Assembly: GCA_964615415.1 (NCBI GenBank)
Contig: CAZTNI010000001.1
Coordinates: 112,746-176,745 of the forward strand
Source: an uncultured Candidatus Saccharibacteria bacterium
GTDB taxonomy: Bacteria > Patescibacteriota > Minisyncoccia > Phycocordibacterales > SBAW01
Length of the DNA: 64,000 nucleotides
Direction: 5' to 3'
Made by a program: the position numbers and the translations under genes. Below, piece by piece: positions 1 through 64,000 of the stretch (positions within the stretch are counted from its first letter, which is position 1; every line of letters starts with the position of its first letter). The notes beneath the pieces were generated by a model that was not told where the DNA came from, did no database searches, and worked only from the letters and a program-made list of their open reading frames with translations.

Positions 1-384
1 AGCCAAATCCTCCTCTTGGCTCATGTGTTCCTTGCAGGTACGAGCAGCGGGATTTGCTTGGAGGCGCTCTTCTTCAATCGGCTCTCCAGAAATCTCGCAG
101 GTACCATACGTCCCTTCCTCTATCTTTGCAAGTGCCGCTTTGATTTCTTTGTGGCGTGCTTCAAGAGCGTCTGTCACTATATTGTTTTGTGTAAGCTCTT
201 CAATCTGATCTGCGGCTTCGTTCGGGTCGGCAAGTGGACTGAGGGTGTCGATACCGCCTGGAGTAGCGTCCCAATTTTCTGCTTGTGTCGGGTCTTTCTT
301 GGCAATATTGGAAAGTTCGCGTTCTATCTCTGTTGCTTCTGCCTCGAGCTTGTTTTTAAAGTGTGCAATCTGGTCGCTATTCAT
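1..384 (-). CDS. DksA/TraR-family zinc-finger protein (partial; continues past the window start)
   Basis: Minus-strand ATG at 384 translates to MNSDQIAHFKNKLEAEATEIERELSNI...GTYGTCEISGEPIEEERLQANPAARTCKEH, a DksA/TraR-like coiled-coil plus C-terminal Cys motif. No stop inside the window, so it is absent from the ORF track. Confidence 0.5.
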   Translation of the reverse strand, partial: MNSDQIAHFKNKLEAEATEIERELSNIAKKDPTQAENWDATPGGIDTLSPLADPNEAADQIEELTQNNIVTDALEARHKEIKAALAKIEEGTYGTCEISGEPIEEERLQANPAARTCKEHMSQEEDLA

Positions 385-393
385 ACCCTAATA

Positions 394-1584
394 CTACGGT
401 ACAAGCGGTATATCCGTAAAGCGGGTAATAATCTCAAGCAGGGTATGATTATTGGTCGTAATGACGACGGTCTCTCGGTCGAGGAAGGTCCAAAGGAACA
501 AAATGTCTCCAAATTGGTTTTGTACAACGCGGGCGTCACGATTTTCTACAACCTGGTCAGAAAAAGTAGTTTGCAGTACTTGTACAGGTGGCGTTGTGGT
601 TGCTGCCACTCCCCCCGCTCGCACGCTCGGGGTGCGGTTAAAGAGCGGCAAGAGGTCGTTATACATCGTGCGTTCCCAGGCAAGCATACCTGCGTAGCCA
701 GTCGCAAAGGAATCAACTTTAAAAATCAAAAATGCTTGGTTTTCATCAAATGAGTGGATGCCGAGTGTGTAGTATGTTGGATCGATTGAGCGCACAAGCT
801 CTCCCGGGACAGAGGGCGCAAGAAGCGAAAGGAGTGTGGGCAGAGTTACCAGTTGTGGCGCAGTGTCGGCTGAAGCGGCAGGCGTTGCTATATACAGTCG
901 TCCCATGAGGCCAAGCGACAGTGCAACATTTGTACGTGCGGTAAGCAACAGACTCATCACCGACTCTCGAGTGCGCGCAGTAGGTGGTAGTTCTATAAGC
1001 TGCGTCTTATCCACAAAAATAAACGGCGCTTGTGGATTGTCGGCAATGCGGGTTGTGGGAGTTGTTTGGGTTAAGAGTGCATACGCTACTGCGCCTCCTG
1101 CGCCAAGGAGCAACACTACCCCGAGTCCGATCATGCTCAGTTTTTTAAAAGAGCTTCCCTTTTGTTGCGGTGGTTCTGTTTCGGGTGTTGGTGTTGCCGC
1201 ACGTCGGTCTGCCTCTGCTGCTGCAATATGAGTAAGAGACACATTCTTGTGTTCCACTAACTGCTCTACGTCGCCTTGGTATGTCTTAAGCGGCACTACA
1301 AGTTCCGGCTCTTTTTTAGGAACGGCAGGAGTAGGCACAGGCACCGAAGCCCCCTCCTCTTTTTTAGGAAGTAGGGTCGCGTTCGTTTCTTGTTCAAGGA
1401 GTACGCTGGCGTTTACGCGTTGCGCACTTGCAGGGGAATGAATTTCTTTTTTGGGCAGCAGAATACTATCAATATCCACCTGCGCTTTAGAGGGAGGTGT
1501 TCCAGCAGGCTTATTCTCGGGGAGGTCTTTGGGTTCTTGGGGTTGCGGAGGCATTGCTTGGTTTGAGACCCTTGCGTGCTGCAA
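394..1584 (-). CDS. Hypothetical Pro/Thr-rich membrane-anchored protein
   Basis: 396-aa ORF with one hydrophobic segment (MIGLGVVLLLGAGGAVAYALL) and a low-complexity N-terminus. Overlaps the 3' end of pnp by 73 nt, so the true start may be an internal Met. Confidence 0.4.
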   Translation of the reverse strand: MQHARVSNQAMPPQPQEPKDLPENKPAGTPPSKAQVDIDSILLPKKEIHSPASAQRVNASVLLEQETNATLLPKKEEGASVPVPTPAVPKKEPELVVPLKTYQGDVEQLVEHKNVSLTHIAAAEADRRAATPTPETEPPQQKGSSFKKLSMIGLGVVLLLGAGGAVAYALLTQTTPTTRIADNPQAPFIFVDKTQLIELPPTARTRESVMSLLLTARTNVALSLGLMGRLYIATPAASADTAPQLVTLPTLLSLLAPSVPGELVRSIDPTYYTLGIHSFDENQAFLIFKVDSFATGYAGMLAWERTMYNDLLPLFNRTPSVRAGGVAATTTPPVQVLQTTFSDQVVENRDARVVQNQFGDILFLWTFLDRETVVITTNNHTLLEIITRFTDIPLVP

Positions 1585-3679
1585 AGTCCGGGTCGATCGC
1601 TTTGATAGAAAGGTTTATGCGACCTTTCTCGTCGATCTCTTTAATTATAACCCGCACCTTTTCCCCTACCGTGAGAGCGTCACCTACTTTTTCAATCCTA
1701 AATGGTGCGACTTCAGATACGTGAACCAATCCTTCTGCATCTTTGCCAGGACCAATGCGCACAAATGCACCGAAGTCCATCATGCGAGTTACTTCTCCGT
1801 CGTATGTCTCCCCTGCTTTGTACTCTTTCACAAGAGCTTCGATCATGGCTTTTGCCATCTGTGCTGCGCCGTTTTTACCGGTGATAAAGATAGAACCGTC
1901 GTCGTCGATCGTGATGTCGTCAACTTCAGACACATCCTTAATGCCGTTAATAGTTTTTCCACCGCCGCCAATAACGAGACCAATTTGGTCCGGCTTTACC
2001 TTCATGGTCACAATTTCTGGCGCACGAGGTGAGATAGTTTGGCGTGGTTGTGCGATCTCTTTTTCAATAACGTCCAAAATTTGTAACCGTGCTGTGCGGG
2101 CGCCTGCAAGTGCTTCGGTCAAAATCGCAACTGGAATGCCATCGAGTTTAATATCAAGTTGAATCGCGGTAATACCTTCGCGGGTACCGGCAACTTTAAA
2201 GTCCATGCCGCCAAATTCGTCTTCAGGACCTTGTATGTCGGTAAGCACTTTGTATCCTCCCCCGTGTGTCATGAGGCCCATCGCAATGCCGGCAACGGGA
2301 CGCTTAATCGGCACGCCGCCGTCCATGAGTGCAAGTGTTGATGCACAGACTGAACCCATCGAGGTTGAGCCGTTTGATGCGAAACACTCCGACACCAAGC
2401 GAATGGTGTATGGAAACTTGTCTTTGTCTGGAATAACTGCGACGAGTGCTTTTTCTGCAAGTGCACCGTGGCCAATTGCGCGACGGTTTTGTCCACCAAC
2501 GCGGCCGGTCTCGCCTGCAGAAAATGGTGGGAAGTTGTAGTGGTGCATGAAGCGCTTTTCTTCATCATGTGCTTCCATAGTGTCGACAATCTGTGAGTCG
2601 CCAGGGCCGCCTAACGTAAGAGCGGTAAACACGTGTGTACCGCCGCGGTAAAAGATGCCTGAGCCGTGGAGGATGTCAGAAATCCCTCCTGCTTTTGCAT
2701 AGAGCGGACGTAGCTGGTCAAACGCGCGGTTGTCAGCACGTTTGTTTTCTTCGACTGCGCCACGATGAATTTCTTCATCCACCTTGTCTTCAAGAAAACG
2801 CTTTACTAAGCCCGGATTAATTTCCTTGAGTGTTTCGTCTGCTTCGACGCGAGTTTTCCACTCTTTTTGCACAGCGTGGATAGCATCCTTACCTGGAGTG
2901 CCACAAAAGACCGCGTCTTTTACTTTTTGTGCGAACTCCGCTTCGAAGAGTGCGGTAAGTGCAGCAGGAACCTCTGGTTTTTCTGCAGACAATTTCGGCT
3001 TCCCGATCGTGCGAACAATATCGTTCTGCCAGGCAATAATTTTGTTGTGTTCCTCGACAGCGCGTGCAAGACCGCTCGCAACTTCGTCTTCATTGGCTTC
3101 GTTTGCAGCAACTTCGACCATGTTGATCGTGTTGTCTTTACCGCAGGCAAGAATGTCGAGTGTTGCGGTCTCGCGCTGTTTGTATGTTGGGTTGATGACG
3201 CTCTCTCCGCCTACGTTACCGATACGAACGCCGGCAACTGGTCCATGCCATGGAATGCTCGACGTCGCGAGTGCGAGTGATGCTGCATTCACTGCAACAG
3301 AGTCAGGATCTTCTTCGTCGAGTGCAAGTACAGTAATAATGACCTGCACTTCGTTGCGGATATGTTGTGGGAATAACGGGCGGATCGTACGGTCGACAAC
3401 GCGGCCCGAAAGTGTTGCTTGTTCGCTCGGGCGACCTTCGCGCTTAATAAAGCGGCTGCCTAAAATTTTTCCTGCAGCGTAAAAGCGTTCTTCGTAATCG
3501 ACAGTGAGTGGAAAGTAGTCAATATCGTCACGCGTTTTCTCGCTCATGACTGCGGTCGCAAGCACGGCGGTGTTGCCGTAGCGCAAAATAACCGAGCCGT
3601 TTGCATTCTCTGCAAGGTCGGTAAATTCTGCTATTAATTTTTTGCCGCCAACTTCTGTCTCAAACTTTTGTACGTTCAT
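1511..3679 (-). CDS. pnp: Polyribonucleotide nucleotidyltransferase (PNPase)
   Basis: 722 aa with two RNase PH domains plus KH and S1 domains. Typical motifs and the rpsO-pnp gene order are present. Confidence 0.95.
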   Translation of the reverse strand: MNVQKFETEVGGKKLIAEFTDLAENANGSVILRYGNTAVLATAVMSEKTRDDIDYFPLTVDYEERFYAAGKILGSRFIKREGRPSEQATLSGRVVDRTIRPLFPQHIRNEVQVIITVLALDEEDPDSVAVNAASLALATSSIPWHGPVAGVRIGNVGGESVINPTYKQRETATLDILACGKDNTINMVEVAANEANEDEVASGLARAVEEHNKIIAWQNDIVRTIGKPKLSAEKPEVPAALTALFEAEFAQKVKDAVFCGTPGKDAIHAVQKEWKTRVEADETLKEINPGLVKRFLEDKVDEEIHRGAVEENKRADNRAFDQLRPLYAKAGGISDILHGSGIFYRGGTHVFTALTLGGPGDSQIVDTMEAHDEEKRFMHHYNFPPFSAGETGRVGGQNRRAIGHGALAEKALVAVIPDKDKFPYTIRLVSECFASNGSTSMGSVCASTLALMDGGVPIKRPVAGIAMGLMTHGGGYKVLTDIQGPEDEFGGMDFKVAGTREGITAIQLDIKLDGIPVAILTEALAGARTARLQILDVIEKEIAQPRQTISPRAPEIVTMKVKPDQIGLVIGGGGKTINGIKDVSEVDDITIDDDGSIFITGKNGAAQMAKAMIEALVKEYKAGETYDGEVTRMMDFGAFVRIGPGKDAEGLVHVSEVAPFRIEKVGDALTVGEKVRVIIKEIDEKGRINLSIKAIDPDFAARKGLKPSNASATPRTQRPPRE

Positions 3680-3740
3680 TTCCTAGACTCTACCAAAAAT
3701 GCCCCTTCCCTACTAGCTTTTTCGGGTGCAAAAGAGTAAC

Positions 3741-3770
3741 TTGACATTTGTCTATTAAATATGGTATAAT
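3741..3770 (+). promoter_or_regulatory. sigma70-like promoter (TTGACA-18 nt-TGgTATAAT)
   Basis: TTGACA at 3741-3746 and an extended -10 TGgTATAAT ending at 3770, about 35 nt upstream of the 3807 ORF. Confidence 0.5.
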
Positions 3771-3806
3771 TAATACGGTAATTGAAATCAGCTCTTAGGA
3801 GTTTGC

Positions 3807-4220
3807 ATGACTCTAAAAAAGTATCTTGTTCTTAAGTGGAGCACGCTTGGCGTTGCTGCGCTGGTGATCGGGGTGGTGTGGGTTTTTCTTCCTCACCTAC
3901 TCATTACTGTTTTCGATTTCAACACCGTATGGCTCGGAGCCATCTGGAGTTGGATCGAGCCGGTACTGCCGAGCGAGGCTTCTGTGCCCATTAATGCGGT
4001 GCAGACGATCTACGCGAGTTTGATCGCTACAATCCACGGCATCTCCTCGCTGCTCTCCGACCACATGGCAGCACAAGTTGAGGCGGCTGCCCGGGGCTTC
4101 CTCGGTGAAGGATGGATTGTGGTAGTGCAACTTGCCATCGTGCTCCGCGTCCTCTGGCTTCTCCTCGTTGCCCTCTTCAGGCGTCGCGAGTATCCAGAAG
4201 TCGGACTTGTTCGACATTAA
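3807..4220 (+). CDS. Hypothetical membrane protein
   Basis: 137 aa with several hydrophobic helices, preceded by a consensus promoter. Confidence 0.5.
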   Translation: MTLKKYLVLKWSTLGVAALVIGVVWVFLPHLLITVFDFNTVWLGAIWSWIEPVLPSEASVPINAVQTIYASLIATIHGISSLLSDHMAAQVEAAARGFLGEGWIVVVQLAIVLRVLWLLLVALFRRREYPEVGLVRH

Positions 4221-4224
4221 CAAT

Positions 4225-4262
4225 CGCCGCGACCTATTGTAGGTCGCGGCGATTTCTTTTTG
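4225..4262 (+). terminator. Intrinsic terminator (stem cgccgcgacc / ggtcgcggcg plus T-run)
   Basis: GC-rich perfect hairpin followed by tttctttttg, immediately after the stop codon at 4220. Confidence 0.6.
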
Positions 4263-4317
4263 ACACAAATTGCTCTGGTGTGTATGTTTTGTATAGAGCA
4301 AAGAAAGAGGTTCTCCA

Positions 4318-4833
4318 GTGTGGAACAAGATAGAACGGATTAGTCGCAGGTTGCGCATAAGTAGCGTGTTTTGGAGCCTTGTGCTTCCACTGCTGATGTG
4401 TTTTCGACCAAGTCAAGCAATTAAATGTCGCCTTGCGCAAGATCTTGGAAACGGGCGATACAAGATTTTCGATACAGGAGAAGAATTCTCGGGACAACTT
4501 CCAGATGGTGTTGTCTGGGATGACTCTCGGTTGCGTCAAAAAGGTGTTGGCCCCGACGAAAAGTCGTTTTGTGTGTCGACCCCCGCTGGTTCGTGGTTCA
4601 TTGATGGGCGCGCGTCAAATTGTAGGAAGGCGCATACCGAACCTTATAATAATTGCTGGGTGCGCACAGGCTCAGTTGAAGATGGAACCCTCCATGTTGC
4701 GACAGCTTGTAGCGGCAACTGCTATGTTGGGTCGGGTTCAATCAAAACAAGGACCTTTCATGGTTTTTTACGACACGGCCACCTAATCCGTGTTGGAGGT
4801 AAACAACTTAAAAACCGCCGCGACCTATTGTAG
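4318..4833 (+). CDS. Hypothetical secreted cysteine-rich protein
   Basis: 171 aa with an N-terminal hydrophobic signal-like segment and six Cys. The stop codon lies in the loop of the downstream hairpin. Confidence 0.35.
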   Translation: MWNKIERISRRLRISSVFWSLVLPLLMCFRPSQAIKCRLAQDLGNGRYKIFDTGEEFSGQLPDGVVWDDSRLRQKGVGPDEKSFCVSTPAGSWFIDGRASNCRKAHTEPYNNCWVRTGSVEDGTLHVATACSGNCYVGSGSIKTRTFHGFLRHGHLIRVGGKQLKNRRDLL

Positions 4834-4852
4834 GTCGCGGCGGTTTCTTATT
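4811..4852. terminator. Bidirectional intrinsic terminator, same hairpin sequence as 4225-4262
   Basis: aaaaccgccgcgacc-tattgt-aggtcgcggcggtttctt. A-run upstream and T-run downstream; it sits between convergent genes. Confidence 0.6.
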
Positions 4853-4855
4853 CTT

Positions 4856-5491
4856 TTACTCTTCGCCCGACATTTTTATTGCCGGATCTTCACTGTCGTT
4901 ACTCTCCCCTTTCTCTGGCGGTTCAGGCATCTCGGGTTCTGGCGCGGCACTAAATCCAGGGATAGAAAATCCTTTTCCTCCGCCGCGGCCAATAAGATAG
5001 GTTCGTGGGTTGTCAGACATATCAATAAAATCATCTGCAGCTTCTTTTAGTACGCCTGCAGCGGACTTTCCAAAGGCAATAACTTCCACTTGGCAGCCCT
5101 GCGAGTAGCGCAAGTATTCAACAAGCGGTTCAAAGTCGCCGTCTCCGGTTGCAAGGACGATGGTGTCGAGCTTTTCAGACATGGCGATAGCGTCGATGGC
5201 CATACCGATGTCCCAGTCTGCTTTTTTAGCGCCGCCAGCAAAGACGCGAATGTCCTTCACCTTTGTTTCGATGCCGAGTTTGTTAAGCGCTTCAAAGAAG
5301 CCTTTTTCCTCCTCGGACTCGGTGCGGATAACGTATGCAACGGCGCGAATAAGTTGGCGCCCCGCGAGCGCTTCTTTAACGACGTTGCCAAAGTTTACCT
5401 TTGCGCGATAGAGATTTTTTGCGCTGTGGTAGAGGTTTTGCGTGTCAATAAAAATGCCGACACGCTGGCTTTTATGCTTAATGATAGCCAT
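4856..5491 (-). CDS. NYN-domain (LabA-like) protein
   Basis: 211 aa, MAIIKHKSQRVGIFIDTQNLYHSAKN...LATGDGDF, typical of the NYN/LabA nuclease fold. Confidence 0.75.
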   Translation of the reverse strand: MAIIKHKSQRVGIFIDTQNLYHSAKNLYRAKVNFGNVVKEALAGRQLIRAVAYVIRTESEEEKGFFEALNKLGIETKVKDIRVFAGGAKKADWDIGMAIDAIAMSEKLDTIVLATGDGDFEPLVEYLRYSQGCQVEVIAFGKSAAGVLKEAADDFIDMSDNPRTYLIGRGGGKGFSIPGFSAAPEPEMPEPPEKGESNDSEDPAIKMSGEE

Positions 5492-5623
5492 GAAAACTAA
5501 GAACTAAAAACTTTATAAAAATACTTCTGCTGACAAAAAACAAAAATAGGCTGTACCCTACTTTAGTATATACCACGTACAACTGGTGAAAGTATTACCA
5601 GGTGTCTAAAAAGAAAACGACCC

Positions 5624-5890
5624 TTATTTTTTAAGGCTCAATTTCTTAACAATTGCGTTGTAACGCTTCTTGTCTTTGCCCTCGAGATACTTCAGGTGGG
5701 TGCGGCGGTCTGCAACCATCTGAAGAAGACCACGGCGAGAGTGTTTGTCCTTGTCGTGCTTCTTAAGGTGAGTAGTAAGCTCGTCGATGCGCTTCGTTAA
5801 AATAGCGATTTGCACCTCAGGAGAGCCGCTATCCGTATCATGGATCGCGACTTCTTTAATAACCTTCTCCTTTTTGCGCTTTGTCAGCAT
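5624..5890 (-). CDS. rpsO: 30S ribosomal protein S15
   Basis: 88 aa, conserved S15 sequence, located upstream of pnp. Confidence 0.95.
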
Positions 5891-6019
5891 GGCACCATCG
5901 TAGCACAGCTATTAAGCTTTTGCAAGTCCTCCCTTTAGGGGCCTTGTTTTAAGCGGAAACCGGGGTATAGTGCCAGCGGTTTAAGGTACATAGATCGTTC
6001 CTCATACAATAGGTGTCCT

Positions 6020-7057
6020 ATGAAAGCTTCCGAAGTGCTTACGCACTACTTCCCTTCTGTTGAGATGGCGATTGTTGAGCCATTTGGCGACGGGCTCGTA
6101 AACGAAACGTATCGTGTGCGCGTTCCGAGTCCAATTGGTGAGCAGTCCTACATCTTACAAAGAATGAATCCTGCTTTCTCTCCCCTTCTTATGGAAGATA
6201 TTGATGCAGTGTCCTCGCATTTGCTTAGTAAAGGAGTGGGAGTTCCTCAAGTAGTTCGCTCCTTGAATGGGTCGTTGTACGTGCAAGATGGAAAAAACTG
6301 GTGGCGCATGCTTACGTTTGTTCCTGGGACTACACATGTTGTTGCCGCCGAGCAAAGCCATATATATGAAGCTGGAAGGTTAGCAGGCCAAGCGCATGCA
6401 GCACTGAGTGATTTCTCGCGTGTGTTTCTCCACGTCTTGCCTGGTTTCCACGATACAGACGGGGTTATGTCGAAGCTGGATATAATGCTCAAGCGGGAAG
6501 CGGCTTCGTCAAAGTATAAGGTGCTGGGGCCGCTTGGGTTAGCTATCCTTTCTGCCTTGGAGAGTCTGCCCCGCGTTGCAGGTGTCCCTATCCGTGTTAT
6601 CCATGGCGATCTGAAGCTCGCTAATATTCGCTTCGATGAAAGTGGCTCGCGAGCGATTGCATTGCTAGACCTCGACACATTCATGCGAGCGCCCGTTGCT
6701 ATTGAACTTGGCGATGCGCTGCGCAGCTGGTGTGCGAATAAAAACGAAGATGATGCGTCCATCAGTTTCAACCTCGACTTGTATAAAGCAGCTCTCGAAG
6801 GATACGCCTCCTTTGCATCCTTCATGGAATGGGAAGAGTGGCGCTCTATTCCTGTCGGCATAGCGCAGATCACGCTTGAGCTCGCAGCGCGGTACATCAT
6901 TGATGCGTTTGAAGAGTCGTATTTCAGATATGATTCTTCAAAATATGCCTCGCTGTTTGAACACAATCTTGCAAGAGCTCGTGCGCAACACTTGCTCTAT
7001 CTCGATCTGTGGGCAAAACGTGACAAGCTTTTTTCTTTGCTCCCTATCCCCGGCTAA
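6020..7057 (+). CDS. Phosphotransferase-family protein (APH / kinase-like fold)
   Basis: Catalytic loop HGDLKLANI and LLDLDT motifs of the aminoglycoside phosphotransferase / protein-kinase-like superfamily. Confidence 0.7.
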   Translation: MKASEVLTHYFPSVEMAIVEPFGDGLVNETYRVRVPSPIGEQSYILQRMNPAFSPLLMEDIDAVSSHLLSKGVGVPQVVRSLNGSLYVQDGKNWWRMLTFVPGTTHVVAAEQSHIYEAGRLAGQAHAALSDFSRVFLHVLPGFHDTDGVMSKLDIMLKREAASSKYKVLGPLGLAILSALESLPRVAGVPIRVIHGDLKLANIRFDESGSRAIALLDLDTFMRAPVAIELGDALRSWCANKNEDDASISFNLDLYKAALEGYASFASFMEWEEWRSIPVGIAQITLELAARYIIDAFEESYFRYDSSKYASLFEHNLARARAQHLLYLDLWAKRDKLFSLLPIPG

Positions 7058-7114
7058 CACCGGGGCTTCTTTTTATATAGGTCGCACAATATCGCGTTAC
7101 AATAGTGTGTACGT

Positions 7115-8026
7115 ATGGCTCAAAACCAGCTCCTTAACCTAAAGACCGAGTTTTTGGAGTATCTCGAGATCGAAAAAGGCCGCAGTATTAAGACGGTTGA
7201 GAATTATGACCGCTATATTACGCGGTTTATAGCTTTTGCGAAGATTTCTGCTCCAAAACATATAGAAGAGCGCACGGTACGCGAGTTCCGCCTCCACTTA
7301 AACCGTCAACCAGGCACCTCGAGCACGATGAAGCACAAGACGCAGAACTATTACATGATCTCGATCCGCGCGTTTTTAAAGTTTTTGCGCAAACGCGGCA
7401 TAGAATCCCTTAATCCTGAACGTATTGAGCTTGCAAAGGTGGGCGCACGCGACTTGGACCTTATTTCTTCGCAAGAACTCGATCGCCTGATGCAAGGACC
7501 AAAAGGCACTACGCTACGCGCCTTGCGCGACAAGGCAATAATGGAGCTGCTTTTCTCAACAGGTCTGCGCGTGTCTGAGCTTTGTTCGCTTAACCGCGAC
7601 TTAGACCTCTCGCGCGATGAATTTTCTATACGTGGTAAGGGTGAAAAGGTGCGGGTAGTGTTTTTGTCGACAGAGGCAAAGGCTGCAATTAAAGCCTACT
7701 TAGACAAACGCGGTGATGTTGATGAAGCGCTTTTTATACAAATGGGCAAAGCGTCTAAAAATGCGCATGAACTACGTCTTACTCCCCGCTCGGTGGAGCG
7801 TCTTATTAAACAGTATGCAATTAAAGCGGGCATTACGCGCAAAGTAACGCCGCACGTTATCCGCCACTCGTTTGCAACGGATCTTTTGGAAAACGGTGCC
7901 GACTTACGCTCCGTGCAAGCCTTGCTTGGCCACGCAAACATAGCGACAACACAGGTCTACACCCACATTACCGACAAACACCTGCGCGAAATCCATAAAA
8001 AATTCCACGGCCAGAGAAGGAAGTAA
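7115..8026 (+). CDS. xerC: Tyrosine recombinase XerC/XerD family
   Basis: 303 aa with the C-terminal catalytic motifs R...HxxR...Y (RHSFATDLLENGADLRSVQALLGHANIATTQVYTH). Confidence 0.9.
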   Translation: MAQNQLLNLKTEFLEYLEIEKGRSIKTVENYDRYITRFIAFAKISAPKHIEERTVREFRLHLNRQPGTSSTMKHKTQNYYMISIRAFLKFLRKRGIESLNPERIELAKVGARDLDLISSQELDRLMQGPKGTTLRALRDKAIMELLFSTGLRVSELCSLNRDLDLSRDEFSIRGKGEKVRVVFLSTEAKAAIKAYLDKRGDVDEALFIQMGKASKNAHELRLTPRSVERLIKQYAIKAGITRKVTPHVIRHSFATDLLENGADLRSVQALLGHANIATTQVYTHITDKHLREIHKKFHGQRRK

Positions 8027-8037
8027 AAGAAAAAGCC

Positions 8038-8367
8038 TCAGGATTGCTGAGGCCTCGAGTTCTTCTTCTTTGTTGCGGCAACAAGGTCTGCGACAGCTTG
8101 CGGATCTGTTTTAATCATGGAAACTAACAACCGCATCTTAGTTGAAGGCTTGATGCCTCGGGCTAGCTCAGCGGTGTGAATCTCAGCCGTGGATATGTCG
8201 TATTGTGCTGAGAATTCCTCCACTGACATACCTAATTGTTGCCGAAGTTCACGCAGTTCGTCCGCAAATTCCTGTGTTGGAAGCTTTTCTGTTTGTTTGA
8301 ACTCCAGAGCAGCTTCCTCCACCATGCGGAGTATTCGCTCCTCGATAGGTTCTCTAGGGTCTTCCAT
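8038..8367 (-). CDS. Hypothetical protein with HTH-like segment
   Basis: 109 aa, acidic N-terminus, helix-turn-helix-like LGMSVEEFSAQYDISTAEIHTAE. Confidence 0.45.
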   Translation of the reverse strand: MEDPREPIEERILRMVEEAALEFKQTEKLPTQEFADELRELRQQLGMSVEEFSAQYDISTAEIHTAELARGIKPSTKMRLLVSMIKTDPQAVADLVAATKKKNSRPQQS

Positions 8368-8410
8368 TCTTCACCTCCTGGCGTCTACCCTACCATGGTA
8401 TTCTGATCGC

Positions 8411-9202
8411 ATGAAACTAATCTCCTGGAATGTTAATGGGATCCGGGCGGTACATAAGAAGGGGCTTTTTGTGCCTTTTGTTAAGAAATACAACCCAGAT
8501 ATCATTTGTTTACAGGAAACAAAGGCCGAACAGGGCCAAAGTGAGGTGGATTTGCCAGAGTACGAAGAGTTTTGGAACTCTGCGGAAAAGAAGGGCTACA
8601 GCGGCACTGCTATCTTTACCAAGGTCAAACCAAAGAGCGTTTTCTTAGGTCTACCAGCCGACATAACTAGTAAACACAAGCTTTCTGACGATGGGTACGG
8701 TGACCCGGCAAAGGAGGGCCGGGTTGTTGCGGCAGAGTTTGACAACTACTTTGTGGTCACGGTTTATACCCCCAATGCTAAGGACGACCTTTCCCGGGTG
8801 AAGCTCCGCCACAAACAGTGGGACCCGGCCTTTTTGGAGTACGTGCAGCGGTTAGAGGAAAAGAAGCCGGTCATCTTTTGTGGCGACCTTAATGTTGCTC
8901 ATACGCCGGACGACCTCGCGCGACCTAAGGAGAACGTTGGTAAGAAGGGTTTTACCGACGAAGAGCGCGAAGGCATAGAAAACATTGTAAATGCTGGTTT
9001 TATTGATACTTTTCGCCTGTTTACCCAAGGAAATGGCCACTATACGTGGTGGAGCCACTTTGCGAACGCTCGTGCACGGAACGTCGGTTGGCGTATAGAC
9101 TACTTTTTTGTATCAAAAGCGTTGAAAAATAAGGTTAAAAAGGCAGAAATCCTTCCAGAAGTCGTTGGTTCCGATCACTGCCCTGTATTGCTAGAGCTAT
9201 AA
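8411..9202 (+). CDS. xth: Exodeoxyribonuclease III (AP endonuclease)
   Basis: MKLISWNVNGIRA...GSDHCP. The ORF-track start at 8189 is an extension overlapping the opposite-strand gene, so the ATG at 8411 was used. Confidence 0.9.
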   Translation: MKLISWNVNGIRAVHKKGLFVPFVKKYNPDIICLQETKAEQGQSEVDLPEYEEFWNSAEKKGYSGTAIFTKVKPKSVFLGLPADITSKHKLSDDGYGDPAKEGRVVAAEFDNYFVVTVYTPNAKDDLSRVKLRHKQWDPAFLEYVQRLEEKKPVIFCGDLNVAHTPDDLARPKENVGKKGFTDEEREGIENIVNAGFIDTFRLFTQGNGHYTWWSHFANARARNVGWRIDYFFVSKALKNKVKKAEILPEVVGSDHCPVLLEL

Positions 9203-9206
9203 GCAT

Positions 9207-9280
9207 AGAGACTGCAAGAATCTCCTTTGCTCCGGAGAGATATACCTCACTCCTGCACAAAGGAGATTCTTGCAGTCTCT
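9207..9280. repeat. Perfect 23-bp inverted repeat with 28-nt loop, followed by a T-run
   Basis: agagactgcaagaatctcctttg ... caaaggagattcttgcagtctct. The loop contains the palindrome ctccggag. 3' of xth. Confidence 0.8.
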
Positions 9281-9719
9281 CGGACCACACTATTTTTAAG
9301 AGGAGTGTTTACTCTGCTCCATTGATTTCATTTTTTGGGTACAAAAAACCCCTCGCGTTCTAGGAGTATGTTGCGAGGGGTTCGGACCCATTACCTATTC
9401 AGAGACTCTTTCGAAAGAACTAATGACCTAACGAACTCGAACTGTTGGGTGGAAGCGTAATACCTCTTTCCCAAAAATATTTAGACTAGTGTAGATATAC
9501 GTACACGTCCAACGTTATGAAGGGGTCTGTGAATATGGTCCAGCCGTAGCTATCGGCTTTGTGAACGGAAAGAACTATGTTGTATTGATCTTTGATACAG
9601 GGTACAAAATCAAACTCAATACGTTATCCGATATTGATAGTACGTGTCCTTTAAAAAAGAGTAAAGGACATTAAAGACAATTTATGTGGATAAGTTGCAA
9701 GTACACTGAAAAAACCTTG

Positions 9720-11192
9720 TTATACAAAGTATTTCTTACGAATGTCCTTTACGTTTTCTTCTTCAGCTTCTTCCTTTTTTTCCTTCCCTTCTTCTCCTAA
9801 TTTGCGCAATTGTGCATCGTTAAGTTGCGAAAGTTCTTGAGATTTTTTTTCTAAATACTCTGCGGAATTTTTTTTCGGGTCATCTAAAACTTCTTCCAGT
9901 AGTGCGTGGAGCATCCACCCTAGTCGAGGCCCCGGCTTCTCCCCTGTCACCTCCATGAGACGCTTCCCGTCTATCCCGAGCATACCAACAGAGATGGGGT
10001 CGCGGAGTGCCTGTTCGATCATGGACTGATAGACCCGGAGACGGAAGGGTTGCTCCTTCGGGCGGCCGGTACCTATCCGGTCGCAGATGCGGAGTTTCAC
10101 CAAGTCGTCGATACTCTCCCTCCCCACGTTGCGGATAATGCGGCGAACGGCAGAGAGTGTGATCTTGTCCGGGTCGGAGAAGAACATGTGCCAGCGGACC
10201 AGCTTTTCTATCTTGTCGACAGTTTCACGTGGAAACTTAAGGTCTTCCAGGGCCTTTTTAGCCATTTTAGCCCCTATTACCTCATGTCCATGGAAGGTCC
10301 AGTCGTGCTTGTCGTCCGACCAGCGGCGGCTTTTTGGCTTTCCTATGTCGTGAAATAAGGCTGCAATGCGTATATCTAGGCTCCATTCCTTGTCTGCGGC
10401 GTGCTGCAAGGCACGCATAGAGTGCTCAAACACATCAAATGAATGTGCCTGGTTCTGCTCCACCCCTACCCCACGCTCGATTTCAGGTGAAACGTAGCCC
10501 AAAATACCCAAACTATGCATTAAAATAAGGGCTTTCATGGGTTTGGAGGACTTCAGTGTCCGTATAAACTCATCGCGCACGCGCTCCTTAGAGATTTTGC
10601 CTAACTGCTTGGCACACTCCCCCATTGCATCCTTAGTTTGAGCCTCAATTTGGAAGTCGAGCTCTGCGGAAAGCCGTACCGCACGCATTATGCGCAAGGC
10701 ATCTTCTCCAAAGCGTTCAACCGGATTTCCCACAGCGCGAATGATCCCGTCCTTTATGTCCTTAATGCCCTCGTAAAGGTCAACCAGCTCATCAGAGCTC
10801 GGGCTATACGCCAAAGCGTTAACAGTAAAGTCGCGTCTTTTAAGGTCTTCGTCTAATTTTTGGCTAAAAGTAACGCTATCTGGCCGACGAGCGTCGCTAT
10901 ACTTCCCTTCCGTGCGATATGGCGTTACTTCCACAATTTTAAGAGTTTCATCCTCTTCCCCGTCATTAACCACCCCTACAGTGCCAAATTCGTTCGTATA
11001 GTACGTATTTTCAAATAAGCCTTGTATTTGCTCGGGTGTGGCGTTAGTTGTTACGTCCCAGTCGTTTGGTTTTTTACCTAGAAAGAGGTCGCGCACGCAG
11101 CCGCCGACAATCCAAGCTTCAAAACCAGCCTTTTCCAAGGTATTTGTTATACGTGAAACCGGGGATGGAACATCCCCTGCCCTAATCTTCAT
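9720..11192 (-). CDS. cca: CCA-adding tRNA nucleotidyltransferase with HD domain
   Basis: N-terminal GGCVRD polymerase-beta motif, HD domain (HDIGK), Lys/Glu-rich C-terminal tail. Confidence 0.9.
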   Translation of the reverse strand: MKIRAGDVPSPVSRITNTLEKAGFEAWIVGGCVRDLFLGKKPNDWDVTTNATPEQIQGLFENTYYTNEFGTVGVVNDGEEDETLKIVEVTPYRTEGKYSDARRPDSVTFSQKLDEDLKRRDFTVNALAYSPSSDELVDLYEGIKDIKDGIIRAVGNPVERFGEDALRIMRAVRLSAELDFQIEAQTKDAMGECAKQLGKISKERVRDEFIRTLKSSKPMKALILMHSLGILGYVSPEIERGVGVEQNQAHSFDVFEHSMRALQHAADKEWSLDIRIAALFHDIGKPKSRRWSDDKHDWTFHGHEVIGAKMAKKALEDLKFPRETVDKIEKLVRWHMFFSDPDKITLSAVRRIIRNVGRESIDDLVKLRICDRIGTGRPKEQPFRLRVYQSMIEQALRDPISVGMLGIDGKRLMEVTGEKPGPRLGWMLHALLEEVLDDPKKNSAEYLEKKSQELSQLNDAQLRKLGEEGKEKKEEAEEENVKDIRKKYFV

Positions 11193-11284
11193 AATGCTAA
11201 TAGTAACAGACCCTACTGCGAGTCGGTAGGATTTTGAAAAAAATGTGATTAACTGCTACACTCTGGTTGTGCTATCCGGGATTC

Positions 11285-11356
11285 GCTCCCGTGGTGAAAT
11301 GGATATCACGACTGGCTTCGAACCAGTTGTTGGGGGTTCGAGTCCCTCCGGGAGCA
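11285..11356 (+). tRNA. tRNA-Arg (anticodon TCG)
   Basis: Hand-folded cloverleaf. Acceptor GCTCCCG/CGGGAGC, D-stem GTGA/TCAC, anticodon stem ACTGG/CCAGT with loop CTTCGAA, T-arm GGGGG-TTCGAGT-CCCTC. Confidence 0.85.
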
Positions 11357-11372
11357 CAAGTTCGTACATTTT

Positions 11373-11446
11373 GCGGCCATGGTTAAGTGGTATAATGCGT
11401 CCTTGCCAAGGACGAGTTGGGAGTTCGATTCTCCCTGGCCGCACCA
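11373..11446 (+). tRNA. tRNA-Gly (anticodon GCC), CCA encoded
   Basis: Acceptor GCGGCCA/TGGCCGC, anticodon stem CGTCC/GGACG with loop TTGCCAA, T-arm GGGAG-TTCGATT-CTCCC, 3' CCA. Confidence 0.85.
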
Positions 11447-11636
11447 AAGTGTGTTTTAAGGGGCTCTAAGGTCAAAGACTTATTCCCCATCCTGTGAGTT
11501 TTAGGTTTGTTGAAAAATAAGGCTTTTTAAAGAACATCTGTGGATAAGTCTGTGGAGATGTGTATTAAAGACAAGTCTCAGATGTCTCTACATATGAGCA
11601 AAACGTTTCAATAGAAACGTTCTAACAAGGTTACAC

Positions 11637-12035
11637 GTGAACCCAGTGAAGACTGCTAAGCGGAACATAGGTGATATGGGAGAAGAAGTTGCTTGCGCCT
11701 ATCTTGAAAAGAAAGGGGATATTGTCATTGAGCGAAACTACCTCAAGCCGTGGGGAGAGATAGACATTGTGACAAAGCGGGGGAATAAGCTCGTATTTGT
11801 TGAGGTTAAGTCTGTTTCATGTGAATCAGTAGAAGATATTTCACGTGCAACAGTCCGGCCAGAGGAAAATATGCATTCCTCTAAGCTTAAACGCCTCCAT
11901 AGAGCCATACAAACGTACTTGTTGGACCATAAGGTGGGGGAGGAGGTGGAGTGGCAAATTGACCTCGCTTGTGTTTATCTAGACAGAGTACGAAAAGAGG
12001 CAAAAGTCGAATTGATAGAGAATATTGTCCTTTAG
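11637..12035 (+). CDS. yraN: YraN-family (UPF0102) endonuclease
   Basis: NIGDMGEEVACAYLEKKGDIVIERNY...GEIDIV...FVEVK, a PD-(D/E)xK fold typical of YraN. Confidence 0.8.
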   Translation: MNPVKTAKRNIGDMGEEVACAYLEKKGDIVIERNYLKPWGEIDIVTKRGNKLVFVEVKSVSCESVEDISRATVRPEENMHSSKLKRLHRAIQTYLLDHKVGEEVEWQIDLACVYLDRVRKEAKVELIENIVL

Positions 12036-12074
12036 TATGTTATTCTCGAGTCATACCGGAGGAAATCCTCCAGA

Positions 12075-12148
12075 ACGGGCTGTCGTATACCGGTAGTACG
12101 CTTGCTTTGGGAGCAAGATGACTGGGTTCGATTCCCAGCAGCCCGACC
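12075..12148 (+). tRNA. tRNA-Pro (anticodon TGG), CCA encoded
   Basis: Acceptor CGGGCTG/CAGCCCG, anticodon stem CTTGC/GCAAG with loop TTTGGGA, T-arm CTGGG-TTCGATT-CCCAG, 3' ACCA. Confidence 0.85.
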
Positions 12149-12150
12149 AG

Positions 12151-13023
12151 ATGAAACGTGTAACCTTGCAAGTGGCCTCAGGAGGAGAGTATGAACTCCT
12201 CGACTGTGGCGGTGAAGAAAAGCTTGAGAAATATAGTAATGTCGTGCTTGTACGCCCCGACCCACAGGCGCTCTGGGAAAAATCTTTACCGGAGTCAGAG
12301 TGGCACAAGGCGGACGGACGCTACGAACGCGAGGGTAGGGAGGGGAAGTGGATTACTAAAACGACGCTTCCTAAGGAATGGCCGATCCAGTTTGGCGGTT
12401 TTACCTTTATTATTCGCCCTACTTCCTTTAAGCACACCGGAGTTTTTCCGGAACAGGAAGCTAATTGGGCCTGGATCAGCGAATCTGTTACAAAAGCGGG
12501 CAGGGGAGTGAAAGTGCTTAACCTCTTTGCCTACACTGGCGGGGCTACGCTCGCTGCGGCTGCTGCGGGCGCTGAAGTGACACATGTAGATGCTTCTAAA
12601 ACAGCTGTAACGTGGGCAAGAGAAAATGCCGCAGCCTCAAACTTGAGCGAAGCTCCTATACGCTGGATTGTTGAAGATGTACGCCTATTTGTAGAGCGTG
12701 AACTGAAGCGAGGTAACAAATATGACCTTATTTTAATGGATCCGCCGGCCTTTGGTCATGGTCCTAAGGATGAATTATGGAAAATCGAGGAGCATTTGGT
12801 GGAGTTTATTAAACTTTGCAGCCAATTACTGACTGAAAAGCCGCTCGGTATCCTTATAAACGGCTACGCCGAAGGGTATTCTCCACTTGCGTTTGCGTAT
12901 AACCTAGAGCCTTTACAGGAAAAGTATGGTGGTTCGATCGAATATGGCGAGCTTACTATAGAAGACAAGGCAAAAAAGCGACTTCTCCCTGCAGGTATCT
13001 TTGCTCGGTGGCGAACAATTTAG
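12151..13023 (+). CDS. Class I SAM-dependent methyltransferase (RlmI/RlmK-like)
   Basis: LNLFAYTGGATLAAAAAGA...DPPAF motifs. The ORF-track start at 12118 overlaps tRNA-Pro, so the Met at 12151 was used. Confidence 0.8.
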   Translation: MKRVTLQVASGGEYELLDCGGEEKLEKYSNVVLVRPDPQALWEKSLPESEWHKADGRYEREGREGKWITKTTLPKEWPIQFGGFTFIIRPTSFKHTGVFPEQEANWAWISESVTKAGRGVKVLNLFAYTGGATLAAAAAGAEVTHVDASKTAVTWARENAAASNLSEAPIRWIVEDVRLFVERELKRGNKYDLILMDPPAFGHGPKDELWKIEEHLVEFIKLCSQLLTEKPLGILINGYAEGYSPLAFAYNLEPLQEKYGGSIEYGELTIEDKAKKRLLPAGIFARWRTI

Positions 13024-14177
13024 TTGTTAAGCGCAGTAATCAGCTTCTCGCGCTCTCCTGGGGCAACGTTTGTGGCAAAATCAGCCGCTGCCTCTGCTAT
13101 GTCTGTACTCAAAAGTGCTTTAATACCTCCTTTGCCTTCTGCGGCAAGGCTTCGGTTAATATGGCTCAGCATAACGGCACGTAAGTCTCGGTCGCCGGTC
13201 GTTGCACCTGCGGTTGCAGTCGAAATAAGGCTCATAACTCGACTGTCGCTACCGCGTACGACTGCGCCGCCAGAAGCTCCACCTTGCGAAAGTACGGTGC
13301 CGCCAATCGAAATAACATCAATAAAGCCTTTTTCGTCAAAGGTGAACAGTTTTTGCACGACGGTAAATGCTGAAGTGACATATAAATCGCGTTCAATTGA
13401 TGTTCCGTTAAGAAAACCGGCAGGATACCCAGCAAGAAGCACTTCTTCACCGATCTCTGGGTCGTCTGTTGTAAGGCCGACGTTAGGAAAAGAGGCAGGA
13501 AGGGGAGTGTTGAGGTCTGCAGAGGCAGTGATACGGAGGAAGGCGTAGTCGTGTTCTCCGGTACCAAGTGGCCTCTCTGCCTTTAATTGGCTCGCATTCG
13601 CATCGATCCATGCAGGTGGTAGGTAGAGTAGCTCTGCCTTGTACCGTGGCTCTGCGGGCGATCCTGTGCGAATAGTGCATTCTACACTGTTAGGCGTTGG
13701 ATAATCTTTAAGAAGAAAAAATTGGCCTATGTGAGCGTTGGTAAGAATGACTCCACGCGAGTCGACAATGATCCCTGAGCCTGAAATAGAGCCAATACCG
13801 CTTCCGCTCCGGGCAATACACAGAATATTTACAAGTGATGCTCGGGTATTTGCATTTACCGCCTCGTAGTTGATCGCTACCGGCTTAGGAGAAGTGCCAG
13901 AAGCGCTTTGTGTGGCTGTAGAAGGGGAAGAAAGGGGAGTAGAAACCGGTTTTTGAGCCGTAGAGGGTGTTTTTTTAACAGTGCTGGTGGGTATAGATAT
14001 GGCGACGGTGGTGTGTGTAATGGGTAGCTCTACTTCAAGCACCTCTCCTTCTTGAGGTACGTAGGAGGTAAGGGGAGGGAAGTCGATGTGGAGTGCTACA
14101 AGAGCGCTCCCAAGCGCTATAGTAATTGTTATAAATAGTGAGTCGATTGCCCGTAGAAGGGTAGAGAGGACTTCCAT
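13020..14177 (-). CDS. Trypsin-like serine protease (S1 family) with N-terminal TM anchor and S/T/P-rich linker
   Basis: His (TNAHI), Asp (DYAFLRI) and Ser (GGASGGAV) triad spacing typical of the S1/HtrA-like fold. No PDZ domain evident. Confidence 0.7.
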   Translation of the reverse strand: MEVLSTLLRAIDSLFITITIALGSALVALHIDFPPLTSYVPQEGEVLEVELPITHTTVAISIPTSTVKKTPSTAQKPVSTPLSSPSTATQSASGTSPKPVAINYEAVNANTRASLVNILCIARSGSGIGSISGSGIIVDSRGVILTNAHIGQFFLLKDYPTPNSVECTIRTGSPAEPRYKAELLYLPPAWIDANASQLKAERPLGTGEHDYAFLRITASADLNTPLPASFPNVGLTTDDPEIGEEVLLAGYPAGFLNGTSIERDLYVTSAFTVVQKLFTFDEKGFIDVISIGGTVLSQGGASGGAVVRGSDSRVMSLISTATAGATTGDRDLRAVMLSHINRSLAAEGKGGIKALLSTDIAEAAADFATNVAPGEREKLITALNN

Positions 14178-14210
14178 ATTGGTTTAGTATACGGTACGAT
14201 TCGAGCAAAA

Positions 14211-14281
14211 GCGGGATTAGTTTAGTGGTAAAACGACAGTTTTCCAAACTGTAGTTGGGAGTTCGATTCTCCCATCCCGCA
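14211..14281 (+). tRNA. tRNA-Gly (anticodon TCC)
   Basis: Acceptor GCGGGAT/ATCCCGC, D-stem GTTT/AAAC, anticodon stem ACAGT/ACTGT with loop TTTCCAA, T-arm GGGAG-TTCGATT-CTCCC. Confidence 0.85.
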
Positions 14282-14324
14282 CACGTTCATACCGGATTCA
14301 TTACAAGCTGATTAAGTAACGAAC

Positions 14325-15092
14325 ATGACCAGACGAGGTATTGTAGCTGTTGTATTGATTCTTATTGTGCTCATTATTGGCGGGTGGTACTTCTTTATTA
14401 ACCGAGGTCCTGCTATTTCGTATACAGTGATTGAAAGCGGGGATCGCCAACACAAAGAAGAAACGGATTTTTACACCATCCAGATGACCTATCCTGACGA
14501 GACACCTCTTGTAGAACGCGGAGGGTGGGGTGCGGAAAATAGCGCTCAAGATGCTATAGAAGAGCTCTTGCAAGATGAGATGCAGGATTTTAAAAGCATC
14601 GTCGCAGAGAATTTAACAGAGACGGAAAAAGCACGTCTGCAGGAAAACCTTATTAAATATTCTTTGAATGTCGCATACAGGCCGTATTCTTCAGGAGAGT
14701 ATGTGTCGTATGAGTTCGATGTGTTTACCGACACAGGTGGCGCACACCCGAACAACTACTATCGCACGCTCGTTTTCGACCTTGAAGGGCGTACCGTTGC
14801 GCTCGGCGACCTTTTCCAGAGTGGTAGTTCGTACCTTGAACGCATTTCCGAAGAGGCAACGCGCCAAGTAACCGAGCAGATAACACAGCGCGCAGGGGCA
14901 GATGCTGTTGCAACGCTTATGCAAGAAGGTTTGGCACCCCGTGCAGAAAACTTTGAGAACTTTGTGGTAGACAGCGACCGTTTGCGCATCTTTATCCCGC
15001 CGTATCAGGCTGCGGCGTACGCAGTAGGGTCGTTTGAAGTCCAGATTCCGCTCTACGACATCCGCGACATCCTTAAACCAGAGGTTCGTTAA
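14325..15092 (+). CDS. DUF3298/DUF4163-like (RsiV-like) membrane-anchored protein
   Basis: N-terminal TM helix and a C-terminal domain with TDTGGAHP..YY motifs, recalled as characteristic of DUF3298. Confidence 0.55.
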   Translation: MTRRGIVAVVLILIVLIIGGWYFFINRGPAISYTVIESGDRQHKEETDFYTIQMTYPDETPLVERGGWGAENSAQDAIEELLQDEMQDFKSIVAENLTETEKARLQENLIKYSLNVAYRPYSSGEYVSYEFDVFTDTGGAHPNNYYRTLVFDLEGRTVALGDLFQSGSSYLERISEEATRQVTEQITQRAGADAVATLMQEGLAPRAENFENFVVDSDRLRIFIPPYQAAAYAVGSFEVQIPLYDIRDILKPEVR

Positions 15093-15104
15093 TAAGGCCT
15101 TTCT

Positions 15105-15189
15105 CAAAACAGCTTTTTCAAAGGTCCTCGGTTCTCCCGTATCGGGCTCGAAGCCCTCTCGGGCCAGACCTTGTGAAAAAGCTGTTTTG
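15105..15189. repeat. Structured repeat element, copy 1 (long stem enclosing a conserved core)
   Basis: Arms caaaacagctttttcaaaggtc / gaccttgtgaaaaagctgttttg flank the core ctcggttctcccgtatcgggctcgaagccctctcgggcc. A homologous core occurs at 20251-20287. Confidence 0.7.
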
Positions 15190-15204
15190 CTTAGGCCACT
15201 CACA

Positions 15205-15236
15205 CGAAAAAATCCGGCAATTGCCGGATTTTTTCG
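15205..15236. terminator. Bidirectional intrinsic terminator
   Basis: aaaaaatccggcaattgccggatttttt between convergent genes (DUF3298-like gene and hup). Confidence 0.6.
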
Positions 15237-15261
15237 TGTGCACACAATTGAGGTTCTGTTA

Positions 15262-15534
15262 CTATTTAACTGCCTCTTTCAAGGCCTTTGCAGCCTGGAA
15301 CTTAGGCACTCGCATAGATGGAACCTGAACTGATTCACCCGTGCGCGGGTTGCGTGCCGTGCGAGAGGCGCGCATTTTGGTCTTAAAGATGCCCAAACCT
15401 GCAATAGAGACCTCCTCATTCTTTTTGAGGGCTGAAACAATGGTTTCAATCACTGTCTCGACTGCGCGTTCTGCGTCTGCTTTGGTTGTACCAAGGACGC
15501 CATGCACCTTTTCTGCGATATCTTGCTTATTCAT
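15262..15534 (-). CDS. hup: DNA-binding protein HU
   Basis: 90 aa. MNKQDIAEKV...GLGIFKTKMRASRTARNPRTGESVQVP is typical of HU/IHF. Confidence 0.9.
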   Translation of the reverse strand: MNKQDIAEKVHGVLGTTKADAERAVETVIETIVSALKKNEEVSIAGLGIFKTKMRASRTARNPRTGESVQVPSMRVPKFQAAKALKEAVK

Positions 15535-15645
15535 AAGGGTTTATTAACGGGTAAATGAACCGTGTACCCTGTGCTGGTAGTATACGACTGCCAAAAAACC
15601 TTGCAATAGAGCCATGGGGATACATTTTTTTGACAAAAAACAAAA

Positions 15646-17175
15646 TTATCGTGCAAATTCAATGGCACGAGTCTCGCGAATTACCGTAACTTTGATCTCT
15701 CCGGGGTATTTAAGTTCACTTTCAATGCGTACTGCGATGTTTCGTGCGAGTTCTCGAGCTGCAACGTCGGTCATTTCGTCTGGTTTTACGAATACCCGCA
15801 CTTCGCGACCTGCAGAAATGGCATACGATTTCTCAACGCCGGTGAATGAATTAGCGATTCCTTCAATATCTGCAAGGCGTTTTATGTAATTTTCAACACT
15901 GTCACGGCGTGCGCCCGGTCGGCCGCCAGAAATAGCGTCGGCAACCTGCACGATAATAGATTCCGGTGTTTCGTACGGGTATTCCTCGTGGTGCGCCTGC
16001 ATTGCTTTGATGACTTCTTCAGAGACGCCAAATTTAGCGAGCACACGACGGCCAATTTCCACATGCGTTCCTTGTACTTCGTGGTCCAAGGCTTTACCAA
16101 TGTCGTGCAAAAGTGCGCCTGCGCGTGCGACTGCTGGGTTTGCACCAAGTTCTTCCGCGATCATGCCGGCAATGTGCGCCATCTCTACCGAGTGCTGGAG
16201 CACCGACTGACCGTACGATGTGCGGAAGTAGAGGCGACCCAATATCATCAAGAGGCGAGGGTCGAGGTTAAGTACGCCCGCTTCAAATGCTGCGGCTTCA
16301 GCTTTTTCTTTAATGATTTTATTTATTTCACCTTTTGCTTTTTCTACCGTTTCTTCAATCTTTGCGGGTTGAATACGGCCGTCGATGATAAGGTTTTCGA
16401 GTGCAACACGGGCAACTGCGCGGCGAATCGGGTCGTATGAAGAAAGCACGATAGAGCCAGGGGTGTCGTCGATAATAATTTCTACACCCGTTGCACGCTC
16501 AAGAGTTTTAATATTGCGGCCTTCTTTACCGATAATCTTTCCTTTAATATCGTCATTCGGAATCGTTACTGCGGTTGCCATGGTGTCGCTCGCAACTGAA
16601 TTACCAAGGCGATGAATCGCAGTGGTAAGAATTTCCCGTGCACGGCGCTCAAGACGTTCCATACCGTCGCGCTCAAGTTTCTGAATACGCACCATCATAT
16701 CTTCTGCATGTTCGCGCTCTAACTCTGCGTGGAGTTGCTGCAGCGCAGCGTCTTTTGACATGCCTGCCACACGTGCAAGTTCTTCAGCGCGCTGGGAAAG
16801 CATAGCTTCTGCGCGTTCGCGGATCGTTTTTACTTCTTCAATTTTATTTTTAACACGCTCAATTTCTTCATCGAGTTCTGCTTGTTTTTTGTCGAGAGAT
16901 TCCTCACGTTTAAAAATACGGTCCTCTGCCCGGGTAATTTTTTCTTCTTTATCTTTGAGCTCTGCTTCGACAGCAACTGCTTTTTGACGAGCCTCTTCTT
17001 CCGCACCGGAAGTTATGCGGTTTGCTTCTTCTTTAGCAGTGAGGAGAATTTGCTTAACTTCAAGCTCGATAGAGCCTTTGCGTGCAAGAACAAGGAGCCA
17101 CCTAAAGGTGTAACCAATGACCGCTCCAAGAACGCCCGCAAGCGCGAGGAGCAAAAACACTATTTTTAATGACAT
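15646..17175 (-). CDS. rny: Ribonuclease Y
   Basis: N-terminal TM helix, coiled coil, KH domain, HD domain (LLHDIGKA). Confidence 0.9.
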   Translation of the reverse strand: MSLKIVFLLLALAGVLGAVIGYTFRWLLVLARKGSIELEVKQILLTAKEEANRITSGAEEEARQKAVAVEAELKDKEEKITRAEDRIFKREESLDKKQAELDEEIERVKNKIEEVKTIRERAEAMLSQRAEELARVAGMSKDAALQQLHAELEREHAEDMMVRIQKLERDGMERLERRAREILTTAIHRLGNSVASDTMATAVTIPNDDIKGKIIGKEGRNIKTLERATGVEIIIDDTPGSIVLSSYDPIRRAVARVALENLIIDGRIQPAKIEETVEKAKGEINKIIKEKAEAAAFEAGVLNLDPRLLMILGRLYFRTSYGQSVLQHSVEMAHIAGMIAEELGANPAVARAGALLHDIGKALDHEVQGTHVEIGRRVLAKFGVSEEVIKAMQAHHEEYPYETPESIIVQVADAISGGRPGARRDSVENYIKRLADIEGIANSFTGVEKSYAISAGREVRVFVKPDEMTDVAARELARNIAVRIESELKYPGEIKVTVIRETRAIEFAR

Positions 17176-17403
17176 AAAGAGGGGAGAACATAAAAGGTAA
17201 AAGTTGGGTGGAAACAGGAAAATCTGAACACCTCAACAATAGCAGAAAGGATGTCACTACACAACGCGAACTCAGAGTTAGCAAAAGGGCCTCGCCACGA
17301 AGTCTCGCAGGGTACGCATAATTTCTTGCTAGAAATTTGCTCAGCCTCGGCGCCGTCGCGCCTGCGGAGCCCCTGCTCAACTTGTGGTGAGGCCCTTTTT
17401 AAC

Positions 17404-18030
17404 TTATTTTGTCACCTTTGCCTTGTTAACAAAGATTTCGTCTACAACGCCGTACTTCTTAGCCTCTTCAGCCATCATAAAGTAGTCGCGGTCCACGTCT
17501 TTTTCGATCTTTTCAAGTGGTTGACCCGTTGCCTTAGAGAGAATCTTGTTAAGGCGCTCTCTGGTAGCGATGATGTGTTTAGCTGTAATTTCAATGTCGG
17601 TAGCCTGGCCTTGTGCACCGCCCCACGGCTGGTGGATCATCACCTCCGCGTTCGGCAGCGCATAGCGCTTACCCTTAGTGCCAGCTGCCAAGATAACTGC
17701 AGCAGCAGATGCGGCAATACCCACACAGACAGTTGCAACGTCTGGTTTAACAAAGTTCATGGTGTCTAAAATGGCCAAACCAGCAGAAACCGAGCCTCCA
17801 GGGGAGTTTATATAGAGCTGAATGTCCTTCTTTGGGTCCTCAGAAGCCAAGAAAAGGAGCTGAGCAATGACTAAATTGGCTGTATGGTCCTCGATCGGGC
17901 CGCTCAAAAAGACGATTCGTTCTTTAAGGAGACGTGAGTAAATGTCAAAAGCGCGCTCACCATAAGGGGATTTCTCCACCACCATAGGTACGAGCTGGTT
18001 ATATATAGGGTTTTTGTCGTTTGATTGCAT
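17404..18030 (-). CDS. clpP: ATP-dependent Clp protease proteolytic subunit
   Basis: Ser-His-Asp motifs ([16 protein letters not shown]). 208 aa. Confidence 0.95.
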
Positions 18031-18155
18031 GGGGACAGTATAGTCTTGACGGTACTAACAATCAACTGTGATACTAGAGCTACAGGGTACAGTTCTCTCA
18101 TCCGCTCTGCGGCCCGTGTTTGCGAGGGTCATCGCAACTTGCCTAGGAGGCAATC

Positions 18156-18359
18156 ATGTTTGGTCTGTTCAACAAAATGCGCCGTTCTCTCGCCGCCCGG
18201 CGGGAGGCAGCGTACGCCCGACAGATTGCGGAGCTCAGCTCCGAATTGCACGACCTCCTTGAGAGGTCGAAGGCAACGACTCGTCAGGCGGAGAAGGTCG
18301 CGGCAGAAGCAGGAGAGCTTCGCCGTAAGGTGATGACTCTTCTTCTCTCTGCTGCCTGA
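18156..18359 (+). CDS. Small coiled-coil hypothetical protein
   Basis: 67 aa, RBS aggagg 5 nt upstream, followed by the tandem hairpins. Confidence 0.45.
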   Translation: MFGLFNKMRRSLAARREAAYARQIAELSSELHDLLERSKATTRQAEKVAAEAGELRRKVMTLLLSAA

Positions 18360-18369
18360 TTTGTTCTTT

Positions 18370-18438
18370 GAACGGGACCGAGGCCCCGTTCACAGACGTT
18401 CTGTTAGTTAGTTAAAGTGCGGGACCGAGGCCCCGCAC
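18370..18438 (+). repeat. Two adjacent hairpins with identical 8-nt loop ACCGAGGC and covarying stems
   Basis: gaacggg-accgaggc-cccgttc (18370-18391) and gtgcggg-accgaggc-cccgcac (18417-18438). Confidence 0.7.
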
Positions 18439-18554
18439 TCAAAGGATCCAGCTCTGTCGCAAGACATCTGGGTCCTTTTTCATTACTTGCGTGTTTTTAT
18501 ATTTTGTTTTATAGTGGTGTCCAGAATTGGTCATCCTACGAACAGGGGCACACA

Positions 18555-18878
18555 ATGACGCTCACGAGACGAGACTTTTTGTACTTGGTGGCAGCGACAT
18601 TCGTTGCGCTGACATGGACTCTATTCTTTGAAGCAGGTGTTGCAACCTCTATGTACCTGCTCTGTACTGCACAAGCAGCTGCGGACGAGTGTACAGGGGT
18701 GTGGCACGCCACAACCCGATTGTATTTCAGTGGCGGAATTTGTCTCGCGGTCGTACTCCTATTTCTCAATCTCGTTGTTAAAGATGCGAGGCAAGTACTA
18801 AAGCCGGCAAGCAGTTCTGCTCTGGCGGTAGTAGCAGGAGTTGCTACGCACTTGTTCGTCTATATGATTTCGAATTAA
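18555..18878 (+). CDS. Hypothetical membrane protein (N-terminus MTLTRRDFLYLVAATFVAL)
   Basis: Internal Met at 18555 chosen because the upstream part of ORF 18417.. reads through the hairpin. Hydrophobic helices and an RRDFL twin-arginine-like motif. Confidence 0.4.
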   Translation: MTLTRRDFLYLVAATFVALTWTLFFEAGVATSMYLLCTAQAAADECTGVWHATTRLYFSGGICLAVVLLFLNLVVKDARQVLKPASSSALAVVAGVATHLFVYMISN

Positions 18879-18913
18879 CAAAAAGGCAGGGATATCCCTG
18901 CCTTTTCTTTTTA
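18879..18913. terminator. Bidirectional intrinsic terminator
   Basis: aaaaaggcagggatatccctgccttttcttttt between convergent genes. Confidence 0.6.
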
Positions 18914-18914
18914 C

Positions 18915-19982
18915 TTATTCTTTTTTAGATTCAATCTCTTTTCCCTCGAGGAGTTGCAAGGTTTTTTCGTTGCGCATCACGGTTTCAATGTGGATGCGGA
19001 CTAACTCTGGCCGAGCGTCGGGGAAGTGCTCCAGCGCGTGTGTCATTTCTGTCGCAACTTCTGCCTGGTCTGCCTCTACTTTTTCTTCGGCAGCGATTTT
19101 GTTAAGTGCCAACTGGAGCTTTGCGCGCTTTTTAGCTTGCTCGCGGAAGTCGTTACGAACATCTTCTTCAGTTTTATTCGTTTGCTGCAAGTATCCCTCG
19201 AGGGTAAGGCCGAAGCGTGATACGTCTTCGCGCATCTGATTTAAAATTTTCTCGAGTTCAGACTCTATGAATACTTTCGGAATTTCTACCTCAGTTTTTT
19301 CAAGAAGTGCGTCGACGATTTTGCCGCGGCGTGCGTCCTTTGCTTGGCGCTGCTTTTCCTCGGTAATGCCTTTTTTAATCTGCTCTTTCAAAGCGTCTGC
19401 AGATTCAAATGCGCCGATAGACTTTGCAAATTCATCAGTGAGTTCTGGAACTACTTCAGTGCCGTCTTCTGCTTTTGTTTTGCGGCTTTGGCGGAGTTGC
19501 TCAATTGTTTTCTCAACCTCTTCGTCTGTTGCAGGAAGTGCGGTTTCAAGCACTATAGGCTCGCCAATTTTTTTATAATTCTTCGGGAGTTTTACTTCAG
19601 GGTACAGTGCAGTGCGGATAACCAAAGAGACTGGGTTTCCTGGAGCAAGTTTCGTGATGTGGATGTCTGGACGCGACACAACATCGAGCTTATTTGCCTC
19701 GACAATTTCTGGGTAGAGGTCGCCCATAAGGTGCTCAACCGCTTCTTCAAGTACGGCAATTTCGCCCACTTTTTTAAGCGCCATCTCTGGCGGAACCTTT
19801 CCTTTGCGGAAGCCAGGGAGCTCGAGCGACTCTGCAATTTCAATAAGAGAGTGTTCGCGGTAGGGAGTAAGGACGTCAAAAGGCACGTCGCCAGTAATTT
19901 CTACCTCTGAGTCAGGGAGATGTTTTACTGCAAAAGCTTTGGCGAGCTCTGCGAGGTTTGTAGGCACATTTGTTACTTTCAT
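18915..19982 (-). CDS. tig: Trigger factor (short form)
   Basis: N-terminal ribosome-binding signature GFRKGKVP and C-terminal chaperone arm. 355 aa only, so the PPIase domain appears reduced or absent. Confidence 0.65.
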   Translation of the reverse strand: MKVTNVPTNLAELAKAFAVKHLPDSEVEITGDVPFDVLTPYREHSLIEIAESLELPGFRKGKVPPEMALKKVGEIAVLEEAVEHLMGDLYPEIVEANKLDVVSRPDIHITKLAPGNPVSLVIRTALYPEVKLPKNYKKIGEPIVLETALPATDEEVEKTIEQLRQSRKTKAEDGTEVVPELTDEFAKSIGAFESADALKEQIKKGITEEKQRQAKDARRGKIVDALLEKTEVEIPKVFIESELEKILNQMREDVSRFGLTLEGYLQQTNKTEEDVRNDFREQAKKRAKLQLALNKIAAEEKVEADQAEVATEMTHALEHFPDARPELVRIHIETVMRNEKTLQLLEGKEIESKKE

Positions 19983-20022
19983 GACTATGGGATACTACCA
20001 AGTTGACAGAGTTCTGGCAATG

Positions 20023-20190
20023 TTATGCCTGATTATAGTACTCAAGCGGTTCTGCACGCTCGAGCTCGTTTTGTGCACTCAAAAAGAAATAAATTGCGCC
20101 TCCTAAAAGAAGCATAACCACCAAAACAATTCCAAAAAATGGACCGATCGGCGCATCTTTTTGTTTTTGTGGCACAGGAGTCTGTTCCAT
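20023..20190 (-). CDS. Small hypothetical membrane protein
   Basis: MEQTPVPQKQKDAPIGPFFGIVLVVMLLLGGAIYFFL..., with a TATAAT 7 nt upstream of the ATG (possible leaderless start). The longer ORF-track version begins at 20244. Confidence 0.35.
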   Translation of the reverse strand: MEQTPVPQKQKDAPIGPFFGIVLVVMLLLGGAIYFFLSAQNELERAEPLEYYNQA

Positions 20191-20225
20191 GTGGGTGATT
20201 ATAGCACTTGGCGTATACCACCTAC

Positions 20226-20314
20226 GCAAAACACTCCCTTGCAAATGGTCCTCGGTTCCCCCGTATCGGCTAGAAGCCTCTCGGGCCAGACCATTTGCAA
20301 GGGAGTGTGTTTGC
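20226..20314. repeat. Structured repeat element, copy 2
   Basis: Arms gcaaaacactcccttgcaaatggtc / gaccatttgcaagggagtgtgtttgc flank the core ctcggttcccccgtatcggctagaagcctctcgggcc. Confidence 0.7.
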
Positions 20315-20321
20315 TCCGCTC

Positions 20322-20858
20322 TTACTTAGAAAACTCTTTCTTATATAACTCTACTGACTTCTGTACTGCGGCAAGAGCTTCTGCTTTGCCCATAATGCCC
20401 TTAATTTCTACTGGGGCTGGTTTACCCTTAAGTGCTTTGTAGGTTTCAAAGAAGTGTTGAAACTCCTTGAGTGAGTGTTTGTTAACATCCATGAGGTCTT
20501 GTACGTCTTCCCAGCGCTTGTCTTCAACCGGTACAGCAATAATTTTGTAGTCTGACTCACCGCCGTCTACCATGTCTATAACAGCAACAGGGCGAACCGC
20601 TACAAGTACACCAGGGTGGAGTGGGAAGGTGGTAAGCACAAGCACATCAAGAGGGTCGGCGTCGTCCCAGAGCGTTTGTGGCGCAAAGCCATAGTCAAAC
20701 GGGTAGGGAGCTGACGAGTAGTTTGCGCGGTCGAGTTTAATAAGACCAGTCTTTTTATCTACTTCGTATTTATTTGCAGAGCCCTTTGGGATCTCAATGA
20801 TGACATTAATCTCTTCTGGAGCATTGTCACCGAGCGGAACATCGTGCCACAAGTTCAT
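20322..20858 (-). CDS. ppa: Inorganic pyrophosphatase
   Basis: Family I PPase motifs (DxDPxD...). 178 aa. Confidence 0.95.
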   Translation of the reverse strand: MNLWHDVPLGDNAPEEINVIIEIPKGSANKYEVDKKTGLIKLDRANYSSAPYPFDYGFAPQTLWDDADPLDVLVLTTFPLHPGVLVAVRPVAVIDMVDGGESDYKIIAVPVEDKRWEDVQDLMDVNKHSLKEFQHFFETYKALKGKPAPVEIKGIMGKAEALAAVQKSVELYKKEFSK

Positions 20859-20884
20859 ACGCTTTAGTATACGTTAGTAACTAA

Positions 20885-22072
20885 TTAATTTGTTTCTTCG
20901 GGTGTTGATTCAGTTGCAGGAGTTGCAGTTTCTTCGCCGTTTTCAGTTGCGGCGGCAATGCTTTCGCCTTTCGTTGACTGGATATCGATTCTCCAGCCGG
21001 TTAGTTTTGCTGCGAGGCGTACGTTTTGTCCGCCGCGGCCGATAGCGAGGGACTGCTGGTCCTCGGCAACTTTAATAGTCGCCTTGTGTTCTGTCTCGTC
21101 GAGGTCAACAGAGAGTACACGTGCAGGGGAAAGTGCTTCCTCAATAAATGCTTTCGGGTCCTCGTTCCACTCAATAATGTCGATCTTCTCGCCACCAAGT
21201 TCTGAGGTAACGGTCGAGACGCGAACGCCGCGCTGACCAACAAGAGAACCTACTGGGTCAACATGTGGGTCGGTCGATGCAACGGCAACCTTTGAGCGTG
21301 AGCCTGCTTCGCGAGCAATTGCTTTAAAGACAACTGTGCCGTGCGCAGCTTCTGGCGCCTCCATTTCAAACAGCTTCGCGAGGAATTGAGGATGTGCGCG
21401 AGAAAGGCGGAGATAAATACCGCGAGGAGATTCCTCTACTTGGTAGAGGAGTGCGCGCAGGCGTTCGCCCTGACGGTAGCGCTCGCCCGGAATCTGCGCT
21501 TCGTAGGGGAGGATGCCTGTTGCGCGACCAAGGTCGATGTAAATATTGCCGCGTTCCATGCGCTGTACGGTGCCTGACACAATTTCGCCTTGGCGTGCGC
21601 CGTATTCTGCAACAACAGACACTTTCTCTGCTTCGCGGATTTTCTGGATGATCACCTGCTTTGCGGTCTGTGCAGCGATGCGGCCGTAGTCATCTTTCAT
21701 TTCAAGAGGGAAGACAATTTCGTCGCCGACTTTTGCATCGCGCTTAATAAACTTCGCGTCATCAAGGAGAATGTGCTGCTCTGGGTTGTAGAGCGGCTTC
21801 TCTTCTTCGCCTTCTGCTGGTTCTGGTTCGTTGTCGAGGTCTTCCTCGAAGACAACAGTCGACTTGTCTACCACGGTCTTAACCTGCGAGAACTCAGTCG
21901 TGCCGGTATTCATATCCAAATGGGCGCGGATAATCTGGCCTTTCTTTGCGTATTCCTTTTTATATGCAGTCGCGAGCGCAGCCTCAATAGCCTCGAGTAC
22001 TTTTGCACGCGGAATACCGCGCTCTTCCTCGAGTTCGCCCAAGACTGAATTCATTACTTTAAGGTCAAACAT
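20885..22072 (-). CDS. nusA: Transcription termination/antitermination factor NusA
   Basis: N-terminal domain, S1 domain and two KH domains. 395 aa. Confidence 0.95.
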   Translation of the reverse strand: MFDLKVMNSVLGELEEERGIPRAKVLEAIEAALATAYKKEYAKKGQIIRAHLDMNTGTTEFSQVKTVVDKSTVVFEEDLDNEPEPAEGEEEKPLYNPEQHILLDDAKFIKRDAKVGDEIVFPLEMKDDYGRIAAQTAKQVIIQKIREAEKVSVVAEYGARQGEIVSGTVQRMERGNIYIDLGRATGILPYEAQIPGERYRQGERLRALLYQVEESPRGIYLRLSRAHPQFLAKLFEMEAPEAAHGTVVFKAIAREAGSRSKVAVASTDPHVDPVGSLVGQRGVRVSTVTSELGGEKIDIIEWNEDPKAFIEEALSPARVLSVDLDETEHKATIKVAEDQQSLAIGRGGQNVRLAAKLTGWRIDIQSTKGESIAAATENGEETATPATESTPEETN

Positions 22073-22091
22073 ATATGATGTTGGTTGGTTT

Positions 22092-22124
22092 CTTAAAAAT
22101 CGAACCGCCCTTTCGGGGCGGTTT
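22092..22124 (-). terminator. Intrinsic terminator (minus strand)
   Basis: Reverse complement reads aaccgccccgaaagggcggttcgatttttaag, a hairpin plus U-run downstream of the 22222-22413 gene. Confidence 0.6.
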
Positions 22125-22221
22125 CAGATACTGAAGATAGTACCGAAACCGGCCCCATCTGTCAAATACCCTTCTATTATATATGAAAAGGCGCCTCGCA
22201 TACACGCGAGGCGCCTATTTT

Positions 22222-22413
22222 CTAAAGGTGGTATGCCAGGTGGAGGCTGATCGGCACCACAGAACATACGAGCGCTGCAAAGCCAAACACGCGAACAACG
22301 ATACTGACCCTCTTCTTGTTTCGCTTGTAGCGCGAGAAAAAATTCTCCCACGGCAGCACCATTGCAATGACGCCGACAATCAGGAGGGTAATACCCAGAA
22401 CCAGAAGCGGCAT
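22222..22413 (-). CDS. Small hypothetical membrane protein
   Basis: 63 aa with two hydrophobic helices, terminator downstream. Confidence 0.4.
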   Translation of the reverse strand: MPLLVLGITLLIVGVIAMVLPWENFFSRYKRNKKRVSIVVRVFGFAALVCSVVPISLHLAYHL

Positions 22414-22428
22414 GTTCGCAACCTTGTT

Positions 22429-22758
22429 CTAGTGGCCAAGCAGCAATGGTATCACAAACTCCCGCAGTACTCCGCCCGAAGGGTTGGCAACCTCAAAGTA
22501 AACTGAGACCAAGAATATAATCCCTGACGCAAGGAACAGATACATTGCGAGGAGCGGTGGGCCGACATGCGACACATCATTTCCAGCAAGTCGTGCCTTC
22601 TGGAGTTGCATGCTCTTCCGCATGATGAGGAAGCAAAAGCCAACGAAACAGAGTATTTCCGCAAGGAACAATACCAGGCTTACCCAAAAGACTGTGTTAG
22701 GAGACATCGCTATTCCTCCGGTTTGTGTGAATTCGTCCGCCGTGACTATACCACTCAA
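22429..22758 (-). CDS. Hypothetical membrane protein
   Basis: 109 aa (start may be the internal Met at 22707). Three hydrophobic helices. Confidence 0.4.
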   Translation of the reverse strand: MSGIVTADEFTQTGGIAMSPNTVFWVSLVLFLAEILCFVGFCFLIMRKSMQLQKARLAGNDVSHVGPPLLAMYLFLASGIIFLVSVYFEVANPSGGVLREFVIPLLLGH

Positions 22759-22773
22759 TGTATACTATGGCTA

Positions 22774-24444
22774 ATGCACGTTGATGAACGCGTCCTCGCG
22801 GATTTTCTTATTGATAGCGGACTTATCTCCCGCGGCACGCTTGCTGACGCGCGTTCGCGAGCAAGCGAACAAGGAGAAACGTTTTATGATGCGCTGTTAA
22901 GTGGTGGATTTGTTAGCGGCGACCACTTGCGTCGTGCGGCGGCGCACACACTTGGTGTGCCGTTTGTGATGCTTGAAGAAAGCGACATCGCACCGGAGGC
23001 ACTCGTGCTTATTCCGGAACCGCTTTCGCGTACGCACAACATAGTTGCATTTCGGGTGCACGACACAACTTTGGAAGTGGCGCTCCTGAACCTTGATGAT
23101 CTGAAATTACTCGAGTCGCTCCCTGTTGCAACAAGCTACAAACTCGCGCCGCGACTTACCACCCAACACTCTATAAAAAAGGCTCTGCTTGGCTATCAAA
23201 AGCACCTCAAGGAGAAGTTTGGCTCCTTTGCACAGCACGGCTTCCATGTTGTGGAAGGCCTTATAAAACACGCTATTTATAGTCGTGCAGGCGGCGTGCA
23301 TATAGAACCATCTACGACGGGCTTTCTTATCCGCTACCGCATCGGCGAGATGCTGCACGAAGCTATGCAGCTTCCTGAACACGTTGGCAAACTCCTGGTC
23401 GACCAACTAAAGGCGGCAGCAAAACTATTTCCCGTTGCAAGTGCGCAAGAAGGACACTTTACTATCGAACACGATAATGAAACACACACGGTGCACCTCT
23501 CCACTATGCCGATCCATAAAGGAGAGAAGTTAGTACTTCGTCTCGCAAAACAAGATGTGCATGCAAAAATAGGAAGCTTAGAGTCCCGAGGGTTTCATGG
23601 CGAAGCGCTTGAGGCGTTACACAAAGCCCTCGCGCTGCGTTCTGGACTCATTCTGGTTGCAAGCGAAGACGCAAAACACTTGCAGTCGCTGCTCTATACA
23701 CTCCTTGCTACTGCAGCACATCCGTATCGTGCCCTTGCGAGCGTGGAAGAGGGTGTGACGTTGCATTTGCCACATGTTGCACAGGGGAGCACTACCGTCT
23801 CGAAGCTTTCCTACGCAACACTCTTGCGCACGACGCTGAAACACGACCCGGATGTGGTTATGGTCAGTCGTGTGGATGAAACAGAGGTAGCGCTCCTGGT
23901 AAGCGAGGCTGCATCAAACGGCAAACTGATCATTGCGGGTATAGAAGCTCCGTCCGCGGGCAGGGCTATAGAAAAAATGCGCAACTTCGGTGTTTCACCC
24001 CTCCTTCTAGCGTCAGTAGTAAAAGTCGCAGTTGCTTCAACGATACTACGCAAGCTGTGTCCGCACTGTCGCAGTACGCACCGGCTCTCGCGCGCGGAAG
24101 GCGCCATTTTGGAAGAGCGGGCAGACTTCGGGCGCGTCTTTACTGCATTAAAAGAAGAGGGGGTGATAGACCGCGCCGCAAGCTGGAAAGAACTCGACTT
24201 TTACTGGCCGGAGGGCTGTAGCAAATGCGAGGGGGGATATATGGGCGGGGTAGGGGTAGGAGAGGCCTTGCCTATATCTCAGGTCCAAAAAGAGCTTATT
24301 TTACGAGAGATGTCGGGGGAAGACATGGCAAACCAGGCCCGGGTAGAGGGGGGTCTAAACCTCCCGGAAGACGCCCTTTTTAAGGCTGCGAGGGGGGATA
24401 CCTCTCTAGAAGAGGTGGTAGCCCTTGTGAAACGCCCGAACTAA
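22774..24444 (+). CDS. GspE/PilB-family (type II secretion / type IV pilus ATPase-like) protein with degenerate ATPase motifs
   Basis: N-terminal T2SSE_N/MshEN-like domain (LADFLIDSGLISRGTLADARSRASEQ...) and a C-terminal tetracysteine motif (CPHC...CSKC). The Walker A position reads GLILVASEDAKHLQS instead of GPTGSGKT, Walker B reads DPDVVMVSRVDE, and the His-box reads GKLIIAGIEAPSA. Confidence 0.75.
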   Translation: MHVDERVLADFLIDSGLISRGTLADARSRASEQGETFYDALLSGGFVSGDHLRRAAAHTLGVPFVMLEESDIAPEALVLIPEPLSRTHNIVAFRVHDTTLEVALLNLDDLKLLESLPVATSYKLAPRLTTQHSIKKALLGYQKHLKEKFGSFAQHGFHVVEGLIKHAIYSRAGGVHIEPSTTGFLIRYRIGEMLHEAMQLPEHVGKLLVDQLKAAAKLFPVASAQEGHFTIEHDNETHTVHLSTMPIHKGEKLVLRLAKQDVHAKIGSLESRGFHGEALEALHKALALRSGLILVASEDAKHLQSLLYTLLATAAHPYRALASVEEGVTLHLPHVAQGSTTVSKLSYATLLRTTLKHDPDVVMVSRVDETEVALLVSEAASNGKLIIAGIEAPSAGRAIEKMRNFGVSPLLLASVVKVAVASTILRKLCPHCRSTHRLSRAEGAILEERADFGRVFTALKEEGVIDRAASWKELDFYWPEGCSKCEGGYMGGVGVGEALPISQVQKELILREMSGEDMANQARVEGGLNLPEDALFKAARGDTSLEEVVALVKRPN

Positions 24445-24498
24445 CTAGGTTTTAAGCCAAATATCGGCTCTATAGAGCCATTTTTTATATGGAAATGC

Positions 24499-24527
24499 TT
24501 GACAAAAGCCTCCTTTGGGTGTATACT
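24499..24527 (+). promoter_or_regulatory. Consensus sigma70 promoter (TTGACA-17-TATACT)
   Basis: TTGACA 24499-24504, 17-nt spacer, TATACT 24522-24527. Confidence 0.55.
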
Positions 24528-24573
24528 TAATGGGTAATAGTGTTCCTTCTATATATGTAGCTTCCGGTAGTGC

Positions 24574-24602
24574 TTGACAAAATGCGCCACCTATGATACA
24601 AT
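24574..24602 (+). promoter_or_regulatory. Consensus sigma70 promoter with extended -10 (TTGACA-17-TGaTACAAT)
   Basis: TTGACA 24574-24579, 17-nt spacer, TGaTACAAT ending at 24602. Confidence 0.55.
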
Positions 24603-24731
24603 AGAAAGGTAACAGTGCAGTACGGGTTCGCTTGTACAGCAACAACTCAATAGCAAGACAATCTGAGGAGAGAGTCTTAAGGGAAGTCCAGTCTAGTAAT
24701 AGATAGGGCTCCTTAATCAATCAATTGCTTT

Positions 24732-24776
24732 AAACAAAGGCGATTGGCTCCTCAAACAAGGGCCAGTCGCCTTTGT
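24732..24776 (+). repeat. 16-bp stem hairpin
   Basis: aacaaaggcgattggc ... gccagtcgcctttgtt (one G-U pair), 13-nt loop. Confidence 0.7.
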
Positions 24777-24784
24777 TCGTTAGT

Positions 24785-24848
24785 AGGGACACTTCTGGAG
24801 GTAGGTCAAAAATTTTAAACCAAACCAGCCTGATCTCCAGAAGTGTCC
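24785..24848 (+). repeat. Perfect 14-bp stem hairpin with 34-nt A/T-rich loop
   Basis: ggacacttctggag ... ctccagaagtgtcc. Loop gtaggtcaaaaattttaaaccaaaccagcctgat. Confidence 0.7.
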
Positions 24849-25016
24849 TCGCTACGACAGTATGTGCAGTCGGTGAGTGGAGGATGGGTCTCTGACAACA
24901 AAATAGCGAATTAAGTTCAACAGGAGAAAAACTGTTGCGTAAGCAACGACTCCATATTGTTGTTCTTCTTCGCCGAGCTGACCTCACATAGGTCGGAGCG
25001 GCAAGAAGGATCGCAA

Positions 25017-25262
25017 ATGATCCTGAAGTTCTTTTTCAACCCGCCGCTCAATGCGGCAGAGGAGATTCAGATGAACAAGGCAGAGCGTGCAGTGAAGGTC
25101 CAGCTTGCGCTGGAGCTTCTCAAGAAGACTTCCATTCCGAAGGTCCGGAGAAATCCGGACCTAAACGCCTGGGTCAACACGGCTTCGCAGCTGCTCGGTC
25201 TCCGTGGCGACTCTGCCGCGGACTTCGAGAATGAGCTCGAAGTTGCGTACATTCGCAGCTAG
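25017..25262 (+). CDS. Hypothetical protein
   Basis: 81 aa from the ATG at 25017 (RBS aagga). The ORF track starts at TTG 24957. Confidence 0.3.
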   Translation: MILKFFFNPPLNAAEEIQMNKAERAVKVQLALELLKKTSIPKVRRNPDLNAWVNTASQLLGLRGDSAADFENELEVAYIRS

Positions 25263-25267
25263 GGCTC

Positions 25268-25316
25268 CCGGGCGACGCGAAAACTATCCCGCGTCGTCCA
25301 CCCATTCAAATTTTTG
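25268..25316 (+). terminator. Putative terminator hairpin
   Basis: gggcgacgcg-aaaactatcc-cgcgtcgtcc, then ...atttttgg. The T-run is displaced 8-9 nt, hence weak. Confidence 0.35.
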
Positions 25317-25382
25317 GACAATCGAAAATTTGAACGGGTCGCAATCAGGCGATTCCGAAACCCTCAAGGGGAGGTACGTGTC

Positions 25383-25793
25383 ATGGGCTATAACGAAACC
25401 GGACGCCTCTTCGAGAGGCGAGTAATCGGTGAGTGCACGGTGTCCTACCAAGGTCACCTGTGCTGGAAGGAAGCTGCCGCGCAGGTTCGCAAGAATCAGC
25501 CGAAGCAGCTTCCGAAGAATGCCACGGACCTTCTCGCGGAGGTTCGCCGGCAGACCAAGGCCGATGTGCAGTTCTACACTGCGATCGGCAGCGCCCTGGA
25601 TTACTTTCACGGCGTTGACGGATTCTTTGAGTTTGCGGGCTTTGTGGTGACGATCGACGTTACCAAGAACCCGCACAAGGATTGTGGGAAGGCCAACATG
25701 GTCGTCTGCGAAGACGATCTTGAAGATCTTCCTGCGCTTGCGGGCCGCGTGGTCCGCGAGTTTGTAACGCAAGCGAGGAGAGCAGGAATATAA
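25383..25793 (+). CDS. Hypothetical protein
   Basis: 136 aa from the ATG preceded by RBS aggggagg. GC3-rich codon usage. No family recognised. Confidence 0.45.
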   Translation: MGYNETGRLFERRVIGECTVSYQGHLCWKEAAAQVRKNQPKQLPKNATDLLAEVRRQTKADVQFYTAIGSALDYFHGVDGFFEFAGFVVTIDVTKNPHKDCGKANMVVCEDDLEDLPALAGRVVREFVTQARRAGI

Positions 25794-25795
25794 AA

Positions 25796-26047
25796 ATGAA
25801 AAACCGCAAACCTCGCGCGGCGTTTCTGTTTGAATGCCGACGATGCGGGGGGCAGTACCCCGTCTCCAAAAAGACGGCGGAGCAGTTCCTCTCCAAGGAA
25901 TTGCGAAAAAAGCTCAAACACGCTCTTGGTCATGAAGGAGCTGTGGGAGCCGTTCTAACGTTTAAGAACGGATGTCCCCAGTGCGTCCCGGAAAATCTTG
26001 AGGCAGTAGTTGAGCTTTCGGTCCTAGAGCCGAAACAAACGCACTAA
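25796..26047 (+). CDS. Small zinc-ribbon-like protein (CxxC...CxxC)
   Basis: 83 aa: FECRRCGG...NGCPQC. Confidence 0.4.
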   Translation: MKNRKPRAAFLFECRRCGGQYPVSKKTAEQFLSKELRKKLKHALGHEGAVGAVLTFKNGCPQCVPENLEAVVELSVLEPKQTH

Positions 26048-26395
26048 CGAGGCGAGCAGCAATGCTCGCCTCCTCTATAACCCAGCTGACACCCTGTTGG
26101 CTGGATTTCGAGGAGACTGCCAGACATGATCATGACCGAGGTTCTCATTCTGAACCCCCGCCGCTGCAAGTGCCGCTGGCACCGTTTCAAGACGGTGTAC
26201 TGCCACGAGGCGCCGGCGTTGGCCCAGCTCCTGCGGGAGATGGGCTACCAGGCCAGGCTTCGCCTCGCTTAGTACACAAATGGTTTGGATGGGACGAGCG
26301 CGTAATTGCTCGCCCCACCAATTAAGTTTTTTACACAGGTAGAAAATTTAATTGGTCATCATTCGATGGCTGATTGTTCAAACGGAGGAAGTGTA

Positions 26396-26797
26396 ATGAT
26401 CAAGTTTCTTGGAATTTTGATTCTCGCGCTCAGTGCCAACATGTTCTTCGTCCTCGTGTTCGACCCGCAGGGCATGTCGGCCGAGGGCTACATCCTCGGC
26501 TGGGGCATGACCCTGGCGGCGATTTTCGCTGGCCCGGCGACCTGGCGCATGGCTGGGGGACACGCTCCTGTAGAGGGGTGGGGAGTCGCGTTCCTCGCTA
26601 TCTCCCTCTGCGTCACCGCAATCAGTGTCTACCTGTTCGTGGATGTCGCGATGCTTGCGAGGACTGCCGAGACTGAGGCTTCCATCGTCCTCGGCGTGTT
26701 CGCCGCCATGCTGGCGGGCCTCGGACTGCTCATGGCCCATCTGGCTCAGAAGCTCATGGCGGACAGCATCAACGAGCCCGCCACTTCCAACACGTAA
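26396..26797 (+). CDS. Hypothetical multi-pass membrane protein
   Basis: 133 aa from the ATG at 26396 (RBS ggagg), four hydrophobic helices, strong GC3 bias. Confidence 0.5.
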   Translation: MIKFLGILILALSANMFFVLVFDPQGMSAEGYILGWGMTLAAIFAGPATWRMAGGHAPVEGWGVAFLAISLCVTAISVYLFVDVAMLARTAETEASIVLGVFAAMLAGLGLLMAHLAQKLMADSINEPATSNT

Positions 26798-26884
26798 CGG
26801 CAACAAGCCGTTCAAGAGGCAAGCGTTCGCGCTTGCCTCACTATCTAAGTTCTTATCTCGTCATCAAGACGGATGAGAGTTTAG

Positions 26885-26910
26885 ATAGGACCGCAAATCA
26901 GTTGTGGTCC
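26885..26910 (+). promoter_or_regulatory. Operator-like palindrome ATAGGACCGCAAATCAgTTGTGGTCC
   Basis: GGACC-N13-GGTCC dyad immediately upstream of the RBS/ATG of the 26935 gene. A near-identical copy lies at 27171-27196. Confidence 0.5.
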
Positions 26911-26934
26911 TGAAGTTCAACAAGGAGAGAAGCG

Positions 26935-27102
26935 ATGTGGATTCTTCTTACGCTCGCAGCTTGCGTGTTTGCCTACGCGGGCAAGCATCCGGATACCTTC
27001 GGACTGGCGCATGACGACTCTTTTCTGATGTATGTGATCGCAGTCGTTTTCGTCCTCTGGGCGATCATGGCTGCCATCACCGCTTCCGTACGGAAGTGGT
27101 GA
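26935..27102 (+). CDS. Small hydrophobic protein (55 aa, two predicted helices)
   Basis: MWILLTLAACVFAYAGKHPDTFGLAHDDSFLMYVIAVVFVLWAIMAAITASVRKW. RBS aaggagag 6 nt upstream. Below the ORF-track length cutoff. The opposite-strand ORF 26917-27123 is considered spurious. Confidence 0.4.
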   Translation: MWILLTLAACVFAYAGKHPDTFGLAHDDSFLMYVIAVVFVLWAIMAAITASVRKW

Positions 27103-27170
27103 CCAACCAAGGAGCAAGCGCAAATGCTTGCTCCACTATTTAAGTTTTTCAGTGAATGGAAAATTTAAAT

Positions 27171-27196
27171 AGGACCGCAAATCATTTGTGGTCCGA
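27171..27196 (+). promoter_or_regulatory. Operator-like palindrome ATAGGACCGCAAATCAtTTGTGGTCC (copy 2)
   Basis: Same dyad as 26885-26910, upstream of the 27219 gene. Confidence 0.5.
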
Positions 27197-27218
27197 TGGT
27201 TCAACCAAGGAGAGTGCA

Positions 27219-27560
27219 ATGACTGTTCTGAAGATTGTTGTTCTGTTCATCCTGCAGGCCGTCGCTTTTGTTGCGTATGTGGCGGCGGGGTTTGCTGCTG
27301 TGTTTCTCGTTCTGGCGGCTATCGGGTCTGTCGTTCATCTGATCGGCAACCAGGACCAGATCGACGAGCTGCAGGCATGGCTCGTGTTCTTCGCCTACAT
27401 CGGCGCGTTCGCGGTGATCGCGACCGTCGGGAACTTCCTCGACGCGCTGTTTTCCGCTTGCGATGCCGAGCGCAAGGCGATCATCGTTCGGTGGAAGTAC
27501 GACCGTCAGACGCGGCGGCTCTACCCGAACGCTGGCAAGCCGAGCCTCGACTTCCGCTAA
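27219..27560 (+). CDS. Hypothetical membrane protein
   Basis: 113 aa from the ATG at 27219 (RBS aaggagag), three hydrophobic helices. Confidence 0.5.
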   Translation: MTVLKIVVLFILQAVAFVAYVAAGFAAVFLVLAAIGSVVHLIGNQDQIDELQAWLVFFAYIGAFAVIATVGNFLDALFSACDAERKAIIVRWKYDRQTRRLYPNAGKPSLDFR

Positions 27561-27657
27561 CTACAAGCGGGAGTACAATTGGAGCAAGCTCAAGCAGCTT
27601 GCTCCCTCTACAAAGCTAATAAGCAATCCCGCTTACTAGCTTTCGGAGGGAACGAAG

Positions 27658-27825
27658 ATGATTCTCCAGTACCTTCAGAAGGGTCTTCGTCTGGCCAACG
27701 ACGCCTTCACGGCGTACACGGCCAAAGACCCGAATTACATCGCACTTAAAACTGCGGTGTTCACAGGCGTTCCCATTCTTTGGATGAAGATCCAGGAGTG
27801 GCGACGCAAACTCGCGGCGAAGTAA
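27658..27825 (+). CDS. Small hypothetical protein (55 aa)
   Basis: MILQYLQKGLRLANDAFTAYTAKDPNYIALKTAVFTGVPILWMKIQEWRRKLAAK. RBS ggaggg. Below the ORF-track cutoff. Confidence 0.35.
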   Translation: MILQYLQKGLRLANDAFTAYTAKDPNYIALKTAVFTGVPILWMKIQEWRRKLAAK

Positions 27826-27858
27826 TCTTACGATTCCTTCGCCGCTCCTTCTAAATAT

Positions 27859-28191
27859 TCAATCGATTCCTCTACAAGCGAAAGTTTGTACGGTTGAATG
27901 TTTAGAAGGGGCGATAATATCAACCCTATACAAGGCCGAGGGCGCACAGATTTTTGTTGCGTACAGCTGTTCTCCCGGTAGCACCAGGAGTTCTCGCATG
28001 TCTCGCGAGGTGAAATAACGAGCCCGGTGTTTTCCCCACCGGCCTACCTGCTCCCGCTTTGTGCGGTAAAGGGGTTCAAGAAAAAGGGAGGTGAAGACGA
28101 TGGTTGCGACCGCCTTTAGCGACAGCGACTCGTCTTGCACTAACACAATGTGTTTTGTAGAGCGCGCATTTTGAGCGCAGCTCCAAAGCAC
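27859..28191 (-). CDS. Hypothetical protein
   Basis: 110-aa ORF on the opposite strand inside the island, no recognisable family. Confidence 0.25.
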   Translation of the reverse strand: MLWSCAQNARSTKHIVLVQDESLSLKAVATIVFTSLFLEPLYRTKREQVGRWGKHRARYFTSRDMRELLVLPGEQLYATKICAPSALYRVDIIAPSKHSTVQTFACRGID

Positions 28192-28304
28192 TTTCCGACC
28201 GTTCGTATTGCATGAGTGGTCGGCTTTGTACTGTCTATACTCGAGTGGGCAATTTTTGTTCCCACTCGTTTTTCATGGGTCGCAGAAATGTTTAAACTGC
28301 GGCC

Positions 28305-28365
28305 CCGTTTCAAGATTTTTTCACAAGAAGAAATTTTGAAACGGGGATCGAAAATGTTCCCCTGC
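28305..28365 (+). promoter_or_regulatory. Conserved 5' leader, copy 1 (ccYtttcaagat..ttttgaaaSgggga-tcgaaaATGtt-cccc)
   Basis: About 85% identical to 29075-29135. A hairpin (gggga/tcccc) encloses the ATG of the uORF at 28354-28425 (MFPCVQVQVQPAPIDMGQHRRVE), whose stop overlaps the ATG at 28422. Confidence 0.5.
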
Positions 28366-28421
28366 GTGCAAGTTCAAGTTCAACCCGCTCCCATTGATAT
28401 GGGGCAACACAGGAGAGTGGA

Positions 28422-29033
28422 ATGATTCTCATCAAGGTGACCCCGAAGCAGGACGACATCTTCATCGTCGGCCCGCTCGGCCTCGCCGTGCACATGACCG
28501 CCATCACCCTCGAGGTGGAGGTGGTCATGGTGCCGACGCCGGCGACAGCGCTCGAGATGTACGAGCTGGCTATGCAGGTCAACGCGCTCGGCTTCGGCTG
28601 GGCCGGCGACCTGCTCCTTCGGGAGGCTATTCGCCTCGCGGAGAAGGAGCTCAACGAGTGGTTCACTGCTGCCGCTCTCGACATGGGCGACCTCGACGAG
28701 GCATTCCAGCTCCCGCCGGACCTCGAGGAGATTTACGGCCGCCCGCAGCCGCAGGTGTCGCGTCGTGCGACCAACCCCGGCTACGGCGGCTTCGCCGACA
28801 TGTTCGACGAGATCTTCGGTTCGGCCGATGCCTTCCGCTATCGCGGCGGCCTCGACGCCGGCCAGGATCCGTTCGTCGACGATCGGCCGTTCAACCATCG
28901 CGACTTCGGTCGGGGTCTCGGGCTCGATCACGAGGGTTCTCGGCACTTCGGCGCCGACCTCGCTGCGCGTCTCGCCAACCATGTCGGCTCGTTCGGCAAC
29001 GGCCACTATCGCGGCCACCAGCCGCATCGTTAG
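28422..29033 (+). CDS. Hypothetical protein: structured N-terminal ~100 aa plus G/R/D/F-rich low-complexity C-terminus
   Basis: 203 aa with extreme GC3 bias identifying the frame. The overlapping ORFs 28394-29197 (+) and 28380-29027 (-) are alternative-frame artefacts of the high-GC DNA. Confidence 0.5.
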   Translation: MILIKVTPKQDDIFIVGPLGLAVHMTAITLEVEVVMVPTPATALEMYELAMQVNALGFGWAGDLLLREAIRLAEKELNEWFTAAALDMGDLDEAFQLPPDLEEIYGRPQPQVSRRATNPGYGGFADMFDEIFGSADAFRYRGGLDAGQDPFVDDRPFNHRDFGRGLGLDHEGSRHFGADLAARLANHVGSFGNGHYRGHQPHR

Positions 29034-29074
29034 TACTGTCTACAACATTGGCGAACGCGCTTACGCGTTCGCCA

Positions 29075-29135
29075 CCCTTTCAAGATCTTTTTTCGAAAGA
29101 GATTTTGAAAGGGGATTCGAAAATGTTTCCCTGGA
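29075..29135 (+). promoter_or_regulatory. Conserved 5' leader, copy 2
   Basis: The uORF 29123-29197 (MFPWNVCNRPVGNGANKEEVHEQP) overlaps the downstream ATG at 29184, and the hairpin around its start codon is conserved. Confidence 0.5.
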
Positions 29136-29183
29136 ATGTGTGTAACCGCCCCGTCGGAAATGGGGCAAACAAGGAGGAAGTGC

Positions 29184-29342
29184 ATGAGCAACCGTGACAT
29201 CGAGCGCGTCGCCGCCGCCCGCGGCATCTCGAACAACGCGGCGAAGAAGATGATGCGGCGCCGCAAGGGCGGCACCAAGTCGCCCGCCGTCCCGGTCCGC
29301 GGGATGCCCGTTGCCGGCACCGGCAAGCCCAAGGGCGAATAG
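29184..29342 (+). CDS. Small basic protein (52 aa)
   Basis: MSNRDIERVAAARGISNNAAKKMMRRRKGGTKSPAVPVRGMPVAGTGKPKGE. RBS aaggagga 7 nt upstream. Confidence 0.35.
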   Translation: MSNRDIERVAAARGISNNAAKKMMRRRKGGTKSPAVPVRGMPVAGTGKPKGE

Positions 29343-29463
29343 TCTGATCTTTTCCTGGGCGGACGCAAATGTCCGCCCTCTACTTAAGTTCGCCACGGTG
29401 TATAGTGGTGGTGGACTTAACGGGAGTTCTAACCGCGGAGGAAATCCGCAGAAAGGAGGGAAG

Positions 29464-29658
29464 GTGAGTATTGAAAGGTACTTGTGGACCATCTGGGCGG
29501 TGATCGCTGTTGTGGCGGTTGCTGCTGCGGAGGGCCATTGGGTCATGGTGGCTGTCGTACTTCTGGTCACTGCGCTCATGGCTAAGGCCTTTGGGCCGTG
29601 GCCGCGTCCTTGGAAGCGGCATTCAGTTTCGGAGGTCCGGCATGGACCTGCGGAATGA
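29464..29658 (+). CDS. Small hydrophobic protein (GTG start)
   Basis: RBS aaaggaggg, then GTG. VSIERYLWTIWAVIAVVAVAAAEGHWVMVAVVLLVTALMAKAF... Confidence 0.3.
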   Translation: MSIERYLWTIWAVIAVVAVAAAEGHWVMVAVVLLVTALMAKAFGPWPRPWKRHSVSEVRHGPAE

Positions 29659-29782
29659 GCGGCCTATTCCCGAAGACGAGGAGAATCCGAACCGAGGCAT
29701 GTGGGTATTCGTACTCAGCATGATACTCGGGGTGGCGCTCGTACTTGGGCTCGCTACGTGGCGAGGTGTCCTTGTACTCTGA
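29642..29782 (+). CDS. Small hydrophobic protein (46 aa)
   Basis: MDLRNERPIPEDEENPNRGMWVFVLSMILGVALVLGLATWRGVLVL. RBS ggagg. Overlaps the previous gene by 17 nt. Confidence 0.3.
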   Translation: MDLRNERPIPEDEENPNRGMWVFVLSMILGVALVLGLATWRGVLVL

Positions 29783-29805
29783 TCGTCTGCTTCGGGAGCG
29801 AAAAC

Positions 29806-29838
29806 GGACGAACGCGAAATTATGTCTCGCGTTCGTCC
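29806..29838 (+). terminator. GC hairpin (perfect 12-bp stem) followed by 'ctctattcagtt'
   Basis: ggacgaacgcga-aattatgtc-tcgcgttcgtcc. Confidence 0.45.
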
Positions 29839-30026
29839 ACTCTATTCAGTTCGCCTTATATAAGGTGAACTGATCGAGTCTTTGTAAAACTGTTTCGTAC
29901 TCGGCGTGCCCAGTGTCATGGCAGCAAAAACTCTCTCCTCGAGAAATTTTTCTTCGCTTCTATGATGCTTGGCACGCCGAGTATGTATTTCGGTTTTACT
30001 GTGTAACTGAAACAAAGGAGACTTGA

Positions 30027-30524
30027 ATGTCTGCACCTTCAACACCTGCTCCTGCGAATGCTGGCATGTCGTGGAAGCTGAAGGTTTTGATCGCCGTCGC
30101 CGTCGCCGGGCTCATCGCTTGGTGGGGCATCGACAGCAACCTTCGCTTCGGATTGTGGGGATGGGCGGCTGGTGCCGCCTTCCTCATCACACTGTTCTTC
30201 CTGAGTGGTGTGATCGGTTGGACGATGAAGCACCCGGTCGCTACTCTCATCGGTCTCGTAGCCTTCCTCTACGGAGGCGTCTACCTTTGGCAGACGCTCT
30301 CGGAAGGTCGGCCGCCGTTCGGTAGCTGGATGACGCCCGAAACCCAGGCGAAGTTCGGCGAAACGGGCGAGCTGATGGATCCGTTCAACCTCGCTCTGAT
30401 CCTCGTCGCTGGCGCTGGCGGACTGTTCTTCTTGTGGAAGGCCTGGGAAAATGGCCGCAAGAATCGCGAAGAAGCCAAGAAGAAGAAGGCAGAAGCTGCC
30501 AAACACAAGGGCAGTGGCCACTAG
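30027..30524 (+). CDS. Hypothetical membrane protein with Lys-rich C-terminus
   Basis: 165 aa, four hydrophobic helices. RBS aaaggag. Confidence 0.5.
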   Translation: MSAPSTPAPANAGMSWKLKVLIAVAVAGLIAWWGIDSNLRFGLWGWAAGAAFLITLFFLSGVIGWTMKHPVATLIGLVAFLYGGVYLWQTLSEGRPPFGSWMTPETQAKFGETGELMDPFNLALILVAGAGGLFFLWKAWENGRKNREEAKKKKAEAAKHKGSGH

Positions 30525-30555
30525 TACCTTGCGGCAAGTGCCGCACAACAATATC

Positions 30556-30594
30556 GGGCCCCCGACGCTTCGCGCGTCGGGGGCCTTTTCTGTT
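30556..30594 (+). terminator. Intrinsic terminator (right edge of the high-GC block)
   Basis: gggcccccgacg-cttcgcg-cgtcgggggcc-ttttctgtt. Confidence 0.6.
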
Positions 30595-30599
30595 ATTAT

Positions 30600-31367
30600 G
30601 TGCACATGGCAAAAAAGCGTCTCGTGGTTGGTAACTGGAAAATGTATATTACTTCGCCTGAGGACGCATCAAAGTTTACAGTCGCGCTTCGCCGCAAGGT
30701 GCGCGGAGTCTCCGGTGTCGATGTATTTCTTGCTCCTCCGTTTACTATCCTTCCTAAAGTAGCGGACACACTCAGTAGTTCTCCTATACAGGTCGGCGCG
30801 CAAACTATCTCTGCTTTTATGGACGAAAAGCACACAGGAGATATTTCAGGAGTGATGCTTAAAAAAGCTGGTGCCTCGTTTGTTATTATTGGCCACTCCG
30901 AGCGCCGTTCACTCGGCGAAACGAACGAGCTCGTGCACGACCAAGTACTTCGCGCAGTTGAGTCGGGCCTTACGCCTATTCTTTGTATTGGCGAAAAAGA
31001 ACATGAAGAAGGCGGCGCACATTTTAATTTTATTGAACAGCAACTTTCGTCGGCTCTCAAAGACCTTCCACCAAAAGCTGTAAAGAAATTAATTATTGCC
31101 TACGAACCCGTGTGGGCGATAGGGAAAGCGGCAGCCGATGCTATGAAGCCGCAGGACCTTGAGCAGATGGTTATCTTCATTAAAAAAGTGCTCGCCGACT
31201 CGCTCGACCGCAAGGTGGCGCTCAGCGTGCCGATCCTGTACGGAGGTTCAGTAGAAGCAGAGAATGCGCCGAGTTTGTTGGAAACAGGGATCTCGGGCTT
31301 CCTTGTGGGGCGCGCAAGTACCGACGTTGATTCATTTACGCAGATAATCACTCTATGCAAAAAATAA
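30600..31367 (+). CDS. tpiA: Triosephosphate isomerase
   Basis: VVGNWKM, IIGHSERR, AYEPVWAIG motifs. Confidence 0.95.
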   Translation: MHMAKKRLVVGNWKMYITSPEDASKFTVALRRKVRGVSGVDVFLAPPFTILPKVADTLSSSPIQVGAQTISAFMDEKHTGDISGVMLKKAGASFVIIGHSERRSLGETNELVHDQVLRAVESGLTPILCIGEKEHEEGGAHFNFIEQQLSSALKDLPPKAVKKLIIAYEPVWAIGKAAADAMKPQDLEQMVIFIKKVLADSLDRKVALSVPILYGGSVEAENAPSLLETGISGFLVGRASTDVDSFTQIITLCKK

Positions 31368-32512
31368 AATCGGTTCGCGACGCGGATGTTGCAGGGAAGC
31401 GCGTGCTCTTACGTGTCGACTTTAATGTGCCACTTAAAAACGGAGAGGTAACGGACGATACGCGCATTACATCTGCGCTGCCGACTATCCAGTTGTTACA
31501 AGAAAAAGGTGCGGCACACATTACACTCCTTACCCATGTTGGTCGTCCGGAAGGGAAGGTGGTGGAAGAGTTACGCGTTGCGCCAATTGAAAAACATCTG
31601 CGAACGTTGTTGGCGGAGGCAAAACTTGGCCAGCAAAATGGTCTGGCCGAGCAAAGCGAGGAGAACCGGGGACCTTTTGCTGGGCATGTTTTGCCGGAGA
31701 TTACGCTGGAAGAAAACGTGCGGTTTAATCCAGGCGAAGATTCCAATGACGCAGCTTTTGCGGCAGAACTTGCAAAGCTTGGTGATGTGTTTGTAAACGA
31801 TGCGTTTGCAGACTCGCACCGCGCGCATGCATCTATCGTGGGCGTTGCAAAACTCTTGCCGTCCTATGCAGGGCTTTTGATGGAAAAAGAGGTGGAGCAT
31901 TTAGAGGCCGCACTCACACCACCGCCACACGCAATTGCAATTATTGGCGGTGCAAAGTTTGAAACAAAGCAGCCACTTATTGAAAAACTGCTTACGGTGT
32001 ATGAAAAAGTGCTGCTTGGTGGTGCACTTGGTAACGATGTTGTAAAGAGTCGCGGACTTCCGGTGGGTGCCTCGCTTATTTCAAATGTGCCGGTGCCCAC
32101 CTCGCTTGCAGGTAATGAAAACCTCGTGGTCGCAAAAGACTTTATTGTTAGCAATAGCGCTACTCAGGAAGTGCGCTCGATTGTGGAAAGCGATACTCGT
32201 AAGGAAGAAAAGATCGTTGATATTGGTCCCGTAAGTGCAAAGACGTGGGCAGGCATTGTTGCGGCTGCGCCGTTTGTGCTTTGGAACGGTCCGCTCGGTA
32301 TGTATGAAGATGGCTTTGCAGGCGGCACTGATACTGTTGCGGCTGCACTTGCATCCTCGGGAGTGCAGGCTGTCGTAGGTGGTGGCGACACTATTGCTGC
32401 CGTAGCGAAAGCGAACTTTAATCCAGACAAAGTATTTCTCTCAACTGGTGGAGGTGCAATGCTCGAGTTTTTAGCGAACGGCACACTCCCAGGAATTGAA
32501 GTGCTTAAATAG
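31355..32512 (+). CDS. pgk: Phosphoglycerate kinase
   Basis: 385 aa with conserved PGK N- and C-domain motifs. Overlaps tpiA by 13 nt. Confidence 0.95.
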   Translation: MQKIKSVRDADVAGKRVLLRVDFNVPLKNGEVTDDTRITSALPTIQLLQEKGAAHITLLTHVGRPEGKVVEELRVAPIEKHLRTLLAEAKLGQQNGLAEQSEENRGPFAGHVLPEITLEENVRFNPGEDSNDAAFAAELAKLGDVFVNDAFADSHRAHASIVGVAKLLPSYAGLLMEKEVEHLEAALTPPPHAIAIIGGAKFETKQPLIEKLLTVYEKVLLGGALGNDVVKSRGLPVGASLISNVPVPTSLAGNENLVVAKDFIVSNSATQEVRSIVESDTRKEEKIVDIGPVSAKTWAGIVAAAPFVLWNGPLGMYEDGFAGGTDTVAAALASSGVQAVVGGGDTIAAVAKANFNPDKVFLSTGGGAMLEFLANGTLPGIEVLK

Positions 32513-32831
32513 AAACCTTGTCTTTGAGATAGAAGGGGATGAGGTGAATATGTACGTGCGGTACGTCTGTCCCTACAATAGAAAGTTTTACGACATCAGT
32601 CCCTGTCTCTTGTTTTAATTGTTGAGCAAGTTTTTTTGCGACACGGAAGAGGTGGTCTGAAAGGTCATCAGGTAATTCAAAAAACCATTGATGATGTTCG
32701 CGAGGGATAACCAGTGTATGCTTCGGGCCTTTTGGATGGATATCTAAAAAAGCTACCGCTTTGTCGTCTTCATATATTTTTTCTGCAGGGATTTCTCCCT
32801 GAGCAATCTTGCAAAAAATGCAGTTTTCCAT
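32505..32831 (-). CDS. HIT-family (histidine triad) protein
   Basis: HVHIHLIP histidine-triad motif. 108 aa. Confidence 0.85.
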   Translation of the reverse strand: MENCIFCKIAQGEIPAEKIYEDDKAVAFLDIHPKGPKHTLVIPREHHQWFFELPDDLSDHLFRVAKKLAQQLKQETGTDVVKLSIVGTDVPHVHIHLIPFYLKDKVSI

Positions 32832-32845
32832 GCGTCGATTATACT

Positions 32846-34510
32846 ATGTGGATGCAAAAATCCTATCGCGTACGCGAACGTGCACACGATGAACTGCTGT
32901 ACGACCTTCTTGCTGCGCGCGGTGTTGTTGGCGACGAAGCGGTGCAAACATTTCTTGAGCCGGAGTTCGAGCGCGACTCGCACGATCCGTTTTTATTGCC
33001 GGACATGGACAAGGCGGTCGATAGAATTTTATTTGCAAAAGAAAAGGGAGAGAAAATTTGTGTGTGGAGCGACTACGACTGCGACGGCATCCCAGGGGGT
33101 GTCATGCTCACGCAATTTTTGCGAAGTATCGGACTCGATGTGACACACTACATTCCACATCGTCACAAAGAAGGATACGGTTTAAATAAAGAAGGTATCG
33201 ACACGCTCAAAAGTGCAGGCATACAACTGATCATCACGATCGACCTTGGTACAGTCGAAGTGGAGAATATTGCCTACGCACAAAGTATCGGGGTCGACAT
33301 TATCGTCACTGATCATCACCTGGTCCAACACGAACTGCCCAACGCTCTTGCAATTCTTAATCCAAAGCGCCCAGACAGTCCGTATCCGTTTGATGGTTTG
33401 TGTGGGGCTGGCGTTGCATGGAAGTTGGTGCAGGGAATTCTTGCGCGCGATCGAGGTGGTATGAAAGAAGGACAAGAAAAGTGGCTGCTCGACCTTGTAG
33501 GGCTCGCAACACTTTCCGACATGGTACCGCTGGTGGGGGAAAACAGGATGCTCGCACGCTATGGGCTGGTGGTGATGCGTCGCGGCAGGCGCCCTGGCCT
33601 TGCGGCACTGCTGTCGGTACTCAAAATAAAACCCTCAACGCTTACCGAAGACGATATTGGGTTTATGGTTGCGCCGCGTATCAATGCTGCGTCACGCATG
33701 GATTCCCCGGAAGCTGCATCAAAGTTGCTTGCAAGTACCGACGAGGCAGAAGCGAAAGTGTTAGCGCAAGAACTGAATCGTATTAACGACGTGCGCAAAG
33801 GAGTTGTAGCCTCGATCGCAAAAGAAGCAAACAAACGCCTTGTGGAAATCGGTACTGATGCCCCGGTCATTGTGATGGGCAACCCGAACTGGCGTCCTGG
33901 TGTGCTTGGTCTTGTGGCGAACACGCTTGTTGAGGCGCATGGTAAGCCGGTCTTTTTGTGGGGTCGGGAGGGTGGCGAAACGATTAAAGGCTCGTGCCGC
34001 TCCGACGGCGTGATTAACGTGGTGGAGTTAATGCAGGAAGCGAAGGATGTGTTTCTTGGTTTCGGTGGACACCATGCGTCAGGCGGCTTTTCATTATCGG
34101 AAGACAAAGTGCACGAACTACTTAATCATCTTTCACGAGCGTATGAAACGGTGCGTGCACATGGAACAGCGGAAAAAGAAATTAGTATTGACCGCGAGTT
34201 AACGCTACCGGAAATTTCATTTGCGATGCAGGATCTTTCGAAGCTCGCTCCTTTTGGCGAAGGGAATAAGAAGCCGTTATTTATATTTCCACATGTTTCT
34301 GTCGGTACCGTACGCACGTTTGGTAAAGCGAACGACCATGTTGATGCACAACTTATTGCGCATGAAACTCAAGTGGGTGGCATTGCATTTTTTTCTACAC
34401 CAGAATCGTTTCAGAAGCCGCTTGTGCGTGGAACGCGTGTCGACATAGTTGGTCATGTAGAAAAAGACTGGAAGGGGAGCCCGCGCATCCGCATTGTCGA
34501 TGTCCTCTAA
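32846..34510 (+). CDS. recJ: Single-stranded-DNA-specific exonuclease RecJ
   Basis: DHH (DYDCDG, DHH) and DHHA1 domains. The ATG at 32846 is used instead of the ORF-track start at 32714, which overlaps the HIT gene. Confidence 0.9.
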   Translation: MWMQKSYRVRERAHDELLYDLLAARGVVGDEAVQTFLEPEFERDSHDPFLLPDMDKAVDRILFAKEKGEKICVWSDYDCDGIPGGVMLTQFLRSIGLDVTHYIPHRHKEGYGLNKEGIDTLKSAGIQLIITIDLGTVEVENIAYAQSIGVDIIVTDHHLVQHELPNALAILNPKRPDSPYPFDGLCGAGVAWKLVQGILARDRGGMKEGQEKWLLDLVGLATLSDMVPLVGENRMLARYGLVVMRRGRRPGLAALLSVLKIKPSTLTEDDIGFMVAPRINAASRMDSPEAASKLLASTDEAEAKVLAQELNRINDVRKGVVASIAKEANKRLVEIGTDAPVIVMGNPNWRPGVLGLVANTLVEAHGKPVFLWGREGGETIKGSCRSDGVINVVELMQEAKDVFLGFGGHHASGGFSLSEDKVHELLNHLSRAYETVRAHGTAEKEISIDRELTLPEISFAMQDLSKLAPFGEGNKKPLFIFPHVSVGTVRTFGKANDHVDAQLIAHETQVGGIAFFSTPESFQKPLVRGTRVDIVGHVEKDWKGSPRIRIVDVL

Positions 34511-35246
34511 AGTAGTTTCACGCTATACTGCTCTTGTGGAAAAAATTCTTATCTTTACTGATGGGTCGTCGCGCGGGAACCCGGGTCCGGGAGGATGGGG
34601 TGCAATTGTCGTAACTGAAACAACTGCGGAAGAGTTAGGCGGCTACGAAGCAAACACGACGAACAATCGCATGGAGCTCACTGCGGTATTTGAAGCGTTG
34701 CGGCATGTTTCATCACTACCGCCAGCCGCAATTTCTTTGTACACCGATTCTGCCTACGTTATGAATGGTGCGCTGAAGTGGGGGAAGGGATGGAGAGCGC
34801 GTAGTTGGATGACGATAGAAAATAAAGAAGTATTAAATAGAGATTTATGGGAACCATTTCTTACTTTACTCGACTCACTGCCCCACACTCTTGAGTGGCA
34901 CAACGTCGGTGGACACATAGGCATTGCAGGTAACGAACGTGTTGATGCGATTGCCACTTCGTATGCGTTACAGGAAAATGTGGAACTGTATAAAGGTTCG
35001 CGCGGTTCGTACAGTGTCGATGTAACAAACCTAAGCATCGACCATGAGCTGCATGCAAAAAAGAAAGAAGCTCGTTCGCGCTCAAAACTCCCTGCATATT
35101 CATACGTGAGTTTAGTAGATGGCGAAATAAAAACTCATAAAACCTGGGCCGAGTGCGAAGCTCGTACAAAAGGTAAAAAAGCTCGCTACAAAAAAGCTAC
35201 GTCTCCATCCGAAGAGGCAGAGATCATTCAAGAGTTTTCACGCTAG
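34494..35246 (+). CDS. rnhA: Ribonuclease HI with C-terminal extension
   Basis: TDGSSRGNPGPGGWGAIV...HNVGGHIGIAGNERVD motifs. Confidence 0.85.
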   Translation: MSMSSKVVSRYTALVEKILIFTDGSSRGNPGPGGWGAIVVTETTAEELGGYEANTTNNRMELTAVFEALRHVSSLPPAAISLYTDSAYVMNGALKWGKGWRARSWMTIENKEVLNRDLWEPFLTLLDSLPHTLEWHNVGGHIGIAGNERVDAIATSYALQENVELYKGSRGSYSVDVTNLSIDHELHAKKKEARSRSKLPAYSYVSLVDGEIKTHKTWAECEARTKGKKARYKKATSPSEEAEIIQEFSR

Positions 35247-35264
35247 ATTGCATAAGAGGTAAAT

Positions 35265-36647
35265 GTGCGGTACACCAAGGGCGCTGTGAGACCCTGGTCA
35301 CTCAAGACTTTTTATATTCGTGCAGCCATACTACTCGCTTTTTTGAGTGTATTTCTTTTCCGGTTACACGCGACCTTGGAGGCAGAACAAGTACAGGAAC
35401 TAACGCAATTTGCTGGTGAAACAGTGCAAGTTGCGGGGGTGGTTACGGAGGAGCCTGAACGCCGAGAAACATCCTTGCATGTATATCTTGCGGCGAGGGA
35501 AGTGGGTGGCGAGTCTCAAACAGGTAAGGCGCTCGTCGTCCTTCCACGCGATACGAGCGTTTCATATGGAGATAGTGTGGTCGTGCGTGGAAAGATTTCT
35601 TTGCCGGAAAATTTTGAAACGAGTACAGGTCGCGAATTCGATTATAAAAATTATTTGCGTGTGCGCGGAGTGTCTGTGTTGATGCGATATGCAGACGTTG
35701 TTGCGATAGAAGAAGGAGGGTGGTCAGTTACAAAAAGTTTATACGAACTGAAACATGCGTTTGAAACATCGATCGAACGGGTGTTTATCGAGCCGCATGC
35801 ATCGCTCGTCGAAGGGATGCTGCTTGGTGCACGGCGTGGGATTCCCGATGATCTGACGCAAGCATTCGTGCTCGCCGGGCTCATCCATGTACTGGTACTC
35901 TCGGGCTACAACATTTCGATTGTTGCAGAAGCCATGCTGCGCGCGTTGTCATTTTTACCGCGGAAGTATGGGTTTGTGGTTGGAGGCGTCATGATGATTT
36001 TGTTTGCACTCATGACCGGCGCAGGTGCGGCAACGGTGCGCGCAACTATTATGGGACTGATCGCAATTCTTGCACGCTATCTTAACCGGCCCGCCGCCGC
36101 ACTTCGTGCGCTTGGTGTAGCTGCGGCGGCGATGGTGTTGTGGAACCCGCTTGCGCCTGTGTACGACATTTCTTTTATTTTGAGTGTGATTGCAACATTC
36201 GGGCTCATTACGCTATCGCCATGGGTCGAGAAAAAGTTACCGAAGTTTTTTGATCGGCTGCCGAATATAAAATCTATAGCAGCATCAACAATCGCAGTCC
36301 AGATTTTTATTCTGCCTGCACTTTTATATTTCACCGGGGTCCTCTCGTTCCTTTCGGTGTTTGCAAACATTCTCGCCCTGCCGGTTGTGCCACTTATTAT
36401 GTTGTTAGGATTTGTTGCAGGCTTACTTGGGTTGCTGCACCCACTTCTTGCGCTTTTGCCAGCGTTTGGAGCGCAGGTGTTGGTCGAGTGGATACTTGTA
36501 GTTACAACAACTACTGCAGCACTTCCGTTCTCTGCAACCACCGTCGCAGCATTTCCAGTTTGGATCGCAGTAGCGGCGTACATACCCCTAACTTGGTTTG
36601 CAATTACTGCATACCGACGAAACGCTCCTCAATCTTTTTCCAATTAA
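35265..36647 (+). CDS. comEC: ComEC/Rec2 competence protein, N-terminal DUF4131 plus integral-membrane competence domain (no lactamase domain)
   Basis: 460 aa, many TM helices, ComEC-like conserved membrane core. Confidence 0.7.
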   Translation: MRYTKGAVRPWSLKTFYIRAAILLAFLSVFLFRLHATLEAEQVQELTQFAGETVQVAGVVTEEPERRETSLHVYLAAREVGGESQTGKALVVLPRDTSVSYGDSVVVRGKISLPENFETSTGREFDYKNYLRVRGVSVLMRYADVVAIEEGGWSVTKSLYELKHAFETSIERVFIEPHASLVEGMLLGARRGIPDDLTQAFVLAGLIHVLVLSGYNISIVAEAMLRALSFLPRKYGFVVGGVMMILFALMTGAGAATVRATIMGLIAILARYLNRPAAALRALGVAAAAMVLWNPLAPVYDISFILSVIATFGLITLSPWVEKKLPKFFDRLPNIKSIAASTIAVQIFILPALLYFTGVLSFLSVFANILALPVVPLIMLLGFVAGLLGLLHPLLALLPAFGAQVLVEWILVVTTTTAALPFSATTVAAFPVWIAVAAYIPLTWFAITAYRRNAPQSFSN

Positions 36648-37194
36648 GATTTTTGAAAAACGCGTCAACGTATTTTGCTTTGCCTTGTGCACCGTAGTCT
36701 AGAAGGTATGCGTGTTCCCACACATCGAGCGCAACGACAATAGGGAGGGTGGCGAGGTGACCGTTGTGCTGTTCGCCAACAAAGCTCATATGGAACGCTT
36801 TATTTTCCGGATTGTAGTAGAGGTTAGACCAGCCCGGTCCGCGCATCATCGCTGTTTGGCGAAGGCGTGCGACTGCAGCATCGGGACTGCCCCAATGTTT
36901 TGTAATAGCTTGTGCAAGTGCAGAGTTTTGGTCGAGCGCTTGTGCGCCACCTTCAAACTGGGGGAAATAGAGCTCGTGTAACTTCATGCCGTCGAACTCA
37001 AACGAGTGACGACGACGCAGTTCGCCAATAGCGAGCGCATTTTTCTCCGGGTCTGCGAGTAAACTTTCTATAGCAGCGCTAATAGTATTGAAATTTTTGA
37101 CGTACCCTGCGTATAGACCAAGGTGCTCCTCAACCGATTTCTCTGAAATGCCTTCAAGGGCAGGGATGCTAAATTTTTTCTCTTCGTAGTGCAT
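36604..37194 (-). CDS. sodA: Fe/Mn superoxide dismutase
   Basis: DVWEHAY signature and conserved His/Asp metal ligands. Confidence 0.9.
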   Translation of the reverse strand: MHYEEKKFSIPALEGISEKSVEEHLGLYAGYVKNFNTISAAIESLLADPEKNALAIGELRRRHSFEFDGMKLHELYFPQFEGGAQALDQNSALAQAITKHWGSPDAAVARLRQTAMMRGPGWSNLYYNPENKAFHMSFVGEQHNGHLATLPIVVALDVWEHAYLLDYGAQGKAKYVDAFFKNLNWKKIEERFVGMQ

Positions 37195-37211
37195 AAGATT
37201 ATTATATACCT

Positions 37212-37589
37212 TTGCTTATTTCCGCTCGAATAGTTCACCTTGTCAAAGAAGACACTTGTGGCATAATTAATGCAGATGCAACCTGGGCCTGGAGGTTCCC
37301 AATGGTAGATGCAAGTAATGTGGTGTTATTTCCGACACCTGCGCGCAAGTTGCGCAAATCCCGCCAAGATATGCTGCATAAGCTTGGAAGGGAAGCAATG
37401 CTGGGTCTAGAGAGGGTGGTTCGACAAACTATCCCAGAGACATACGACGCTTTGTCCCGAGATGAGCAAGTGCTGTTGGTGGCGACTTACGCGACACAGC
37501 TGCTGCGAGACACGGCGGACAGGTTGGAAACCAAAGTCATACTCCCGCGTTTGGAAGCGGAAAAGGAACGTCTTGAACAAGTGGTGTAG
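37212..37589 (+). CDS. Hypothetical protein
   Basis: 125-aa ORF with no recognisable motifs. Confidence 0.3.
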   Translation: MLISARIVHLVKEDTCGIINADATWAWRFPMVDASNVVLFPTPARKLRKSRQDMLHKLGREAMLGLERVVRQTIPETYDALSRDEQVLLVATYATQLLRDTADRLETKVILPRLEAEKERLEQVV

Positions 37590-37660
37590 TGAGAATAAAG
37601 GGCGGACAACTGAAACAGTGTCCGCCCTTTTGCTTTTCTCTGTAGTTCTACTAGTCTTAC

Positions 37661-38536
37661 GTGTGTATGCAAAACTTGTGGCGCTATCGATCGTACGTGG
37701 TTGTGGGCGCTCTGGCGTTTGTGGTTGGAGTCATTTGGTGGGCGGCATATACAGAAGCGCAGCCGGGCAAGCTTACGGTGGCGGTCTTAGATGTCGGACA
37801 AGGCGACTCAATATATATTGAGTCGCCCACGGGCACAGAGCTTATTATCGACGGCGGGCCCGATAGTTCCATTTTGCGCGACTTGCCGAAAGTTATGAAT
37901 CCATTCGATAAAACCATTGACGCGCTTATCGAAACGCATCCGGACGCAGACCATATTGGTGGGTTTGTCGACGTGCTGCGTCGCTACAATGTTGGTGCAT
38001 TTATCGAGCCAGGTATTCCGAAAAATACTGCGACTGCGCAAACATTACTCGAAGAGGTGGGTGAAGAGCGGGCGACGCATGTTATTGCGCGGCGTGGCAT
38101 GTACATGGAGCTTGGTGGGGGAGCAGAGCTTCATATTTTATTTCCAGACTTCGATGTGTCGACACTTTCAGAAAGCAAATCGAACGAAGGGGGGATTGTT
38201 GCACGGCTTGTATATGGAGATACTTCAATGCTTTTTATGGCAGACGTTTCAAAAAAGGTTGAAGAGCGACTGATTGTGTTGGAGGGAGAAAAACTACAAA
38301 GTGATATTTTAAAAGTGGGGCACCATGGTTCAAAAAACTCTACGAGCGAAGAATTTCTAAAAACAGTGCTTCCTGCAGCGGCACTTATTTCCGTGGGAGA
38401 GAAAAATCGCTACGGCCACCCAACTGAAGAAGTGCTTACGGAGCTTTCTCTTCAAAATATAAAAACCCTTCGTACCGACGAAGAGGGGACAATCATCTTT
38501 GAATCAGACGGAAAAGAGTTTGTGCAGAAGCGTTAG
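37661..38536 (+). CDS. ComEC-type metallo-beta-lactamase-fold protein (separate C-terminal ComEC domain)
   Basis: N-terminal TM helix, VLDVGQGDS, HPDADHIGG, GHHGS motifs of the ComEC lactamase_B domain. Confidence 0.7.
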   Translation: MCMQNLWRYRSYVVVGALAFVVGVIWWAAYTEAQPGKLTVAVLDVGQGDSIYIESPTGTELIIDGGPDSSILRDLPKVMNPFDKTIDALIETHPDADHIGGFVDVLRRYNVGAFIEPGIPKNTATAQTLLEEVGEERATHVIARRGMYMELGGGAELHILFPDFDVSTLSESKSNEGGIVARLVYGDTSMLFMADVSKKVEERLIVLEGEKLQSDILKVGHHGSKNSTSEEFLKTVLPAAALISVGEKNRYGHPTEEVLTELSLQNIKTLRTDEEGTIIFESDGKEFVQKR

Positions 38537-38538
38537 GT

Positions 38539-39009
38539 TTGATATCTTCTGTGTTGGTAGTTTCTCAATGTAAGGAGGAAGACGTGTCCAATCGTGCTGA
38601 CTCACTCACTGGAGCGCTTGTGATAGTGCTGCTGTCGTTCCTGTTTGGATATCCAGTGCTCGTGTATCTATCTCCAATTACGGGAGAGTGGTTTGCGAGC
38701 CTTCTGCTTGTCCATGTGGGTACGTTGGTGGGAGTGTGCGTCGCCTATGCGGTTGCAAAAACTGCCAAAGCTGCACTCCGATTCTTTTTGTTCAGACCCG
38801 GCATCTTGCCGATAGTCTATGCCTTTTTTCTTACCAATGTCGCGACTGTCCAAGCATATTTGGAAGAGGCAGGAATGCTAAGAGAGACTGCAGGTATTCC
38901 GTATCTCCTCATCTCTGTCGCGTTTGTGCTTGGCTGGTACGGTCTGGTGCGAAAGAACTTCGGCCTCCTTTCGGACTGGGTGCTTCGCAAGAAGGTGCCG
39001 CAGCTCTAA
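38539..39009 (+). CDS. Hypothetical membrane protein
   Basis: 156 aa, four hydrophobic helices. Confidence 0.4.
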   Translation: MISSVLVVSQCKEEDVSNRADSLTGALVIVLLSFLFGYPVLVYLSPITGEWFASLLLVHVGTLVGVCVAYAVAKTAKAALRFFLFRPGILPIVYAFFLTNVATVQAYLEEAGMLRETAGIPYLLISVAFVLGWYGLVRKNFGLLSDWVLRKKVPQL

Positions 39010-39012
39010 ACT

Positions 39013-39052
39013 AAAAACCGCCTCGGGGTAACCGAGGCGGTTTTCTTTTTCT
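39013..39052. terminator. Bidirectional intrinsic terminator
   Basis: aaaaaccgcctcggggtaaccgaggcggttttcttttt between convergent genes. Confidence 0.65.
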
Positions 39053-39054
39053 GG

Positions 39055-39297
39055 TTAGATGAGACCGGCTTCCTTAAGAGTTTTGTAGGCACCGTTCTTG
39101 GCGATAGTGCGGAGGCCTTGGGTAGAGACGTTAATCGTAACGGTACGATTAAGTTCCGGCACAAAAATGCGCTTCTTTTGAATATTCGGCTGCTTGCGGA
39201 CAGCACCCGTCGGGTTGAACTTCGTTGCGCGGACACGGTTAGAGTAGCCGCCTGCAACCTTTGAACCCTTGCCAGTTATTGCACAAATTTTTGCCAT
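39055..39297 (-). CDS. rpmB: 50S ribosomal protein L28
   Basis: MAKICAITGK... conserved L28 sequence. Confidence 0.9.
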   Translation of the reverse strand: MAKICAITGKGSKVAGGYSNRVRATKFNPTGAVRKQPNIQKKRIFVPELNRTVTINVSTQGLRTIAKNGAYKTLKEAGLI

Positions 39298-39336
39298 ATT
39301 TTTTAAGCTCCGTTATGGTATCATGACTTCATAAAT

Positions 39337-39972
39337 ATGCAAATAGACCTTATTTTCGGCCTCGCAGTTCTTGCCTTTTCGGCCATTTTACACGAAGTTG
39401 CGCACGGCTATATGGCCAACTACCTGGGCGACCCGACTGCGCGCCTTATGGGCCGTCTTACCCTAAATCCTGTTAAGCATATCGACCCGATCGGTTCGAT
39501 TTTGCTCCCGGGTATCCTTATTTTGACTCACGCACCGCTCTTTATTGGCTATGCAAAGCCGGTCCCATACAACCCGTACAACCTGCGGGGCAAGTATGGC
39601 GAGACGCTCGTTGCTGCTGCGGGCCCTGCAACTAACGTGTTAATTGCGGTTATTTTTGGCCTCCTGATGCGCTTTGGGGGAGTATCTATGACGCAGTCGA
39701 TGCTCGAGGCATTTGCAGTTATTGTGTTTATCAATATTTTGCTTGCGCTATTTAACCTTATTCCGGTGCCGCCACTTGATGGTTCAAAGGTACTATCGGG
39801 CATTTTGCCACGAGGACTCGCACGGGGGTACGACGTCTTTCGTATTAACTTCGAGCGCCTCGGCATTCTCTCGGGCACCCTGCTGCTCCTTATTTTGCTC
39901 TATATATTCTCGCCCGTATTCTTTGGTTTTATCTCTACTGTCTTCAATCTTTTGACGGGGTACACGCTCTAG
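39337..39972 (+). CDS. Site-2 protease family (peptidase M50) membrane metalloprotease
   Basis: HEVAH zinc-binding motif in a TM helix and an LDG motif later. Confidence 0.7.
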   Translation: MQIDLIFGLAVLAFSAILHEVAHGYMANYLGDPTARLMGRLTLNPVKHIDPIGSILLPGILILTHAPLFIGYAKPVPYNPYNLRGKYGETLVAAAGPATNVLIAVIFGLLMRFGGVSMTQSMLEAFAVIVFINILLALFNLIPVPPLDGSKVLSGILPRGLARGYDVFRINFERLGILSGTLLLLILLYIFSPVFFGFISTVFNLLTGYTL

Positions 39973-40036
39973 GTTGCGATAAATATAAGCCTATAGTATA
40001 TTGTCCTCAACGCGCAGGGCGCGTTTTTCATTACAG

Positions 40037-40444
40037 ATGGCACGTATTTCACAACTCGTCCGCAAGGGACGCAAAAAGCAAACCAGCAAATCTAAAGCGC
40101 CGGCACTCCAGCGCGGCTTTAACGTGATCCAAAACCGCCCTATCTTCTACTCGTCACCATTTAAGCGTGGCGTATGCACCAAGGTAACGACTACCACTCC
40201 TCGTAAGCCTAACTCAGCTATCCGTAAGATCGCTCGCGTTCGCTTGACCAACGGTCAGGAAATTACTGCCTACATCCCAGGCGAGGGTCACAACCTCCAG
40301 GAGCACTCAGTGGTGCTTGTACGCGCAGGCCGCGTGAAGGACATTAACGTTCGCTACCAAGTGGTGCGCGGCAAGCTCGATGCTGCTCCGGTAGAGAAGC
40401 GTAACGTGTCTCGCTCACGCTACGGTGTGAAGGGTAAGAAATAA
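40037..40444 (+). CDS. rpsL: 30S ribosomal protein S12
   Basis: Conserved S12 (PNSAIRK...). Internal ATG at 40037 used. Confidence 0.95.
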
Positions 40445-40449
40445 TTTAT

Positions 40450-40920
40450 ATGCGTCGACCAGTAAAGAATCGTAACCAAGTTACTCCAGATCTGAAGTTC
40501 AACTCACTCCGCGTTGAGAAGTTTATTAACTCTGTAATGTGGGATGGAAAGAAGTCTACTGCTCGCAAGGTGGTATACGATGCTTTCGACATTATTAAAG
40601 AGAAGACAAAGACCGACGCTCCACTTGAAGTCTTTGAGACAGCACTCCGCAACGTTGGTCCTGCAATGGAAATTCGCTCACGTCGCGTTGGTGGTGCTAA
40701 CTACCAGGTGCCGCGCGAGGTTCGTCCAGAGCGCAAACAGGCACTCGCATTCCGCTGGATCCTTCTTGCAGCTCGCGGTGGTAAGGGTAAGCCTATGGCA
40801 GAGAAGCTCGCTACTGAAATTATTGCAGCAGCAAACAACGAAGGTTCTGCAGTGAAGAAGCGCGAAGACACCCACAAGATGGCAGAAGCAAACAAGGCAT
40901 TCGCACACTTCGCTTGGTAA
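40450..40920 (+). CDS. rpsG: 30S ribosomal protein S7
   Basis: Conserved S7 sequence. 156 aa. Confidence 0.95.
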
Positions 40921-40939
40921 TTCAAAAAACTCCAAAGAA

Positions 40940-40968
40940 AAAGGCCCGCGTAATCGCGGGCCTTTTGT
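40940..40968 (+). terminator. Intrinsic terminator after rpsG
   Basis: aaggcccgcg-taat-cgcgggcc-ttttg. Confidence 0.55.
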
Positions 40969-40976
40969 AATCTGCG

Positions 40977-41396
40977 CTAGCCGGTGATTGTTATGGTGCT
41001 GTTGGGTCCCCAATCGTATTCAATCACTCGGCACTCTTCATCCACCAACACAGGCTCTCTTCCTTCAAGAAATAGGTATCGGCCACCTGCGCCCTGCTGC
41101 CACCCACCTTCCACTAAGTAGGGGATAGGTGCGCACCCAGGGGTGTAGAAGTACGCCGCTCCGGTCACAGTCTCGCCGGAGATGGTGCCGGTAAACATGA
41201 TGGACGCGGGTTGTACTCCCGCTGCAGCCAAGTCTGCTCGGGGTGTGCGGTAGATGATGTACATCCGCATCTGCCCGTCGTATTCTTCCTCGAAAATTTC
41301 CATACGGGAGCCGTTGTAGTTCATAAAGAACGACTGGGCTGCTCCAGGACTAACAAGGAAGGCAAGTGCACATATGCAAAGAACAAGGCGTCTCAT
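40977..41396 (-). CDS. Hypothetical secreted protein
   Basis: Signal peptide MRRLVLCICALAFLVSPGAAQ. 139 aa. Confidence 0.45.
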   Translation of the reverse strand: MRRLVLCICALAFLVSPGAAQSFFMNYNGSRMEIFEEEYDGQMRMYIIYRTPRADLAAAGVQPASIMFTGTISGETVTGAAYFYTPGCAPIPYLVEGGWQQGAGGRYLFLEGREPVLVDEECRVIEYDWGPNSTITITG

Positions 41397-41548
41397 CTTT
41401 TCTCTCCGTTGTGAGGCAAAGCGCCGCTGCTACGGTATCGCGACTGTAAAATAGTTGTCAAACGACCGTCTTCATTGACAGGATTACTCAGGGCACATAC
41501 GCTCTTCGGTAGTCGTACGTTCTTCATACATGAAAGGATGCAAAGTAG

Positions 41549-42679
41549 ATGGACCACGCACTTAAACGTGTCGGTCCGCTTGGGGCCGATCCTATTATGC
41601 AGCGCATCCAAGCGTTGCATGATGCACAGCTTCCGCTGACTCCCGAAGCGCCAAAGGATCTACAGAAAATCGTCTGTGTGGGCGGTGGTACAGGGTCGCC
41701 CATGGTGGTCGAGGGGTTGCTACACTTTCCGGTGTATCCGATCTCTATAACCACCATGTTCGACAGTGGGGGAAACAGTGGTGAGTTGCGCGACGTGCAC
41801 GGCATTCTCCCTCCGGGAGACTTCCGTCGCGCGGTGCTTGCACATAGTGGCGACGACGAGTCGTCGCTCGAGCTGCGTAAACTCTTCAGGTACCGTTATT
41901 CAAAAGACGAAGCATCGCCACTCTCGGGACACGTGGGGGGTAACCTCATATTCCTTATGTGTGAGATCGCTTTTGGTCGCGAAGAAGCGGTGCGTATTTT
42001 CCCGAAGCTTTTCAAAATTCGCGGGGAAGTGCTACCGGTTTCTCTTACTGATGCAACGCTGTGTCTGCAGTACTCTGATGGCACAGTGGTGCGAGGAGAA
42101 GGAAACATTGCCCACCAGAAGCTCGGAAGGAATGTGTATGTGGTTAAGGCTTGGCTAGAACCAAGACTTCCAACCGCTACCGTTGTTCCGTACTCTCGTG
42201 CGCTGCAAAGTTTGGGGGAAGCGGGAGCGATCGTTCTTGGGCCGGGGAGCTTGTTCTCCTCTGTCATACCGAACATGATCGTTCCGAATTTCGTCGATGC
42301 TATCAATGTGGCAGAGCAAGCTAAGCTTGTGTTCGTTGTTAACTTGATGAACGAGCCTGCCGAGACGCGCGGCTATACGGTGGCAGATTTTGTCGATGTG
42401 TTGTATCGACATGGTTTGAAGCGACCCATCGACGCGTTGCTCGTGAACGAAGGCGGCATCTCTCCGCAGTTGGCGCGCAAGTATCAGCGTAAAGGGAGTG
42501 CAAAAGTCCGTCTCACGCTGTCTGCCGAGAAAAGACTCAAAGGACGGGTGAGAGACATAGTCTTGGAAGACTTGGTGAGCGAAGAAGGTTTTTCGGAAAA
42601 CCTCATTCGCCACGATCCTCTCAAGGTTGCCGCACAGATCGTCTCGCTGTTACCTCCCGAGGAGCGGATGCGTGCATAA
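41549..42679 (+). CDS. YvcK/CofD-like (UPF0052) family protein
   Basis: VCVGGGTGS P-loop-like motif and conserved fold signature of the gluconeogenesis-factor / LPPG:FO transferase family. Confidence 0.7.
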   Translation: MDHALKRVGPLGADPIMQRIQALHDAQLPLTPEAPKDLQKIVCVGGGTGSPMVVEGLLHFPVYPISITTMFDSGGNSGELRDVHGILPPGDFRRAVLAHSGDDESSLELRKLFRYRYSKDEASPLSGHVGGNLIFLMCEIAFGREEAVRIFPKLFKIRGEVLPVSLTDATLCLQYSDGTVVRGEGNIAHQKLGRNVYVVKAWLEPRLPTATVVPYSRALQSLGEAGAIVLGPGSLFSSVIPNMIVPNFVDAINVAEQAKLVFVVNLMNEPAETRGYTVADFVDVLYRHGLKRPIDALLVNEGGISPQLARKYQRKGSAKVRLTLSAEKRLKGRVRDIVLEDLVSEEGFSENLIRHDPLKVAAQIVSLLPPEERMRA

Positions 42680-42809
42680 TCCCGTCGCGTCCATGGACGC
42701 GACGGGATTCTTTTTATCAGGCTGATGTCTGACATCTTCATGTGCAATACAGAAAGGAAGGTATACAGTGGGAAAGGAAGTTCTGGCGGAAGAAACAGGG
42801 GATACATAG

Positions 42810-43307
42810 GTGGAGAAACAAGGAAATGTTCGATTCATAACCGATTGCGACGACACGCTGATTCAGACGTATGTGCCAAATCAGCCCCCGGTCCCTGGAG
42901 CTGAAGAATTTTTACGGCGATGGGGGCCAGAAACAGTGCTTCTTTCTGTGGGAGAGAAGGATACGCAGATCGAAAAGCTTACACGGGCGAACCTGACCCA
43001 CTTCCACACCTGGCTTATTGTGAGTTCTCCTAAGGATAAGGCGGACAGAATTCACGACGTGGCGCGTGTGTGGAGGAGGGAAGGGAACCCCGTTATCATG
43101 ATCGGCGATCGTCTGGACTACGACATTGCTCCGGCGAAAAAAGCTGGACTAGTCGCGGTTCGCATGCGGCACCCCTACGGAAAAGAAGAGTACCGCCTCC
43201 GAGAACCTCGTACAGAGAGGCCGGAGGAGTGGCCCGACCTAACGGTAACGAACTTTAACGAGTTCTTGGAAAAATTGCCCTTACTTATATACCCGTCGTC
43301 TCTCTAG
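42810..43307 (+). CDS. HAD-superfamily hydrolase
   Basis: Motif I DCDDT and motif IV GDRLDYD. Confidence 0.55.
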   Translation: MEKQGNVRFITDCDDTLIQTYVPNQPPVPGAEEFLRRWGPETVLLSVGEKDTQIEKLTRANLTHFHTWLIVSSPKDKADRIHDVARVWRREGNPVIMIGDRLDYDIAPAKKAGLVAVRMRHPYGKEEYRLREPRTERPEEWPDLTVTNFNEFLEKLPLLIYPSSL

Positions 43308-43400
43308 GCGCCGGGTATTTTTTTGTCTTGCCTTTTTGCAAATTTTCGTTATTCTTATGCGTAATGCCGCCATTGGCGGATTTTATTTTAAAAAACCCTT

Positions 43401-45551
43401 ATGTCTACTAGAGATTATCCACTCGAGCGAGTTCGTAACTTCGGTATCATCGCCCACATCGACGCAGGAAAAACAACTACGTCTGAACGCGTGCTCTACT
43501 ACACCGGTGCTCAGCACAAGATCGGCGAAGTGCATGATGGTGCGACCACGACCGACTGGATGGAGCAGGAGCGTGAGCGCGGCATCACTATTACTGCCGC
43601 TGCTATTACCTGTTTCTGGTCCCGCACAAGTGAGCCAGATAAAAAGGACGCATCTAAGAAATTCCGCTTCAATATTATCGACACTCCAGGCCACATCGAC
43701 TTTACCGTTGAAGTAAAGCGCTCACTCCGCGTGCTCGACGGTGCAGTGGTGGTGTTCGACGGTGTTGCTGGTGTAGAACCACAATCAGAAACGAACTGGC
43801 GTTACGCAGACGAGGCTATGGTGCCGCGCATCTGTTTCATCAACAAGCTCGATCGTACCGGCGCATCGTTTGAAAAGTCTTACCACTCTATTCTTGATCG
43901 TTTGAGCAAGAATGCAGTTCGTATGCAGCTTCCAATTGGATCAGAAGGCGACTTTGAAGGTGTTGTCGATCTTCTTGCTATGAAGAGCTACCGCCAAGAG
44001 GGCAACATGGGCGACATTGTTATCGAAGGCGAGATTCCTGAAAACATGGTTGCTGATGCAAAGAAGTACCGTGCAGAACTTGTTGAGAAAATTGTTGAGA
44101 CTGACGAGGCTTTGATGACTGCGTATCTCGATGGTAAAGAGCCTTCTCTTGAGGATCTTAAAATTGCACTTCGTAAGGCGGTTATTGCAAACAAGATTTT
44201 CCCTGTATATACCGGTTCTGCGTTGAAAAATAAGGGTGTACAGTTGGTGCTCGACGCCGTTGTTGACTACCTTCCGTCTCCACTCGACATGCCGGCTGTT
44301 AAGGGTATTGATCCTAAGACAGGCGAGACTATTGAACGTCACGCTTCTGACAGTGAGCCATTCTGTGCGCTTGCATTCAAACTCCAGGCAGACCCATTCG
44401 TTGGTCAGCTTACCTTCTTCCGTGTGTACTCAGGTACTATCGAGGCAGGTTCATATATCTACAACTCGACCACTGGTACAAAGGAGCGCTTGGGTCGCAT
44501 TGTGCGTCTTCAGGCAAATGAACGGGAAGAAGTGAAGAAGGTGTATGCAGGAGAAATTGCTGCAGCCGTAGGTTTGAAAGACACCAAGACCTCTCATACG
44601 CTCTGCGACGACACAAATCCAATTATTCTCGAGCAGATCAAATTCCCAGAGCCAGTTATTTCTCTCCGTATTGAGCCGAAGACAAAGGCCGACCAAGAGA
44701 AAATGGGTATGGCAATGAAGAAACTTGCCGACGAAGACCCAACCTTCAAGGTTACGACCGACACGGAGACCATGGAGACCCTTATCTCGGGCATGGGTGA
44801 ACTCCACCTCGAAATTATCGTTGACCGTATGAAGCGCGAGTTCGGCGTTGAAGCAAACGTTGGTAAGCCACAAGTTGCATATCGCGAGACTATTCAGAAA
44901 GAAGCAGAAGCGGAAGGTAAGTACATCAAGCAAACCGGAGGTAAAGGTCAGTACGGTCACGTGCGCCTTCGCCTGAAGCCACTTGAGAAGCTTGAAGAGG
45001 GTGCAAAAATTTCTAAGAACACCACTCGTGAGGATCACTTCGAGTTCATTAACAGTATTAAGGGAGGCGTTGTGCCGATTGAATTCATCCCGCCAGTTGA
45101 AAAAGGTGTTCGCGAAGCTATGGAGCGCGGTATTGTTGCTGGCTTCAAGATGGTAGATATCTCTGCCGAGCTTTACGACGGTTCCTACCACGACGTGGAC
45201 TCATCAGAAATCGCCTTTAAAATCGCGGCTTCTATGGCCTTCCAGGATGCCGCTAAGGCTGCTAAGCCAGTGCTCCTTGAGCCTATTATGAAAGTTGAGG
45301 TAGTGGTGCCAGAGAAGTTCATGGGTGACATCACCGGTTCTCTTAACTCAAAGCGCGGCCAGATTGAAGGCATGGAGGAGCGCGGTATGGCACGTGCAAT
45401 TAAGGCTAAGGTGCCGCTTTCCGAGATGTTCGGCTACACCACAGCGCTTCGTTCTATGACGGAAGGCCGTGCAAGCTTCACCATGGAATTCGACCATTAC
45501 GAAGTTGTGCCGCCAAACGTAGCAGCAACTATCGTCGCCGCTCGTAAATAG
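43401..45551 (+). CDS. fusA: Elongation factor G
   Basis: [10 protein letters not shown]-domain and full five-domain length (716 aa). Confidence 0.95.
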
Positions 45552-45686
45552 TTATCCCCACATATCCCCACAACCTACTTGCGGGGAATCGAAAAAGAGA
45601 GAGAATGATGACTACAGGGTATCCAGCGAAAGCTGGGTGCCCCTTTTTCGTTTTACATTATTTATTTTTAGTTTCTCTTTATCACC

Positions 45687-46685
45687 ATGAAAGTTCTCGC
45701 GCACGTGCTTCCTCGTCAGATTGGTCTTGGCTCATTGATGGCTACGCTTGTCGTTGCGTGCTGTCTGTTTTCATTTGCAATGCCTCGAGCTCATGCGGCT
45801 GCTCTTACAGAGTCGCAAAAGGAGGCCATTGTTAACCTGCTTGCATCTTTTAATGCAGACGCGGAAGTGGTTTCAAATGTGCGCGGGGCGCTTGATGGCG
45901 TAAAGACTCGGGTGTCTGGCAGTGATACGTACATGCCAGAAAAGCGAGATGATAAGCCGATGCTGGGTGAAAAGCGTGCCTTGCCAGCAGTGTGTGCTGT
46001 GCTGACACGCGCCTTGAAAAAAGGCTCGTCAGGGGATGACGTGACCGCGCTCCAAGCCTTTTTGCAACAAACAGGCGATTTGCGCGCTACGTCAACCACC
46101 AACTACTTCGGTGCAGTAACCGAGCGTGCACTCCAAATGTGGCAAACACGCATGGGTATTGTTGGTCAAGGTGATGCAGATTCAACAGGTTTTGGTGCTT
46201 TTGGTCCAAAGACACGCGACATGCTCGTTGGACAGTGCAGAACGATATTCGGAGGCGCTACAACGACTCCGGGGTATCCACTGCCACCAACTGCTCGTGC
46301 AAGCGAGCCGATAGATCCTACTGTTTCTCCTACTTGTACGCTTGTTTCCAACAAGCAGACAATAAAAGCTGGGGAAGTAGTGGTCCTTACGTGGAATAGT
46401 AAAAATGCTACGTACGCAGGCAGTCCAAGTGGCCAAAAAGACTCTGTCTATGGCTCACGCAAAGTGATGCCAGGCGAGACAACGACCTACGTGAAAAAGG
46501 TCTATGGTCCCGCAGGCGAGGGACAGTGTACGGTCACGGTTACCGTCGAGGGTACTGTGCCTGCTGCAGAACAAAAAGTGGTAGTAGCACCTTCTCCTGT
46601 AGGTGTCGGCCGAGTTCTCTCGCTTATGGGCTCGGGTGTCGCAGCGGTGTTTGAGGGCTACGTCAGCCTCTTCGACTTCCAATAA
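45687..46685 (+). CDS. Secreted protein with peptidoglycan-binding (PG_binding_1-like) domain
   Basis: Signal peptide, then GDDVTALQAFLQQ...FGAVTERALQMWQ repeat typical of the PG-binding domain. Confidence 0.55.
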   Translation: MKVLAHVLPRQIGLGSLMATLVVACCLFSFAMPRAHAAALTESQKEAIVNLLASFNADAEVVSNVRGALDGVKTRVSGSDTYMPEKRDDKPMLGEKRALPAVCAVLTRALKKGSSGDDVTALQAFLQQTGDLRATSTTNYFGAVTERALQMWQTRMGIVGQGDADSTGFGAFGPKTRDMLVGQCRTIFGGATTTPGYPLPPTARASEPIDPTVSPTCTLVSNKQTIKAGEVVVLTWNSKNATYAGSPSGQKDSVYGSRKVMPGETTTYVKKVYGPAGEGQCTVTVTVEGTVPAAEQKVVVAPSPVGVGRVLSLMGSGVAAVFEGYVSLFDFQ

Positions 46686-46756
46686 AAGTTGCACCGTGTC
46701 TACGGTAGTGCTTCAATAGCAGCTGGGAGTTCCTCTTGTAAAAAGGAGCACTACAG

Positions 46757-47194
46757 ATGTCTCTTGATCAGCTTGCAGAAATGCTTGCTGAGCGGCAGCA
46801 AGTGTTTGTTAAAGAGCCTGACGGATCTTTAACGCTCTCAGTCAAAGCCGGCAACTTTTGCTACGAGGTGACTGTCTCCCAGACAGACTTGCTCTGGGCA
46901 CGAGCGTTAATAATGATTCCTATGCAAGTCGTAGAGATCGCCGATTTTCAAGGTCTTGATGACTTGGTGGGGCATTGGTCACGGGGACGGCTGCAGCTTG
47001 CAGTCGCGAGAGAGGGCAAGGAACAGCAGTTGTGGCTCTATGGGTCACTTTTGGTAACTGCGCTTGAGCCAGAGCTCGACTACGTGATCGAAACGTCGCG
47101 CACCCTCGCCCCTTTTTTGTTAAAGGTGGGCGAAGATGGTGAATGGAAGAGAGTCGCCAACCTGGCTTTTACTCCCTCGAAGGGGTTAGCCTGA
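46757..47194 (+). CDS. Hypothetical protein
   Basis: 145 aa, no motifs recognised. Confidence 0.35.
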   Translation: MSLDQLAEMLAERQQVFVKEPDGSLTLSVKAGNFCYEVTVSQTDLLWARALIMIPMQVVEIADFQGLDDLVGHWSRGRLQLAVAREGKEQQLWLYGSLLVTALEPELDYVIETSRTLAPFLLKVGEDGEWKRVANLAFTPSKGLA

Positions 47195-47204
47195 CACCAC
47201 ATAA

Positions 47205-47248
47205 CAACCGCCGGCACTTTATGAAGTGCCGGCGGTTGACTCTTTTAA
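47205..47248 (+). terminator. Terminator hairpin
   Basis: aaccgccggcactt-tatg-aagtgccggcggtt, then a weak T-run. Confidence 0.45.
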
Positions 47249-47332
47249 AGGGTTTGTTAGTATGGCCATAACGCATACGTGCGTGGCTTTTTATTATCGT
47301 TTGTTCATTAATCGTTAGATTAGGTATTAAGT

Positions 47333-48529
47333 ATGGCAGACAATTTTGACCGACAGAAGCCGCACCTCAACATTGGCACCATTGGCCACGTTGACCACGG
47401 CAAGACGACATTGACCGCGTCTATTCTCCATGTCCTCGACATGGCGAAGGGCGAGGGGTATGGTGCTCGTGTAGAAGGTGTTGATGGTATCGACAACGCT
47501 CCAGAAGAGAAGGCTCGCGGTATTACTATCGCGCTCCACCACTCTGAGTACTGGACGCCAACTCGTCACTACGCTCACATCGACGCTCCGGGCCACGCAG
47601 ACTACATTAAGAACATGATCACCGGTGCCGCACAGATGGACGGCGCAATCCTCGTGGTTGCTGCTACCGACGGTGCCATGCCACAGACTCGTGAACACAT
47701 CCTCCTTGCTCGCCAAGTTGGTGTGCCGAAGATCGTTGTCTTCCTTAACAAGGCAGACATGGTTGATGACCAGGACATGCTCGACCTCGTTGAGGCCGAA
47801 GTAAAGGACCTCCTTGCAAAACAGGGCTACGGTGACTCTCCAGTAGTAAAGGGTTCAGGCCTTAAGGCTCTTGAGTCTAAGGATCTTAATGACCCATGGG
47901 CACAGAAAGTACTTGAGCTTATTAAGACGGTAGATAGCTACATCCCGCTTCCGCAGCGCGAAACTGACAAGCCGTTCCTCATGCCGATCGAAGACATCTT
48001 CTCAATTGAAGGTCGCGGTACGGTAGTTACGGGCCGCATTGACCGCGGTATCGTGAAGGTAGGTGAGGACGTTGAGATCGTTGGTCTTACTCCAACCCAA
48101 AAGACGACTATTACTGGTATCGAAATGTTCAACAAGCAGCTCGACCAGGGTCAGGCAGGCGACAACGCAGGTATTCTCCTCCGCGGTACTAAGAAGGAAG
48201 ACATTCATCGCGGTCAGGTGCTTGCTAAGGCAGGTTCTATCACTCCTCACACAGACTTCGAGGCAGAAGTATACGTCCTTAACAAGGAAGAAGGAGGCCG
48301 CCACACGCCATTCTTCTCTGGCTACAAGCCACAGTTCTACATCGGTACAACCGACGTAACTGGCGAGGTTACCCTCCCAGCAGGAACTGAAATGGTTATG
48401 CCAGGTGACACCATTACCTTTAAGGTAAAGTTGGTAGCACCAGTCGCACTTGAAGAGAAGCGCCGCTTCGCAGTTCGCGAAGGAGGCAAGACCGTAGGTG
48501 CAGGTGTTGTAACTAAGATCAACGCGTAA
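47333..48529 (+). CDS. tuf: Elongation factor Tu
   Basis: [21 protein letters not shown] motifs. 398 aa. Confidence 0.97.
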
Positions 48530-48628
48530 TAAGTATTTAAGAGTTAGCTAATTTGGGTGTAGGTTACTTTACCAGAATCCTTCGATGGGACTCAGGATAA
48601 AGAGAACTAGACCCCTCAACAAAAGAGT

Positions 48629-48994
48629 ATGGCAACCGAAGAAAAGAAAGTAGCAAAGCCTCGCGCTAAAAAGGCGACCGCAGAGCCAGAGCAGCGCTTG
48701 CGCATCAAGGTGCGTGCATACGAGCACAAGGTGCTTGATGCATCAGTAAAGCAAATTATGGAGACTGCTATTCGCTACGATGCGAAGATCGCAGGTCCTA
48801 TCCCGCTTCCAACTGAGATCAAGAAATACACCGTTAACCGCTCGACCTTCGTGTATAAAAATGCACGCGAGCAGTTTGAGATGCGAGTCCACAAGCGCAT
48901 CATCGACATCCTTAACCCAACGGCAAAGGTGATCGAGGCTCTCACGAACCTCTCGCTTCCTTCCGGAGTAACAATCGATGTAAAGATGGCCTAA
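48629..48994 (+). CDS. rpsJ: 30S ribosomal protein S10 (with basic N-terminal extension)
   Basis: Conserved S10 core (RLRIKVRAYEHKVLD...). Confidence 0.9.
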   Translation: MATEEKKVAKPRAKKATAEPEQRLRIKVRAYEHKVLDASVKQIMETAIRYDAKIAGPIPLPTEIKKYTVNRSTFVYKNAREQFEMRVHKRIIDILNPTAKVIEALTNLSLPSGVTIDVKMA

Positions 48995-49004
48995 GGGCCT
49001 CGGA

Positions 49005-49037
49005 AAAAGCCCCTCCTTGCGAGGGGCTTTTTCTTTG
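49005..49037 (+). terminator. Intrinsic terminator after rpsJ
   Basis: aaagcccctc-cttgc-gaggggctttttctttgg. Confidence 0.6.
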
Positions 49038-49071
49038 GTAATGTAGGCGGCGGAAACAACAGGAGAGACTG

Positions 49072-49275
49072 ATGGCTAAGGACTCGAAGGTGATTGAGGA
49101 GCTGCAAGAAGCGCGGAGGCGTATGCTGAAGCGAGCAGCAGGAATTGGTGAGCCTGCAATTGCAATACCTGCCCACATGCTCGGCATTATTGGGCTCGAG
49201 GAAGGGCGCCCTCAGGTGCTCATTCAGGTAGACAAACTAATCTCTTTGGTTAAAGAGGTGATAGCAACAAAATAA
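49072..49275 (+). CDS. Small hypothetical protein
   Basis: 67 aa, RBS aggagag, own terminator. Confidence 0.4.
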   Translation: MAKDSKVIEELQEARRRMLKRAAGIGEPAIAIPAHMLGIIGLEEGRPQVLIQVDKLISLVKEVIATK

Positions 49276-49281
49276 TGTCAG

Positions 49282-49310
49282 GCCTCTCGCAAGAGGGGCT
49301 TTTTCTTTGG
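49282..49310 (+). terminator. Intrinsic terminator (3' half identical to 49021-49037)
   Basis: cctct-cgca-agaggggctttttctttgg. Confidence 0.55.
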
Positions 49311-49591
49311 ATAACTTTGTTTGACTAATTCTGTGCATTTCATATACTTAAAAAAAGGTGCTCATTGTTTTGTTCCTGTTCACGAATAGGTACATGATTT
49401 CGGTCCGATGACTTAAGAATCGGATTTTTTATTTGGCACACAGTCAGGGTATTGATGCAGGCCGAGTAAAGAAATTGACGAAAAAATCCCCAGCGCTGGG
49501 GATTTTTTCGTATCGCAGGAGTTATTGACAAATATGTGTATGTACGGTTATGTAGTGACGGACAATTCAGTCCATAGGAGGACTAGCATAC

Positions 49592-50227
49592 ATGCATAAT
49601 GCACAAGCAGCTGCGGAAATGCCGGAAAGCGATCGGCAGAGCTCTGAGGCTCATCCTCGGCAGAAGACGCTGCACGTCGTGCCCCTGATCGAACAGATCA
49701 TGGCCGGTGTCGCTGCGATCCAGGTTGGCGACTATGAACTGCCAGCCGCGGAACTGCAAGAGAGTGACGAGATTGTCGGTCAGGCCGACGAGTATCTTAT
49801 GCGACTCTTCACGTATCGTTCGCGGAAGCTCGGCGAACGTCAGAAGCTTGCTACGGAGGGGCAAACGATCGTTGATGAGCTTGATGGAGCCATCTTTGGT
49901 AGCCGAGAGGAGACCAGAGCGTCTTCAGTTTCGGCCCTTCTCAAGGGGTTGTTCGGCAAGAATTCTTCGGAAATGGAAGCCAAGGCAATCCGGCTTGAAG
50001 AGATCGAATCGGCTCTTACGACCCTTAGGTCCGAAACCGATATTCTCGAGGGTCTATTTTGGGCAGAAGTCCGCCAGCGGCATCCGTCGATCAAGGATCA
50101 TTCTGCGATCGGGATCCGTAGCGGTTGGGAGATCGTCAAGATAACAAAGGTTGATTCGACCGATCTTCTCGAAAGTATCTTCGAGAAGGTCTTCGGTAGG
50201 GCTCGGCGGGCGCATTCGTCGCCGTAG
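49592..50227 (+). CDS. Hypothetical acidic protein
   Basis: 211 aa, about 58% GC. Located between rpsJ and rplC with its own promoter-like sequence and terminators. Confidence 0.45.
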   Translation: MHNAQAAAEMPESDRQSSEAHPRQKTLHVVPLIEQIMAGVAAIQVGDYELPAAELQESDEIVGQADEYLMRLFTYRSRKLGERQKLATEGQTIVDELDGAIFGSREETRASSVSALLKGLFGKNSSEMEAKAIRLEEIESALTTLRSETDILEGLFWAEVRQRHPSIKDHSAIGIRSGWEIVKITKVDSTDLLESIFEKVFGRARRAHSSP

Positions 50228-50262
50228 TTCGTTCGAGTTTGGTTCACAAACCTAGTGTTTTT

Positions 50263-50290
50263 AGGCCCGACGTACAGTCGGGCCTTTTAT
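50263..50290 (+). terminator. Intrinsic terminator
   Basis: aggcccgacgtacagtcgggcctttta. Confidence 0.55.
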
Positions 50291-50319
50291 TTGCATATTT
50301 AAAAGACCTGATGTATATT
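50291..50319 (+). promoter_or_regulatory. Putative promoter of the rplC operon (TTGCAT-17-TATATT)
   Basis: TTGCAT 50291-50296 and TATATT 50314-50319. A hairpin (gtccccca...tggggac) lies in the 5' leader. Confidence 0.4.
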
Positions 50320-50396
50320 GCTGTGTACGTTAGAAATAACGGCGTTCCACGTCCCCCAAGAGCCCTAACCAAGGGTGGGGACCAATAGACACCACT

Positions 50397-51020
50397 ATGA
50401 AATTTATCCTCGGCACAAAGGGCCGGATGACAACTATATTTACTGAAGACGGCCGCTCATACGCAGCGACTGTTGTTACTGCTACTCCAGGCGCTATTAC
50501 CCAGATCAAGACTGCTGAAAAGGAGGGTTACAACGCTGTGCAGATTGGCGGTATTGCTACTACTGAAAAGCGCTCTAATAAGGCACAGCTCGGCCACACG
50601 AAGGGCAAGGCGTTTAAAGCTTTCCGCGAGTTCCGCGCCTTTGACGGCAAGCTCCCTGAAGGAGTTGAAGTAGGGAAGACTATCGACCTTACGCAATTTA
50701 CCGTAGGCGATATGGTAACTGTCTCGGCCGTCTCAAAGGGTAAGGGTTTTGCAGGTGTTGTGAAGCGTCATGGCTTCCATGGCGGTCCTCGCACACACGG
50801 TCAGAAGCACTCTGAGCGTGCGCCAGGTTCATTGGGTGGTGGCGGTGGTCGCGCCGGTGGTCGTGTTGCTCGTGGTAAACGCATGGCGGGCCGTCTTGGT
50901 TCTGACCAGGTTACCGTTCGCAATTTGGCAGTATTGCAGGTCCTTCCGGAAACGGGCGAACTTGTTATTGCAGGTGCGATCCCGGGCAAGCCAGGTACGC
51001 TTGTCGAAATCCGCGGCTAA
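50397..51020 (+). CDS. rplC: 50S ribosomal protein L3
   Basis: Conserved L3. 207 aa. Confidence 0.95.
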   Translation: MKFILGTKGRMTTIFTEDGRSYAATVVTATPGAITQIKTAEKEGYNAVQIGGIATTEKRSNKAQLGHTKGKAFKAFREFRAFDGKLPEGVEVGKTIDLTQFTVGDMVTVSAVSKGKGFAGVVKRHGFHGGPRTHGQKHSERAPGSLGGGGGRAGGRVARGKRMAGRLGSDQVTVRNLAVLQVLPETGELVIAGAIPGKPGTLVEIRG

Positions 51021-51034
51021 TTTTGAATATTTTT

Positions 51035-51703
51035 ATGGACGCAACACTTTATAACATCAAGGGAGAGAAAGCAGGCAAGGTAGCAGTACCTGAAGCGCTC
51101 TTCGGCTTGCAGTGGAATGCAGACTTGGTGCACCAGGTGGTTACCTCTATGCAGGCAAATGCCCGTGGTCCTATTGCACACACGAAAGATCGTGGCGAAG
51201 TACGCGGCGGCGGTCGCAAGCCATGGCAGCAGAAGGGTACTGGTCGCGCACGCCACGGTTCGTCTCGCTCTCCAATTTGGGTAGGCGGCGGTGTTGCACA
51301 TGGTCCTCGCAATGAAAAGTCTTTTGCAAAGAAGATCAATCGCCAGATGAAGCAGAAGGCGCTCTTTGTTGCACTTTCTCGCAAGATGAAAGACGGCGAA
51401 GTTATCTTTGTTGACACTATCGAGATGGCAGCTCCAAAAACAAAGGAGGCGAAAGCAGTATTGGGTGCACTCTCACGCGAGTTCCCAGCACTCGGTACTA
51501 AGAAAACTCGCACTGCGCTTATTGCGCTTCCACAGGCGCACAAGCCAACGATGAAGAGCTTCGCAAACTTCGGCAATATTACGATCGAGGATGTTCGCAA
51601 CCTTAACCCGATGTCTGTTCTTGCAAGCAAATACCTCGTTATTGCTAATCCGACTGCCGCATTTGAGACACTCTCAAAAAAGAAGGTCGCACAAACTAAC
51701 TAA
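51035..51703 (+). CDS. rplD: 50S ribosomal protein L4
   Basis: Conserved L4. ATG at 51035 (the ORF-track TTG start is at 51023). Confidence 0.93.
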   Translation: MDATLYNIKGEKAGKVAVPEALFGLQWNADLVHQVVTSMQANARGPIAHTKDRGEVRGGGRKPWQQKGTGRARHGSSRSPIWVGGGVAHGPRNEKSFAKKINRQMKQKALFVALSRKMKDGEVIFVDTIEMAAPKTKEAKAVLGALSREFPALGTKKTRTALIALPQAHKPTMKSFANFGNITIEDVRNLNPMSVLASKYLVIANPTAAFETLSKKKVAQTN

Positions 51704-51705
51704 GT

Positions 51706-51990
51706 ATGAAGACGAACTCACACATACTCCTTAGTCCGCGCGTTACTGAAAAGGGCGCATACCTTGCACAAGACAATGTGTATGTCTTTATGGTTGCCGG
51801 TGATGCAAACAAGAAGGAAATTGCAGAAGCAGTTCGTGCGACGTTTAAGGTAACGCCACGCAAGGTGACTATCGTCCCAGTGCCTCGCAAGAAGGTACAG
51901 ACTCGCGGCACTAACCGCTGGGGCAAGACTGCGACTGGCAAGAAGGCCTATGTCTACCTTAAAAAGGGTGAGACTATCGAGCTCGTATAA
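51706..51990 (+). CDS. rplW: 50S ribosomal protein L23
   Basis: Conserved L23. Confidence 0.93.
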   Translation: MKTNSHILLSPRVTEKGAYLAQDNVYVFMVAGDANKKEIAEAVRATFKVTPRKVTIVPVPRKKVQTRGTNRWGKTATGKKAYVYLKKGETIELV

Positions 51991-52005
51991 AGATAGAGAA
52001 ATTTT

Positions 52006-52857
52006 ATGAAACATTATCGCCCATACACAAAATCACGTCGCCACATGACCACACTGCCATTCCGGCAGTTGCTCACAACGAATGAGCCGCACAAAGCGCT
52101 CATTGGTGGTGGTAAGCGCCATGTTGGCCGCAACTCTGCGGGCCGCATTACCGTGCGCCACAAGGGCGGCGGACACAAGCGCCTTATGCGCGACGTAGAC
52201 TTCTCGTACACAAAGCAGGTTCCTGCTGTGGTAGAGACTATCGAATACGATCCAAACCGCTCGGGCTTCATCGGTGTGCTTCTTTACAAAGATGGTGAAC
52301 GCCGCTACGCACTTCTTCCGCAGTCTGTAAAAGTTGGCAGCACTATTGATGCTGGTGAGAAGGTAGAAGCACGTCCAGGTAACCGCATGGCACTTAAAAA
52401 CATGCCGATCGGCGCCTTTGTATACAACGTAGAAGTAAAGCCAGGTCAGGGTGGTAAACTCGGCCGTGCAGCAGGTACGCATATTGAAGTTGTTGCCCGC
52501 GACCAGGGGTATGTAGACCTTAAGATGCCGTCATCGGAAGTCCGCAAGGTGCTTGAAACTTGCTGGGCAACGATGGGCGAAGTGTCTAACCCAGAAAGCA
52601 AACTCGTAAACTTTGGTAAGGCAGGTCGCTCACGCTGGAAGGGTATCCGCCCAACAGTCCGCGGTACTGCTATGAACCCAGTAGACCACCCACACGGCGG
52701 CGGTGAAGGTCGCCAGGGTCGCGGTTTGCGCCGTGCAAAGAGTATGTGGGGTAAGCCAACCGGCAAGGGTCAGAAATCTCGCACTCCAAAGAAATACTCG
52801 AACTATCTCATTGTGTCTCGCCGCAAGGTAGGCAAGCGCAACTCTACTCAGGGCTAA
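52006..52857 (+). CDS. rplB: 50S ribosomal protein L2
   Basis: Conserved L2 (GGGHKR...). 283 aa. Confidence 0.95.
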   Translation: MKHYRPYTKSRRHMTTLPFRQLLTTNEPHKALIGGGKRHVGRNSAGRITVRHKGGGHKRLMRDVDFSYTKQVPAVVETIEYDPNRSGFIGVLLYKDGERRYALLPQSVKVGSTIDAGEKVEARPGNRMALKNMPIGAFVYNVEVKPGQGGKLGRAAGTHIEVVARDQGYVDLKMPSSEVRKVLETCWATMGEVSNPESKLVNFGKAGRSRWKGIRPTVRGTAMNPVDHPHGGGEGRQGRGLRRAKSMWGKPTGKGQKSRTPKKYSNYLIVSRRKVGKRNSTQG

Positions 52858-52902
52858 TAAAATTAGACAAAAGAAATCCCCGCCGTATGGCGGGGATTTT
52901 AG

Positions 52903-53379
52903 TTATGCAACGTAGCGCTGGGAAGAGCTTCCCATACGCGGATGCCATTCCAGTTCGCTCAACACCTGTGCCCATGCATGGTCGAGCAGTTGCCCATCGA
53001 TCTGCTTGTCGACGTATACATGACTAGTCGGGTCTGTGTAATACGTTTCGAGGAACCCGTGCTCTTGTGCGTGGTGGTCGCGCTTGAACTCGGTCACTTG
53101 CGTAAGGATAGAAGCCCAGGTAACTCGACCACTGATACGGGAAAGTGGACCAGTGTCGCGGTAGGCAAGCGCAAGTGGGTTTTCATCATCTCGGCAGATG
53201 CGCACATGAGAGGTAACCTTGCCGTCGTGTATGGAAATCATATTGAGTCGCCAGTGAGGTGGCGCATGCTTGTCTAGCCACACTGCGCCTCTGCGGGCCC
53301 GCTCGAGCGCTCGGTCTACGAGTTTTAGTGCGGTAATCGCTTCCTGTACATGCGGAGGATAGTCTTCAAGTTTGAACAC
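52903..53379 (-). CDS. Hypothetical protein (opposite strand inside the ribosomal cluster)
   Basis: 158-aa ORF, no family recognised. Confidence 0.4.
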   Translation of the reverse strand: MFKLEDYPPHVQEAITALKLVDRALERARRGAVWLDKHAPPHWRLNMISIHDGKVTSHVRICRDDENPLALAYRDTGPLSRISGRVTWASILTQVTEFKRDHHAQEHGFLETYYTDPTSHVYVDKQIDGQLLDHAWAQVLSELEWHPRMGSSSQRYVA

Positions 53380-53682
53380 GATCTGTTCTCCTGTGGCCGG
53401 TTCTTCCGGTAGGGACTATATACCGTATAGGTAAAAAAGAAAACGCCTCGGAGAATTCCGGGGCGTTTTTGTAAATCTGTTACCTAGTAATCAGACTCAG
53501 ATGAAGCATTTCTCTCGCGACCTCTTCCGGGTCGTCGTCAATTGCATACGGGTAAGCCCGGTACGGTCGTTCCCTGGACTCCTGGCTAGGTTCAGGAGGA
53601 GGTTTGGCAGAAGGTTCATCTGTGGCCATAAAGGTTCTCCGTGTCTGCTTTTTAATCCAAACTTTGTTGAGTTGGAATGCAC

Positions 53683-53988
53683 TTAATGCATCTGCTCGGG
53701 GCTGATCTGCGGCGGGGTATTTTCTCCTTGCTGAAGCTGCCCAGCATCCTTCATGGCGCTGCTCCAGTGCGGTCGGGGTAGGTGGGAAACGACAGACGCG
53801 GCCATCTGCTTGATGCTGCCCGCAGCGCGTAGAATCGGGGAAGGCTTCTTTGCCTTCTTGCCGTAATAAGCTACCTCGCACACTTCTGCACAGAAGAACA
53901 GTCCTGTGCTGCTGCGGCGAGACGTAAGGTGGCTGCAGCCCGGCGCCTTGCACGGCCCGAGCATTTTTTCGTTTTTATAGGCAGGCAC
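53683..53988 (-). CDS. Small Cys-rich zinc-finger-like protein (C-x4-C ... F-C-x3-C)
   Basis: GTG start with AAGGAG 6 nt upstream. Contains CKAPGCSHLTSRRSSTGLFFCAEVC, which is FCS/TRASH-like. The overlapping ORF 53480-53953 is in a different frame and is less supported. Confidence 0.4.
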   Translation of the reverse strand: MPAYKNEKMLGPCKAPGCSHLTSRRSSTGLFFCAEVCEVAYYGKKAKKPSPILRAAGSIKQMAASVVSHLPRPHWSSAMKDAGQLQQGENTPPQISPEQMH

Positions 53989-54167
53989 GAAATACTCCTT
54001 TGGTGGGATGTTTAGTTGAAACGCAAGAACAGACTAAAGCCCATCCTATGCCTCATATGTCAAATTGGCAAGAAATGGAAGGGGAAAAGAAAAGCCCCCG
54101 GATTTCGGGGGCTCTTATAACTTAGGACTTAGGCGGAATGTTGATTGCACGCCCTTCTTGTATTGAT

Positions 54168-54425
54168 TTAGCTGCTCGTCTGATCATGTCTCGACCCTCC
54201 CTGGATAGTTACGTGGTCGAGGTAGTCCATAATGTTCGAAGGGTCGGCGACCTTACGCTCCTCCGTCATCGAAATCGAGCGGGGAACAAGCTCGTAGCCC
54301 GGATTATCCCGCAGAAACTTCGCGATCTCCTTGAACGCATGCTGATCGTTTTCCATGCGGTTCAATTGCTTGAGGCGAGGTCTGCCGTTCTTCCGCTCCG
54401 TGTACCTAAATAGATACGTACGCAT
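54168..54425 (-). CDS. Hypothetical protein
   Basis: 85-aa ORF, opposite strand within the ribosomal cluster. Confidence 0.35.
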   Translation of the reverse strand: MRTYLFRYTERKNGRPRLKQLNRMENDQHAFKEIAKFLRDNPGYELVPRSISMTEERKVADPSNIMDYLDHVTIQGGSRHDQTSS

Positions 54426-54572
54426 CGCCGGCTCCTTTCTAGGGTTACTTCCGAGGCTTAAAGTAGCATATATTTGACTCTTTTACCCTTATCCTGTAGT
54501 ATCTCACTACTTCCGTGCCACAAGGCCTAGACGCTCTCTGTCTACGGCGGGCATGGGTTTTTATTTAAAAAT

Positions 54573-54935
54573 ATGAGTAGATCGCTCAAAAAAGGCCCAT
54601 ACGTAGACGAGAAGCTCCTCAAGAAGATTGAGGGGAAGAAGCCCCAGACAACTGAGGTAATTAAGACGTGGGCACGCCGCTCACAGATCGCTCCAGAAAT
54701 GGTCGGCTTTAAGTTTGGTGTACACAATGGCAAGCAGCATGTAGAGGTCTTGGTAAGCGAGGACATGGTCGGGCACCGCCTGGGCGAGTTCTCTCCTACG
54801 AAGAAGTTTACCCGCCACGGCGGTAAAATGCAGAAGGAAATGGAGGCTAAGGCTAAGGAGGCCGAGATGGCTGCAGCAGCAGCTGCTAAGGCTGCGGCAG
54901 ATGCTTCTGCTAATAAGAACCCAGCTAAGAAATAA
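54573..54935 (+). CDS. rpsS: 30S ribosomal protein S19 with Ala/Lys-rich C-terminal extension
   Basis: Conserved S19 core. Confidence 0.93.
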
Positions 54936-54940
54936 TCTTT

Positions 54941-55273
54941 ATGGCAGACGCAACCGCAACACTTTCAAACTATCGTCAGGCCCCTCGAAAGGTGCGTCTT
55001 GTTGCTGACCTTATCCGTGGTAAGTCTGTGACGCGTGCGCTCATGCTCCTCCAAACGCTTCCAAAGCGTGCAGCAGAGCCGGTTGAGAAGTTGCTTCGCT
55101 CAGCAGTTGCAAACGCATCTGCAAAAGGAATCAATGCAGATGACCTCGTAGTTGCCTCGATCGAAGTGAACGGCGGTATGGTCTTTAAGCGCCACATGCC
55201 TCGCGCACGCGGTCGCGCATCCGCTATCCGCAAGAAGTCGAGCCATATTACGCTTGCTCTCAAGAAGAAATAA
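54941..55273 (+). CDS. rplV: 50S ribosomal protein L22
   Basis: Conserved L22. Confidence 0.93.
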   Translation: MADATATLSNYRQAPRKVRLVADLIRGKSVTRALMLLQTLPKRAAEPVEKLLRSAVANASAKGINADDLVVASIEVNGGMVFKRHMPRARGRASAIRKKSSHITLALKKK

Positions 55274-55277
55274 TTTT

Positions 55278-55946
55278 ATGTCTAAAGTAGTTAACCCATT
55301 TGCACATCGTCTTGGTATCTTGCGTGACTGGCGTCATCGCTGGTTTGCTCAGGGCCCAAAGTATCAGCAATACTTGAAGAGCGACATTCTCCTTCGCGAA
55401 TTTTTGCAGCGCGAACTTCGCGGTATGTACATCGGCGCTATTGAATTTGAGCGCAATGAAAAAGCACTCCGTGTCATCATCAAGACATCTCGCCCGGGAG
55501 TTATCATCGGCCGCTCTGGCGAAGGTTCAGTAAAGCTCCGCAACAGCATCGCCTCTTTCCTTGCAAAGAAGGGTCTTCCAACTCCTGAAATCAAGCTCGA
55601 TATCGAAGAGATCCGCTCTCCAGAATCAAATGCAGCTATCGTTGCATACATGGTTGCTGAGGGTCTCGAGAAGCGCCTTCCATTCCGCCGCGTATTGAAG
55701 CAGACGATCGAAAAAGTTATGGCAAACCGCGACGTAAAGGGTGTACGCATTGCTATCGCAGGCATGTTGGGCGGCGGCTCTATGTCTCGCACTGAGGAAT
55801 TGAAGAAGGGTCAGGTGCCGCTCCAGACCTTCCGTTCAGACATCGACTTTGCTCGCGAACGCGCAAACCTCCCGCTTGGCGTTATCGGTATCAAGGTATG
55901 GATCTACCGCGGCGAAGTCTTCGAGAAAGATATTGAGAAGAAGTAA
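55278..55946 (+). CDS. rpsC: 30S ribosomal protein S3
   Basis: KH and S3-C domains. ATG at 55278. Confidence 0.93.
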   Translation: MSKVVNPFAHRLGILRDWRHRWFAQGPKYQQYLKSDILLREFLQRELRGMYIGAIEFERNEKALRVIIKTSRPGVIIGRSGEGSVKLRNSIASFLAKKGLPTPEIKLDIEEIRSPESNAAIVAYMVAEGLEKRLPFRRVLKQTIEKVMANRDVKGVRIAIAGMLGGGSMSRTEELKKGQVPLQTFRSDIDFARERANLPLGVIGIKVWIYRGEVFEKDIEKK

Positions 55947-55955
55947 AACACGTAT

Positions 55956-56375
55956 ATGTTATTCCCTAAGAAAGTTAAATATCGCAAGTGGCATACCATG
56001 CGCCGTAACCCAAAGCGTGCACTCGTTGCATCGCGCGGTATTACTGTTGCCTTTGGTAGTCATGGTCTTAAGGCGGTAGAGCATGCACGCATCCGCTCTA
56101 ACCAGCTCGAGTCTGCTCGTAAGGTTATCGCTCGTTCGCTCGGCAAGACCGGCAAGATGTGGCTCCGCGTCTTCCCAGACAAACCATTTACCCAGAAGCC
56201 ACCGGAAGTGAAGCTTGGTAAGGGTAAGGGCGACCCGGTAGGGTACGAGGTTGAAGTGTGGCCAGGCCGCATGCTCTTCGAAGTGGATGGTGTCACCGAG
56301 GCGCTTGCTATCGAGACCCTCATTAAGGCGGGCAAGAAGCTTCCAGTTAAAACTAAGGCTGTTGCACGCCACTAA
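55956..56375 (+). CDS. rplP: 50S ribosomal protein L16
   Basis: Conserved L16. Confidence 0.95.
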   Translation: MLFPKKVKYRKWHTMRRNPKRALVASRGITVAFGSHGLKAVEHARIRSNQLESARKVIARSLGKTGKMWLRVFPDKPFTQKPPEVKLGKGKGDPVGYEVEVWPGRMLFEVDGVTEALAIETLIKAGKKLPVKTKAVARH

Positions 56376-56383
56376 TTATTTGT

Positions 56384-56575
56384 ATGGCAAAGAAACACTC
56401 ACTCAAGGATCATTCAGTGGCAGACCTTACGAAGCTTGTACAAGACAAGCGTGAGGAGTTGCGCAGCTTGCGTTTTTCTGTCGCAGGTAGTAAAAATCGT
56501 AACGTAAAGCTTGGCAAGACTCTTAAGAAGGAGGTGGCACGAGCGCTTACGGAGCTTAACGCCCGCAAGGCATAA
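56384..56575 (+). CDS. rpmC: 50S ribosomal protein L29
   Basis: Conserved L29. Confidence 0.9.
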   Translation: MAKKHSLKDHSVADLTKLVQDKREELRSLRFSVAGSKNRNVKLGKTLKKEVARALTELNARKA

Positions 56576-56582
56576 ATAGCGT

Positions 56583-56825
56583 ATGGAACAAACTGTAAAC
56601 AAAAAGACACTTCGCGGGGTAGTTACCTCGGACAAAATGCAGGACACTGCGGTTGTTACGGTGTCTCGCTATGTGAAGCACCCAAAGTACAAGAAGTACA
56701 TGAAGATCACCAAGAAGTACCATGCGCACAACCCAGGCAACCGTGCCAAGGCAGGGGAGACGGTGACGATCCGCTCATGCAACCCTATTTCAAAAACCAA
56801 GTCATTCGAAATTGTTTTCGCATAA
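56583..56825 (+). CDS. rpsQ: 30S ribosomal protein S17
   Basis: Conserved S17. Confidence 0.93.
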   Translation: MEQTVNKKTLRGVVTSDKMQDTAVVTVSRYVKHPKYKKYMKITKKYHAHNPGNRAKAGETVTIRSCNPISKTKSFEIVFA

Positions 56826-56831
56826 ACCTTT

Positions 56832-57212
56832 ATGATTCAACCACGCTCAATCGTACAAATTGCAGATAACTCTGGCGCAAAAGTCGGACGCATCTTCAAA
56901 GTGCTTGGCTCGGCACACAAGCGCTACGCATCTATTGGTGAGGTGGTGGTGCTTTCTGTACAAACAGCAGAGCCTCGCAAGGCTATAAAGAAAAAGGATG
57001 TGCTTAAGGCTGTTGTGGTTCGCCAAAAGGCCGCACTCCGCCGCAAGGATGGCTCATACATCCGTTTTGATGAAAATGCAGTGGTGATTATTGAAGGTAC
57101 AGGTAAGAACGCAAAGGAACCAAAGGCGGGCCGCATCTTCGGTCCTATCCCACGCGAGCTTGCAGAGCTTGGCTACCAAACGATTATTTCTCGCGCGCCT
57201 GAAGTAGTGTAA
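56832..57212 (+). CDS. rplN: 50S ribosomal protein L14
   Basis: Conserved L14. Confidence 0.95.
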   Translation: MIQPRSIVQIADNSGAKVGRIFKVLGSAHKRYASIGEVVVLSVQTAEPRKAIKKKDVLKAVVVRQKAALRRKDGSYIRFDENAVVIIEGTGKNAKEPKAGRIFGPIPRELAELGYQTIISRAPEVV

Positions 57213-57218
57213 ACCTCT

Positions 57219-57491
57219 ATGAATAAACTCCACGTTAAAAAAGGCGACACGGTAGTAGTTCTCGCCGGTAATGACAAAGGAAAGTCAGGCAAGGTTACGA
57301 AGACCTTCCCGAAACTCGGTCTCGTCCTTGTTGAGGGTGTTGGGATGCGTAAGAAGCATCAGAAGCCTCGCCGCGAAGGTCAGAAGGGTCAGATCATCGA
57401 TAAGCAGTTTCCAATACACGTAAGTAACGTGAAGAGTACTGCTGCAGAAAAGAAAGAGGCTAAGAAACCTCGCGCAACTAAGAAGAAGTAG
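57219..57491 (+). CDS. rplX: 50S ribosomal protein L24
   Basis: KOW motif, conserved L24. Confidence 0.93.
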
Positions 57492-57519
57492 TTCGACAAG
57501 CTCACTATAAATACACACC

Positions 57520-58080
57520 ATGCCAAGTCTCATCCAAGAAAAACAAAAAACAGCATTTGAAAGCCTGAAGAATACTTTTGGCTGGAAGAATGTGATGCAA
57601 ACTCCTCGTGTCGAGAAGGTTGTTGTCGCTGTTGGTGTTGGCAAGATGGCAAAAGACAAGGGCAAGGTTGAGCTCGTTGCAGACCGCCTTGCAAAAATTA
57701 CTGGTCAGAAGCCAGCACATCGCGGCGCAAAGAAAGCTATCGCAACCTTTAAGACTCGCGTTGGCGACAAAGTAGGCTACCAGGTAACCCTCCGCGGTAA
57801 GCGCGCAGAAGACTTTCTTAACCGCCTCGTACACGTTGCGCTTCCTCGTACCAAGGACTTTAAGGGCATCCCAGGTAACTCAGTAGACGAGATGGGTAAC
57901 TACAGCCTTGGTATCAAAGAGCACACCGTGTTCCCAGAAACTGTAGACGAAGAATTGAAAGACGTCTTCGGTATGGCAGTAACGGTAGTGACCTCAGCAA
58001 AAGATAAAAAAATAGCGAAGGCTTACCTCGAACACCTCGGTTTCCCATTTAAAAAGACCGACGACTCAAAGAAGAAGTAA
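57520..58080 (+). CDS. rplE: 50S ribosomal protein L5
   Basis: Conserved L5. Confidence 0.95.
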   Translation: MPSLIQEKQKTAFESLKNTFGWKNVMQTPRVEKVVVAVGVGKMAKDKGKVELVADRLAKITGQKPAHRGAKKAIATFKTRVGDKVGYQVTLRGKRAEDFLNRLVHVALPRTKDFKGIPGNSVDEMGNYSLGIKEHTVFPETVDEELKDVFGMAVTVVTSAKDKKIAKAYLEHLGFPFKKTDDSKKK

Positions 58081-58084
58081 AAAG

Positions 58085-58116
58085 AAAGCCGCCTGAGTAG
58101 AGGCGGTTTTTCTTTT
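58085..58116 (+). terminator. Intrinsic terminator after rplE
   Basis: aagccgcct-gagtag-aggcggtttttcttttg. Confidence 0.55.
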
Positions 58117-58190
58117 GTTCAACACAACCTGCCAGGAACTGATGTATATTTATTTCAGTATCTGATCTTAAGATCCACCAGGAGGTACAA

Positions 58191-58391
58191 ATGGGCAATC
58201 GGATCATTCTTGGTTTTGGAGGGAATTTTAAGGAAGCTCGGATTCCTTCAAATATCCCGCTTTCTTCTGTGTCTCCTCATGTGCATCGGCTTCTAGGCAA
58301 TAAGTCGAAGCTGGGGCGTAAAGAACGCCGTCGGCAGAGAGAAGAAGAGGAAAGGCGGCGCGCTCGAGAATTCGATTCTTCCACTATGTAA
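58191..58391 (+). CDS. Small hypothetical protein with Arg/Glu-rich C-terminus
   Basis: 66 aa, RBS aggagg. Flanked by terminators, between rplE and the S14 gene. Confidence 0.35.
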   Translation: MGNRIILGFGGNFKEARIPSNIPLSSVSPHVHRLLGNKSKLGRKERRRQREEEERRRAREFDSSTM

Positions 58392-58420
58392 TGCCTCCGA
58401 AATAAGTAATAAAAGGCCGC

Positions 58421-58452
58421 CTCATTGAGGCGGCCTTTAAATTTGCGCTTTC
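58421..58452 (+). terminator. Intrinsic terminator
   Basis: aaaggccgcctc-attg-aggcggcctttaaattt. Confidence 0.55.
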
Positions 58453-58602
58453 AGATGGCCTATGTTAGTATCTTTGCACGCCCGTTTGGGCTCCTTTTTT
58501 CTGATAGGTGCCGCTTAGTGGAAACGCGAGGCAAACCGCAGAATCGTAACTCTCTAGGTAAGGGGAGTAAACCGGCCTAGTCCGGCGTATCGATTACAAA
58601 AT

Positions 58603-58788
58603 ATGGCTAAAAAGTCCACAGTTGCACGCTCAAACCGCACCCCGAAGTTTAAATCTCGGGTGGTTCGTCGTTGCTTCCGTTGCGGCCGTAAGCGTGCGTT
58701 TATGCGTGACTTTGGTCTCTGTCGCGCATGCTTCCGCGAAGCAGCAAATGAAGGCCTTATTCCAGGCGTTCGCAAATCATCATGGTAA
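58603..58788 (+). CDS. rpsN: 30S ribosomal protein S14 (zinc-binding type Z)
   Basis: 61 aa with CxxC...CxxC. Confidence 0.93.
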
Positions 58789-59171
58789 CAGACCCTATTG
58801 CAGACTATTTGATCCGTCTTCAAAACGCGCTTCGTGCACGCAAGGAGACTGTGTCTATCCCAAGCTCGAAGATGACCCGCGCTCTTTCAGAAGTGCTCGC
58901 GCGCGAGGGCTACATCGGTGAAGTAGATGATCAGTCAAAGAAGACCCGCTCTCTTTCAATTGCTCTTACCTACAAAAATGGCCGCCCAGCAATTAACGGT
59001 GCAAAGCGCATTTCAAAGCCGTCACGCCGCCTGTACATGGGTGTGCGCGATATTAAGCCAGTCAAGCGCGGTCATGGTCTCCTCGTGCTCTCGACTCCTG
59101 CTGGTATCGTTACCGGCAAAGAGGCACGTCAGAAGCGTGTTGGTGGTGAAGTCTTGTTCGAAATCTGGTAA
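58782..59171 (+). CDS. rpsH: 30S ribosomal protein S8
   Basis: Conserved S8. Confidence 0.93.
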
Positions 59172-59179
59172 AAATTTTT

Positions 59180-59713
59180 ATGTCACGTCTTGCTAAACGA
59201 CCAATTACAATTCCTGCTAAAACTGAAGTCAGCGTTTCAGGCGGTGATCTCGTGGTTAAAGGTCCTAAAGGAACACTCACACGCAAAGGCAATCGCTTTG
59301 TTACTATCGAAGTAGGTAGCGAGGGCGTGCAGGTTGCTCCAAAAGGCGAGACGCTCGAGGCTCGTGCAGCAGTTGGAACCTACGCATCACATGTCCGCAA
59401 CATGATCGAGGGCGTGAACGCTGGTTTTGTTAAAAAGCTTCTCATTGAAGGCGTTGGTTACAAGTGGGATGTGCAAGGCAAGACGGTTGTGTTGGCACTT
59501 GGCTTCTCGCATCCTGTTAAAGTTGCTATTCCAGAAGGCATTACTGTCTCTATCGACAAGGGCGTCTTTTCTGTCTCAGGTGCCGACAAAGAAGCAGTTG
59601 GCCAGTTTGCTGCAAACATCCGCGCCCTCAAGAAGCCAGAACCATACAAAGGGAAAGGCATTCGCTATGACAGCGAGGTGATCCGCCGCAAGCAGGGTAA
59701 GAAGGCTGCATAA
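59180..59713 (+). CDS. rplF: 50S ribosomal protein L6
   Basis: Conserved L6. Confidence 0.93.
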   Translation: MSRLAKRPITIPAKTEVSVSGGDLVVKGPKGTLTRKGNRFVTIEVGSEGVQVAPKGETLEARAAVGTYASHVRNMIEGVNAGFVKKLLIEGVGYKWDVQGKTVVLALGFSHPVKVAIPEGITVSIDKGVFSVSGADKEAVGQFAANIRALKKPEPYKGKGIRYDSEVIRRKQGKKAA

Positions 59714-59722
59714 CATACGACT

Positions 59723-60079
59723 ATGGCTACTACTTCAACTACAAAACGCATAGGCCGCATCCGCCGACACAACCGCATCCGCGCACGTGTTATTGGCTCT
59801 GCTGCACGTCCTCGCCTTTCGGTCTACAAATCGAACCGCTATCTCCATGCGCAGATTATTGACGATGCTTCAGGCAAGACGCTTGTTGCAGGCAGCACAA
59901 AGACATTTGCAGCAAAGGCAAAGAAAATGGATGCAGCAGAGATGCTCGGTACCGACATTGCAAAGCGCGCAAAGGATGCAGGTATCACTAAGGTCGTATT
60001 TGACCGCGGTGGTTTCCGCTACATTGGCCGCATCGCAACGCTTGCAGAAGCTGTTCGCAAGGGAGGTTTGGAACTATAA
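59723..60079 (+). CDS. rplR: 50S ribosomal protein L18
   Basis: Conserved L18. Confidence 0.93.
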   Translation: MATTSTTKRIGRIRRHNRIRARVIGSAARPRLSVYKSNRYLHAQIIDDASGKTLVAGSTKTFAAKAKKMDAAEMLGTDIAKRAKDAGITKVVFDRGGFRYIGRIATLAEAVRKGGLEL

Positions 60080-60085
60080 TTTTTT

Positions 60086-60703
60086 ATGACTGACAAGACT
60101 ACTATCGAAGAGAAGAATGTACCTACAGAAGGCGCGCCAGTTGCGGAAGCTACTGCTGCACCTGCTGACACGAAAGGTCCTCGCGGCCGTGGTGGCCGTG
60201 GCCGTGGCGAACGCGGTCCAGGAGGCCGTGGCCAAGGTCCTCGCGGTGGTAACCGCCCTGAGCGCCAAAAGAGTGAGTTTGATCAGAAGATGATCAACAT
60301 TCGCCGCGTTACTCGCGTGGTTTCTGGTGGCCGTCGCTTCTCATTCTCAGTTGCGATCATCCTTGGTAACAAAAAGGGCAAGGTTGGTGTTGGTATTGGT
60401 AAGGCCGGTGACACAACGCTCGCTATCGACAAAGCAGTTCGTGATGCAAAGAAGAATATGATCACCGTAGCGCTCACAAAGGACAACTCTATTCCGCATG
60501 ATGTGTCTGCTAAGTACACCGCGTCTCGTGTAACACTCATTCCAGCAGCAGGTCGCGGTCTTGTGGCAGGTTCGTCTGTACGCCCACTCCTTGAGCTTGC
60601 AGGCATCACCAACGTGATCGCAAAGATGCACTCAGGCAGCAAGAACGGCCTTAACAACGCTCGCGCGGCTATCGAGGCTTTGAAGACGATCAAGAATGCG
60701 TAG
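60086..60703 (+). CDS. rpsE: 30S ribosomal protein S5 with RG-rich N-terminal extension
   Basis: Conserved S5 domains. Confidence 0.93.
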   Translation: MTDKTTIEEKNVPTEGAPVAEATAAPADTKGPRGRGGRGRGERGPGGRGQGPRGGNRPERQKSEFDQKMINIRRVTRVVSGGRRFSFSVAIILGNKKGKVGVGIGKAGDTTLAIDKAVRDAKKNMITVALTKDNSIPHDVSAKYTASRVTLIPAAGRGLVAGSSVRPLLELAGITNVIAKMHSGSKNGLNNARAAIEALKTIKNA

Positions 60704-60723
60704 CCCGATTTAATTAAACCAGT

Positions 60724-61164
60724 ATGCAACTCAACGAACTTAAACGCACAACTGAAAATAAGACTAAAAAGCGCGTTGGCCGTGGCGGTAAGCGCGGTAA
60801 GACCTCTGGTCGTGGTACCAAGGGCCAGAAAGCGCGCGCAGGTCACCGCATCATGCCGGCTATCCGCGAGCAGCTCAAAAAACTTCCGAAGATGCGCGGT
60901 CGCGGTATCCATGGTTTGCGCAGTATCCAAGACAAGCCATTTGCAATTAACGTTTCTCAGCTCGAGACTTTCTTCTCAGCAGGTGATGTCGTAAATCCAA
61001 AAACTCTCGTAGAGCGTGGAGTTATGAATGCAACGAACAGCTCTGTGCGCCGCATTAAGATTCTTGGCGATGGCGAGCTTTCAAAAAAGCTTACTGTTTC
61101 TGGTTGTGCGGTGTCAGCAAGTGCAAAGGAAAAGATCGAGAAAGCAGGCGGCTCTGTAGCGTAA
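60724..61164 (+). CDS. rplO: 50S ribosomal protein L15
   Basis: Conserved L15. Follows rpsE directly, with no L30 gene between them. Confidence 0.93.
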   Translation: MQLNELKRTTENKTKKRVGRGGKRGKTSGRGTKGQKARAGHRIMPAIREQLKKLPKMRGRGIHGLRSIQDKPFAINVSQLETFFSAGDVVNPKTLVERGVMNATNSSVRRIKILGDGELSKKLTVSGCAVSASAKEKIEKAGGSVA

Positions 61165-61175
61165 GCGTGGATTGA

Positions 61176-62480
61176 GTGGCGGTGCTGGGTTATACTTCAT
61201 TTCATACTATGTCGTCATTCCTACAAAAACTCACACTTCTTTTTTCGGACAAAACACTTCGTAATCGTGTCTTTTTCGTTATTGGCGCCCTTGCAGTCTT
61301 TCGTGTGCTTGCAACTATCCCGATCCCAGGTGTCAATGCGGCTGCGCTTGCTACCTTTTTTGCAAACAATCAATTTTTCGGTCTCCTGAACCTCTTCTCT
61401 GGCGGCGGACTTTCAAGTCTTTCTATCATGATGCTTGGTGTTGGTCCGTACATCACAGCGTCTATCATCATGCAGCTGCTTACGCTCATGGTCCCTCGCA
61501 TGAAGGCTATGTACCAAGAGGAAGGGGAGATTGGTCGAAAGAAATTTAGCCAGTACTCGCGCATGTTGACCCTACCGCTCGCTATTGTGCAGGGTATTAG
61601 TTTCTTGCTTATCCTCCAGCAGGCAGGAATTATTTCATTCCTTTCACCATTCCAGTTTGCAGTGAATCTCATCGTGATTACTGCTGGTTCGATGCTCCTT
61701 ATGTGGATCGGCGAACTTATTTCTGAGTACGGTATTGGCAACGGTGTTTCGCTCATCATCTTCGGCGGCATTGTTGCAAGCTTGCCTCAGACGGTAAGCC
61801 AGCTTGTCTTTACCTACGACCCATCGCTCTTGCCAGTCTATCTTGCGGCGATCGCGGTCGGTCTCTTTGTGATAGCAGCAATTGTGTTTATTACTGAAGC
61901 AGAGCGTCCAGTGCCGGTAACGTACGCAAAGCGTGTCCGCGGTATGAAATTCTTTGGCGGCGCATCGACCTACCTTCCGCTCCGCCTTAATCAGGCAGGT
62001 GTTATCCCGATCATCTTTGCGCTCTCGTTCCTCTTGTTGCCGCAAATGTTTGCAAGCTTCTTTGTAACGTCCTCAAACGCAATGCTTGCAGGTATTTCAG
62101 CATCTATCCTCGGCGCATTCCAGAACCTGACACTCTACGGCGTGCTCTACTTTATCTTCGTGTTCTTCTTCACCTACTTCTATACTGCGGTGACGTTCGA
62201 TCCAAAGATGATCGCAGACAACTTGCAGAAAAATGGTGCATTTATTCCAGGTGTACGTCCGGGTGAGTTCACTGCAGAGTACTTGGGTAAAATTATTACC
62301 CGCATTACGCTTGTGGGCGCACTCTTCCTTGGCTTGGTTGCCGTCTTGCCAATAGTCATGCAGTCATTAACGGGCATTTCAACACTTGCTATCGGTGGTA
62401 CCGCACTCCTTATCGTTGTGTCGGTGATTCTCGACCTTACTCGCCGCGTGGACGCGCAACTCTCGATCCGCGAATATTAA
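61176..62480 (+). CDS. secY: Preprotein translocase subunit SecY
   Basis: Ten TM helices and conserved SecY motifs. The start could be the ATG at 61209. Confidence 0.93.
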   Translation: MAVLGYTSFHTMSSFLQKLTLLFSDKTLRNRVFFVIGALAVFRVLATIPIPGVNAAALATFFANNQFFGLLNLFSGGGLSSLSIMMLGVGPYITASIIMQLLTLMVPRMKAMYQEEGEIGRKKFSQYSRMLTLPLAIVQGISFLLILQQAGIISFLSPFQFAVNLIVITAGSMLLMWIGELISEYGIGNGVSLIIFGGIVASLPQTVSQLVFTYDPSLLPVYLAAIAVGLFVIAAIVFITEAERPVPVTYAKRVRGMKFFGGASTYLPLRLNQAGVIPIIFALSFLLLPQMFASFFVTSSNAMLAGISASILGAFQNLTLYGVLYFIFVFFFTYFYTAVTFDPKMIADNLQKNGAFIPGVRPGEFTAEYLGKIITRITLVGALFLGLVAVLPIVMQSLTGISTLAIGGTALLIVVSVILDLTRRVDAQLSIREY

Positions 62481-62483
62481 TCT

Positions 62484-63059
62484 ATGGAGGATATCCGCAC
62501 GTTTATTACTATGGGTCGCCTCGGATCAGGGAAGGGCACTCAGGCTAAACTGCTTGCGGAAAAAATTGGCGCTCGTGTATATTCGTCGGGTAAAGAGTTT
62601 CGTGACTTGGCAGCAAGCGAGCAATTTGTTGGACGCCGTCTTAAAAAAGCACTCGACTCTGGCGAACTGATGCCTACCTGGCTCGCTTCCTACTTGCACG
62701 AAAAAACGCTTTTTACGCTGGAACCAGAAGACAAAATAATTTTTGAAGGTGCGTGCCGTATTGAACCAGAGGCGCACTTGTTTAATGAAGTAACGGAGTG
62801 GCTTGGCCGACCGTATAAAGTTATATATCTGGAGATCGACGAAGAAGAGATGGTGAAGCGGTTACGCAAGCGCTACGAAATTGAAGGTCGTGCAGACGAT
62901 GCGGATGAAGCCATCACGATTCGTATCCAGGAATTTAATACAAAAACCATTCCTGCTGCAAATTTTTTCCGCTCTCAAGGAAAACTCATTACAGTAAATG
63001 GGCAGCAGACGGTAGAAAAGGTCCACGAAGACATACTAAAAGCTCTAAGCCTTTCGTGA
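62484..63059 (+). CDS. adk: Adenylate kinase (paralog 1)
   Basis: P-loop GRLGSGKGTQ and LID-region GRADD. Confidence 0.8.
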   Translation: MEDIRTFITMGRLGSGKGTQAKLLAEKIGARVYSSGKEFRDLAASEQFVGRRLKKALDSGELMPTWLASYLHEKTLFTLEPEDKIIFEGACRIEPEAHLFNEVTEWLGRPYKVIYLEIDEEEMVKRLRKRYEIEGRADDADEAITIRIQEFNTKTIPAANFFRSQGKLITVNGQQTVEKVHEDILKALSLS

Positions 63060-63071
63060 TACCATAGCACT

Positions 63072-63662
63072 GTGGATCAAATAACCGCTATATTTTTAGG
63101 GCCGCAAGGGTGTGGAAAAGGGACGCAAGCGTCCCTTTTTGAAGCGCATCTACAGACGCTCGATGCTCGACCGATCGTACATTTTGAGATGGGTAAGAAT
63201 TTGCGTGAGATGGCCGCGCAGGAAAACTACACTTCAAAACTCATGCGCGACGTAATTGCTCGTGGTGACTTGGTGCCGTTTACGATAAGCTCGTCTGTGT
63301 TTTCTCAATACTTGATCAACCACCTTGCAGGCAACGAGCATTTATTTATAGACGGCTTTCCTCGGAGCGAGTCCCAAGTGGATATTCTGGACTCTGCTAT
63401 GGAGTTTTATCAGCGAAAAAATCCGACCTTTGTGCACATCACTATCTCTGACGATGAAAGTATTTCACGCCTCCTTCAGCGAGGTCGCGCAGATGATACA
63501 GAAGAGACTATCCGTAACCGCCTTCGCTGGACCCGAGAAGAGTGGGGGAACATACGTGCTCGACTTGAAAAGAACCCCGCGTACCGGATTATCGAAATTA
63601 ATGGTGAGCGTCCGATAGAAGAAGTGCAGGCAGATATTCGATCGCAGCTTCTTTCCTCTTAA
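63072..63662 (+). CDS. adk: Adenylate kinase (paralog 2)
   Basis: P-loop GPQGCGKGTQ, GFPRSESQ, RGRADD. Confidence 0.8.
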   Translation: MDQITAIFLGPQGCGKGTQASLFEAHLQTLDARPIVHFEMGKNLREMAAQENYTSKLMRDVIARGDLVPFTISSSVFSQYLINHLAGNEHLFIDGFPRSESQVDILDSAMEFYQRKNPTFVHITISDDESISRLLQRGRADDTEETIRNRLRWTREEWGNIRARLEKNPAYRIIEINGERPIEEVQADIRSQLLSS

Positions 63663-63665
63663 CAC

Positions 63666-64000
63666 ATGATCGCGACTAACCAAAACGACATACAAGGACT
63701 GCGTGAAGCAGGAAAAATTCTGAGTGCAGTACGCACGGAAGTCGCCGGCTTGGTGCGCCCAGGCATTTCCACTGCAGACCTTGATATTGCAGCGGAGAAA
63801 GCAATTGAACGGCACGGAGCGCGAGCAGCCTTTTTGGGATATAAACAACAAGACAGTACATACCCGTTTCCTGCGGTGGGATGTATTTCAGTGAATGATG
63901 AAGTGGTGCACGGAATTCCTCGGGAAGACCGTATTCTTAAAGAGGGAGACGTCGTGTCTGTCGACTTAGGGCTTGAGTATAAAGGCTTCTTTATGGATTC
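63666..64000 (+). CDS. map: Methionine aminopeptidase (partial; continues past the window end)
   Basis: MIATNQNDIQGLREAGKIL...GDVVSVDLG, the N-terminal part of type I MetAP. Confidence 0.8.
   Translation, partial: MIATNQNDIQGLREAGKILSAVRTEVAGLVRPGISTADLDIAAEKAIERHGARAAFLGYKQQDSTYPFPAVGCISVNDEVVHGIPREDRILKEGDVVSVDLGLEYKGFFMD

Follow-up and report, generated by a model that had tools for sequence, protein, structure and literature searches.

A pilB–tpiA array of small genes joined by conserved multi-hairpin modules in a Patescibacteria chromosome

In a Paceibacteria-like chromosome of the Patescibacteria (CPR), the interval between pilB, the pilus ATPase gene, and tpiA is occupied by an array of about 6 kb (24445–30599 of the 64-kb stretch analysed, here called the window) in which two consensus promoters and a structured leader are followed by 13 small plus-strand genes and a single strong terminator. 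A conserved multi-hairpin module is present in nine of the intergenic junctions, and a variant form in two more. We see about an even chance that this is a lineage-native, fast-turnover operon array of small genes, with modules serving as mRNA processing, stabilising or translation-control units. The original prediction of a foreign, cassette-like island is confirmed in part as an observation and supported in part as an interpretation; of its guesses a cassette array comes nearest, in that a small ORF with a conserved structured junction recurs at this locus in relatives.

Strong promoters are found only at the left edge of the array and a terminator with a U-tract only at the right edge, and from this layout we infer that the whole array is transcribed as a single unit. 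Both edges are as originally described. The tandem sigma-70 promoters (24499–24527 and 24574–24602, plus strand, each 11/12) read TTGACA-17-TATACT and TTGACA-17-TACAAT, the latter with a TG, and the first fits the conserved 'CTTGACAAA...GGGTGTATAnT' promoter that stands at the head of all related arrays. The plus-strand leader RNA (24610–25070), which has no match in Rfam and has homologues in loci L003, L004, L007, L010 and L019, contains a conserved hairpin LH1 (24736–24774), an inserted hairpin (24786–24848), a long LH2 (24957–25015) and an H3-like hairpin (25007–25024). At the right edge (30530–30597, plus strand) a small hairpin (30530–30545) precedes the intrinsic terminator (30556–30596/30597), which has a 13-bp GC stem and a T-run and ends about 10 nt upstream of the tpiA start.

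Each module begins with H1, a GC-rich hairpin located 9–20 nt 3' of the upstream stop codon and lacking a U-tract. Directly 3' of it is the hairpin H2, which is AU-rich and has at least 18 bp in its stem; its YAAG/UUUR core and two G·U wobbles are conserved, and a mismatch (C·C or C·A) is frequent. A short GC hairpin, H3 (GGAYCGCAAAU...), is clear in six of nine modules. The hairpin without a U-run and the recurring motif behind it had been noted before and do follow almost every gene, but the motif 'actaTYtaagtt', read then as a free-standing box, is the 5' arm of H2. A Shine-Dalgarno sequence and ATG lie downstream of most modules, and the distance from H2 to the Shine-Dalgarno sequence and start codon is 40–76 nt in eight of nine, and about 150 nt in module 9.

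All of the junctions lie on the plus strand. Module 1 (25270–25341) consists of H1 (25270–25299) and H2 (25301–25338), with a covariance-model match at 25291–25341, and the next junction, g3/g4 (26049–26104), is a variant (H1 26049–26072, second hairpin 26082–26104) in which the g4 Shine-Dalgarno sequence pairs with CCUC in an outer helix. Module 2 (26291–26369; H1 26291–26316, H2 26317–26356, H3 26357–26369) is followed by modules 3 (26816–26910; H1 26816–26839, H2 26841–26888, H3 26888–26910) and 4 (27111–27194; H1 27111–27134, H2 27136–27172, H3 27172–27194), which are about 80% identical. The second variant, g7/g8 (27581–27650; H1 27581–27605), carries the g8 Shine-Dalgarno sequence within the 3' arm of its second hairpin (27604–27650). 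Module 5 (27836–27913) has a long H2 (stem 27843–27913) and was recovered by the covariance model despite its absence from the training set. Modules 6 (28277–28404; H1 28277–28305, H2 28303–28346, H3 28343–28362, H4 28388–28404) and 7 (29050–29166; H1 29050–29073, H2 29075–29113, H3 29112–29131, H4 29148–29166) are about 80% identical from H2 through the start codon. Module 8 (29357–29451) has H1 at 29357–29378, H2 at 29383–29420 and H3 at 29434–29451, and in module 9 (29806–29983) H1 (29806–29838) and H2 (29846–29873) are followed by a long imperfect hairpin (29898–29983).

The repeating unit of small ORF plus structured junction is real and has statistical support. Each of the 11 intergenic regions is much more stably folded than shuffled sequences (z = -3.7 to -8.1). 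Over 28 aligned H2 instances, pairing covers 90.7% of cells and compensatory changes are seen at 15 of 18 pairs, although these counts overstate independence because the copies are related and partly paralogous. None of 500 shuffles attains the observed pairing and covariation values, which also collapse in register-shift controls. In 28 of 32 modules folding is more favourable for the sense than for the antisense strand (mean -6 kcal/mol, Wilcoxon p = 2.6e-5), and covariance-model scores are about 20 bits higher on the plus strand than on the minus strand. Within the window the H2 model finds nine copies, all nine in 25291–29881 and in the sense orientation, and none in the remaining 58 kb.

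The array proteins are 46–203 aa in length, with clear transmembrane (TM) segments in 6 of 13, close to the dozen or so short, mostly hydrophobic or zinc-ribbon-like products first described. All the genes are on the plus strand. Soluble g1 (25071–25262, 63 aa; gene callers favour an 81-aa form from a start at 25017) precedes g2 (25383–25793, 136 aa), a member of a conserved uncharacterised CPR family whose invariant residues include E11, D73, H76, D79, D92, T94, N96, K99 and K103. The AF2 model of g2 (pLDDT 94.6) has PD-(D/E)xK endonuclease folds as its top structural matches at weak Z (5–5.6). Next to it is zinc-ribbon-like g3 (25796–26047, 83 aa, CxxC...CxxC). We fetched 33 loci bearing g2 from other CPR genomes and metagenomes, and in 23 of them a relative of g3 lies immediately 3' of g2. 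Next are g4 (26126–26272, 48 aa, basic, 3 Cys), where gene callers choose an overlapping 87-aa ORF (26062–26325) instead; g5 (26396–26797, 133 aa, at least three TM segments); the membrane protein g6 (26935–27102, 55 aa); g7 (27219–27560, 113 aa, 2–3 TM segments); and g8 (27658–27825, 55 aa). They are followed by acidic g10 (28422–29033, 203 aa), for which a single-sequence AF2 model was uninformative (pLDDT 52), very basic g11 (29184–29342, 52 aa, +10), the overlapping small membrane proteins g12 (29464–29658, 64 aa, GTG start) and g13 (29642–29782, 46 aa), and g14 (30027–30524, 165 aa, about four TM segments and a Lys-rich tail).

No array gene has a significant match in Pfam, PHROG, PADLOC or NCBIfam, as the earlier failure to recognise any family would suggest, but g2 and g3 do have hundreds of uncharacterised homologues. 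They are the only array genes with detected relatives, in other CPR genomes, and the other 11 of the 13 have no detectable relatives in the searches that covered them; neither g1 nor g5 has a homologue among the loci fetched. The 596-nt stretch 27826–28421 holds no credible plus-strand gene. The unstranded ORF-less spacer within it (27914–28276), whose sole ORF is a doubtful minus-strand frame with a GTG start (110 aa, 27859–28191), has host-like GC (about 0.50–0.53) and could represent a cassette that has decayed or is empty.

The same platform is found in related genomes. H2 copies, all sense, are present in the pilB–tpiA gap of L003, L004, L005, L007 and L010 (one to six each), and three sense copies are present in L019. 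These modules lie behind the same promoter and around unrelated small ORFs, and translation-initiation regions are alike even across genomes while the ORFs are unrelated. In L003, L004, L005 and L007 tpiA itself follows the last module, and the array of L005 is minimal (promoter, 32-aa ORF, one module, tpiA). Because the tpiA 5' leader of these relatives is the same H2-H3 element, the array probably grew as that leader was reused or duplicated around new small ORFs.

If the modules are portable expression units that work in the sense mRNA, H2 would most likely be where an endonuclease of RNase III type processes the transcript, or where a factor binds. Once the transcript is cut, H1 would stay on the upstream message as a 3'-protective hairpin and H3 on the downstream message as a 5'-stabiliser. 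In IG1, IG3, IG7, IG10 and IG11 closing helices pair the ribosome-binding site with sequence just after the stop codon, and at several junctions cleavage may free the ribosome-binding site from a sequestering helix. Cleavage and any effects on stability or translation are proposed from sequence. Counting against processing, RNase III has to our knowledge no strict sequence consensus, and processing does not require modules that lie back-to-back without an ORF (L003 8722 and 8817; 27836 to 28295 in the window). An RNA model also leaves the presence of unrelated GC3-rich ORFs between conserved modules unaccounted for.

An alternative, which we regard as unlikely, is that this is a DNA cassette system resembling integrons or CALINs, with H2 copies as recombination sites folded from single-stranded DNA, LH2 as an attI-like site, and a recombinase or nuclease that inserts and excises small-ORF cassettes downstream of a fixed promoter. 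The repeating unit is indeed an ORF plus a conserved imperfect palindrome whose outer arms are conserved and whose centre varies in length and sequence, units lacking an ORF occur, a strong promoter is fixed upstream, and at one locus array length ranges from 0 to at least 9. Junctions are conserved between relatives with wholly different gene content, and H2 copies are more similar within than between genomes. The strand asymmetry is equally compatible with a functional bottom strand, and a single-stranded-DNA role is conceivable because the conserved G·U positions (G·U at one and U·G at another, each in 21 of 28 copies) correspond to two conserved bottom-strand C·A mismatches. The PD-(D/E)xK-like g2 is present in the arrays of both the window and L019, and is flanked by module-like hairpins in L161 and, in variant form, in L014; however, no g2 lies within ±10 kb of the L003, L004, L007 or L010 arrays, and H2 is missing from most g2 loci. 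No integron integrase was found, the only tyrosine recombinase being Xer-type (7115–8026, 17 kb from the array; 131 bits against TIGR02249, under the 265 cut-off). H2 forms an almost uninterrupted helix that has neither an unpaired central spacer nor extrahelical bases, and the island contains no canonical R''/R' (RYYYAAC...GTTRRRY) pairs. Modules resemble one another beyond H2 as well, through H3 and the translation-initiation region as far as the start codon, a pattern that suits a 5' UTR more than it does a crossover site. Strain-level cassette variation was not seen.

Slightly less probable again is an operator role, in which a trans-acting protein or RNA binds H2 and co-regulates translation or antitermination of the array genes and tpiA without cleavage. 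Conservation of the H2 stem sequence beyond pairing (core, wobbles, mismatch) is typical of protein-recognised hairpins, and the constant position of H2 relative to the ribosome-binding site, together with its occurrence in the tpiA leader of relatives, is consistent with this. The arrays have no linked candidate binding protein, however, and end protection better explains the flanking H1 and H3; sequence alone does not separate operator from processing.

We consider it improbable that the array was left behind by a mobile element (prophage, satellite or integrative element) that arrived by horizontal transfer with accessory, exclusion or toxin-immunity genes. The compositional anomaly behind the prediction of a foreign island is real: GC3 of the 13 ORFs is 0.56–0.94 (mean about 0.72) compared to 0.50±0.05 (maximum 0.61) for 47 long ORFs outside, and in 3-kb windows 26–31 kb gives the top tetranucleotide outliers of the 64 kb (z = 3.2–3.5). 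The predicted 58–68% GC does not hold throughout, because GC per kb is only 0.53–0.59 and 0.64–0.68 is reached only in 300-nt windows at g5 and g10–g11; likewise, codons nearly all ending in G or C characterise g4, g10 and g11 (GC3 0.90, 0.85 and 0.94) but not the remaining genes. Small membrane proteins are numerous, the g2–g3 pair occurs at differing loci in other CPR genomes, and g10 and g14, the two cassette genes searched, have no homologue in 5.8 billion protein clusters. The foreign-island reading is only partly right: gene content is unique and GC3-rich, but the promoter, leader and modules are common to same-locus relatives whose arrays are not GC-rich. As first reported, no integrase or flanking tRNA was found at the array edges (the closest tRNAs are at 11–14 kb), nor were att-like direct repeats. 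A blastn comparison of array DNA with 50,697 phage and 72,556 plasmid records gave no match, and IMG/VR contains neither g2 relatives nor H2; with nothing significant from PHROG and PADLOC either, the suggested phage-exclusion or toxin/immunity module is unsupported.

Fainter still is the prospect of catalysis by H1-H2-H3 itself, as a new self-cleaving ribozyme or another kind of catalytic RNA, with autonomous processing of the polycistronic transcript. A three-stem architecture whose junction nucleotides (..YCGCC-NCC.., GGG) are conserved recurs between small ORFs, as some bacterial ribozyme classes do, and Rfam offers no match; yet the stems follow one another in tandem instead of surrounding a conserved multi-helix core, most of the conserved nucleotides sit inside a regular helix, and the modules show no similarity to known ribozyme families at E ≤ 5. 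A compositional step at either edge could have suggested a chimera or mis-join, a concern we dismiss since three independent Logan assemblies (SRR14271372, SRR14271370 and SRR14271376) match the window at 100% identity across the edges (17356–39033, 26577–29342 and 23854–25827) and relatives conserve the flanking synteny and the platform.

The platform, i.e. promoter, leader, hairpin modules and pilB–tpiA position, is native to this clade, and the data suggest that related genomes keep it by vertical descent. The multi-hairpin module at its junctions is previously undescribed.

The locus between pilB and tpiA (24445–30599) is best described as a structured polycistronic array of small genes, one that is real, reproducible and unusual. 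It lies in a stretch of about 50% GC in which housekeeping genes are present, with clpP, tig, ppa and nusA (in that order, on the minus strand) to the left, a plus-strand gene for a PilB/GspE-type ATPase (22567–24444) directly adjoining it, and tpiA, pgk, a HIT gene, recJ, rnhA, comEC and sod in order to the right. The genomes closest by TpiA (42–67% identity) are uncultured Patescibacteria MAGs labeled Paceibacterota, Adlerbacteria, Nomurabacteria or 'Saccharibacteria', and the organism is therefore a CPR bacterium. At both island edges the window agrees at 100% identity with Logan assemblies of three sequencing runs, which excludes a chimeric assembly. The two promoters and the strong terminator proposed to mark the edges are real, with both promoters matching the consensus at 11 of 12 positions, and no tRNA or recombinase was found at the edges, in agreement with the original observation.

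The island was originally put at 58–68% GC. A composition anomaly is present, but these figures are inflated: GC per kb is 0.53–0.59 in 25–31 kb and 0.42–0.54 in the rest of the window, and 0.64–0.68 is reached only in 300-nt windows over g5 and g10–g11 (the small genes are numbered g1–g14, with no g9). GC3 is the clearer signal, at 0.56–0.94 in the 13 plus-strand island ORFs and 0.50±0.05 (maximum 0.61) in 47 long ORFs outside the island, and three 3-kb windows over 26–31 kb have the highest tetranucleotide deviation in the 64 kb (z = 3.2–3.5). The codon-position pattern of the GC3-rich genes (GC1/GC2/GC3 of 0.73/0.41/0.85 for g10) resembles that expected of real genes in a ~65% GC genome, and the databases searched contained no donor for them.

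Each intergenic region of the array folds into tandem hairpins, and all 11 regions (IG1–IG11, numbered along the array) beat dinucleotide shuffles in folding (z = −3.7 to −8.1). The first hairpin, H1, is GC-rich and starts 9–20 nt 3' of the stop codon; because it has no U-tract, we rejected it as an intrinsic terminator. The AU-rich H2 comes next, and a short third hairpin, H3 (GGAYCGCAAAU...), is clear in six of nine modules. A Shine–Dalgarno sequence and start codon follow H2 at 40–76 nt in eight of the nine modules, and at ~150 nt in module 9. The 'actaTYtaagtt' / 'ccctttcaagat' box reported to precede the genes is a genuine recurrent motif, but it is not free-standing and constitutes the 5' arm of H2.

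We aligned first 16 copies of H2 and later 28 model-aligned ones. The 18-pair stem has 90.7% paired cells in the 28 copies, with changes on both sides at 15 of the 18 pairs. None of 500 shuffles reached the observed values, and pairing collapses when the register is shifted. Individual stems are continuous helices of 18–25 bp with arms that read YAAG...UUUR, and their sole irregularities are two conserved wobble positions (G·U in 21/28 copies and U·G in 21/28) and a frequent mismatch at the neighboring position (10/28). The conserved wobbles indicate a strand-specific structure. A covariance model of H2 (R1) scores the plus strand ~20 bits above the minus strand, and whole modules fold better in the sense than in the antisense orientation in 28 of 32 instances (mean difference −6 kcal/mol, p = 2.6e-5). 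We also considered H2 as a promoter and rejected this, as the arm spacing varies, there is no −10 element, and the conserved wobbles point to pairing. Rfam 15 at gathering thresholds reported only tRNAs in the window and six related loci, and a permissive scan of 24400–30700 gave only chance-level matches (E ≥ 0.17).

Other forms of the module were seen. A second subtype, in which H1 is followed by 'AUCUUAUCUGCSGCAGG...CCGCAGURGGAU', flanks g2–g3 in a CPR genome of 58% GC (L014, 7875–7960 and 8747–8830) and is present in a second g2-bearing locus (L019, 6835–6905), and the IG3 and IG7 junctions of the window (CCUCUAYAA...) represent a further variant. Module diversity therefore exceeds what R1 captures.

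Sought beyond the junctions where it was first noticed, the motif proved to be confined to arrays in the DNA searched. In the window R1 detects nine plus-strand copies, which all fall within 25291–29881; one of these (27836–27913) was outside the training set. There are none in the remaining 58 kb, and further copies are found in relatives. The same H1–H2 arrangement occurs in the pilB–tpiA gaps of related MAGs, with five R1 copies each in L003 and L007, six in L010, three in L004 and one in L005, and three more are in the small-gene island of L019, whose contig ends within the island. There are no copies where pilB and tpiA adjoin or nearly so (L006, L008 and L009), where the gap is filled by pilC and pseudopilin genes (L011–L013), or in the flanks of L003–L013 outside the gap. 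All 32 detected H2 copies are inside arrays, the search having covered, besides the arrays, ~58 kb of the window and the flanks of relatives, a fraction of each genome.

Every array starts 60–110 nt after the pilB stop codon with the same promoter, CTTGACAAA...GGGTGTATAAT (11–12 of 12 positions matching). In six of seven arrays, L005 being the exception, the promoter is followed by a homologous structured leader of ~200–450 nt (window 24610–25070; L003 7800–8360; L004 8350–8815; L007 6440–7140; L010 1850–2530; L019 4770–5105). It contains two long hairpins, AGGCGAUUGGG...CCCAGUCGCCU and UGUUGUUCCUCGU.GCCG...CGGUACGAGGGAUCGCA, which include G·U pairs and show some covariation. The leader has no match in Rfam, and could be an independent ncRNA or the 5' platform of the array.

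Behind most modules lie a ribosome-binding site and an ATG that opens a small ORF, and several of the ORFs inspected encode membrane proteins. The gene content of the arrays turns over completely; a tblastn search with the window's island proteins found no matches in any of the fetched loci except to g2 and g3. The last module forms the 5' leader of tpiA in L003, L004, L005 and L007, and in L005 only the promoter, an ORF of 32 aa and a single module come before tpiA. The recurrence of promoter, leader and modules upstream of tpiA in relatives indicates that the platform is native to the clade and tied to the tpiA upstream region. The relatives' arrays are not GC-rich compared with their own genomes, and the GC3 excess therefore belongs to the genes of the window's array and not to the platform.

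In distant relatives the pilB–tpiA gap holds pilC-like and large pseudopilin-like genes of a type IV pilus operon (L011 1751–9361; L012 4689–10001; L013 2271–10001). Members of the window's clade lack these genes here and have either small-gene arrays or nothing in their place. Because of the pilC and pseudopilin genes of distant relatives, we considered whether the island proteins are type IV pilins, but rejected this as none has a G/FTLIE-type N-terminus. In another CPR lineage (L161, 7062–7155 and 11432–11483; also L162), a distantly related g2 homologue of 37% identity lies between H1–H2 modules whose H2 is AU-rich (CCUUAUUUUAAAUCA...UGAUUUAAAAUAAGG), and this type of module may therefore be widespread in CPR. 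In viral contigs a loose H2 pattern gave only chance single matches, a tighter pattern matched conserved phage coding sequence rather than a hairpin, and R1 scored none. We found no description of such arrays in a literature search.

The island genes encode proteins of 46–203 aa, six of which have clear transmembrane segments. Pfam, PHROGs, PADLOC and NCBIfam give nothing significant for them, although g2 and g3 do have relatives. For g10 (203 aa) and g14 (165 aa), searches of 5.8 billion protein clusters returned only the query itself, and a single-sequence AF2 model of g10 (pLDDT 52) is unusable. In contrast, searching cluster representatives at E ≤ 1e-3 gave 296 homologues of g2 (136 aa), none of them characterized, and g3, a zinc-ribbon protein of 83 aa, is encoded directly 3' of g2 in 23 of the 33 g2-bearing loci retrieved from other genomes and metagenomes. 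Together g2–g3 (25383–26047) form a conserved uncharacterized two-gene unit found at varying loci in many CPR genomes (L014–L019, L143–L169), often with its own consensus promoter. In L015, L147 and L151 the unit lacks H2 and is equipped with a promoter of its own and an ordinary U-tract terminator; it is flanked by H1–H2 modules in L019 and L161, and by the variant module in L014. It thus resembles a widespread unit picked up by arrays rather than the engine behind them.

Neither g2 nor g3 has a match in Pfam, NCBIfam or PDB sequences (the last searched with the g2 profile). The AF2 model of g2 has a pLDDT of 94.6 and its best structural matches are restriction-endonuclease-like folds (3hrl, NgoMIV, BsaWI, Bax1, I-Ssp6803I, Hjc and viral VRR-NUC); in the model, conserved acidic and Lys residues appear to lie on helix 1 and the central strands, resembling the PD-(D/E)xK nuclease superfamily. 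The single PADLOC match is also of g2, to a type II REase model, and is sub-threshold (E = 0.004). The g2 family is absent from IMG/VR.

Public gene calls have different starts from those fitting the ribosome-binding sites and GC3 for g1 (81 aa, start 25017 vs 25071), g7 (134 aa, start 27156 vs 27219) and g4, which is called as an 87-aa ORF (26062–26325) running through two hairpins, vs 26126–26272. For PilB, one source gives 556 aa and another 625 aa. The apparent difference between NCBI and Logan lies only in the called start codons.

Three further observations concern the interior and right end of the array. Between two modules is an ORF-less stretch of ~360 nt with host-like GC (27914–28276), in which the sole ORF is a doubtful GTG-start frame of 110 aa on the minus strand (27859–28191); the stretch could represent a cassette that is empty or has decayed, or else an ncRNA. 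Upstream of g14 is a long imperfect hairpin (29898–29983; 31-nt arms, 81% complementary), and this encloses the only internal promoter-like site (29939–29966, 9/12 match). At 30556–30606, the strong terminator ends ~10 nt before the tpiA start codon and leaves no room for a tpiA promoter, so that tpiA–pgk would have to be expressed by read-through or from a promoter inside g14; relatives instead have an H2–H3 module ahead of tpiA.

We argue that the modules probably function in sense mRNA. This is suggested by the layout of promoter, leader, genes and terminator, the lack of U-tracts after H1, the specificity of the structure for the sense strand, its constant placement with respect to stop and start codons, conservation that does not stop at H2 but includes H3 and the translation-initiation region, also when genomes are compared, and the occurrence of the element in the leader of tpiA in relatives. 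The promoter and terminator arrangement, with no internal U-tract terminators, would fit one transcript. The most economical model, drawn from sequence and predicted folds, is that each module is an intercistronic processing and insulation unit. H2 forms a double-stranded RNA stem of about two turns on the sense strand, and is a candidate RNase III-type substrate; irregular helices of about two turns are the kind of substrate that RNase III recognizes, the early mRNAs of T7 being the textbook case. Cleavage of H2 would leave an upstream 3' end protected by H1 and a downstream 5' end protected by H3. In the minimum-energy folds of IG1, IG3, IG7, IG10 and IG11 the post-stop region or a CCUC box pairs with the ribosome-binding site, and cleavage, or translation upstream, could therefore free this site and activate downstream translation.

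One close parallel is with the T7 RNase III sites (R0.3, R0.5, R1.1 and others), which likewise belong to a polycistronic unit of many small genes with strong promoters, place a ~20-bp hairpin with a conserved irregularity between genes, have flanking hairpins that could protect the new 3' and 5' ends, and at some junctions sequester the downstream ribosome-binding site. However, the island array is chromosomal and not phage, the module consists of three tandem hairpins with its own sequence consensus and no sequence similarity to the T7 sites, and its cleavage is predicted only. REP/BIME, the Neisseria Correia/NEMIS repeats and ERIC are also short imperfect palindromes that lie just after stop codons and fold in mRNA, and Neisseria repeats of this type are cut by RNase III. 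They differ in being dispersed genome-wide in tens to hundreds of copies whereas module copies are confined to arrays, and the annotated flanks of the island show neither a RAYT nor a transposase.

A role for the modules in DNA, as the sites of integron-like cassettes, is unlikely but has its attractions, because the units are cassette-like, some lack ORFs (L003 8722/8817; window 27836–28295), array length varies, and content turnover is complete. Integron arrays and CALINs are likewise tandem series of short ORFs, mostly of unknown function, each paired with an imperfect palindrome whose outer arms are conserved and whose center varies, in one orientation behind a fixed upstream promoter, with ORF-less units and with content wholly different between related genomes; moreover, on the bottom strand the two G·U positions of H2 would turn into C·A mismatches. 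The array nonetheless has no IntI and no attI, although IntI is by definition missing from a CALIN as well. No recombinase is among the annotated genes from ~7 kb upstream to ~10 kb downstream of the array. The sole tyrosine recombinase in the 64 kb is a 303-aa Xer-type protein 17 kb upstream (7115–8026) that scores best with XerD and XerC, passes only the cut-off of the archaeal XerA model, and is far below integron-integrase cut-offs (131 bits with TIGR02249, cut-off 265).

The sites themselves also differ, as H2 lacks the R''/R' core consensus, the unpaired central spacer and the extrahelical bases of attC. A regular-expression search of both strands for inverted R'' (RYYYAAC)/R' (GTTRRRY) pairs 40–130 nt apart found none in the island, and four non-complementary chance pairs elsewhere in the window. 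Unlike in integron arrays, module conservation passes through a 5'-UTR hairpin to the ribosome-binding site and the start codon, which suits a UTR better than a crossover site, the element is also the leader of the housekeeping gene tpiA in relatives, and the strand bias fits a sense-orientation RNA. Exact look-ups of TpiA, g2 and g10 show the same array on all contigs of this population, and relatives, at ≤67% TpiA identity, are too distant for breakpoints to be mapped.

A related proposal, which we hold to be rather improbable, is that promoter, leader and modules constitute a new CPR gene-cassette capture system, an integron analogue without IntI or attC. H2, and the second long hairpin of the leader, would be recombination sites used as single-stranded DNA, and small genes, possibly taken up through the competence/pilus machinery, would be stacked behind the fixed promoter beside tpiA; this would explain the complete gene turnover and the GC3-rich composition. 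Two variants keep the modules in RNA: that they are operators for a trans-acting factor without cleavage, to which we give similarly little weight, and that H1–H2–H3 is a new ribozyme, which seems very improbable. A prophage or mobile-element remnant is poorly supported, and the earlier suggestion of a phage-derived or toxin–immunity module finds no backing: there are no significant PHROGs or PADLOC matches, the whole island has no blastn match in phage and plasmid records, and no phage or plasmid hallmark genes, integrase or att repeats were found at the island.

The CPR/Patescibacteria have tiny genomes and are mostly uncultured episymbionts, in which lineage-specific small membrane proteins likely take part in host contact; to our knowledge, how these proteins are generated and expressed is essentially unknown. 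Here, a conserved platform holds from zero to nine or more small genes without detectable relatives, together with two candidate structured RNAs that are absent from Rfam, the H1–H2–H3 module and the leader. As processing or insulating elements, the modules would make up a compact, natural toolkit by which a single promoter can express many small genes; as recombination sites, they would represent a mechanism of cassette capture that is new and lies outside the integron paradigm. In both cases, the R1/H2 consensus provides a testable handle for finding such arrays across CPR genomes.

Follow-up and report, generated by a model that had tools for sequence, protein, structure and literature searches.

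The locus analysed here raises the question of whether the palindromes that are repeated in front of several of its small genes are sites bound by a regulator on the DNA, or structures that act in the transcript. The locus is an island (24445-30600), with all genes on one strand, within the window, by which we mean the whole 64-kb stretch of DNA that was analysed; it comes from an uncultured bacterium of the Parcubacteria, in the candidate phyla radiation (CPR). The original prediction favoured the first possibility: a dyad present twice, and 8-bp inverted repeats in front of three genes (starting at 26396, 26935 and 27219), were taken as sites for a common regulator that would make the small membrane-protein genes a regulon. 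The dyad itself could be reproduced, as the pattern ATAGGACCGCAAATCAKTTGTGGTCC has two exact matches in 64 kb, at 26885-26910 and at 27169-27194 (the second copy had been placed 2 nt off, at 27171-27196), and 100 shuffles gave an expectation of 0. A leader followed by an ATG is present 3' of both copies, but the two leaders are not identical, the second (TTCAACCAAGGAGAG, 27200-27214) having one extra C compared with the first (TTCAACAAGGAGAG, 26916-26929); the start codons downstream of the two dyads are at 26935 and 27219. All three 8-bp inverted repeats (ccaattaa/ttaattgg, ctatctaa/ttagatag and ctatttaa/ttaaatag) were also confirmed. Each of them, however, is only the base (8 bp) of a much longer hairpin. 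These hairpins, at 26317-26356, 26841-26888 and 27136-27172, have 16-21 pairs each when G.U pairs are counted, and their plus-strand folding has z scores of -6.8 to -8.7, not equalled by any of 200 shuffles. The same type of hairpin was also found at 25300-25339, 27843-27913, 28303-28346, 29075-29113, 29384-29420 and 29846-29873, and 17 of the 35 long hairpins in the window are located inside the 6.2-kb island (binomial p ~4e-9).

These long hairpins are part of a module of three hairpins (H1, H2 and often H3) that recurs in 9-10 intergenic regions of the 13-gene island, such that almost all of its intergenic regions hold one. H1 is a GC-rich hairpin located 8-25 nt past the upstream stop codon; it has a stem of 9-11 GC-rich pairs, loops that include UUCG and GCAA tetraloops, and no U tract. 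H2, the AU-rich hairpin described above, abuts H1 and has 16-23 bp and a loop or spacer of 3 to >40 nt. In its core, 5'-AAG-NNN-UU pairs with 5'-GA-NNN-UUU, and a stretch of 4 bp, made up of three covarying pairs and a conserved U-A, is bounded by a G.U wobble on one side and a U.G wobble on the other. H3, which is present in many modules and corresponds to the dyad of the original prediction, is a short GCAA-bearing hairpin adjoining H2; it is followed by UUCAAC, a strong Shine-Dalgarno sequence and AUG, in that order. Between H2 or H3 and the start codon there are 20 to 60 nt, depending on the module. The modules and their parts are as follows.

25270 to 25351, plus strand: module before g2, with H1 at 25270-25299, H2 at 25300-25339 and a short hairpin at 25340-25351
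26291 to 26316, plus strand: H1 before the gene at 26396, GC-rich, following the stop codon, lacking a U tract and not called as a terminator
26317 to 26356, plus strand: H2 before the gene at 26396, AU-rich, 18 bp, with ccaattaa/ttaattgg as its base; -18.1 kcal/mol, z -8.7 (minus strand -9.8); covariance model 53.4 bits
26816 to 26839, plus strand: H1 before the gene at 26935, 10-bp GC-rich stem, UUCG tetraloop
26841 to 26888, plus strand: H2 before the gene at 26935, with ctatctaa/ttagatag as its base; -23.7 kcal/mol, z -6.8 (minus strand -17.7); covariance-model match
26888 to 26910, plus strand: H3, dyad copy 1, GGACCGCAA/UUGUGGUCC, 9 bp including one G.U, abutting H2; -12.9 kcal/mol versus -10.3 on the minus strand
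26916 to 26937, plus strand: start-associated leader of the gene at 26935-27102, with UUCAAC, the Shine-Dalgarno sequence AAGGAG and AUG
27111 to 27134, plus strand: H1 before the gene at 27219, covarying with the H1 at 26816 (GAGG../..CCTC versus GGAG../..CTCC)
27136 to 27172, plus strand: H2 before the gene at 27219, with ctatttaa/ttaaatag as its base; -13.6 kcal/mol, z -8.1 (minus strand -5.2); covariance-model match
27172 to 27194, plus strand: H3, dyad copy 2, by pattern match and folding
27200 to 27221, plus strand: start-associated leader of the gene at 27219-27560, with UUCAACC, AAGGAG and AUG
27843 to 27913, plus strand: long hairpin of the H2 type with an apical insert; -39.6 kcal/mol, z -9.2; 26.2 bits
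28242 to 28362, plus strand: module before g9, with H1 at 28242-28268, H2 at 28303-28346 and H3 at 28343-28362; 56.7 bits
29050 to 29131, plus strand: module before g10, with H1 at 29050-29073, H2 at 29075-29113 and H3 at 29112-29131
29357 to 29420, plus strand: diverged module before g11, with H1 at 29357-29378 (GCAAAU loop) and H2 at 29384-29420
29806 to 29873, plus strand: diverged module after g12, with H1 at 29806-29838 and H2 at 29846-29873

Several lines of evidence indicate that it is the pairing within these hairpins that is conserved. First, in an alignment (A5) of 20 H2 copies from 6 genomes, whose counts are not independent because many copies are paralogues, and lean to structure because the register was picked to fit the helix, 93.4% of the cells pair, against 73% after shuffling (0/500 shuffles reach the observed value) and no more than 55% in slid controls; both sides change in 12 of the 16 pairs, and the covariation score is 0.632 versus 0.244 for shuffled alignments. 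Second, the two wobbles are conserved: there is a G.U at offset 0 in 15 of the 20 copies and a U.G at +5 in 15 of the 20, the remaining five copies at each site having standard pairs (AU/GC and CG/UA), and this conservation holds among genomes whose PilB proteins are just 50-65% identical. Third, in six of seven H2 copies the fold of the plus strand has an advantage of 6-17 kcal/mol over that of the minus strand, and the plus strand is also the more stable one in both H3 copies. G.U outnumbers A.C in the hairpins by 43 to 8, an asymmetry due chiefly to the two conserved wobble columns, outside of which the counts are 13 to 8 and not significant. The half-site sequences of H2 vary while their pairing is kept, and similarity in sequence is limited to the two H3 copies, at 26888 and 27172. 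The original prediction had proposed to look for covariation in related genomes, and module pairing is indeed kept in relatives; before the g2 homologues of the window, L152 and L158, where the modules are orthologous, the sequence differs and the hairpin is kept. The compensatory variation that had been noted can be upheld as the mark of a selected structure, with strong covariation reaching other genomes, but not as that of a dimer-binding site. In our view, it is highly probable that we are dealing with a structural module at the RNA level rather than with a DNA operator.

The signals for transcription of the island, and its genes, are the following.

24499 to 24602, plus strand: two tandem sigma-70-type promoters, TTGACA-17-TATACT and TTGACA-17-TACAAT, each matching 11/12 consensus positions
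24603 to 25070, plus strand: conserved non-coding leader RNA, which aligns across 7 loci and has covarying helices
25071 to 30524, plus strand: 13 small co-oriented genes, g1-g13, from gene calls
30556 to 30586, plus strand: canonical intrinsic terminator closing the island, with a 13-bp stem and a U tract

No other strong promoter was detected in 24400-30700, and promoter-like sites are absent between 24602 and 29939, that is, through the first 12 genes; the two tandem promoters probably drive the whole island. The relatives show the same arrangement, each island being headed by one or two promoters of 11/12, and the interior of the L148 island has no sigma-70-like site beyond 9/12 matches, which are at chance level. 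That the lineage uses canonical TTGACA-17-TATAAT promoters can be seen at each island head and in L159. Among the strong stems of the island, only the one at 30556-30586 qualified in the terminator scan, which the host terminators passed; none of the H1 hairpins was called, as they failed the U-tract criterion. These results bear on the possibility that the modules are terminator-promoter cassettes like the promoter-early stem-loops (PeSLs) of T4-type phages (PMC4122927, PMC2839356), in which case each gene would be its own unit, H1 would terminate, and H2/H3 would be a non-canonical promoter. The layout is the same, i.e. a composite junction of a stem-loop, an AT-rich conserved block, a Shine-Dalgarno sequence and a start codon; PeSLs also flank orphan genes, in a hyperplastic region where gene content varies at conserved junctions, and H1 occupies the exact place expected of a terminator. 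However, none of the modules has a -35/-10 match even though the lineage has canonical promoters, H1 is without the U tract of host terminators, and a promoter would leave the compensatory pairing and the wobbles of H2 unexplained; moreover, the conserved block of the island is itself a covarying hairpin, and the element does not belong to a phage. We therefore regard a PeSL-like arrangement as unlikely.

The distribution of the module among related genomes provides a further test of its specificity. Matches to the covariance model in the 64-kb window are found inside the island only. The model also matches the islands of L147, L148, L152, L157 and L158, and it has no match in L150, which has no island, or in the flanking DNA of the relatives. 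Palindromes of the genome-wide REP or MITE type were considered and rejected on the grounds of this confinement, in the window as well as in the relatives. The independence of the modules from the two conserved genes of the island is evident from two relatives: in L148, the leader and at least six modules are present in an island that lacks both g2 and g3, and L159 possesses both of these genes and is without modules. On account of this double dissociation, g2 and g3 were rejected as factors acting on the hairpins, including the zinc-ribbon gene at 25796 (g3), which had been proposed as the regulator. Two observations speak for DNA operators bound by a dimeric protein such as this one, namely the two identical 26-nt dyads, each 24 nt from a start codon, and the conservation of a zinc-ribbon gene within the island. 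Against them stand half-sites that vary with compensation, spacers of 3 to >40 nt instead of a fixed length, conserved wobble pairs, a fold that is asymmetric between strands, the dissociation of modules and genes, and the lack of a promoter within reach, the dyads being located ~2 kb downstream of the island's only strong promoters. Operators for a common regulator are consequently highly improbable, and of the regulon predicted for the small genes only one part stands: the genes are probably co-expressed.

The proteins of the island, in contrast to its junctions, are nearly all orphans, and their genes look foreign. The GC3 of g1-g13 is 0.56-0.94, versus 0.44-0.52 in the flanking pilB and pgk. 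Of the 13 proteins, just those of g2 (25383-25793) and g3 (25796-26047) have homologues elsewhere, which are found in relatives. No significant family emerged for the island proteins from scans against Pfam, PHROGs, NCBIfam and PADLOC, the sole match being a weak one of g2 to REase_II; a search for g9 among 5.8 billion proteins returned g9 only, and the protein clusters at 90% are singletons throughout. No close relative was identified when GTDB representative genomes were scanned with PilB. The modules separate coding sequences that are unrelated and not paralogous to each other, gene content at orthologous junctions differs among the relatives, and relative to L147 the modules and leader show 77-78.5% identity compared with 53-64% for coding sequence. 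Tandem duplication, which the original prediction had considered as a possible full explanation of the repeats, fails to explain them because the intervening genes are unrelated, and the module is found conserved in related genomes. A similar idea, that local duplication or gene conversion left the modules behind without any function, may draw on the fact that neighbouring modules are the most alike (71% for c and d, 60% for f and g), but it does not account for double changes that keep pairing, for wobbles kept across genomes as distant as those compared here, or for modules that are better conserved than coding sequence; it is hardly credible and largely refuted.

The unrelated, co-oriented orphan genes, the homologous structured junctions between them, and the conserved promoter and leader platform upstream are also reminiscent of an integron-like cassette array. 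The palindromes might then be recombination sites at the DNA level, acting as single-strand hairpins or cruciforms and possibly served by g2, which is PD-(D/E)xK-like and weakly resembles restriction or resolvase-type nucleases. As in attC arrays, imperfect palindromes are located between mostly orphan genes, structure is conserved above sequence, and gene content varies at orthologous junctions; the foreign-looking GC3 fits as well. On the other hand, neither strand of 24445-30600 contains a single RYYYAAC/GTTRRRY core-site pair, the island has no integrase, and folding favours the coding strand, in contrast to attC sites, in which the bottom strand folds. In addition, no recombinase domain was found in the ten island proteins scanned (g1-g9 and g13), the fold matches of g2 are not significant (E >= 0.4), and g2 and the modules dissociate in L148 and L159. 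Such dedicated sites are very unlikely, and ordinary homologous recombination between repeats suffices for gene turnover. At the island boundaries, no direct repeats of >8 nt were detected.

The explanation that we prefer, and to which we give reasonable though not high confidence, is that the dyads and inverted repeats are transcript hairpins of an intercistronic three-hairpin module that punctuates the message for processing and stability. Judging from the positions of the promoters and the terminator, the 13-gene island would be transcribed as one long RNA, from the two promoters at 24.5 kb via the leader to 30.56 kb. A host endonuclease specific for double strands would cut H2, after which the upstream cistron would carry H1 as a cap at its 3' end, and the downstream cistron would carry H3 as a cap at its 5' end, so that each small gene would get its own stable message. 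These roles in cleavage and stabilisation are deduced from sequence and predicted folding. The modules are homologous to each other, the intervening genes are unrelated and differ among relatives, and the modules may well double as joints for homologous recombination in gene turnover. RNase III is the default candidate for the endonuclease, and we put forward RNase III-type processing with end-capping in this specific form only tentatively. A processing site for this enzyme is expected to comprise about two helical turns of double-stranded RNA; H2 has 16-23 pairs, and those of its stems that have 16-18 bp would be rather short for an RNase III substrate. The partial genome sequences searched yielded no RNase III (rnc) signature, which is uninformative.

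It was also considered whether the modules affect translation. A role as insulators that keep the ribosome-binding site open is unsupported, because the Shine-Dalgarno sequence is not systematically unpaired in the predicted ensembles; its accessibility ranges from 0.02 to 0.75, and this candidate was rejected on that basis. Alternatively, the modules could be translational or riboregulatory elements that tune each cistron with no cleavage involved, either by binding a repressor or activator that recognizes RNA or by switching in the manner of a thermosensor. The wobble-flanked conserved stretch does resemble a feature recognized by a protein, and UUCAAC and the Shine-Dalgarno sequence are located just downstream, as in the start-associated sequences and their extended form (SAS/ESAS) of Cluster K mycobacteriophages (PMC3203893). 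Yet the predicted H2/H3 folds leave the Shine-Dalgarno sequence unsequestered, the distance to the start codon is not fixed, and H1 is left unaccounted for, which makes this possibility quite unlikely. The SAS, whose function is unknown, have a 13-bp consensus (GGGATAGGAGCCC), and in about half of the cases imperfect inverted repeats (~17 bp, with a variable spacer of 4-13 bp) are located just before them (PMC3203893). In both systems an asymmetric conserved sequence that includes the ribosome-binding site lies upstream of many starts in one orientation, and H2 matches the geometry of the inverted repeats, a resemblance that is not homology. Unlike the SAS, the island has no GGGATAGGAGCCC, its leader being UUCAAC(C)AAGGAGAG, it belongs to another host lineage, its repeats show clear compensatory change and conserved wobbles, and H1 precedes them. 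Like the PeSLs (PMC4122927), the SAS/ESAS (PMC3203893) exemplify repeated regulatory junctions.

With respect to processing in the transcript, the closest known counterparts are found in phages. The R sites of T7 are RNase III processing hairpins in the early polycistronic mRNA of the phage. Intercistronic RNase III sites of the Bacillus phage SP82 are cited in PMC4838370. As in these phages, long hairpins that are repeated and related within the element lie between small genes, here presumably co-transcribed, and the hairpins would remain at the message ends after cleavage. The island differs in that cleavage is a proposal, that its H2 of 16-23 bp has two symmetric wobbles and not an internal loop of the T7 type, that H2 is flanked by a dedicated H1 and H3, and that it is a chromosomal CPR element with no phage genes.

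The leader RNA is conserved to a similar degree as the modules (in the comparison with L147 it is 78.5% identical, and the adjacent coding sequences are 63-64% identical). It comprises a terminator-like hairpin (24733-24777), a second hairpin (24787-24848), an invariant block of 29 nt (24844-24872), a boxA-like block (24889-24899) and a long helix formed by 24957-24974 with about 25000-25016. Of six metagenome matches to the leader block, those in L153 and L156 were discarded as chance matches, and the block is absent from viral contigs. In being structured, and in lying after a strong promoter and before a long, hairpin-rich operon, the leader is similar to boxA or put/EAR-type antitermination leaders. 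The block CUYUGACAA matches the core of the E. coli rrn boxA (CUUUAACAA) at 7-8/9 positions, a likeness confined to one short block and to the E. coli consensus. The context of boxA is treated in PMC7665894. Module and leader match no described RNA family in Rfam 15, which in the window matched four tRNAs only, with sub-threshold hits that are chance matches of the microRNA type, and our literature search on similar CPR elements found nothing relevant.

If our interpretation is correct, the CPR, a poorly studied group, would have yielded two structured RNA elements that have not been described before, the H1-H2-H3 junction module and the ~450-nt leader, as well as a type of locus that is defined by conserved RNA structures while its protein content turns over nearly fully among relatives, with only two of the 13 genes shared. 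The two symmetric conserved wobbles would offer a precise recognition feature for the factor that reads H2. Going further, it may be speculated, although we think it rather unlikely that the whole picture holds, that the island is a gene-cassette platform new in Parcubacteria/Paceibacterota. It would begin with a strong promoter and a conserved, structured leader RNA, possibly with boxA-type or put-like antitermination and an internal attenuator. Behind these, foreign-looking genes for small, often membrane, proteins would form an array without a set end, each gene being delimited by a dedicated RNA module with a wobble-flanked helix read by a specific host factor. RNA structure, and not any conserved protein, would define this platform, on which cassettes would be both expressed and exchanged. 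For annotation, our interpretation would mean that palindromes repeated before genes in such islands should not be labelled as operators.

As regards a possible phage origin of the island, blastn against a phage collection gave no match, and motif-pattern scans of viral sequences returned only single chance matches. One of these is an unrelated perfect hairpin in L007 that shares GGACCGCAAATCA.

Upstream of three small genes, the original prediction had described a palindrome, occurring twice, and three 8-bp inverted repeats, and interpreted the palindromes as operators of a common regulator whose regulon would consist of small membrane-protein genes. The 26-nt pattern ATAGGACCGCAAATCAKTTGTGGTCC indeed has two exact matches in the 64-kb window, where none is expected by chance: one at 26885-26910, as described, and one at 27169-27194, 2 nt lower than the position originally assigned to it. 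Downstream of each copy lie UUCAAC, an AAGGAG ribosome-binding site and the ATG (at 26935 and 27219, respectively), and the leader sequence after the second copy has one C more than that after the first. All three inverted repeats were found as well, but their description was incomplete, because each forms just the basal part of a far longer hairpin (26317-26356, 26841-26888 and 27136-27172) of 16-21 pairs, including G.U pairs.

These hairpins are located in a 6.15-kb island of this Parcubacteria/Paceibacterota genome, flanked by the gene of a pilB-type ATPase on one side and by tpiA/pgk on the other. The island contains 13 small genes (g1-g13), all on the plus strand and with strong ribosome-binding sites, whose GC3 is 0.56-0.94, versus 0.44-0.52 for the flanking pilB and pgk. 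No Pfam or PHROG family was found for the ten island proteins scanned. Nearly every intergenic region of the island contains the same series of elements, namely H1, H2, often H3, UUCAAC, a Shine-Dalgarno sequence and the start codon. The main features are as follows.

24445-30600, plus strand: the island
24603-25070: conserved non-coding leader upstream of the first gene
25383-25793, plus strand: g2
25796-26047, plus strand: g3, the zinc-ribbon gene
30556-30586: canonical terminator at the island end
H1, 8-25 nt past the stop codon: GC-rich hairpin without a U tract, with loops including UUCG, GCAA and GCAAAU
H2, abutting H1 (0-4 nt): long AU-rich hairpin
H3, abutting H2 in several modules: short hairpin

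The presumed operator corresponds to H3 of two adjacent modules (GGACCGCAA/UUGUGGUCC, with one G.U). The window has 35 long hairpins; 17 fall in the island, and those outside it are ordinary A-tract/stem/U-tract terminators. The stretch 27826-28421 consists of 600 nt without a convincing ORF; within it, the segment 28228-28270 (GTACTGTCTA and an H1 hairpin) is a paralogue of 29033-29073 in which TTG replaces the stop codon TAG, and judging from its sequence the stretch looks like a decayed gene cassette.

Tandem gene duplication does not explain these repeats: the coding sequences between the modules share no significant similarity at the protein or DNA level, whereas the modules are 57-71% identical to each other. 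Among the 13 island proteins, only those of g2 and g3 have homologues in any relative; a search of 5.8 billion proteins yielded no homologue of g9, and the ten island-protein clusters looked up contained sequences of their own genome only. With so little to go on in the island proteins, relatives were sought through the flanking pilB. The island is present at the same place in the related loci L147 (PilB 65% identical) and L148 (50%), while in L150 (PilB 50% identical) tpiA directly follows pilB and the island is absent. In the window, L147 and L148 the island starts with a TTGACA-17-TATAMT promoter and the conserved leader, of which a 29-nt block (24844-24872) is identical in all three; a metagenome scan with this block identified four further true members (L152, L154, L155 and L157). 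A covariance model built on six H2 copies matched in the window only within the island, matched in the islands of L147, L148 (four), L152 (two), L157 and L158, and gave no match in L150. The modules are therefore conserved in related genomes, and in the matched relatives both the order of elements (H1, H2, sometimes H3, ribosome-binding site, ATG) and the wobble pattern are those seen in the window. Compared with L147, the leader and the H1-H2 module are 78.5% and 77% identical, versus 63% for g2, 53.5% for g3 and 64% for pilB, and orthologous junctions in the two loci are flanked by different genes. Since unrelated and variable genes are combined with conserved modules, the modules and the leader are the locus-defining parts, and the genes are the variable ones.

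The view that variation preserving complementarity reflects a structure proved right. In an alignment of 20 H2 copies from six genomes, many of them paralogous and hence not independent, 93.4% of the cells are standard pairs, versus 73% in shuffled alignments (0/500 as high) and at most 55% in slid controls, counts that are biased towards structure because we picked the register, setting it on a conserved AAG. Both partners vary in 12 of the 16 pairs, and the covariation score is 0.632 versus 0.244 for the shuffles. Two wobbles are conserved, G.U at offset 0 and U.G at +5, each in 15 of the 20 copies, the other five having standard pairs at either site. They enclose four pairs, of which three covary freely (UA/UA/UA, CG/GC/CG, AU/UA/CG and others) and the fourth is a conserved U-A at +4. 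The segment reads 5'-G-N4-U on both strands, so that a dyad axis relates the two wobbles, which would match the view of a dimeric, double-strand-specific factor. A long form of H2 occurs in L148 (12436-12506, 12565-12632 and 12900-12975), L158 (6505-6566) and L162 (~9180-9260 and ~12240-12310); its conserved apical part comprises UUGAUU, a hairpin with CAUGAGC and then GUCGAAUGG, and tandem G.A pairs, in a K-turn-like arrangement, would be possible in its UGAU/CGAA internal loop.

Several lines of evidence make it highly probable that the modules act at the RNA level and not as a DNA operator. First, predicted folding favours the plus over the minus strand, by 6-17 kcal/mol in 6/7 H2 copies, and it does so in both H3 copies as well. 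Second, H2 contains 43 G.U versus 8 A.C pairs; 30 of the 43 wobble cells sit in the two conserved columns and elsewhere the ratio is 13 versus 8, which is not significant, so the strand argument rests mainly on those positions and on the energy differences. Third, H1 has loops of the UUCG and GNRA type, and the modules are oriented alike with respect to the genes in every copy and every genome, lying after the stop codon and before the ribosome-binding site. Finally, no sigma-70-type promoter was found inside the island except a weak 9-of-12 match at 29939 (chance level), whereas two 11-of-12 promoters are present at 24499-24602, and canonical promoters are clearly used in this lineage. Given also that the hairpins are dissociated from g3, a regulon defined by operators is unsupported.

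The g3 product, an 83-aa zinc-ribbon protein (CxxC...CxxC), had been proposed as the regulator. Its gene adjoins g2 in the window, L147, L152, L158, L159 and L162, and the two form a conserved pair at different loci of CPR genomes (17 clusters for g2). However, in L148, whose island is complete, the leader and at least six modules occur in the absence of both g2 and g3, and L159 carries both genes, with ordinary promoters and terminators, but no modules. Both are thus unlikely to be the factor reading the hairpins, which is more likely a host factor. The g2 protein (136 aa) gave a confident AlphaFold model (pLDDT 94.6), whose structural matches are consistently PD-(D/E)xK nucleases, although weak and none significant, and it has a weak REase_II profile match. 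A distant g2 homologue lies immediately downstream of a Cas_csx3 (PF09620) gene in L163 (9529-10474).

The island promoter is present in two copies: TGCTTGACAAAA is found at 24496-24527 and again, 75 nt further on, at 24571-24602, each time with a good -10 element, and L152 and L154 likewise have two tandem promoters. Downstream of these strong promoters, the leader constitutes a conserved structured non-coding RNA of ~450 nt with covarying helices, and counterparts are present in L147 (4424-4846), L148 (11790-12218), L152, L154, L155 and L157. Its hairpin at 24733-24777 is terminator-like and near-identical in L147, and clear canonical U-tract terminators occupy the same position in L148 and L155. 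These features point to attenuation or riboswitch-like control at this position, or else to a distinct small RNA of ~150-200 nt. The block at 24889-24899 (TCTCTGACAAC) reads CUYUGACAA in seven leaders, with TGACA invariant, and resembles the consensus boxA antitermination core CUUUAACAA. A boxA context upstream of long arrays has been described (PMC7665894). As a lead only, the leader's features point to a combination of attenuator and antitermination element that precedes an operon rich in hairpins. Neither the leader nor the modules matched Rfam, and the leader is possibly a novel non-coding RNA or a novel cis-regulatory leader.

The island would be transcribed as a single unit that begins at the 24.5-kb promoters and ends at the terminator (30556-30586). 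An endonucleolytic cut in the long H2 duplex would then leave each cistron protected at both ends, by a GC-rich hairpin at the 3' end and, at the 5' end, by a hairpin immediately ahead of the next ribosome-binding site; the layout of H1, long duplex and H3 is what a design for endonucleolytic punctuation would call for. In phage T7, intercistronic hairpins are cleaved by RNase III. RNase III-type cleavage of such hairpins in SP82 early mRNAs is cited in PMC4838370. These two cases are the nearest working precedent for the modules, in which we infer the cleavage. No RNase III gene was seen in the partial genome sequence searched. Like the PeSLs of T4-type phages (PMC4122927), the modules are repeated homologous junctions around unrelated genes, but they lack the promoter that defines PeSLs; they share the geometry of the SAS/ESAS of Cluster K mycobacteriophages (PMC3203893), but not the SAS consensus sequence. 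A reading as integron attC sites fails on the core sites and on the folding strand, and a translation-insulating role was unsupported. We regard the module as one form of a known kind of element, RNA punctuation between cistrons or regulatory junction cassettes. It is conserved and apparently as yet undescribed, and it occurs together with the leader RNA in an island of variable small genes in CPR bacteria.

Other hairpin pairs were observed as well. In the related island of L148, a 53-nt hairpin (TCTCCCGYTCGGGCACTCT...GTGCCCGAACGGGGGA) occurs twice, at 14253-14305 and 16616-16668, near a HicB-like gene. Outside the island, a perfect 15-17-bp hairpin (CGCCGCGACCTAttgTAGGTCGCGGCG) is present in the window at both 4222-4254 and 4810-4848, 590 bp apart. 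The pilB ORF (22567-24444) is listed as 625 aa, whereas all homologues have ~550-560 aa and cover just 89% of it; its real start is probably ~69 codons further downstream.

Follow-up and report, generated by a model that had tools for sequence, protein, structure and literature searches.

Covarying hairpin modules between small orphan genes in a hypervariable island of a Parcubacteria (CPR) genome: a candidate intercistronic RNA element

An island of small genes between pilB and tpiA

The stretch of DNA analysed here, hereafter the window, spans 64,000 nucleotides of a Parcubacteria (CPR) genome and harbours, with pilB on one side and tpiA on the other, a 6-kb island (24445-30600) made up of small orphan ORFs, all lying on the same strand and nearly all separated by hairpin modules. 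The strong promoter at the head of the island is the sole good match of a promoter scan directed at the island genes, and it is kept in the relatives L006, L007, L011, L013 and L015. Downstream of it, a conserved non-coding leader contains an invariant block, GTCCTCGCTACGACAGTATGTGCAGTCG, at 24846-24873, and a canonical intrinsic terminator closes the island (Table 1). Promoterless cassettes in one orientation behind a single promoter, with a content that differs among relatives, are what one expects of an integron array, and the island displays them. GC3 ranges from 0.66 to 0.94 in the island ORFs and from 0.44 to 0.52 in the host genes, the overall GC of the modules being ~0.4; a minus-strand ORF at 27859-28191 was rejected as a gene on account of its GC3 (0.53 vs 0.66-0.94 in the island genes). 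Searches of Pfam and PHROGs with the island proteins returned nothing. The conserved leader has no match in Rfam; RNase P RNA, prompted by a GAGGAGAAAGUC-like block, was considered for it and rejected, being without Rfam support, and the 24-mer of the leader has 0 matches in viral contigs.

The same series of hairpins (HpA-HpB, with or without HpC) recurs in 11 intergenic gaps when every gap is folded as RNA, and the arms of HpB were picked up independently by an inverted-repeat scan. Directly after the stop codon of the preceding gene comes HpA, a GC-rich, near-perfect hairpin devoid of a U-tract; at a distance of 0-2 nt follows HpB, a longer AU-rich hairpin with stems of 15-20 bp and the signature 5'-..TYMAAG nn CTT..loop..GAG n'n' TTT RRA..-3'; the module ends with one small hairpin or a pair of them (HpC, HpD), after which a free SD leads to the start codon. 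The family numbers at least seven class-I copies in the window plus four variant copies (class II, with HpB-II). The modules orthologous to E1.5 in L006 and L012 differ in stem sequence and keep the pairing. Some HpB copies have an apical GA/GA insert, for which a kink-turn was also contemplated and dropped, since the order of bulge and GA pairs misfits the consensus.

Table 1. Features of the island, in window positions; bit scores are those of the HpB covariance model (CM)
Feature	Position	Strand	Details
Strong sigma-70-type promoter	24574-24602	+	TTGACA-17-TACAAT + TG; island head; promoter scan
Conserved non-coding island leader	24603-25070	+	Ends in HpC/HpD pair ahead of first gene
E1	25270-25351	+	HpA 25270-25299, HpB 25300-25339, HpC 25340-25351; CM match 25298-25341, 49.7 bits; upstream of 136-aa P0001 gene
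E1.5 (variant, class II)	26049-26115	+	HpA 26049-26072, HpB-II 26073-26115; upstream of 48-aa ORF (26126)
E2	26291-26356	+	HpA 26291-26316, HpB 26317-26356; 46.4 bits
E3	26816-26910	+	HpA 26816-26839, HpB 26842-26887 (39.4 bits), HpC 26888-26910; HpC loop CGCAAATCAG, without ATG
E4	27111-27194	+	HpA 27111-27134, HpB 27137-27171 (45.9 bits), HpC 27172-27194; HpC loop without ATG
E5 (class II)	27581-27648	+	HpA 27581-27605, HpB-II 27606-27648
E5b	27814-27913	+	HpA 27814-27845; HpB with apical insert 27843-27913, 33.1 bits; outside the CM seed alignment
E6 HpA	28278-28304	+	-11.8 kcal/mol, z -3.8; no T-run after it; absent from terminator-scan list
E6 HpB	28303-28346	+	20-bp hairpin CCCCGTTTCAAGATTTTTTC / GAAGAAATTTTGAAACGGGG; -28.9 kcal/mol, z -9.1; 47.5 bits
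E6 HpC	28343-28362	+	Small hairpin of the preliminary description, GGGGA/TCCCC; 5' arm overlaps 3' base of HpB
E6 uORF	28354-28425	+	23 aa, MFPCVQ...; stop overlaps main ATG (ATGA)
E6 HpD and SD	28387-28415	+	HpD 28387-28405; SD AGGAG 28411-28415; ahead of start 28422
E7 HpA	29049-29074	+	-19.9 kcal/mol, z -4.9
E7 HpB	29075-29113	+	CCCTTTCAAGATCTTTTT / AAAGAGATTTTGAAAGGG; -22.8 kcal/mol, z -5.2; 49.7 bits
E7 HpC	29111-29132	+	Small hairpin of the preliminary description; overlaps HpB base
E7 uORF	29123-29197	+	24 aa; 14-nt overlap with main ORF
E7 HpD and SD	29148-29177	+	HpD 29148-29166; SD GGAGG 29173-29177; ahead of start 29184
E8 (class II)	29357-29420	+	HpA 29357-29378, HpB-II 29384-29420
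E9 (class II)	29806-29879	+	HpA 29806-29838, HpB-II 29839-29879
Canonical intrinsic terminator	30556-30590	+	13-bp GC stem then T-run; closes island just before tpiA

Inside the island, just upstream of E6, is a terminator-like hairpin followed by a T5 run (28242-28273); the genes of E6 and E7 can therefore be reached from the island promoter only by read-through, failing which an unrecognised promoter is needed. This hairpin, along with the stable GC-rich HpA right behind each stop codon and the long, highly conserved leader after the only strong promoter, would suit a scheme in which HpA, alone or with the U-rich 5' arm of HpB, is a leaky terminator and the island leader loads a processive antitermination factor, the distal genes being expressed conditionally. 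I regard this scheme as improbable: an immediate U-tract, which makes a GC hairpin an intrinsic terminator, follows none of the HpA hairpins, the next 8 nt being C-rich (CCACCC, CTCACT), and none passes the terminator-scan criteria, whereas the host terminators have clear T-runs. Moreover, the conserved sequence of HpB and its wobble pairs (see below) would be left unexplained.

The leaders E6 and E7 and their short upstream ORFs

A preliminary description of this DNA had drawn attention to two copies of a leader about 85% identical to each other. The duplication is real, 28305-28364 and 29075-29133 sharing 81.7% identity over 60 nt (E 2e-10 in a comparison of the whole window), with 86% in a gapless core of 37 nt; between hairpin and start codon the two leaders agree in 93 of 110 ungapped columns (85%). 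They are not a pair, though, but members E6 and E7 of the larger family. The genes that follow are unrelated, as had been claimed: between the 203-aa (28422-29033) and the 52-aa (29184-29342) proteins there is no blastp match at E<=100, and the former has no homologue among 5.8 billion proteins. A GC hairpin does head each leader, namely HpA. The dominant conserved structure of both leaders, which takes up most of the conserved block, is nevertheless HpB, absent from the preliminary description; its arms in E6 are 90% complementary according to the inverted-repeat scan.

Each leader was further said to hold, within a small hairpin, the ATG of an upstream ORF (uORF) overlapping the main start. 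Both ATG uORFs are present and both overlap. The small hairpin, which corresponds to HpC, folds in isolation (-8.8 kcal/mol in E6 and -7.4 kcal/mol in E7; z -2.5 and -1.9, respectively) but is absent from the whole-leader folds, which leave the AUG of the uORF single-stranded; the much stronger 20-bp HpB has the G-run of this small hairpin as its 3' base. Conservation lies in the nucleotide sequence and the structure rather than in the peptide, the two uORF peptides having only MFP in common, exactly as the earlier reader had it.

On these grounds a translational attenuator or an RNA thermometer was put forward, the uORF start sitting in the small hairpin and the downstream gene being controlled by overlap-coupled translation or by melting of the hairpin. 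Such a mechanism could draw on the fact that E6 and E7 both have an ATG uORF of 23-24 codons ending at or within the main start, with a GGGGA run, potentially a weak SD, that precedes the uORF ATG by 6-7 nt, and on the short ORFs known to relieve hairpin barriers in the attI/attC regions of integrons (PMC8876359). In the full-leader MFE of E6, a C-run after the uORF start also pairs weakly with the SD region, a pairing seen only in this low-frequency MFE. The long uORF is, however, limited to E6 and E7, the two most similar copies. E1 and the L011b copy have no leader ATG whatsoever, E3 and E4 have CGCAAATCA in the equivalent loop, relative to the main ORF, the uORF of E6 occupies another frame than that of E7, and the ~12 indels of the leader alignment are mostly not multiples of three. 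The small hairpin would besides be outcompeted by the 20-bp HpB, and both main ORFs have a good SD of their own. Over the copies, the probability that the SD is unpaired ranges from 0.04 to 0.61 with no pattern, HpA, HpB and HpC all excluding it.

Neither a leader ORF with its SD conserved in all members nor alternative structures masking the main SD or start, as in attenuators of the ermC/cat type, were found among the modules, nor an SD held in a weak, heat-labile hairpin as in ROSE/fourU thermometers; the stability of the conserved hairpins is very high (-12 to -29 kcal/mol), and they are located upstream of the SD. Because they do not pair with the SD, and its accessibility is patternless, attenuator and thermometer alike are a misfit, and control through the uORF is very improbable. 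The uORFs of E6 and E7 are judged to be incidental by-products of the conserved CGAAAATG loop sequence.

The observation behind the preliminary description is accordingly confirmed in part and its interpretation supported in part; what endures of the latter is a dedicated cis element, reused in front of unrelated genes. The search for further copies with a covariance model, proposed on that occasion, has found more of them both in the window and in the islands of relatives, and their existence removes the case of a solitary pair produced by recent local duplication.

Compensatory changes, strand preference and distribution of the modules

Sixteen HpB copies from 6 loci were aligned (alignment A3). 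Paired cells amount to 87.8%, as against at most 54% when the partner is slid, and both sides change in 12 of the 17 pairs. The covariation score is 0.486 vs 0.198 for shuffled alignments and was reached by none of 500 shuffles, although these shuffle-based statistics are inflated, because the copies, drawn from few related lineages, are paralogous and share ancestry. Two wobble pairs are near-invariant, a G.U at pair 16-66 (14 of 16 copies) and a U.G at pair 21-61 (15 of 16).

The structure is also stranded. Folded as sense RNA, 25 of 30 modules are more stable, with a mean gain of -6.1 kcal/mol, or -4.6 kcal/mol once corrected for composition (p 1.4e-6), and with 94 G.U pairs on the sense against 37 on the antisense strand. 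Likewise, plus-strand scores of the HpB covariance model (R1) exceed those of the minus strand by about 20-25 bits. As to the chemistry of these wobbles, G.T is the least destabilising mismatch in single-stranded DNA too, with which a top-strand ssDNA hairpin is compatible.

Strong R1 matches, of 33-53 bits, all fall within islands. With filters off, the 64-kb window yields 7 matches on the plus strand (25298-29116), the next best elsewhere scoring 21 bits; scores do not exceed 27 bits on 874 kb of viral DNA preselected for the motif, and the 120 matches to the HpB signature in viral contigs are single, chance occurrences with covariance-model scores of at most 27 bits. Rfam at gathering threshold recognises only tRNAs in the window and, at E<=1, only three chance-level matches in 24400-30700. 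The HpB structures are, in short, kept by compensatory changes, specific to the sense strand and confined to the islands.

These properties bear on a reading at the level of double-stranded DNA, namely that a palindrome bound as duplex by a dimeric regulator, or else a promoter of unconventional type, has been copied in front of the island genes. The arms are indeed AT-rich, partly conserved and palindromic (TTCAAG...TTTGAA), they lie upstream of genes, and the terminator-like site before E6 implies a downstream promoter or read-through. Yet neither the scan nor inspection by eye, both HpB arms included, disclosed in any module a -35/-10 pair of the sigma-70 type, with hexamers 16-18 nt apart; the stems covary rather than hold one sequence; and the conserved G.U and U.G pairs break the palindrome in a strand-specific manner. 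The half-sites stand from 4 to ~40 nt apart, a spread incompatible with a fixed site for a dimer on duplex DNA, and I deem this reading quite improbable.

Dispersed repeats call for a comparison as well. REP/BIME and Correia-type elements are intergenic imperfect palindromes which are co-transcribed, can affect mRNA stability and occur as near-identical copies dispersed genome-wide. The modules are likewise intergenic imperfect palindromes; however, all of them reside in one 6-kb island and they have diverged with compensatory changes, and within the 64 kb of genome examined the many near-identical dispersed copies typical of REP, BIME or MITE families were not encountered.

Among relatives the island is hypervariable; the modules are conserved. 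In L009, pilB directly abuts tpiA, and R1 has no match on this empty-site relative; in L007, a different 6-kb island with the same kind of modules occupies the same site, and related Parcubacteria have modules in islands that differ from this one. One and the same leader subtype is found ahead of unrelated genes in separate genomes (E1 in the window and L013a), and homologues of P0001 have differing leaders or none. In more distant CPR (L016-L019) they have a sigma-70 promoter of their own and no modules, from which it follows that the modules are lineage-specific and not tied to the P0001 gene. No integrase or transposase genes are annotated within +/-10 kb of the loci of the window, L006, L007 and L015, and a PilB search of genome contigs gave, among the matches listed, only an unrelated Clostridia locus. 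A breakpoint between L011 and L012 that falls in HpC was considered as a site-specific junction and rejected; given that L011 continues inside an ORF, an illegitimate deletion is more likely.

RNA punctuation, cassette joints and known systems

The modules have the appearance of a sense-strand RNA element not described before, and the best explanation, which I hold with some confidence to be the right one, is that they serve as intercistronic RNA punctuation, whether for processing, stability or insulation, in a cassette-like array served by a single promoter. I infer the RNA-level role solely from the strand asymmetry and the wobble pairs. The operon context is one of a single strong promoter, with none within the modules and no HpA flagged as terminator, while hairpin-plus-T-run terminators do occur in the same genome. 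In a polycistronic mRNA, HpA would shield the upstream cistron at its 3' end; HpB, with HpC, would be recognised by a putative factor, and be processed and/or protect and insulate the downstream cistron at its 5' end. In this way the shuffled genes might each be expressed from a standard leader independent of context, and the shared modules could supply homology for gene swapping. As a hairpin of 15-20 bp between same-strand genes without an internal promoter, HpB would qualify as a candidate RNase III site, for which some 20 bp or more of dsRNA are expected. The linkers of 0-2 nt, for their part, offer no obvious single-stranded site for cleavage of the RNase E/Y type.

Alternatively, HpA, HpB and HpC might be extruded as single-stranded DNA or cruciforms and act, similarly to attC sites, as recombination joints for inserting, deleting and shuffling promoterless genes behind the island promoter. 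A putative enzyme would be required, one candidate being the conserved P0001 protein, weakly similar to PD-(D/E)xK nucleases and to Holliday-junction resolvases; its fold matches are weak, however, Foldseek giving no significant match, and its homologues occur without modules as well. The locus itself invites such a reading, being hypervariable, with an empty site in one relative and unrelated genes flanked by the same modules; the high GC3 of the ORFs relative to modules and host genes suggests foreign ORFs between native joints, and a comparable integrase-less hypervariable island keeping one nickase gene has been described (PMC8545432). On the other hand, no integrase or transposase is annotated near the loci, and the sole strain-level breakpoint (L011 vs L012) resembles an illegitimate deletion into a gene.

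The hairpins, too, are attC-like to a degree. Their structure is conserved in spite of loops that measure between 4 and 40 nt, and the outer stem of HpB, ATTCAAG...TTTGAAT, agrees by eye with RYYYAAC...GTTRRRY at 6 of 7 positions per arm. The attC triplets AAC/GTT are nonetheless replaced by AAG/TTT in 16 of 16 copies, and the attC core (R'' RYYYAAC / R' GTTRRRY) was not recovered, the first R'-equivalent base (column 66) being T in all 16; conserved extrahelical bases and an unpaired central spacer are lacking as well, for the 17-bp helix is continuous with no conserved bulge. Furthermore, the sense (top) strand is favoured, whereas attC recombines via the bottom strand, and the similarity of E6 and E7 reaches the start codon through the SD, which fits a conserved leader better than a joint. 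No IntI gene is adjacent to the island, a neighbour that a CALIN does not require. All told, joints made of DNA alone seem unlikely. A combination of both ideas is likewise unlikely: an integrase-independent cassette platform, with one promoter and the conserved leader ahead of promoterless foreign ORFs, whose hairpin joints would be at once RNA punctuation and, as ssDNA or cruciforms, sites of capture and shuffling, perhaps with P0001 as the enzyme. Were it true, a lineage of CPR would possess what is functionally an 'integron without an integrase'.

CPR bacteria have tiny genomes with few recognisable regulators or mobile-element enzymes. Against this background, the locus is peculiar in that it turns over small orphan genes and yet keeps a strict, structured 'grammar' between them. 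If RNA punctuation is the correct reading, the modules would represent a new structured RNA motif with clear covariation and a natural portable insulator or leader, and would show a route by which CPR express horizontally acquired genes from one promoter; if they are recombination joints in addition, a new way of capturing gene cassettes would come to light. In both cases the covariance model provides a handle for tracking down such islands among uncultured Paceibacteria, along with the small membrane proteins they carry.

Hairpins cleaved by RNase III lie between the early cistrons of phages, such as R0.3-R1.3 in T7 and the 5' stabiliser of SP82, and flanking stem-loops protect mRNA ends. The modules are likewise long imperfect hairpins between cistrons, but the conserved signature and fixed wobbles of HpB are not known as features of RNase III sites, nor is a tandem HpA-HpB-HpC arrangement with linkers of 0-2 nt known from them.

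In Clostridia (CAG-217), the acrIIA22 islands consist of small orphan ORFs between host genes with high turnover among strains, no integrase or transposase and one conserved gene with possible nuclease activity (PMC8545432). A short island of small ORFs without a recombinase, its high turnover and a conserved gene of possible nuclease activity are common to both systems, which differ in phylum and proteins; repeated intergenic hairpins go unmentioned in that report.

The SAS/ESAS elements of Cluster K mycobacteriophages are repeats that, in the same orientation throughout, directly precede numerous small genes unrelated to one another; the ESAS part is a pair of imperfect 17-bp inverted repeats with a spacer of 4-13 bp, placed just upstream of the conserved start sequence; a role in translation initiation has been suspected (Pope et al. 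2011, PMC3203893). The analogy is one of architecture only. The 13-mer of SAS, GGGATAGGAGCCC, is absent from the island, two matches with two mismatches elsewhere being at chance level, and the modules belong to a bacterial chromosomal island and not to a phage, are paired with an upstream GC hairpin after the stop codon, and have longer arms (15-20 bp), compensatory changes and fixed wobbles.

Lastly, the island shares with integron arrays and CALINs the promoterless, mostly orphan small genes in one orientation behind one promoter, and the variable content. With attC the modules have in common a palindrome after each gene, conserved in structure and variable in sequence and length, and translation of the following cassette is known to be influenced by attC hairpins within the mRNA (PMC8876359). 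What also sets the modules apart from attC is that the similarity between copies takes in the 5' UTR as far as the start codon.

Paired leaders and the module family

The leaders of E6 and E7, two hairpin modules of the small-gene island, were preliminarily described as a duplicated element ahead of unrelated genes. They share 81.7% identity over 60 nt (28305-28364 versus 29075-29133; E 2e-10 when searched against the whole 64-kb window), with a gapless core (family D13) of 37 nt that is 86% identical; between the hairpin and the start codon, 93 of the 110 ungapped columns match, with about 12 short indels. The downstream proteins, of 203 and 52 aa, give no blastp match even at E<=100, and the former is an orphan in the homologue search. 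Since a GC hairpin also precedes each leader, and both uORFs (short ATG ORFs overlapping the main start) are present, the sequence facts of that description hold.

The bulk of the block it reported as 85% identical is made up of both arms of HpB, a long inverted repeat which had been overlooked and which folds as RNA at -28.9 kcal/mol (z -9.1) in E6 and -22.8 kcal/mol (z -5.2) in E7. The small hairpin said to hold the uORF ATG in its loop does fold in isolation (-8.8 kcal/mol, z -2.5, and -7.4 kcal/mol, z -1.9, respectively), but it is missing from folds of the complete leaders, where the AUG is unpaired; its G-run doubles as the 3' base of HpB.

E6 and E7 are members of a module family, not a pair. 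When all intergenic gaps of the island (24445-30600) were folded, 11 showed the same hairpin series, in the order stop codon, HpA, a linker of 0-2 nt, HpB, often HpC and HpD, SD and start codon, HpA being a near-perfect GC-rich hairpin of 8-12 bp and HpB a longer, AU-rich and imperfect one. Flanked by a PilB-type ATPase gene and tpiA (30600), the island carries all its genes on the plus strand; Pfam and PHROG families were sought for its proteins and none was found. GC3 is 0.66-0.94 in island ORFs (25071-30524) versus 0.44-0.52 in flanking host genes, and overall GC is about 0.4 in the intergenic modules.

Taken together, island ORFs, modules and host genes form a sharp compositional mosaic. 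Some 360 nt (27914-28275) are without a convincing gene, holding only a possible 24-aa ORF at 28100, and a minus-strand ORF (27859-28191) has a non-coding-like GC3 of 0.53; with hairpins at 28195-28223 and 28242-28273, the latter followed by T5, this stretch may represent a cassette in decay that contains a terminator. In many leaders, those of L006 and L007 (loci of relatives) included, GTTCAAC or TTCAAC stands just upstream of the SD; the motif repeats TTCAA, found in the 5' arm of HpB, and its pairing with TTTGAA of the 3' arm is conceivable in principle.

Coordinates of features in the window and, where named, in loci of relatives
Feature	Coordinates	Remarks
PilB-type ATPase gene	22567-24444	
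Strong sigma-70 matches	24499-24527; 24574-24602	island head
Invariant 28-mer of leader	24846-24873	GTCCTCGCTACGACAGTATGTGCAGTCG
Module starts (approx.)	25270, 26049, 26291, 26816, 27111, 27581, 27814, 28278, 29049, 29357, 29806	n=11
GTTCAAC motif (examples)	24914-24920; 26915-26921; 27199-27205; 28377-28383	
GC hairpin before E6 copy	28278-28304	
E6 HpB arms	28303-28322 / 28327-28346	inverted repeat I4, 20 nt, 90% complementary
E6 uORF	28354-28425	23 codons; ATGA overlap with main start
E6 main ORF	28422-29033	203 aa
GC hairpin before E7 copy	29049-29074	
E7 HpB arms	29075-29092 / 29096-29113	inverted repeat I6, 18 nt, 89% complementary
E7 uORF	29123-29197	24 codons; 14-nt overlap with main ORF
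E7 main ORF	29184-29342	52 aa
Island-closing terminator	30556-30590	T-run
HpB with apical insert, L007	12434-12502; 12563-12634; 12904-12972	compare window 27843-27913
HpB with apical insert, L015	6503-6568	compare window 27843-27913

Structure, strand and what the modules are not

HpB was aligned from 16 copies of six loci and scored over a 17-bp helix. Paired cells amount to 87.8%, against at most 54% with the 3' partner slid, and in 12 pairs both partners vary. The covariation score of 0.486, versus 0.198 for shuffles, was reached by 0 of 500 shuffles, statistics that overstate independence because the paralogous copies, drawn from few related uncultured lineages, share ancestry. The signature is 5'-TYMAAG nn CTT ... 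GAG n'n' TTT RRA-3', in which nn covaries with n'n', and the wobble pairs G.U (14 of 16 copies) and U.G (15 of 16) are near-invariant.

The covariance model derived from the aligned copies gave 18 plus-strand matches of 33-53 bits, all in islands and three of them outside the seed; with filters off, its seven matches in the 64-kb window all fall within 25298-29116 (best elsewhere, 21 bits), and scores on the minus strand are lower than on the plus strand by about 20-25 bits. The sense RNA folds more stably than the antisense in 25 of 30 whole modules (mean -6.1 kcal/mol; -4.6 kcal/mol, p 1.4e-6, after subtraction of the composition effect estimated from shuffles), with 94 G.U pairs versus 37. 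This stability gap and the G.U asymmetry point to a sense-strand structure, most likely of RNA. Rfam offers no known family for the modules.

In some HpB copies the apex is extended by a conserved insert made up, in order, of CTTGATT, an inner hairpin and GTCGAATGGAG, where GA dinucleotides face each other, possibly as tandem sheared G.A pairs; the consensus order of a kink-turn is not matched.

The specific proposals of the preliminary description, a translational attenuator or an RNA-thermometer-like element, are not supported, since a long uORF at the HpC loop is limited to E6 and E7, the two uORFs differ in their frame with respect to the main ORFs, the leader indels do not keep the reading frame, and no conserved hairpin pairs with the SD, whose computed accessibility ranges from 0.04 to 0.61 among modules. 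The loop ATG sits within semi-conserved HpC sequence, whose variants are GGATCGCAAATGATCC in E0 and L006, GGACCGCAAATCA in E3 and E4, and TCGCAATCAGGCGA in E1 and L013a; the leaders of E1 and L011b lack any ATG. The more general idea in the preliminary description, a structured cis cassette that serves a dedicated purpose and is conserved at the nucleic-acid level, is supported.

Other candidates were tested and are likewise not supported: a promoter (no module holds a strong sigma-70 match, and HpB half-sites lie anywhere from 4 to about 40 nt apart), a terminator (the terminator scan picks out no HpA, the bases after it being C-rich, and real terminators of this genome, including the island-closing one, bear T-runs) and a dispersed repeat (within the 64-kb window, copies are confined to the island). 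IMG/VR, searched for a phage origin, yielded no leader motif and no credible HpB copies. Elsewhere in the window, two canonical 45-nt terminator hairpins with T-runs (4217-4261 and 4808-4852) are 91% identical and 591 nt apart, with a weaker third copy at 47201.

Islands of relatives

Judged by its PilB homologues, the host belongs to Parcubacteria/Paceibacterota. In L009 (GCA_040384205.1) pilB directly adjoins tpiA, an empty site with a 22-nt gap (L009 11659-11681), and L007 carries there a different small-gene island of about 6 kb (L007 11672-17645), a HicB antitoxin among its genes; the pilB-tpiA junction is a hypervariable insertion site, occupied in other relatives by differing small-gene islands of about 6 kb. 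The island head is common to L006 (a 65%-PilB relative) and four metagenome contigs (L011-L014) retrieved with a 22-mer of the conserved leader, and L015 holds a similar island at another position. HpA-HpB(-HpC) modules are present in all islands of L006, L007 and L011-L015, and nucleotide similarity between islands is concentrated in leader and modules, not in genes. One leader subtype (E1, L013a) stands ahead of unrelated genes, and homologues of the conserved small island protein P0001 carry differing leaders; those in more distant CPR instead follow an ordinary sigma-70 promoter and lack the module.

In L007, two complete HpA-HpB modules lie in tandem without an ORF between them (12400-12673), much like an 'empty cassette', and one HpB (12438-12501) has a 98% identical copy at 12908-12971. 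An island ORF of L014 resembles a DnaQ-like exonuclease.

The empty site, the contrast in GC and the modular shuffling favour DNA-hairpin recombination joints, the main rival to the RNA reading, which I regard as unlikely given the sense-strand bias and the failure of attC criteria: HpB arms agree with RYYYAAC/GTTRRRY at 6 of 7 positions, but in every copy AAG/TTT stands in place of the invariant triplets AAC/GTT, and extrahelical bases are lacking. No integrase was found within 10 kb at any locus.

Proposed role and known systems

A conserved, covarying, sense-strand hairpin module punctuates a same-strand gene array behind a single strong promoter and some 470 nt of conserved leader. The promoter scan gave strong sigma-70 matches at the island head only, and the second of these is followed by the non-coding leader (to 25070), kept in at least six related islands, with an invariant 28-mer and a covarying hairpin ahead of the first gene; Rfam offers no match for this leader, which could serve in processive antitermination or be an ncRNA. 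Expression of the E6 and E7 genes from the island promoter, if they depend on it, requires read-through of the terminator-like hairpin with its T5 run just ahead of E6.

It is reasonably probable that the modules act as RNA punctuation within a polycistronic mRNA. HpA would protect the 3' end and insulate against ribosome run-on, and HpB, with its fixed wobble pairs, may be a protein- or nuclease-recognised hairpin that defines or protects the following cistron's 5' end. The outcome would be a standard leader by which any inserted ORF becomes expressible, and the modules might also supply homology for gene exchange.

RNase III sites lie between phage early cistrons and are a near analogue, as are SAS/ESAS, attC arrays and acrIIA22 islands; the modules belong to none of these. 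The SAS/ESAS of Cluster K mycobacteriophages, of unknown function, consist of 17-bp inverted repeats, imperfect and separated by a spacer of variable length, that precede many start codons (PMC3203893), and their 13-mer is absent from the island. Hairpins of integron attC arrays also act in mRNA (PMC8876359), and the islands described around acrIIA22 are hypervariable, made of small ORFs and without a recombinase (PMC8545432).
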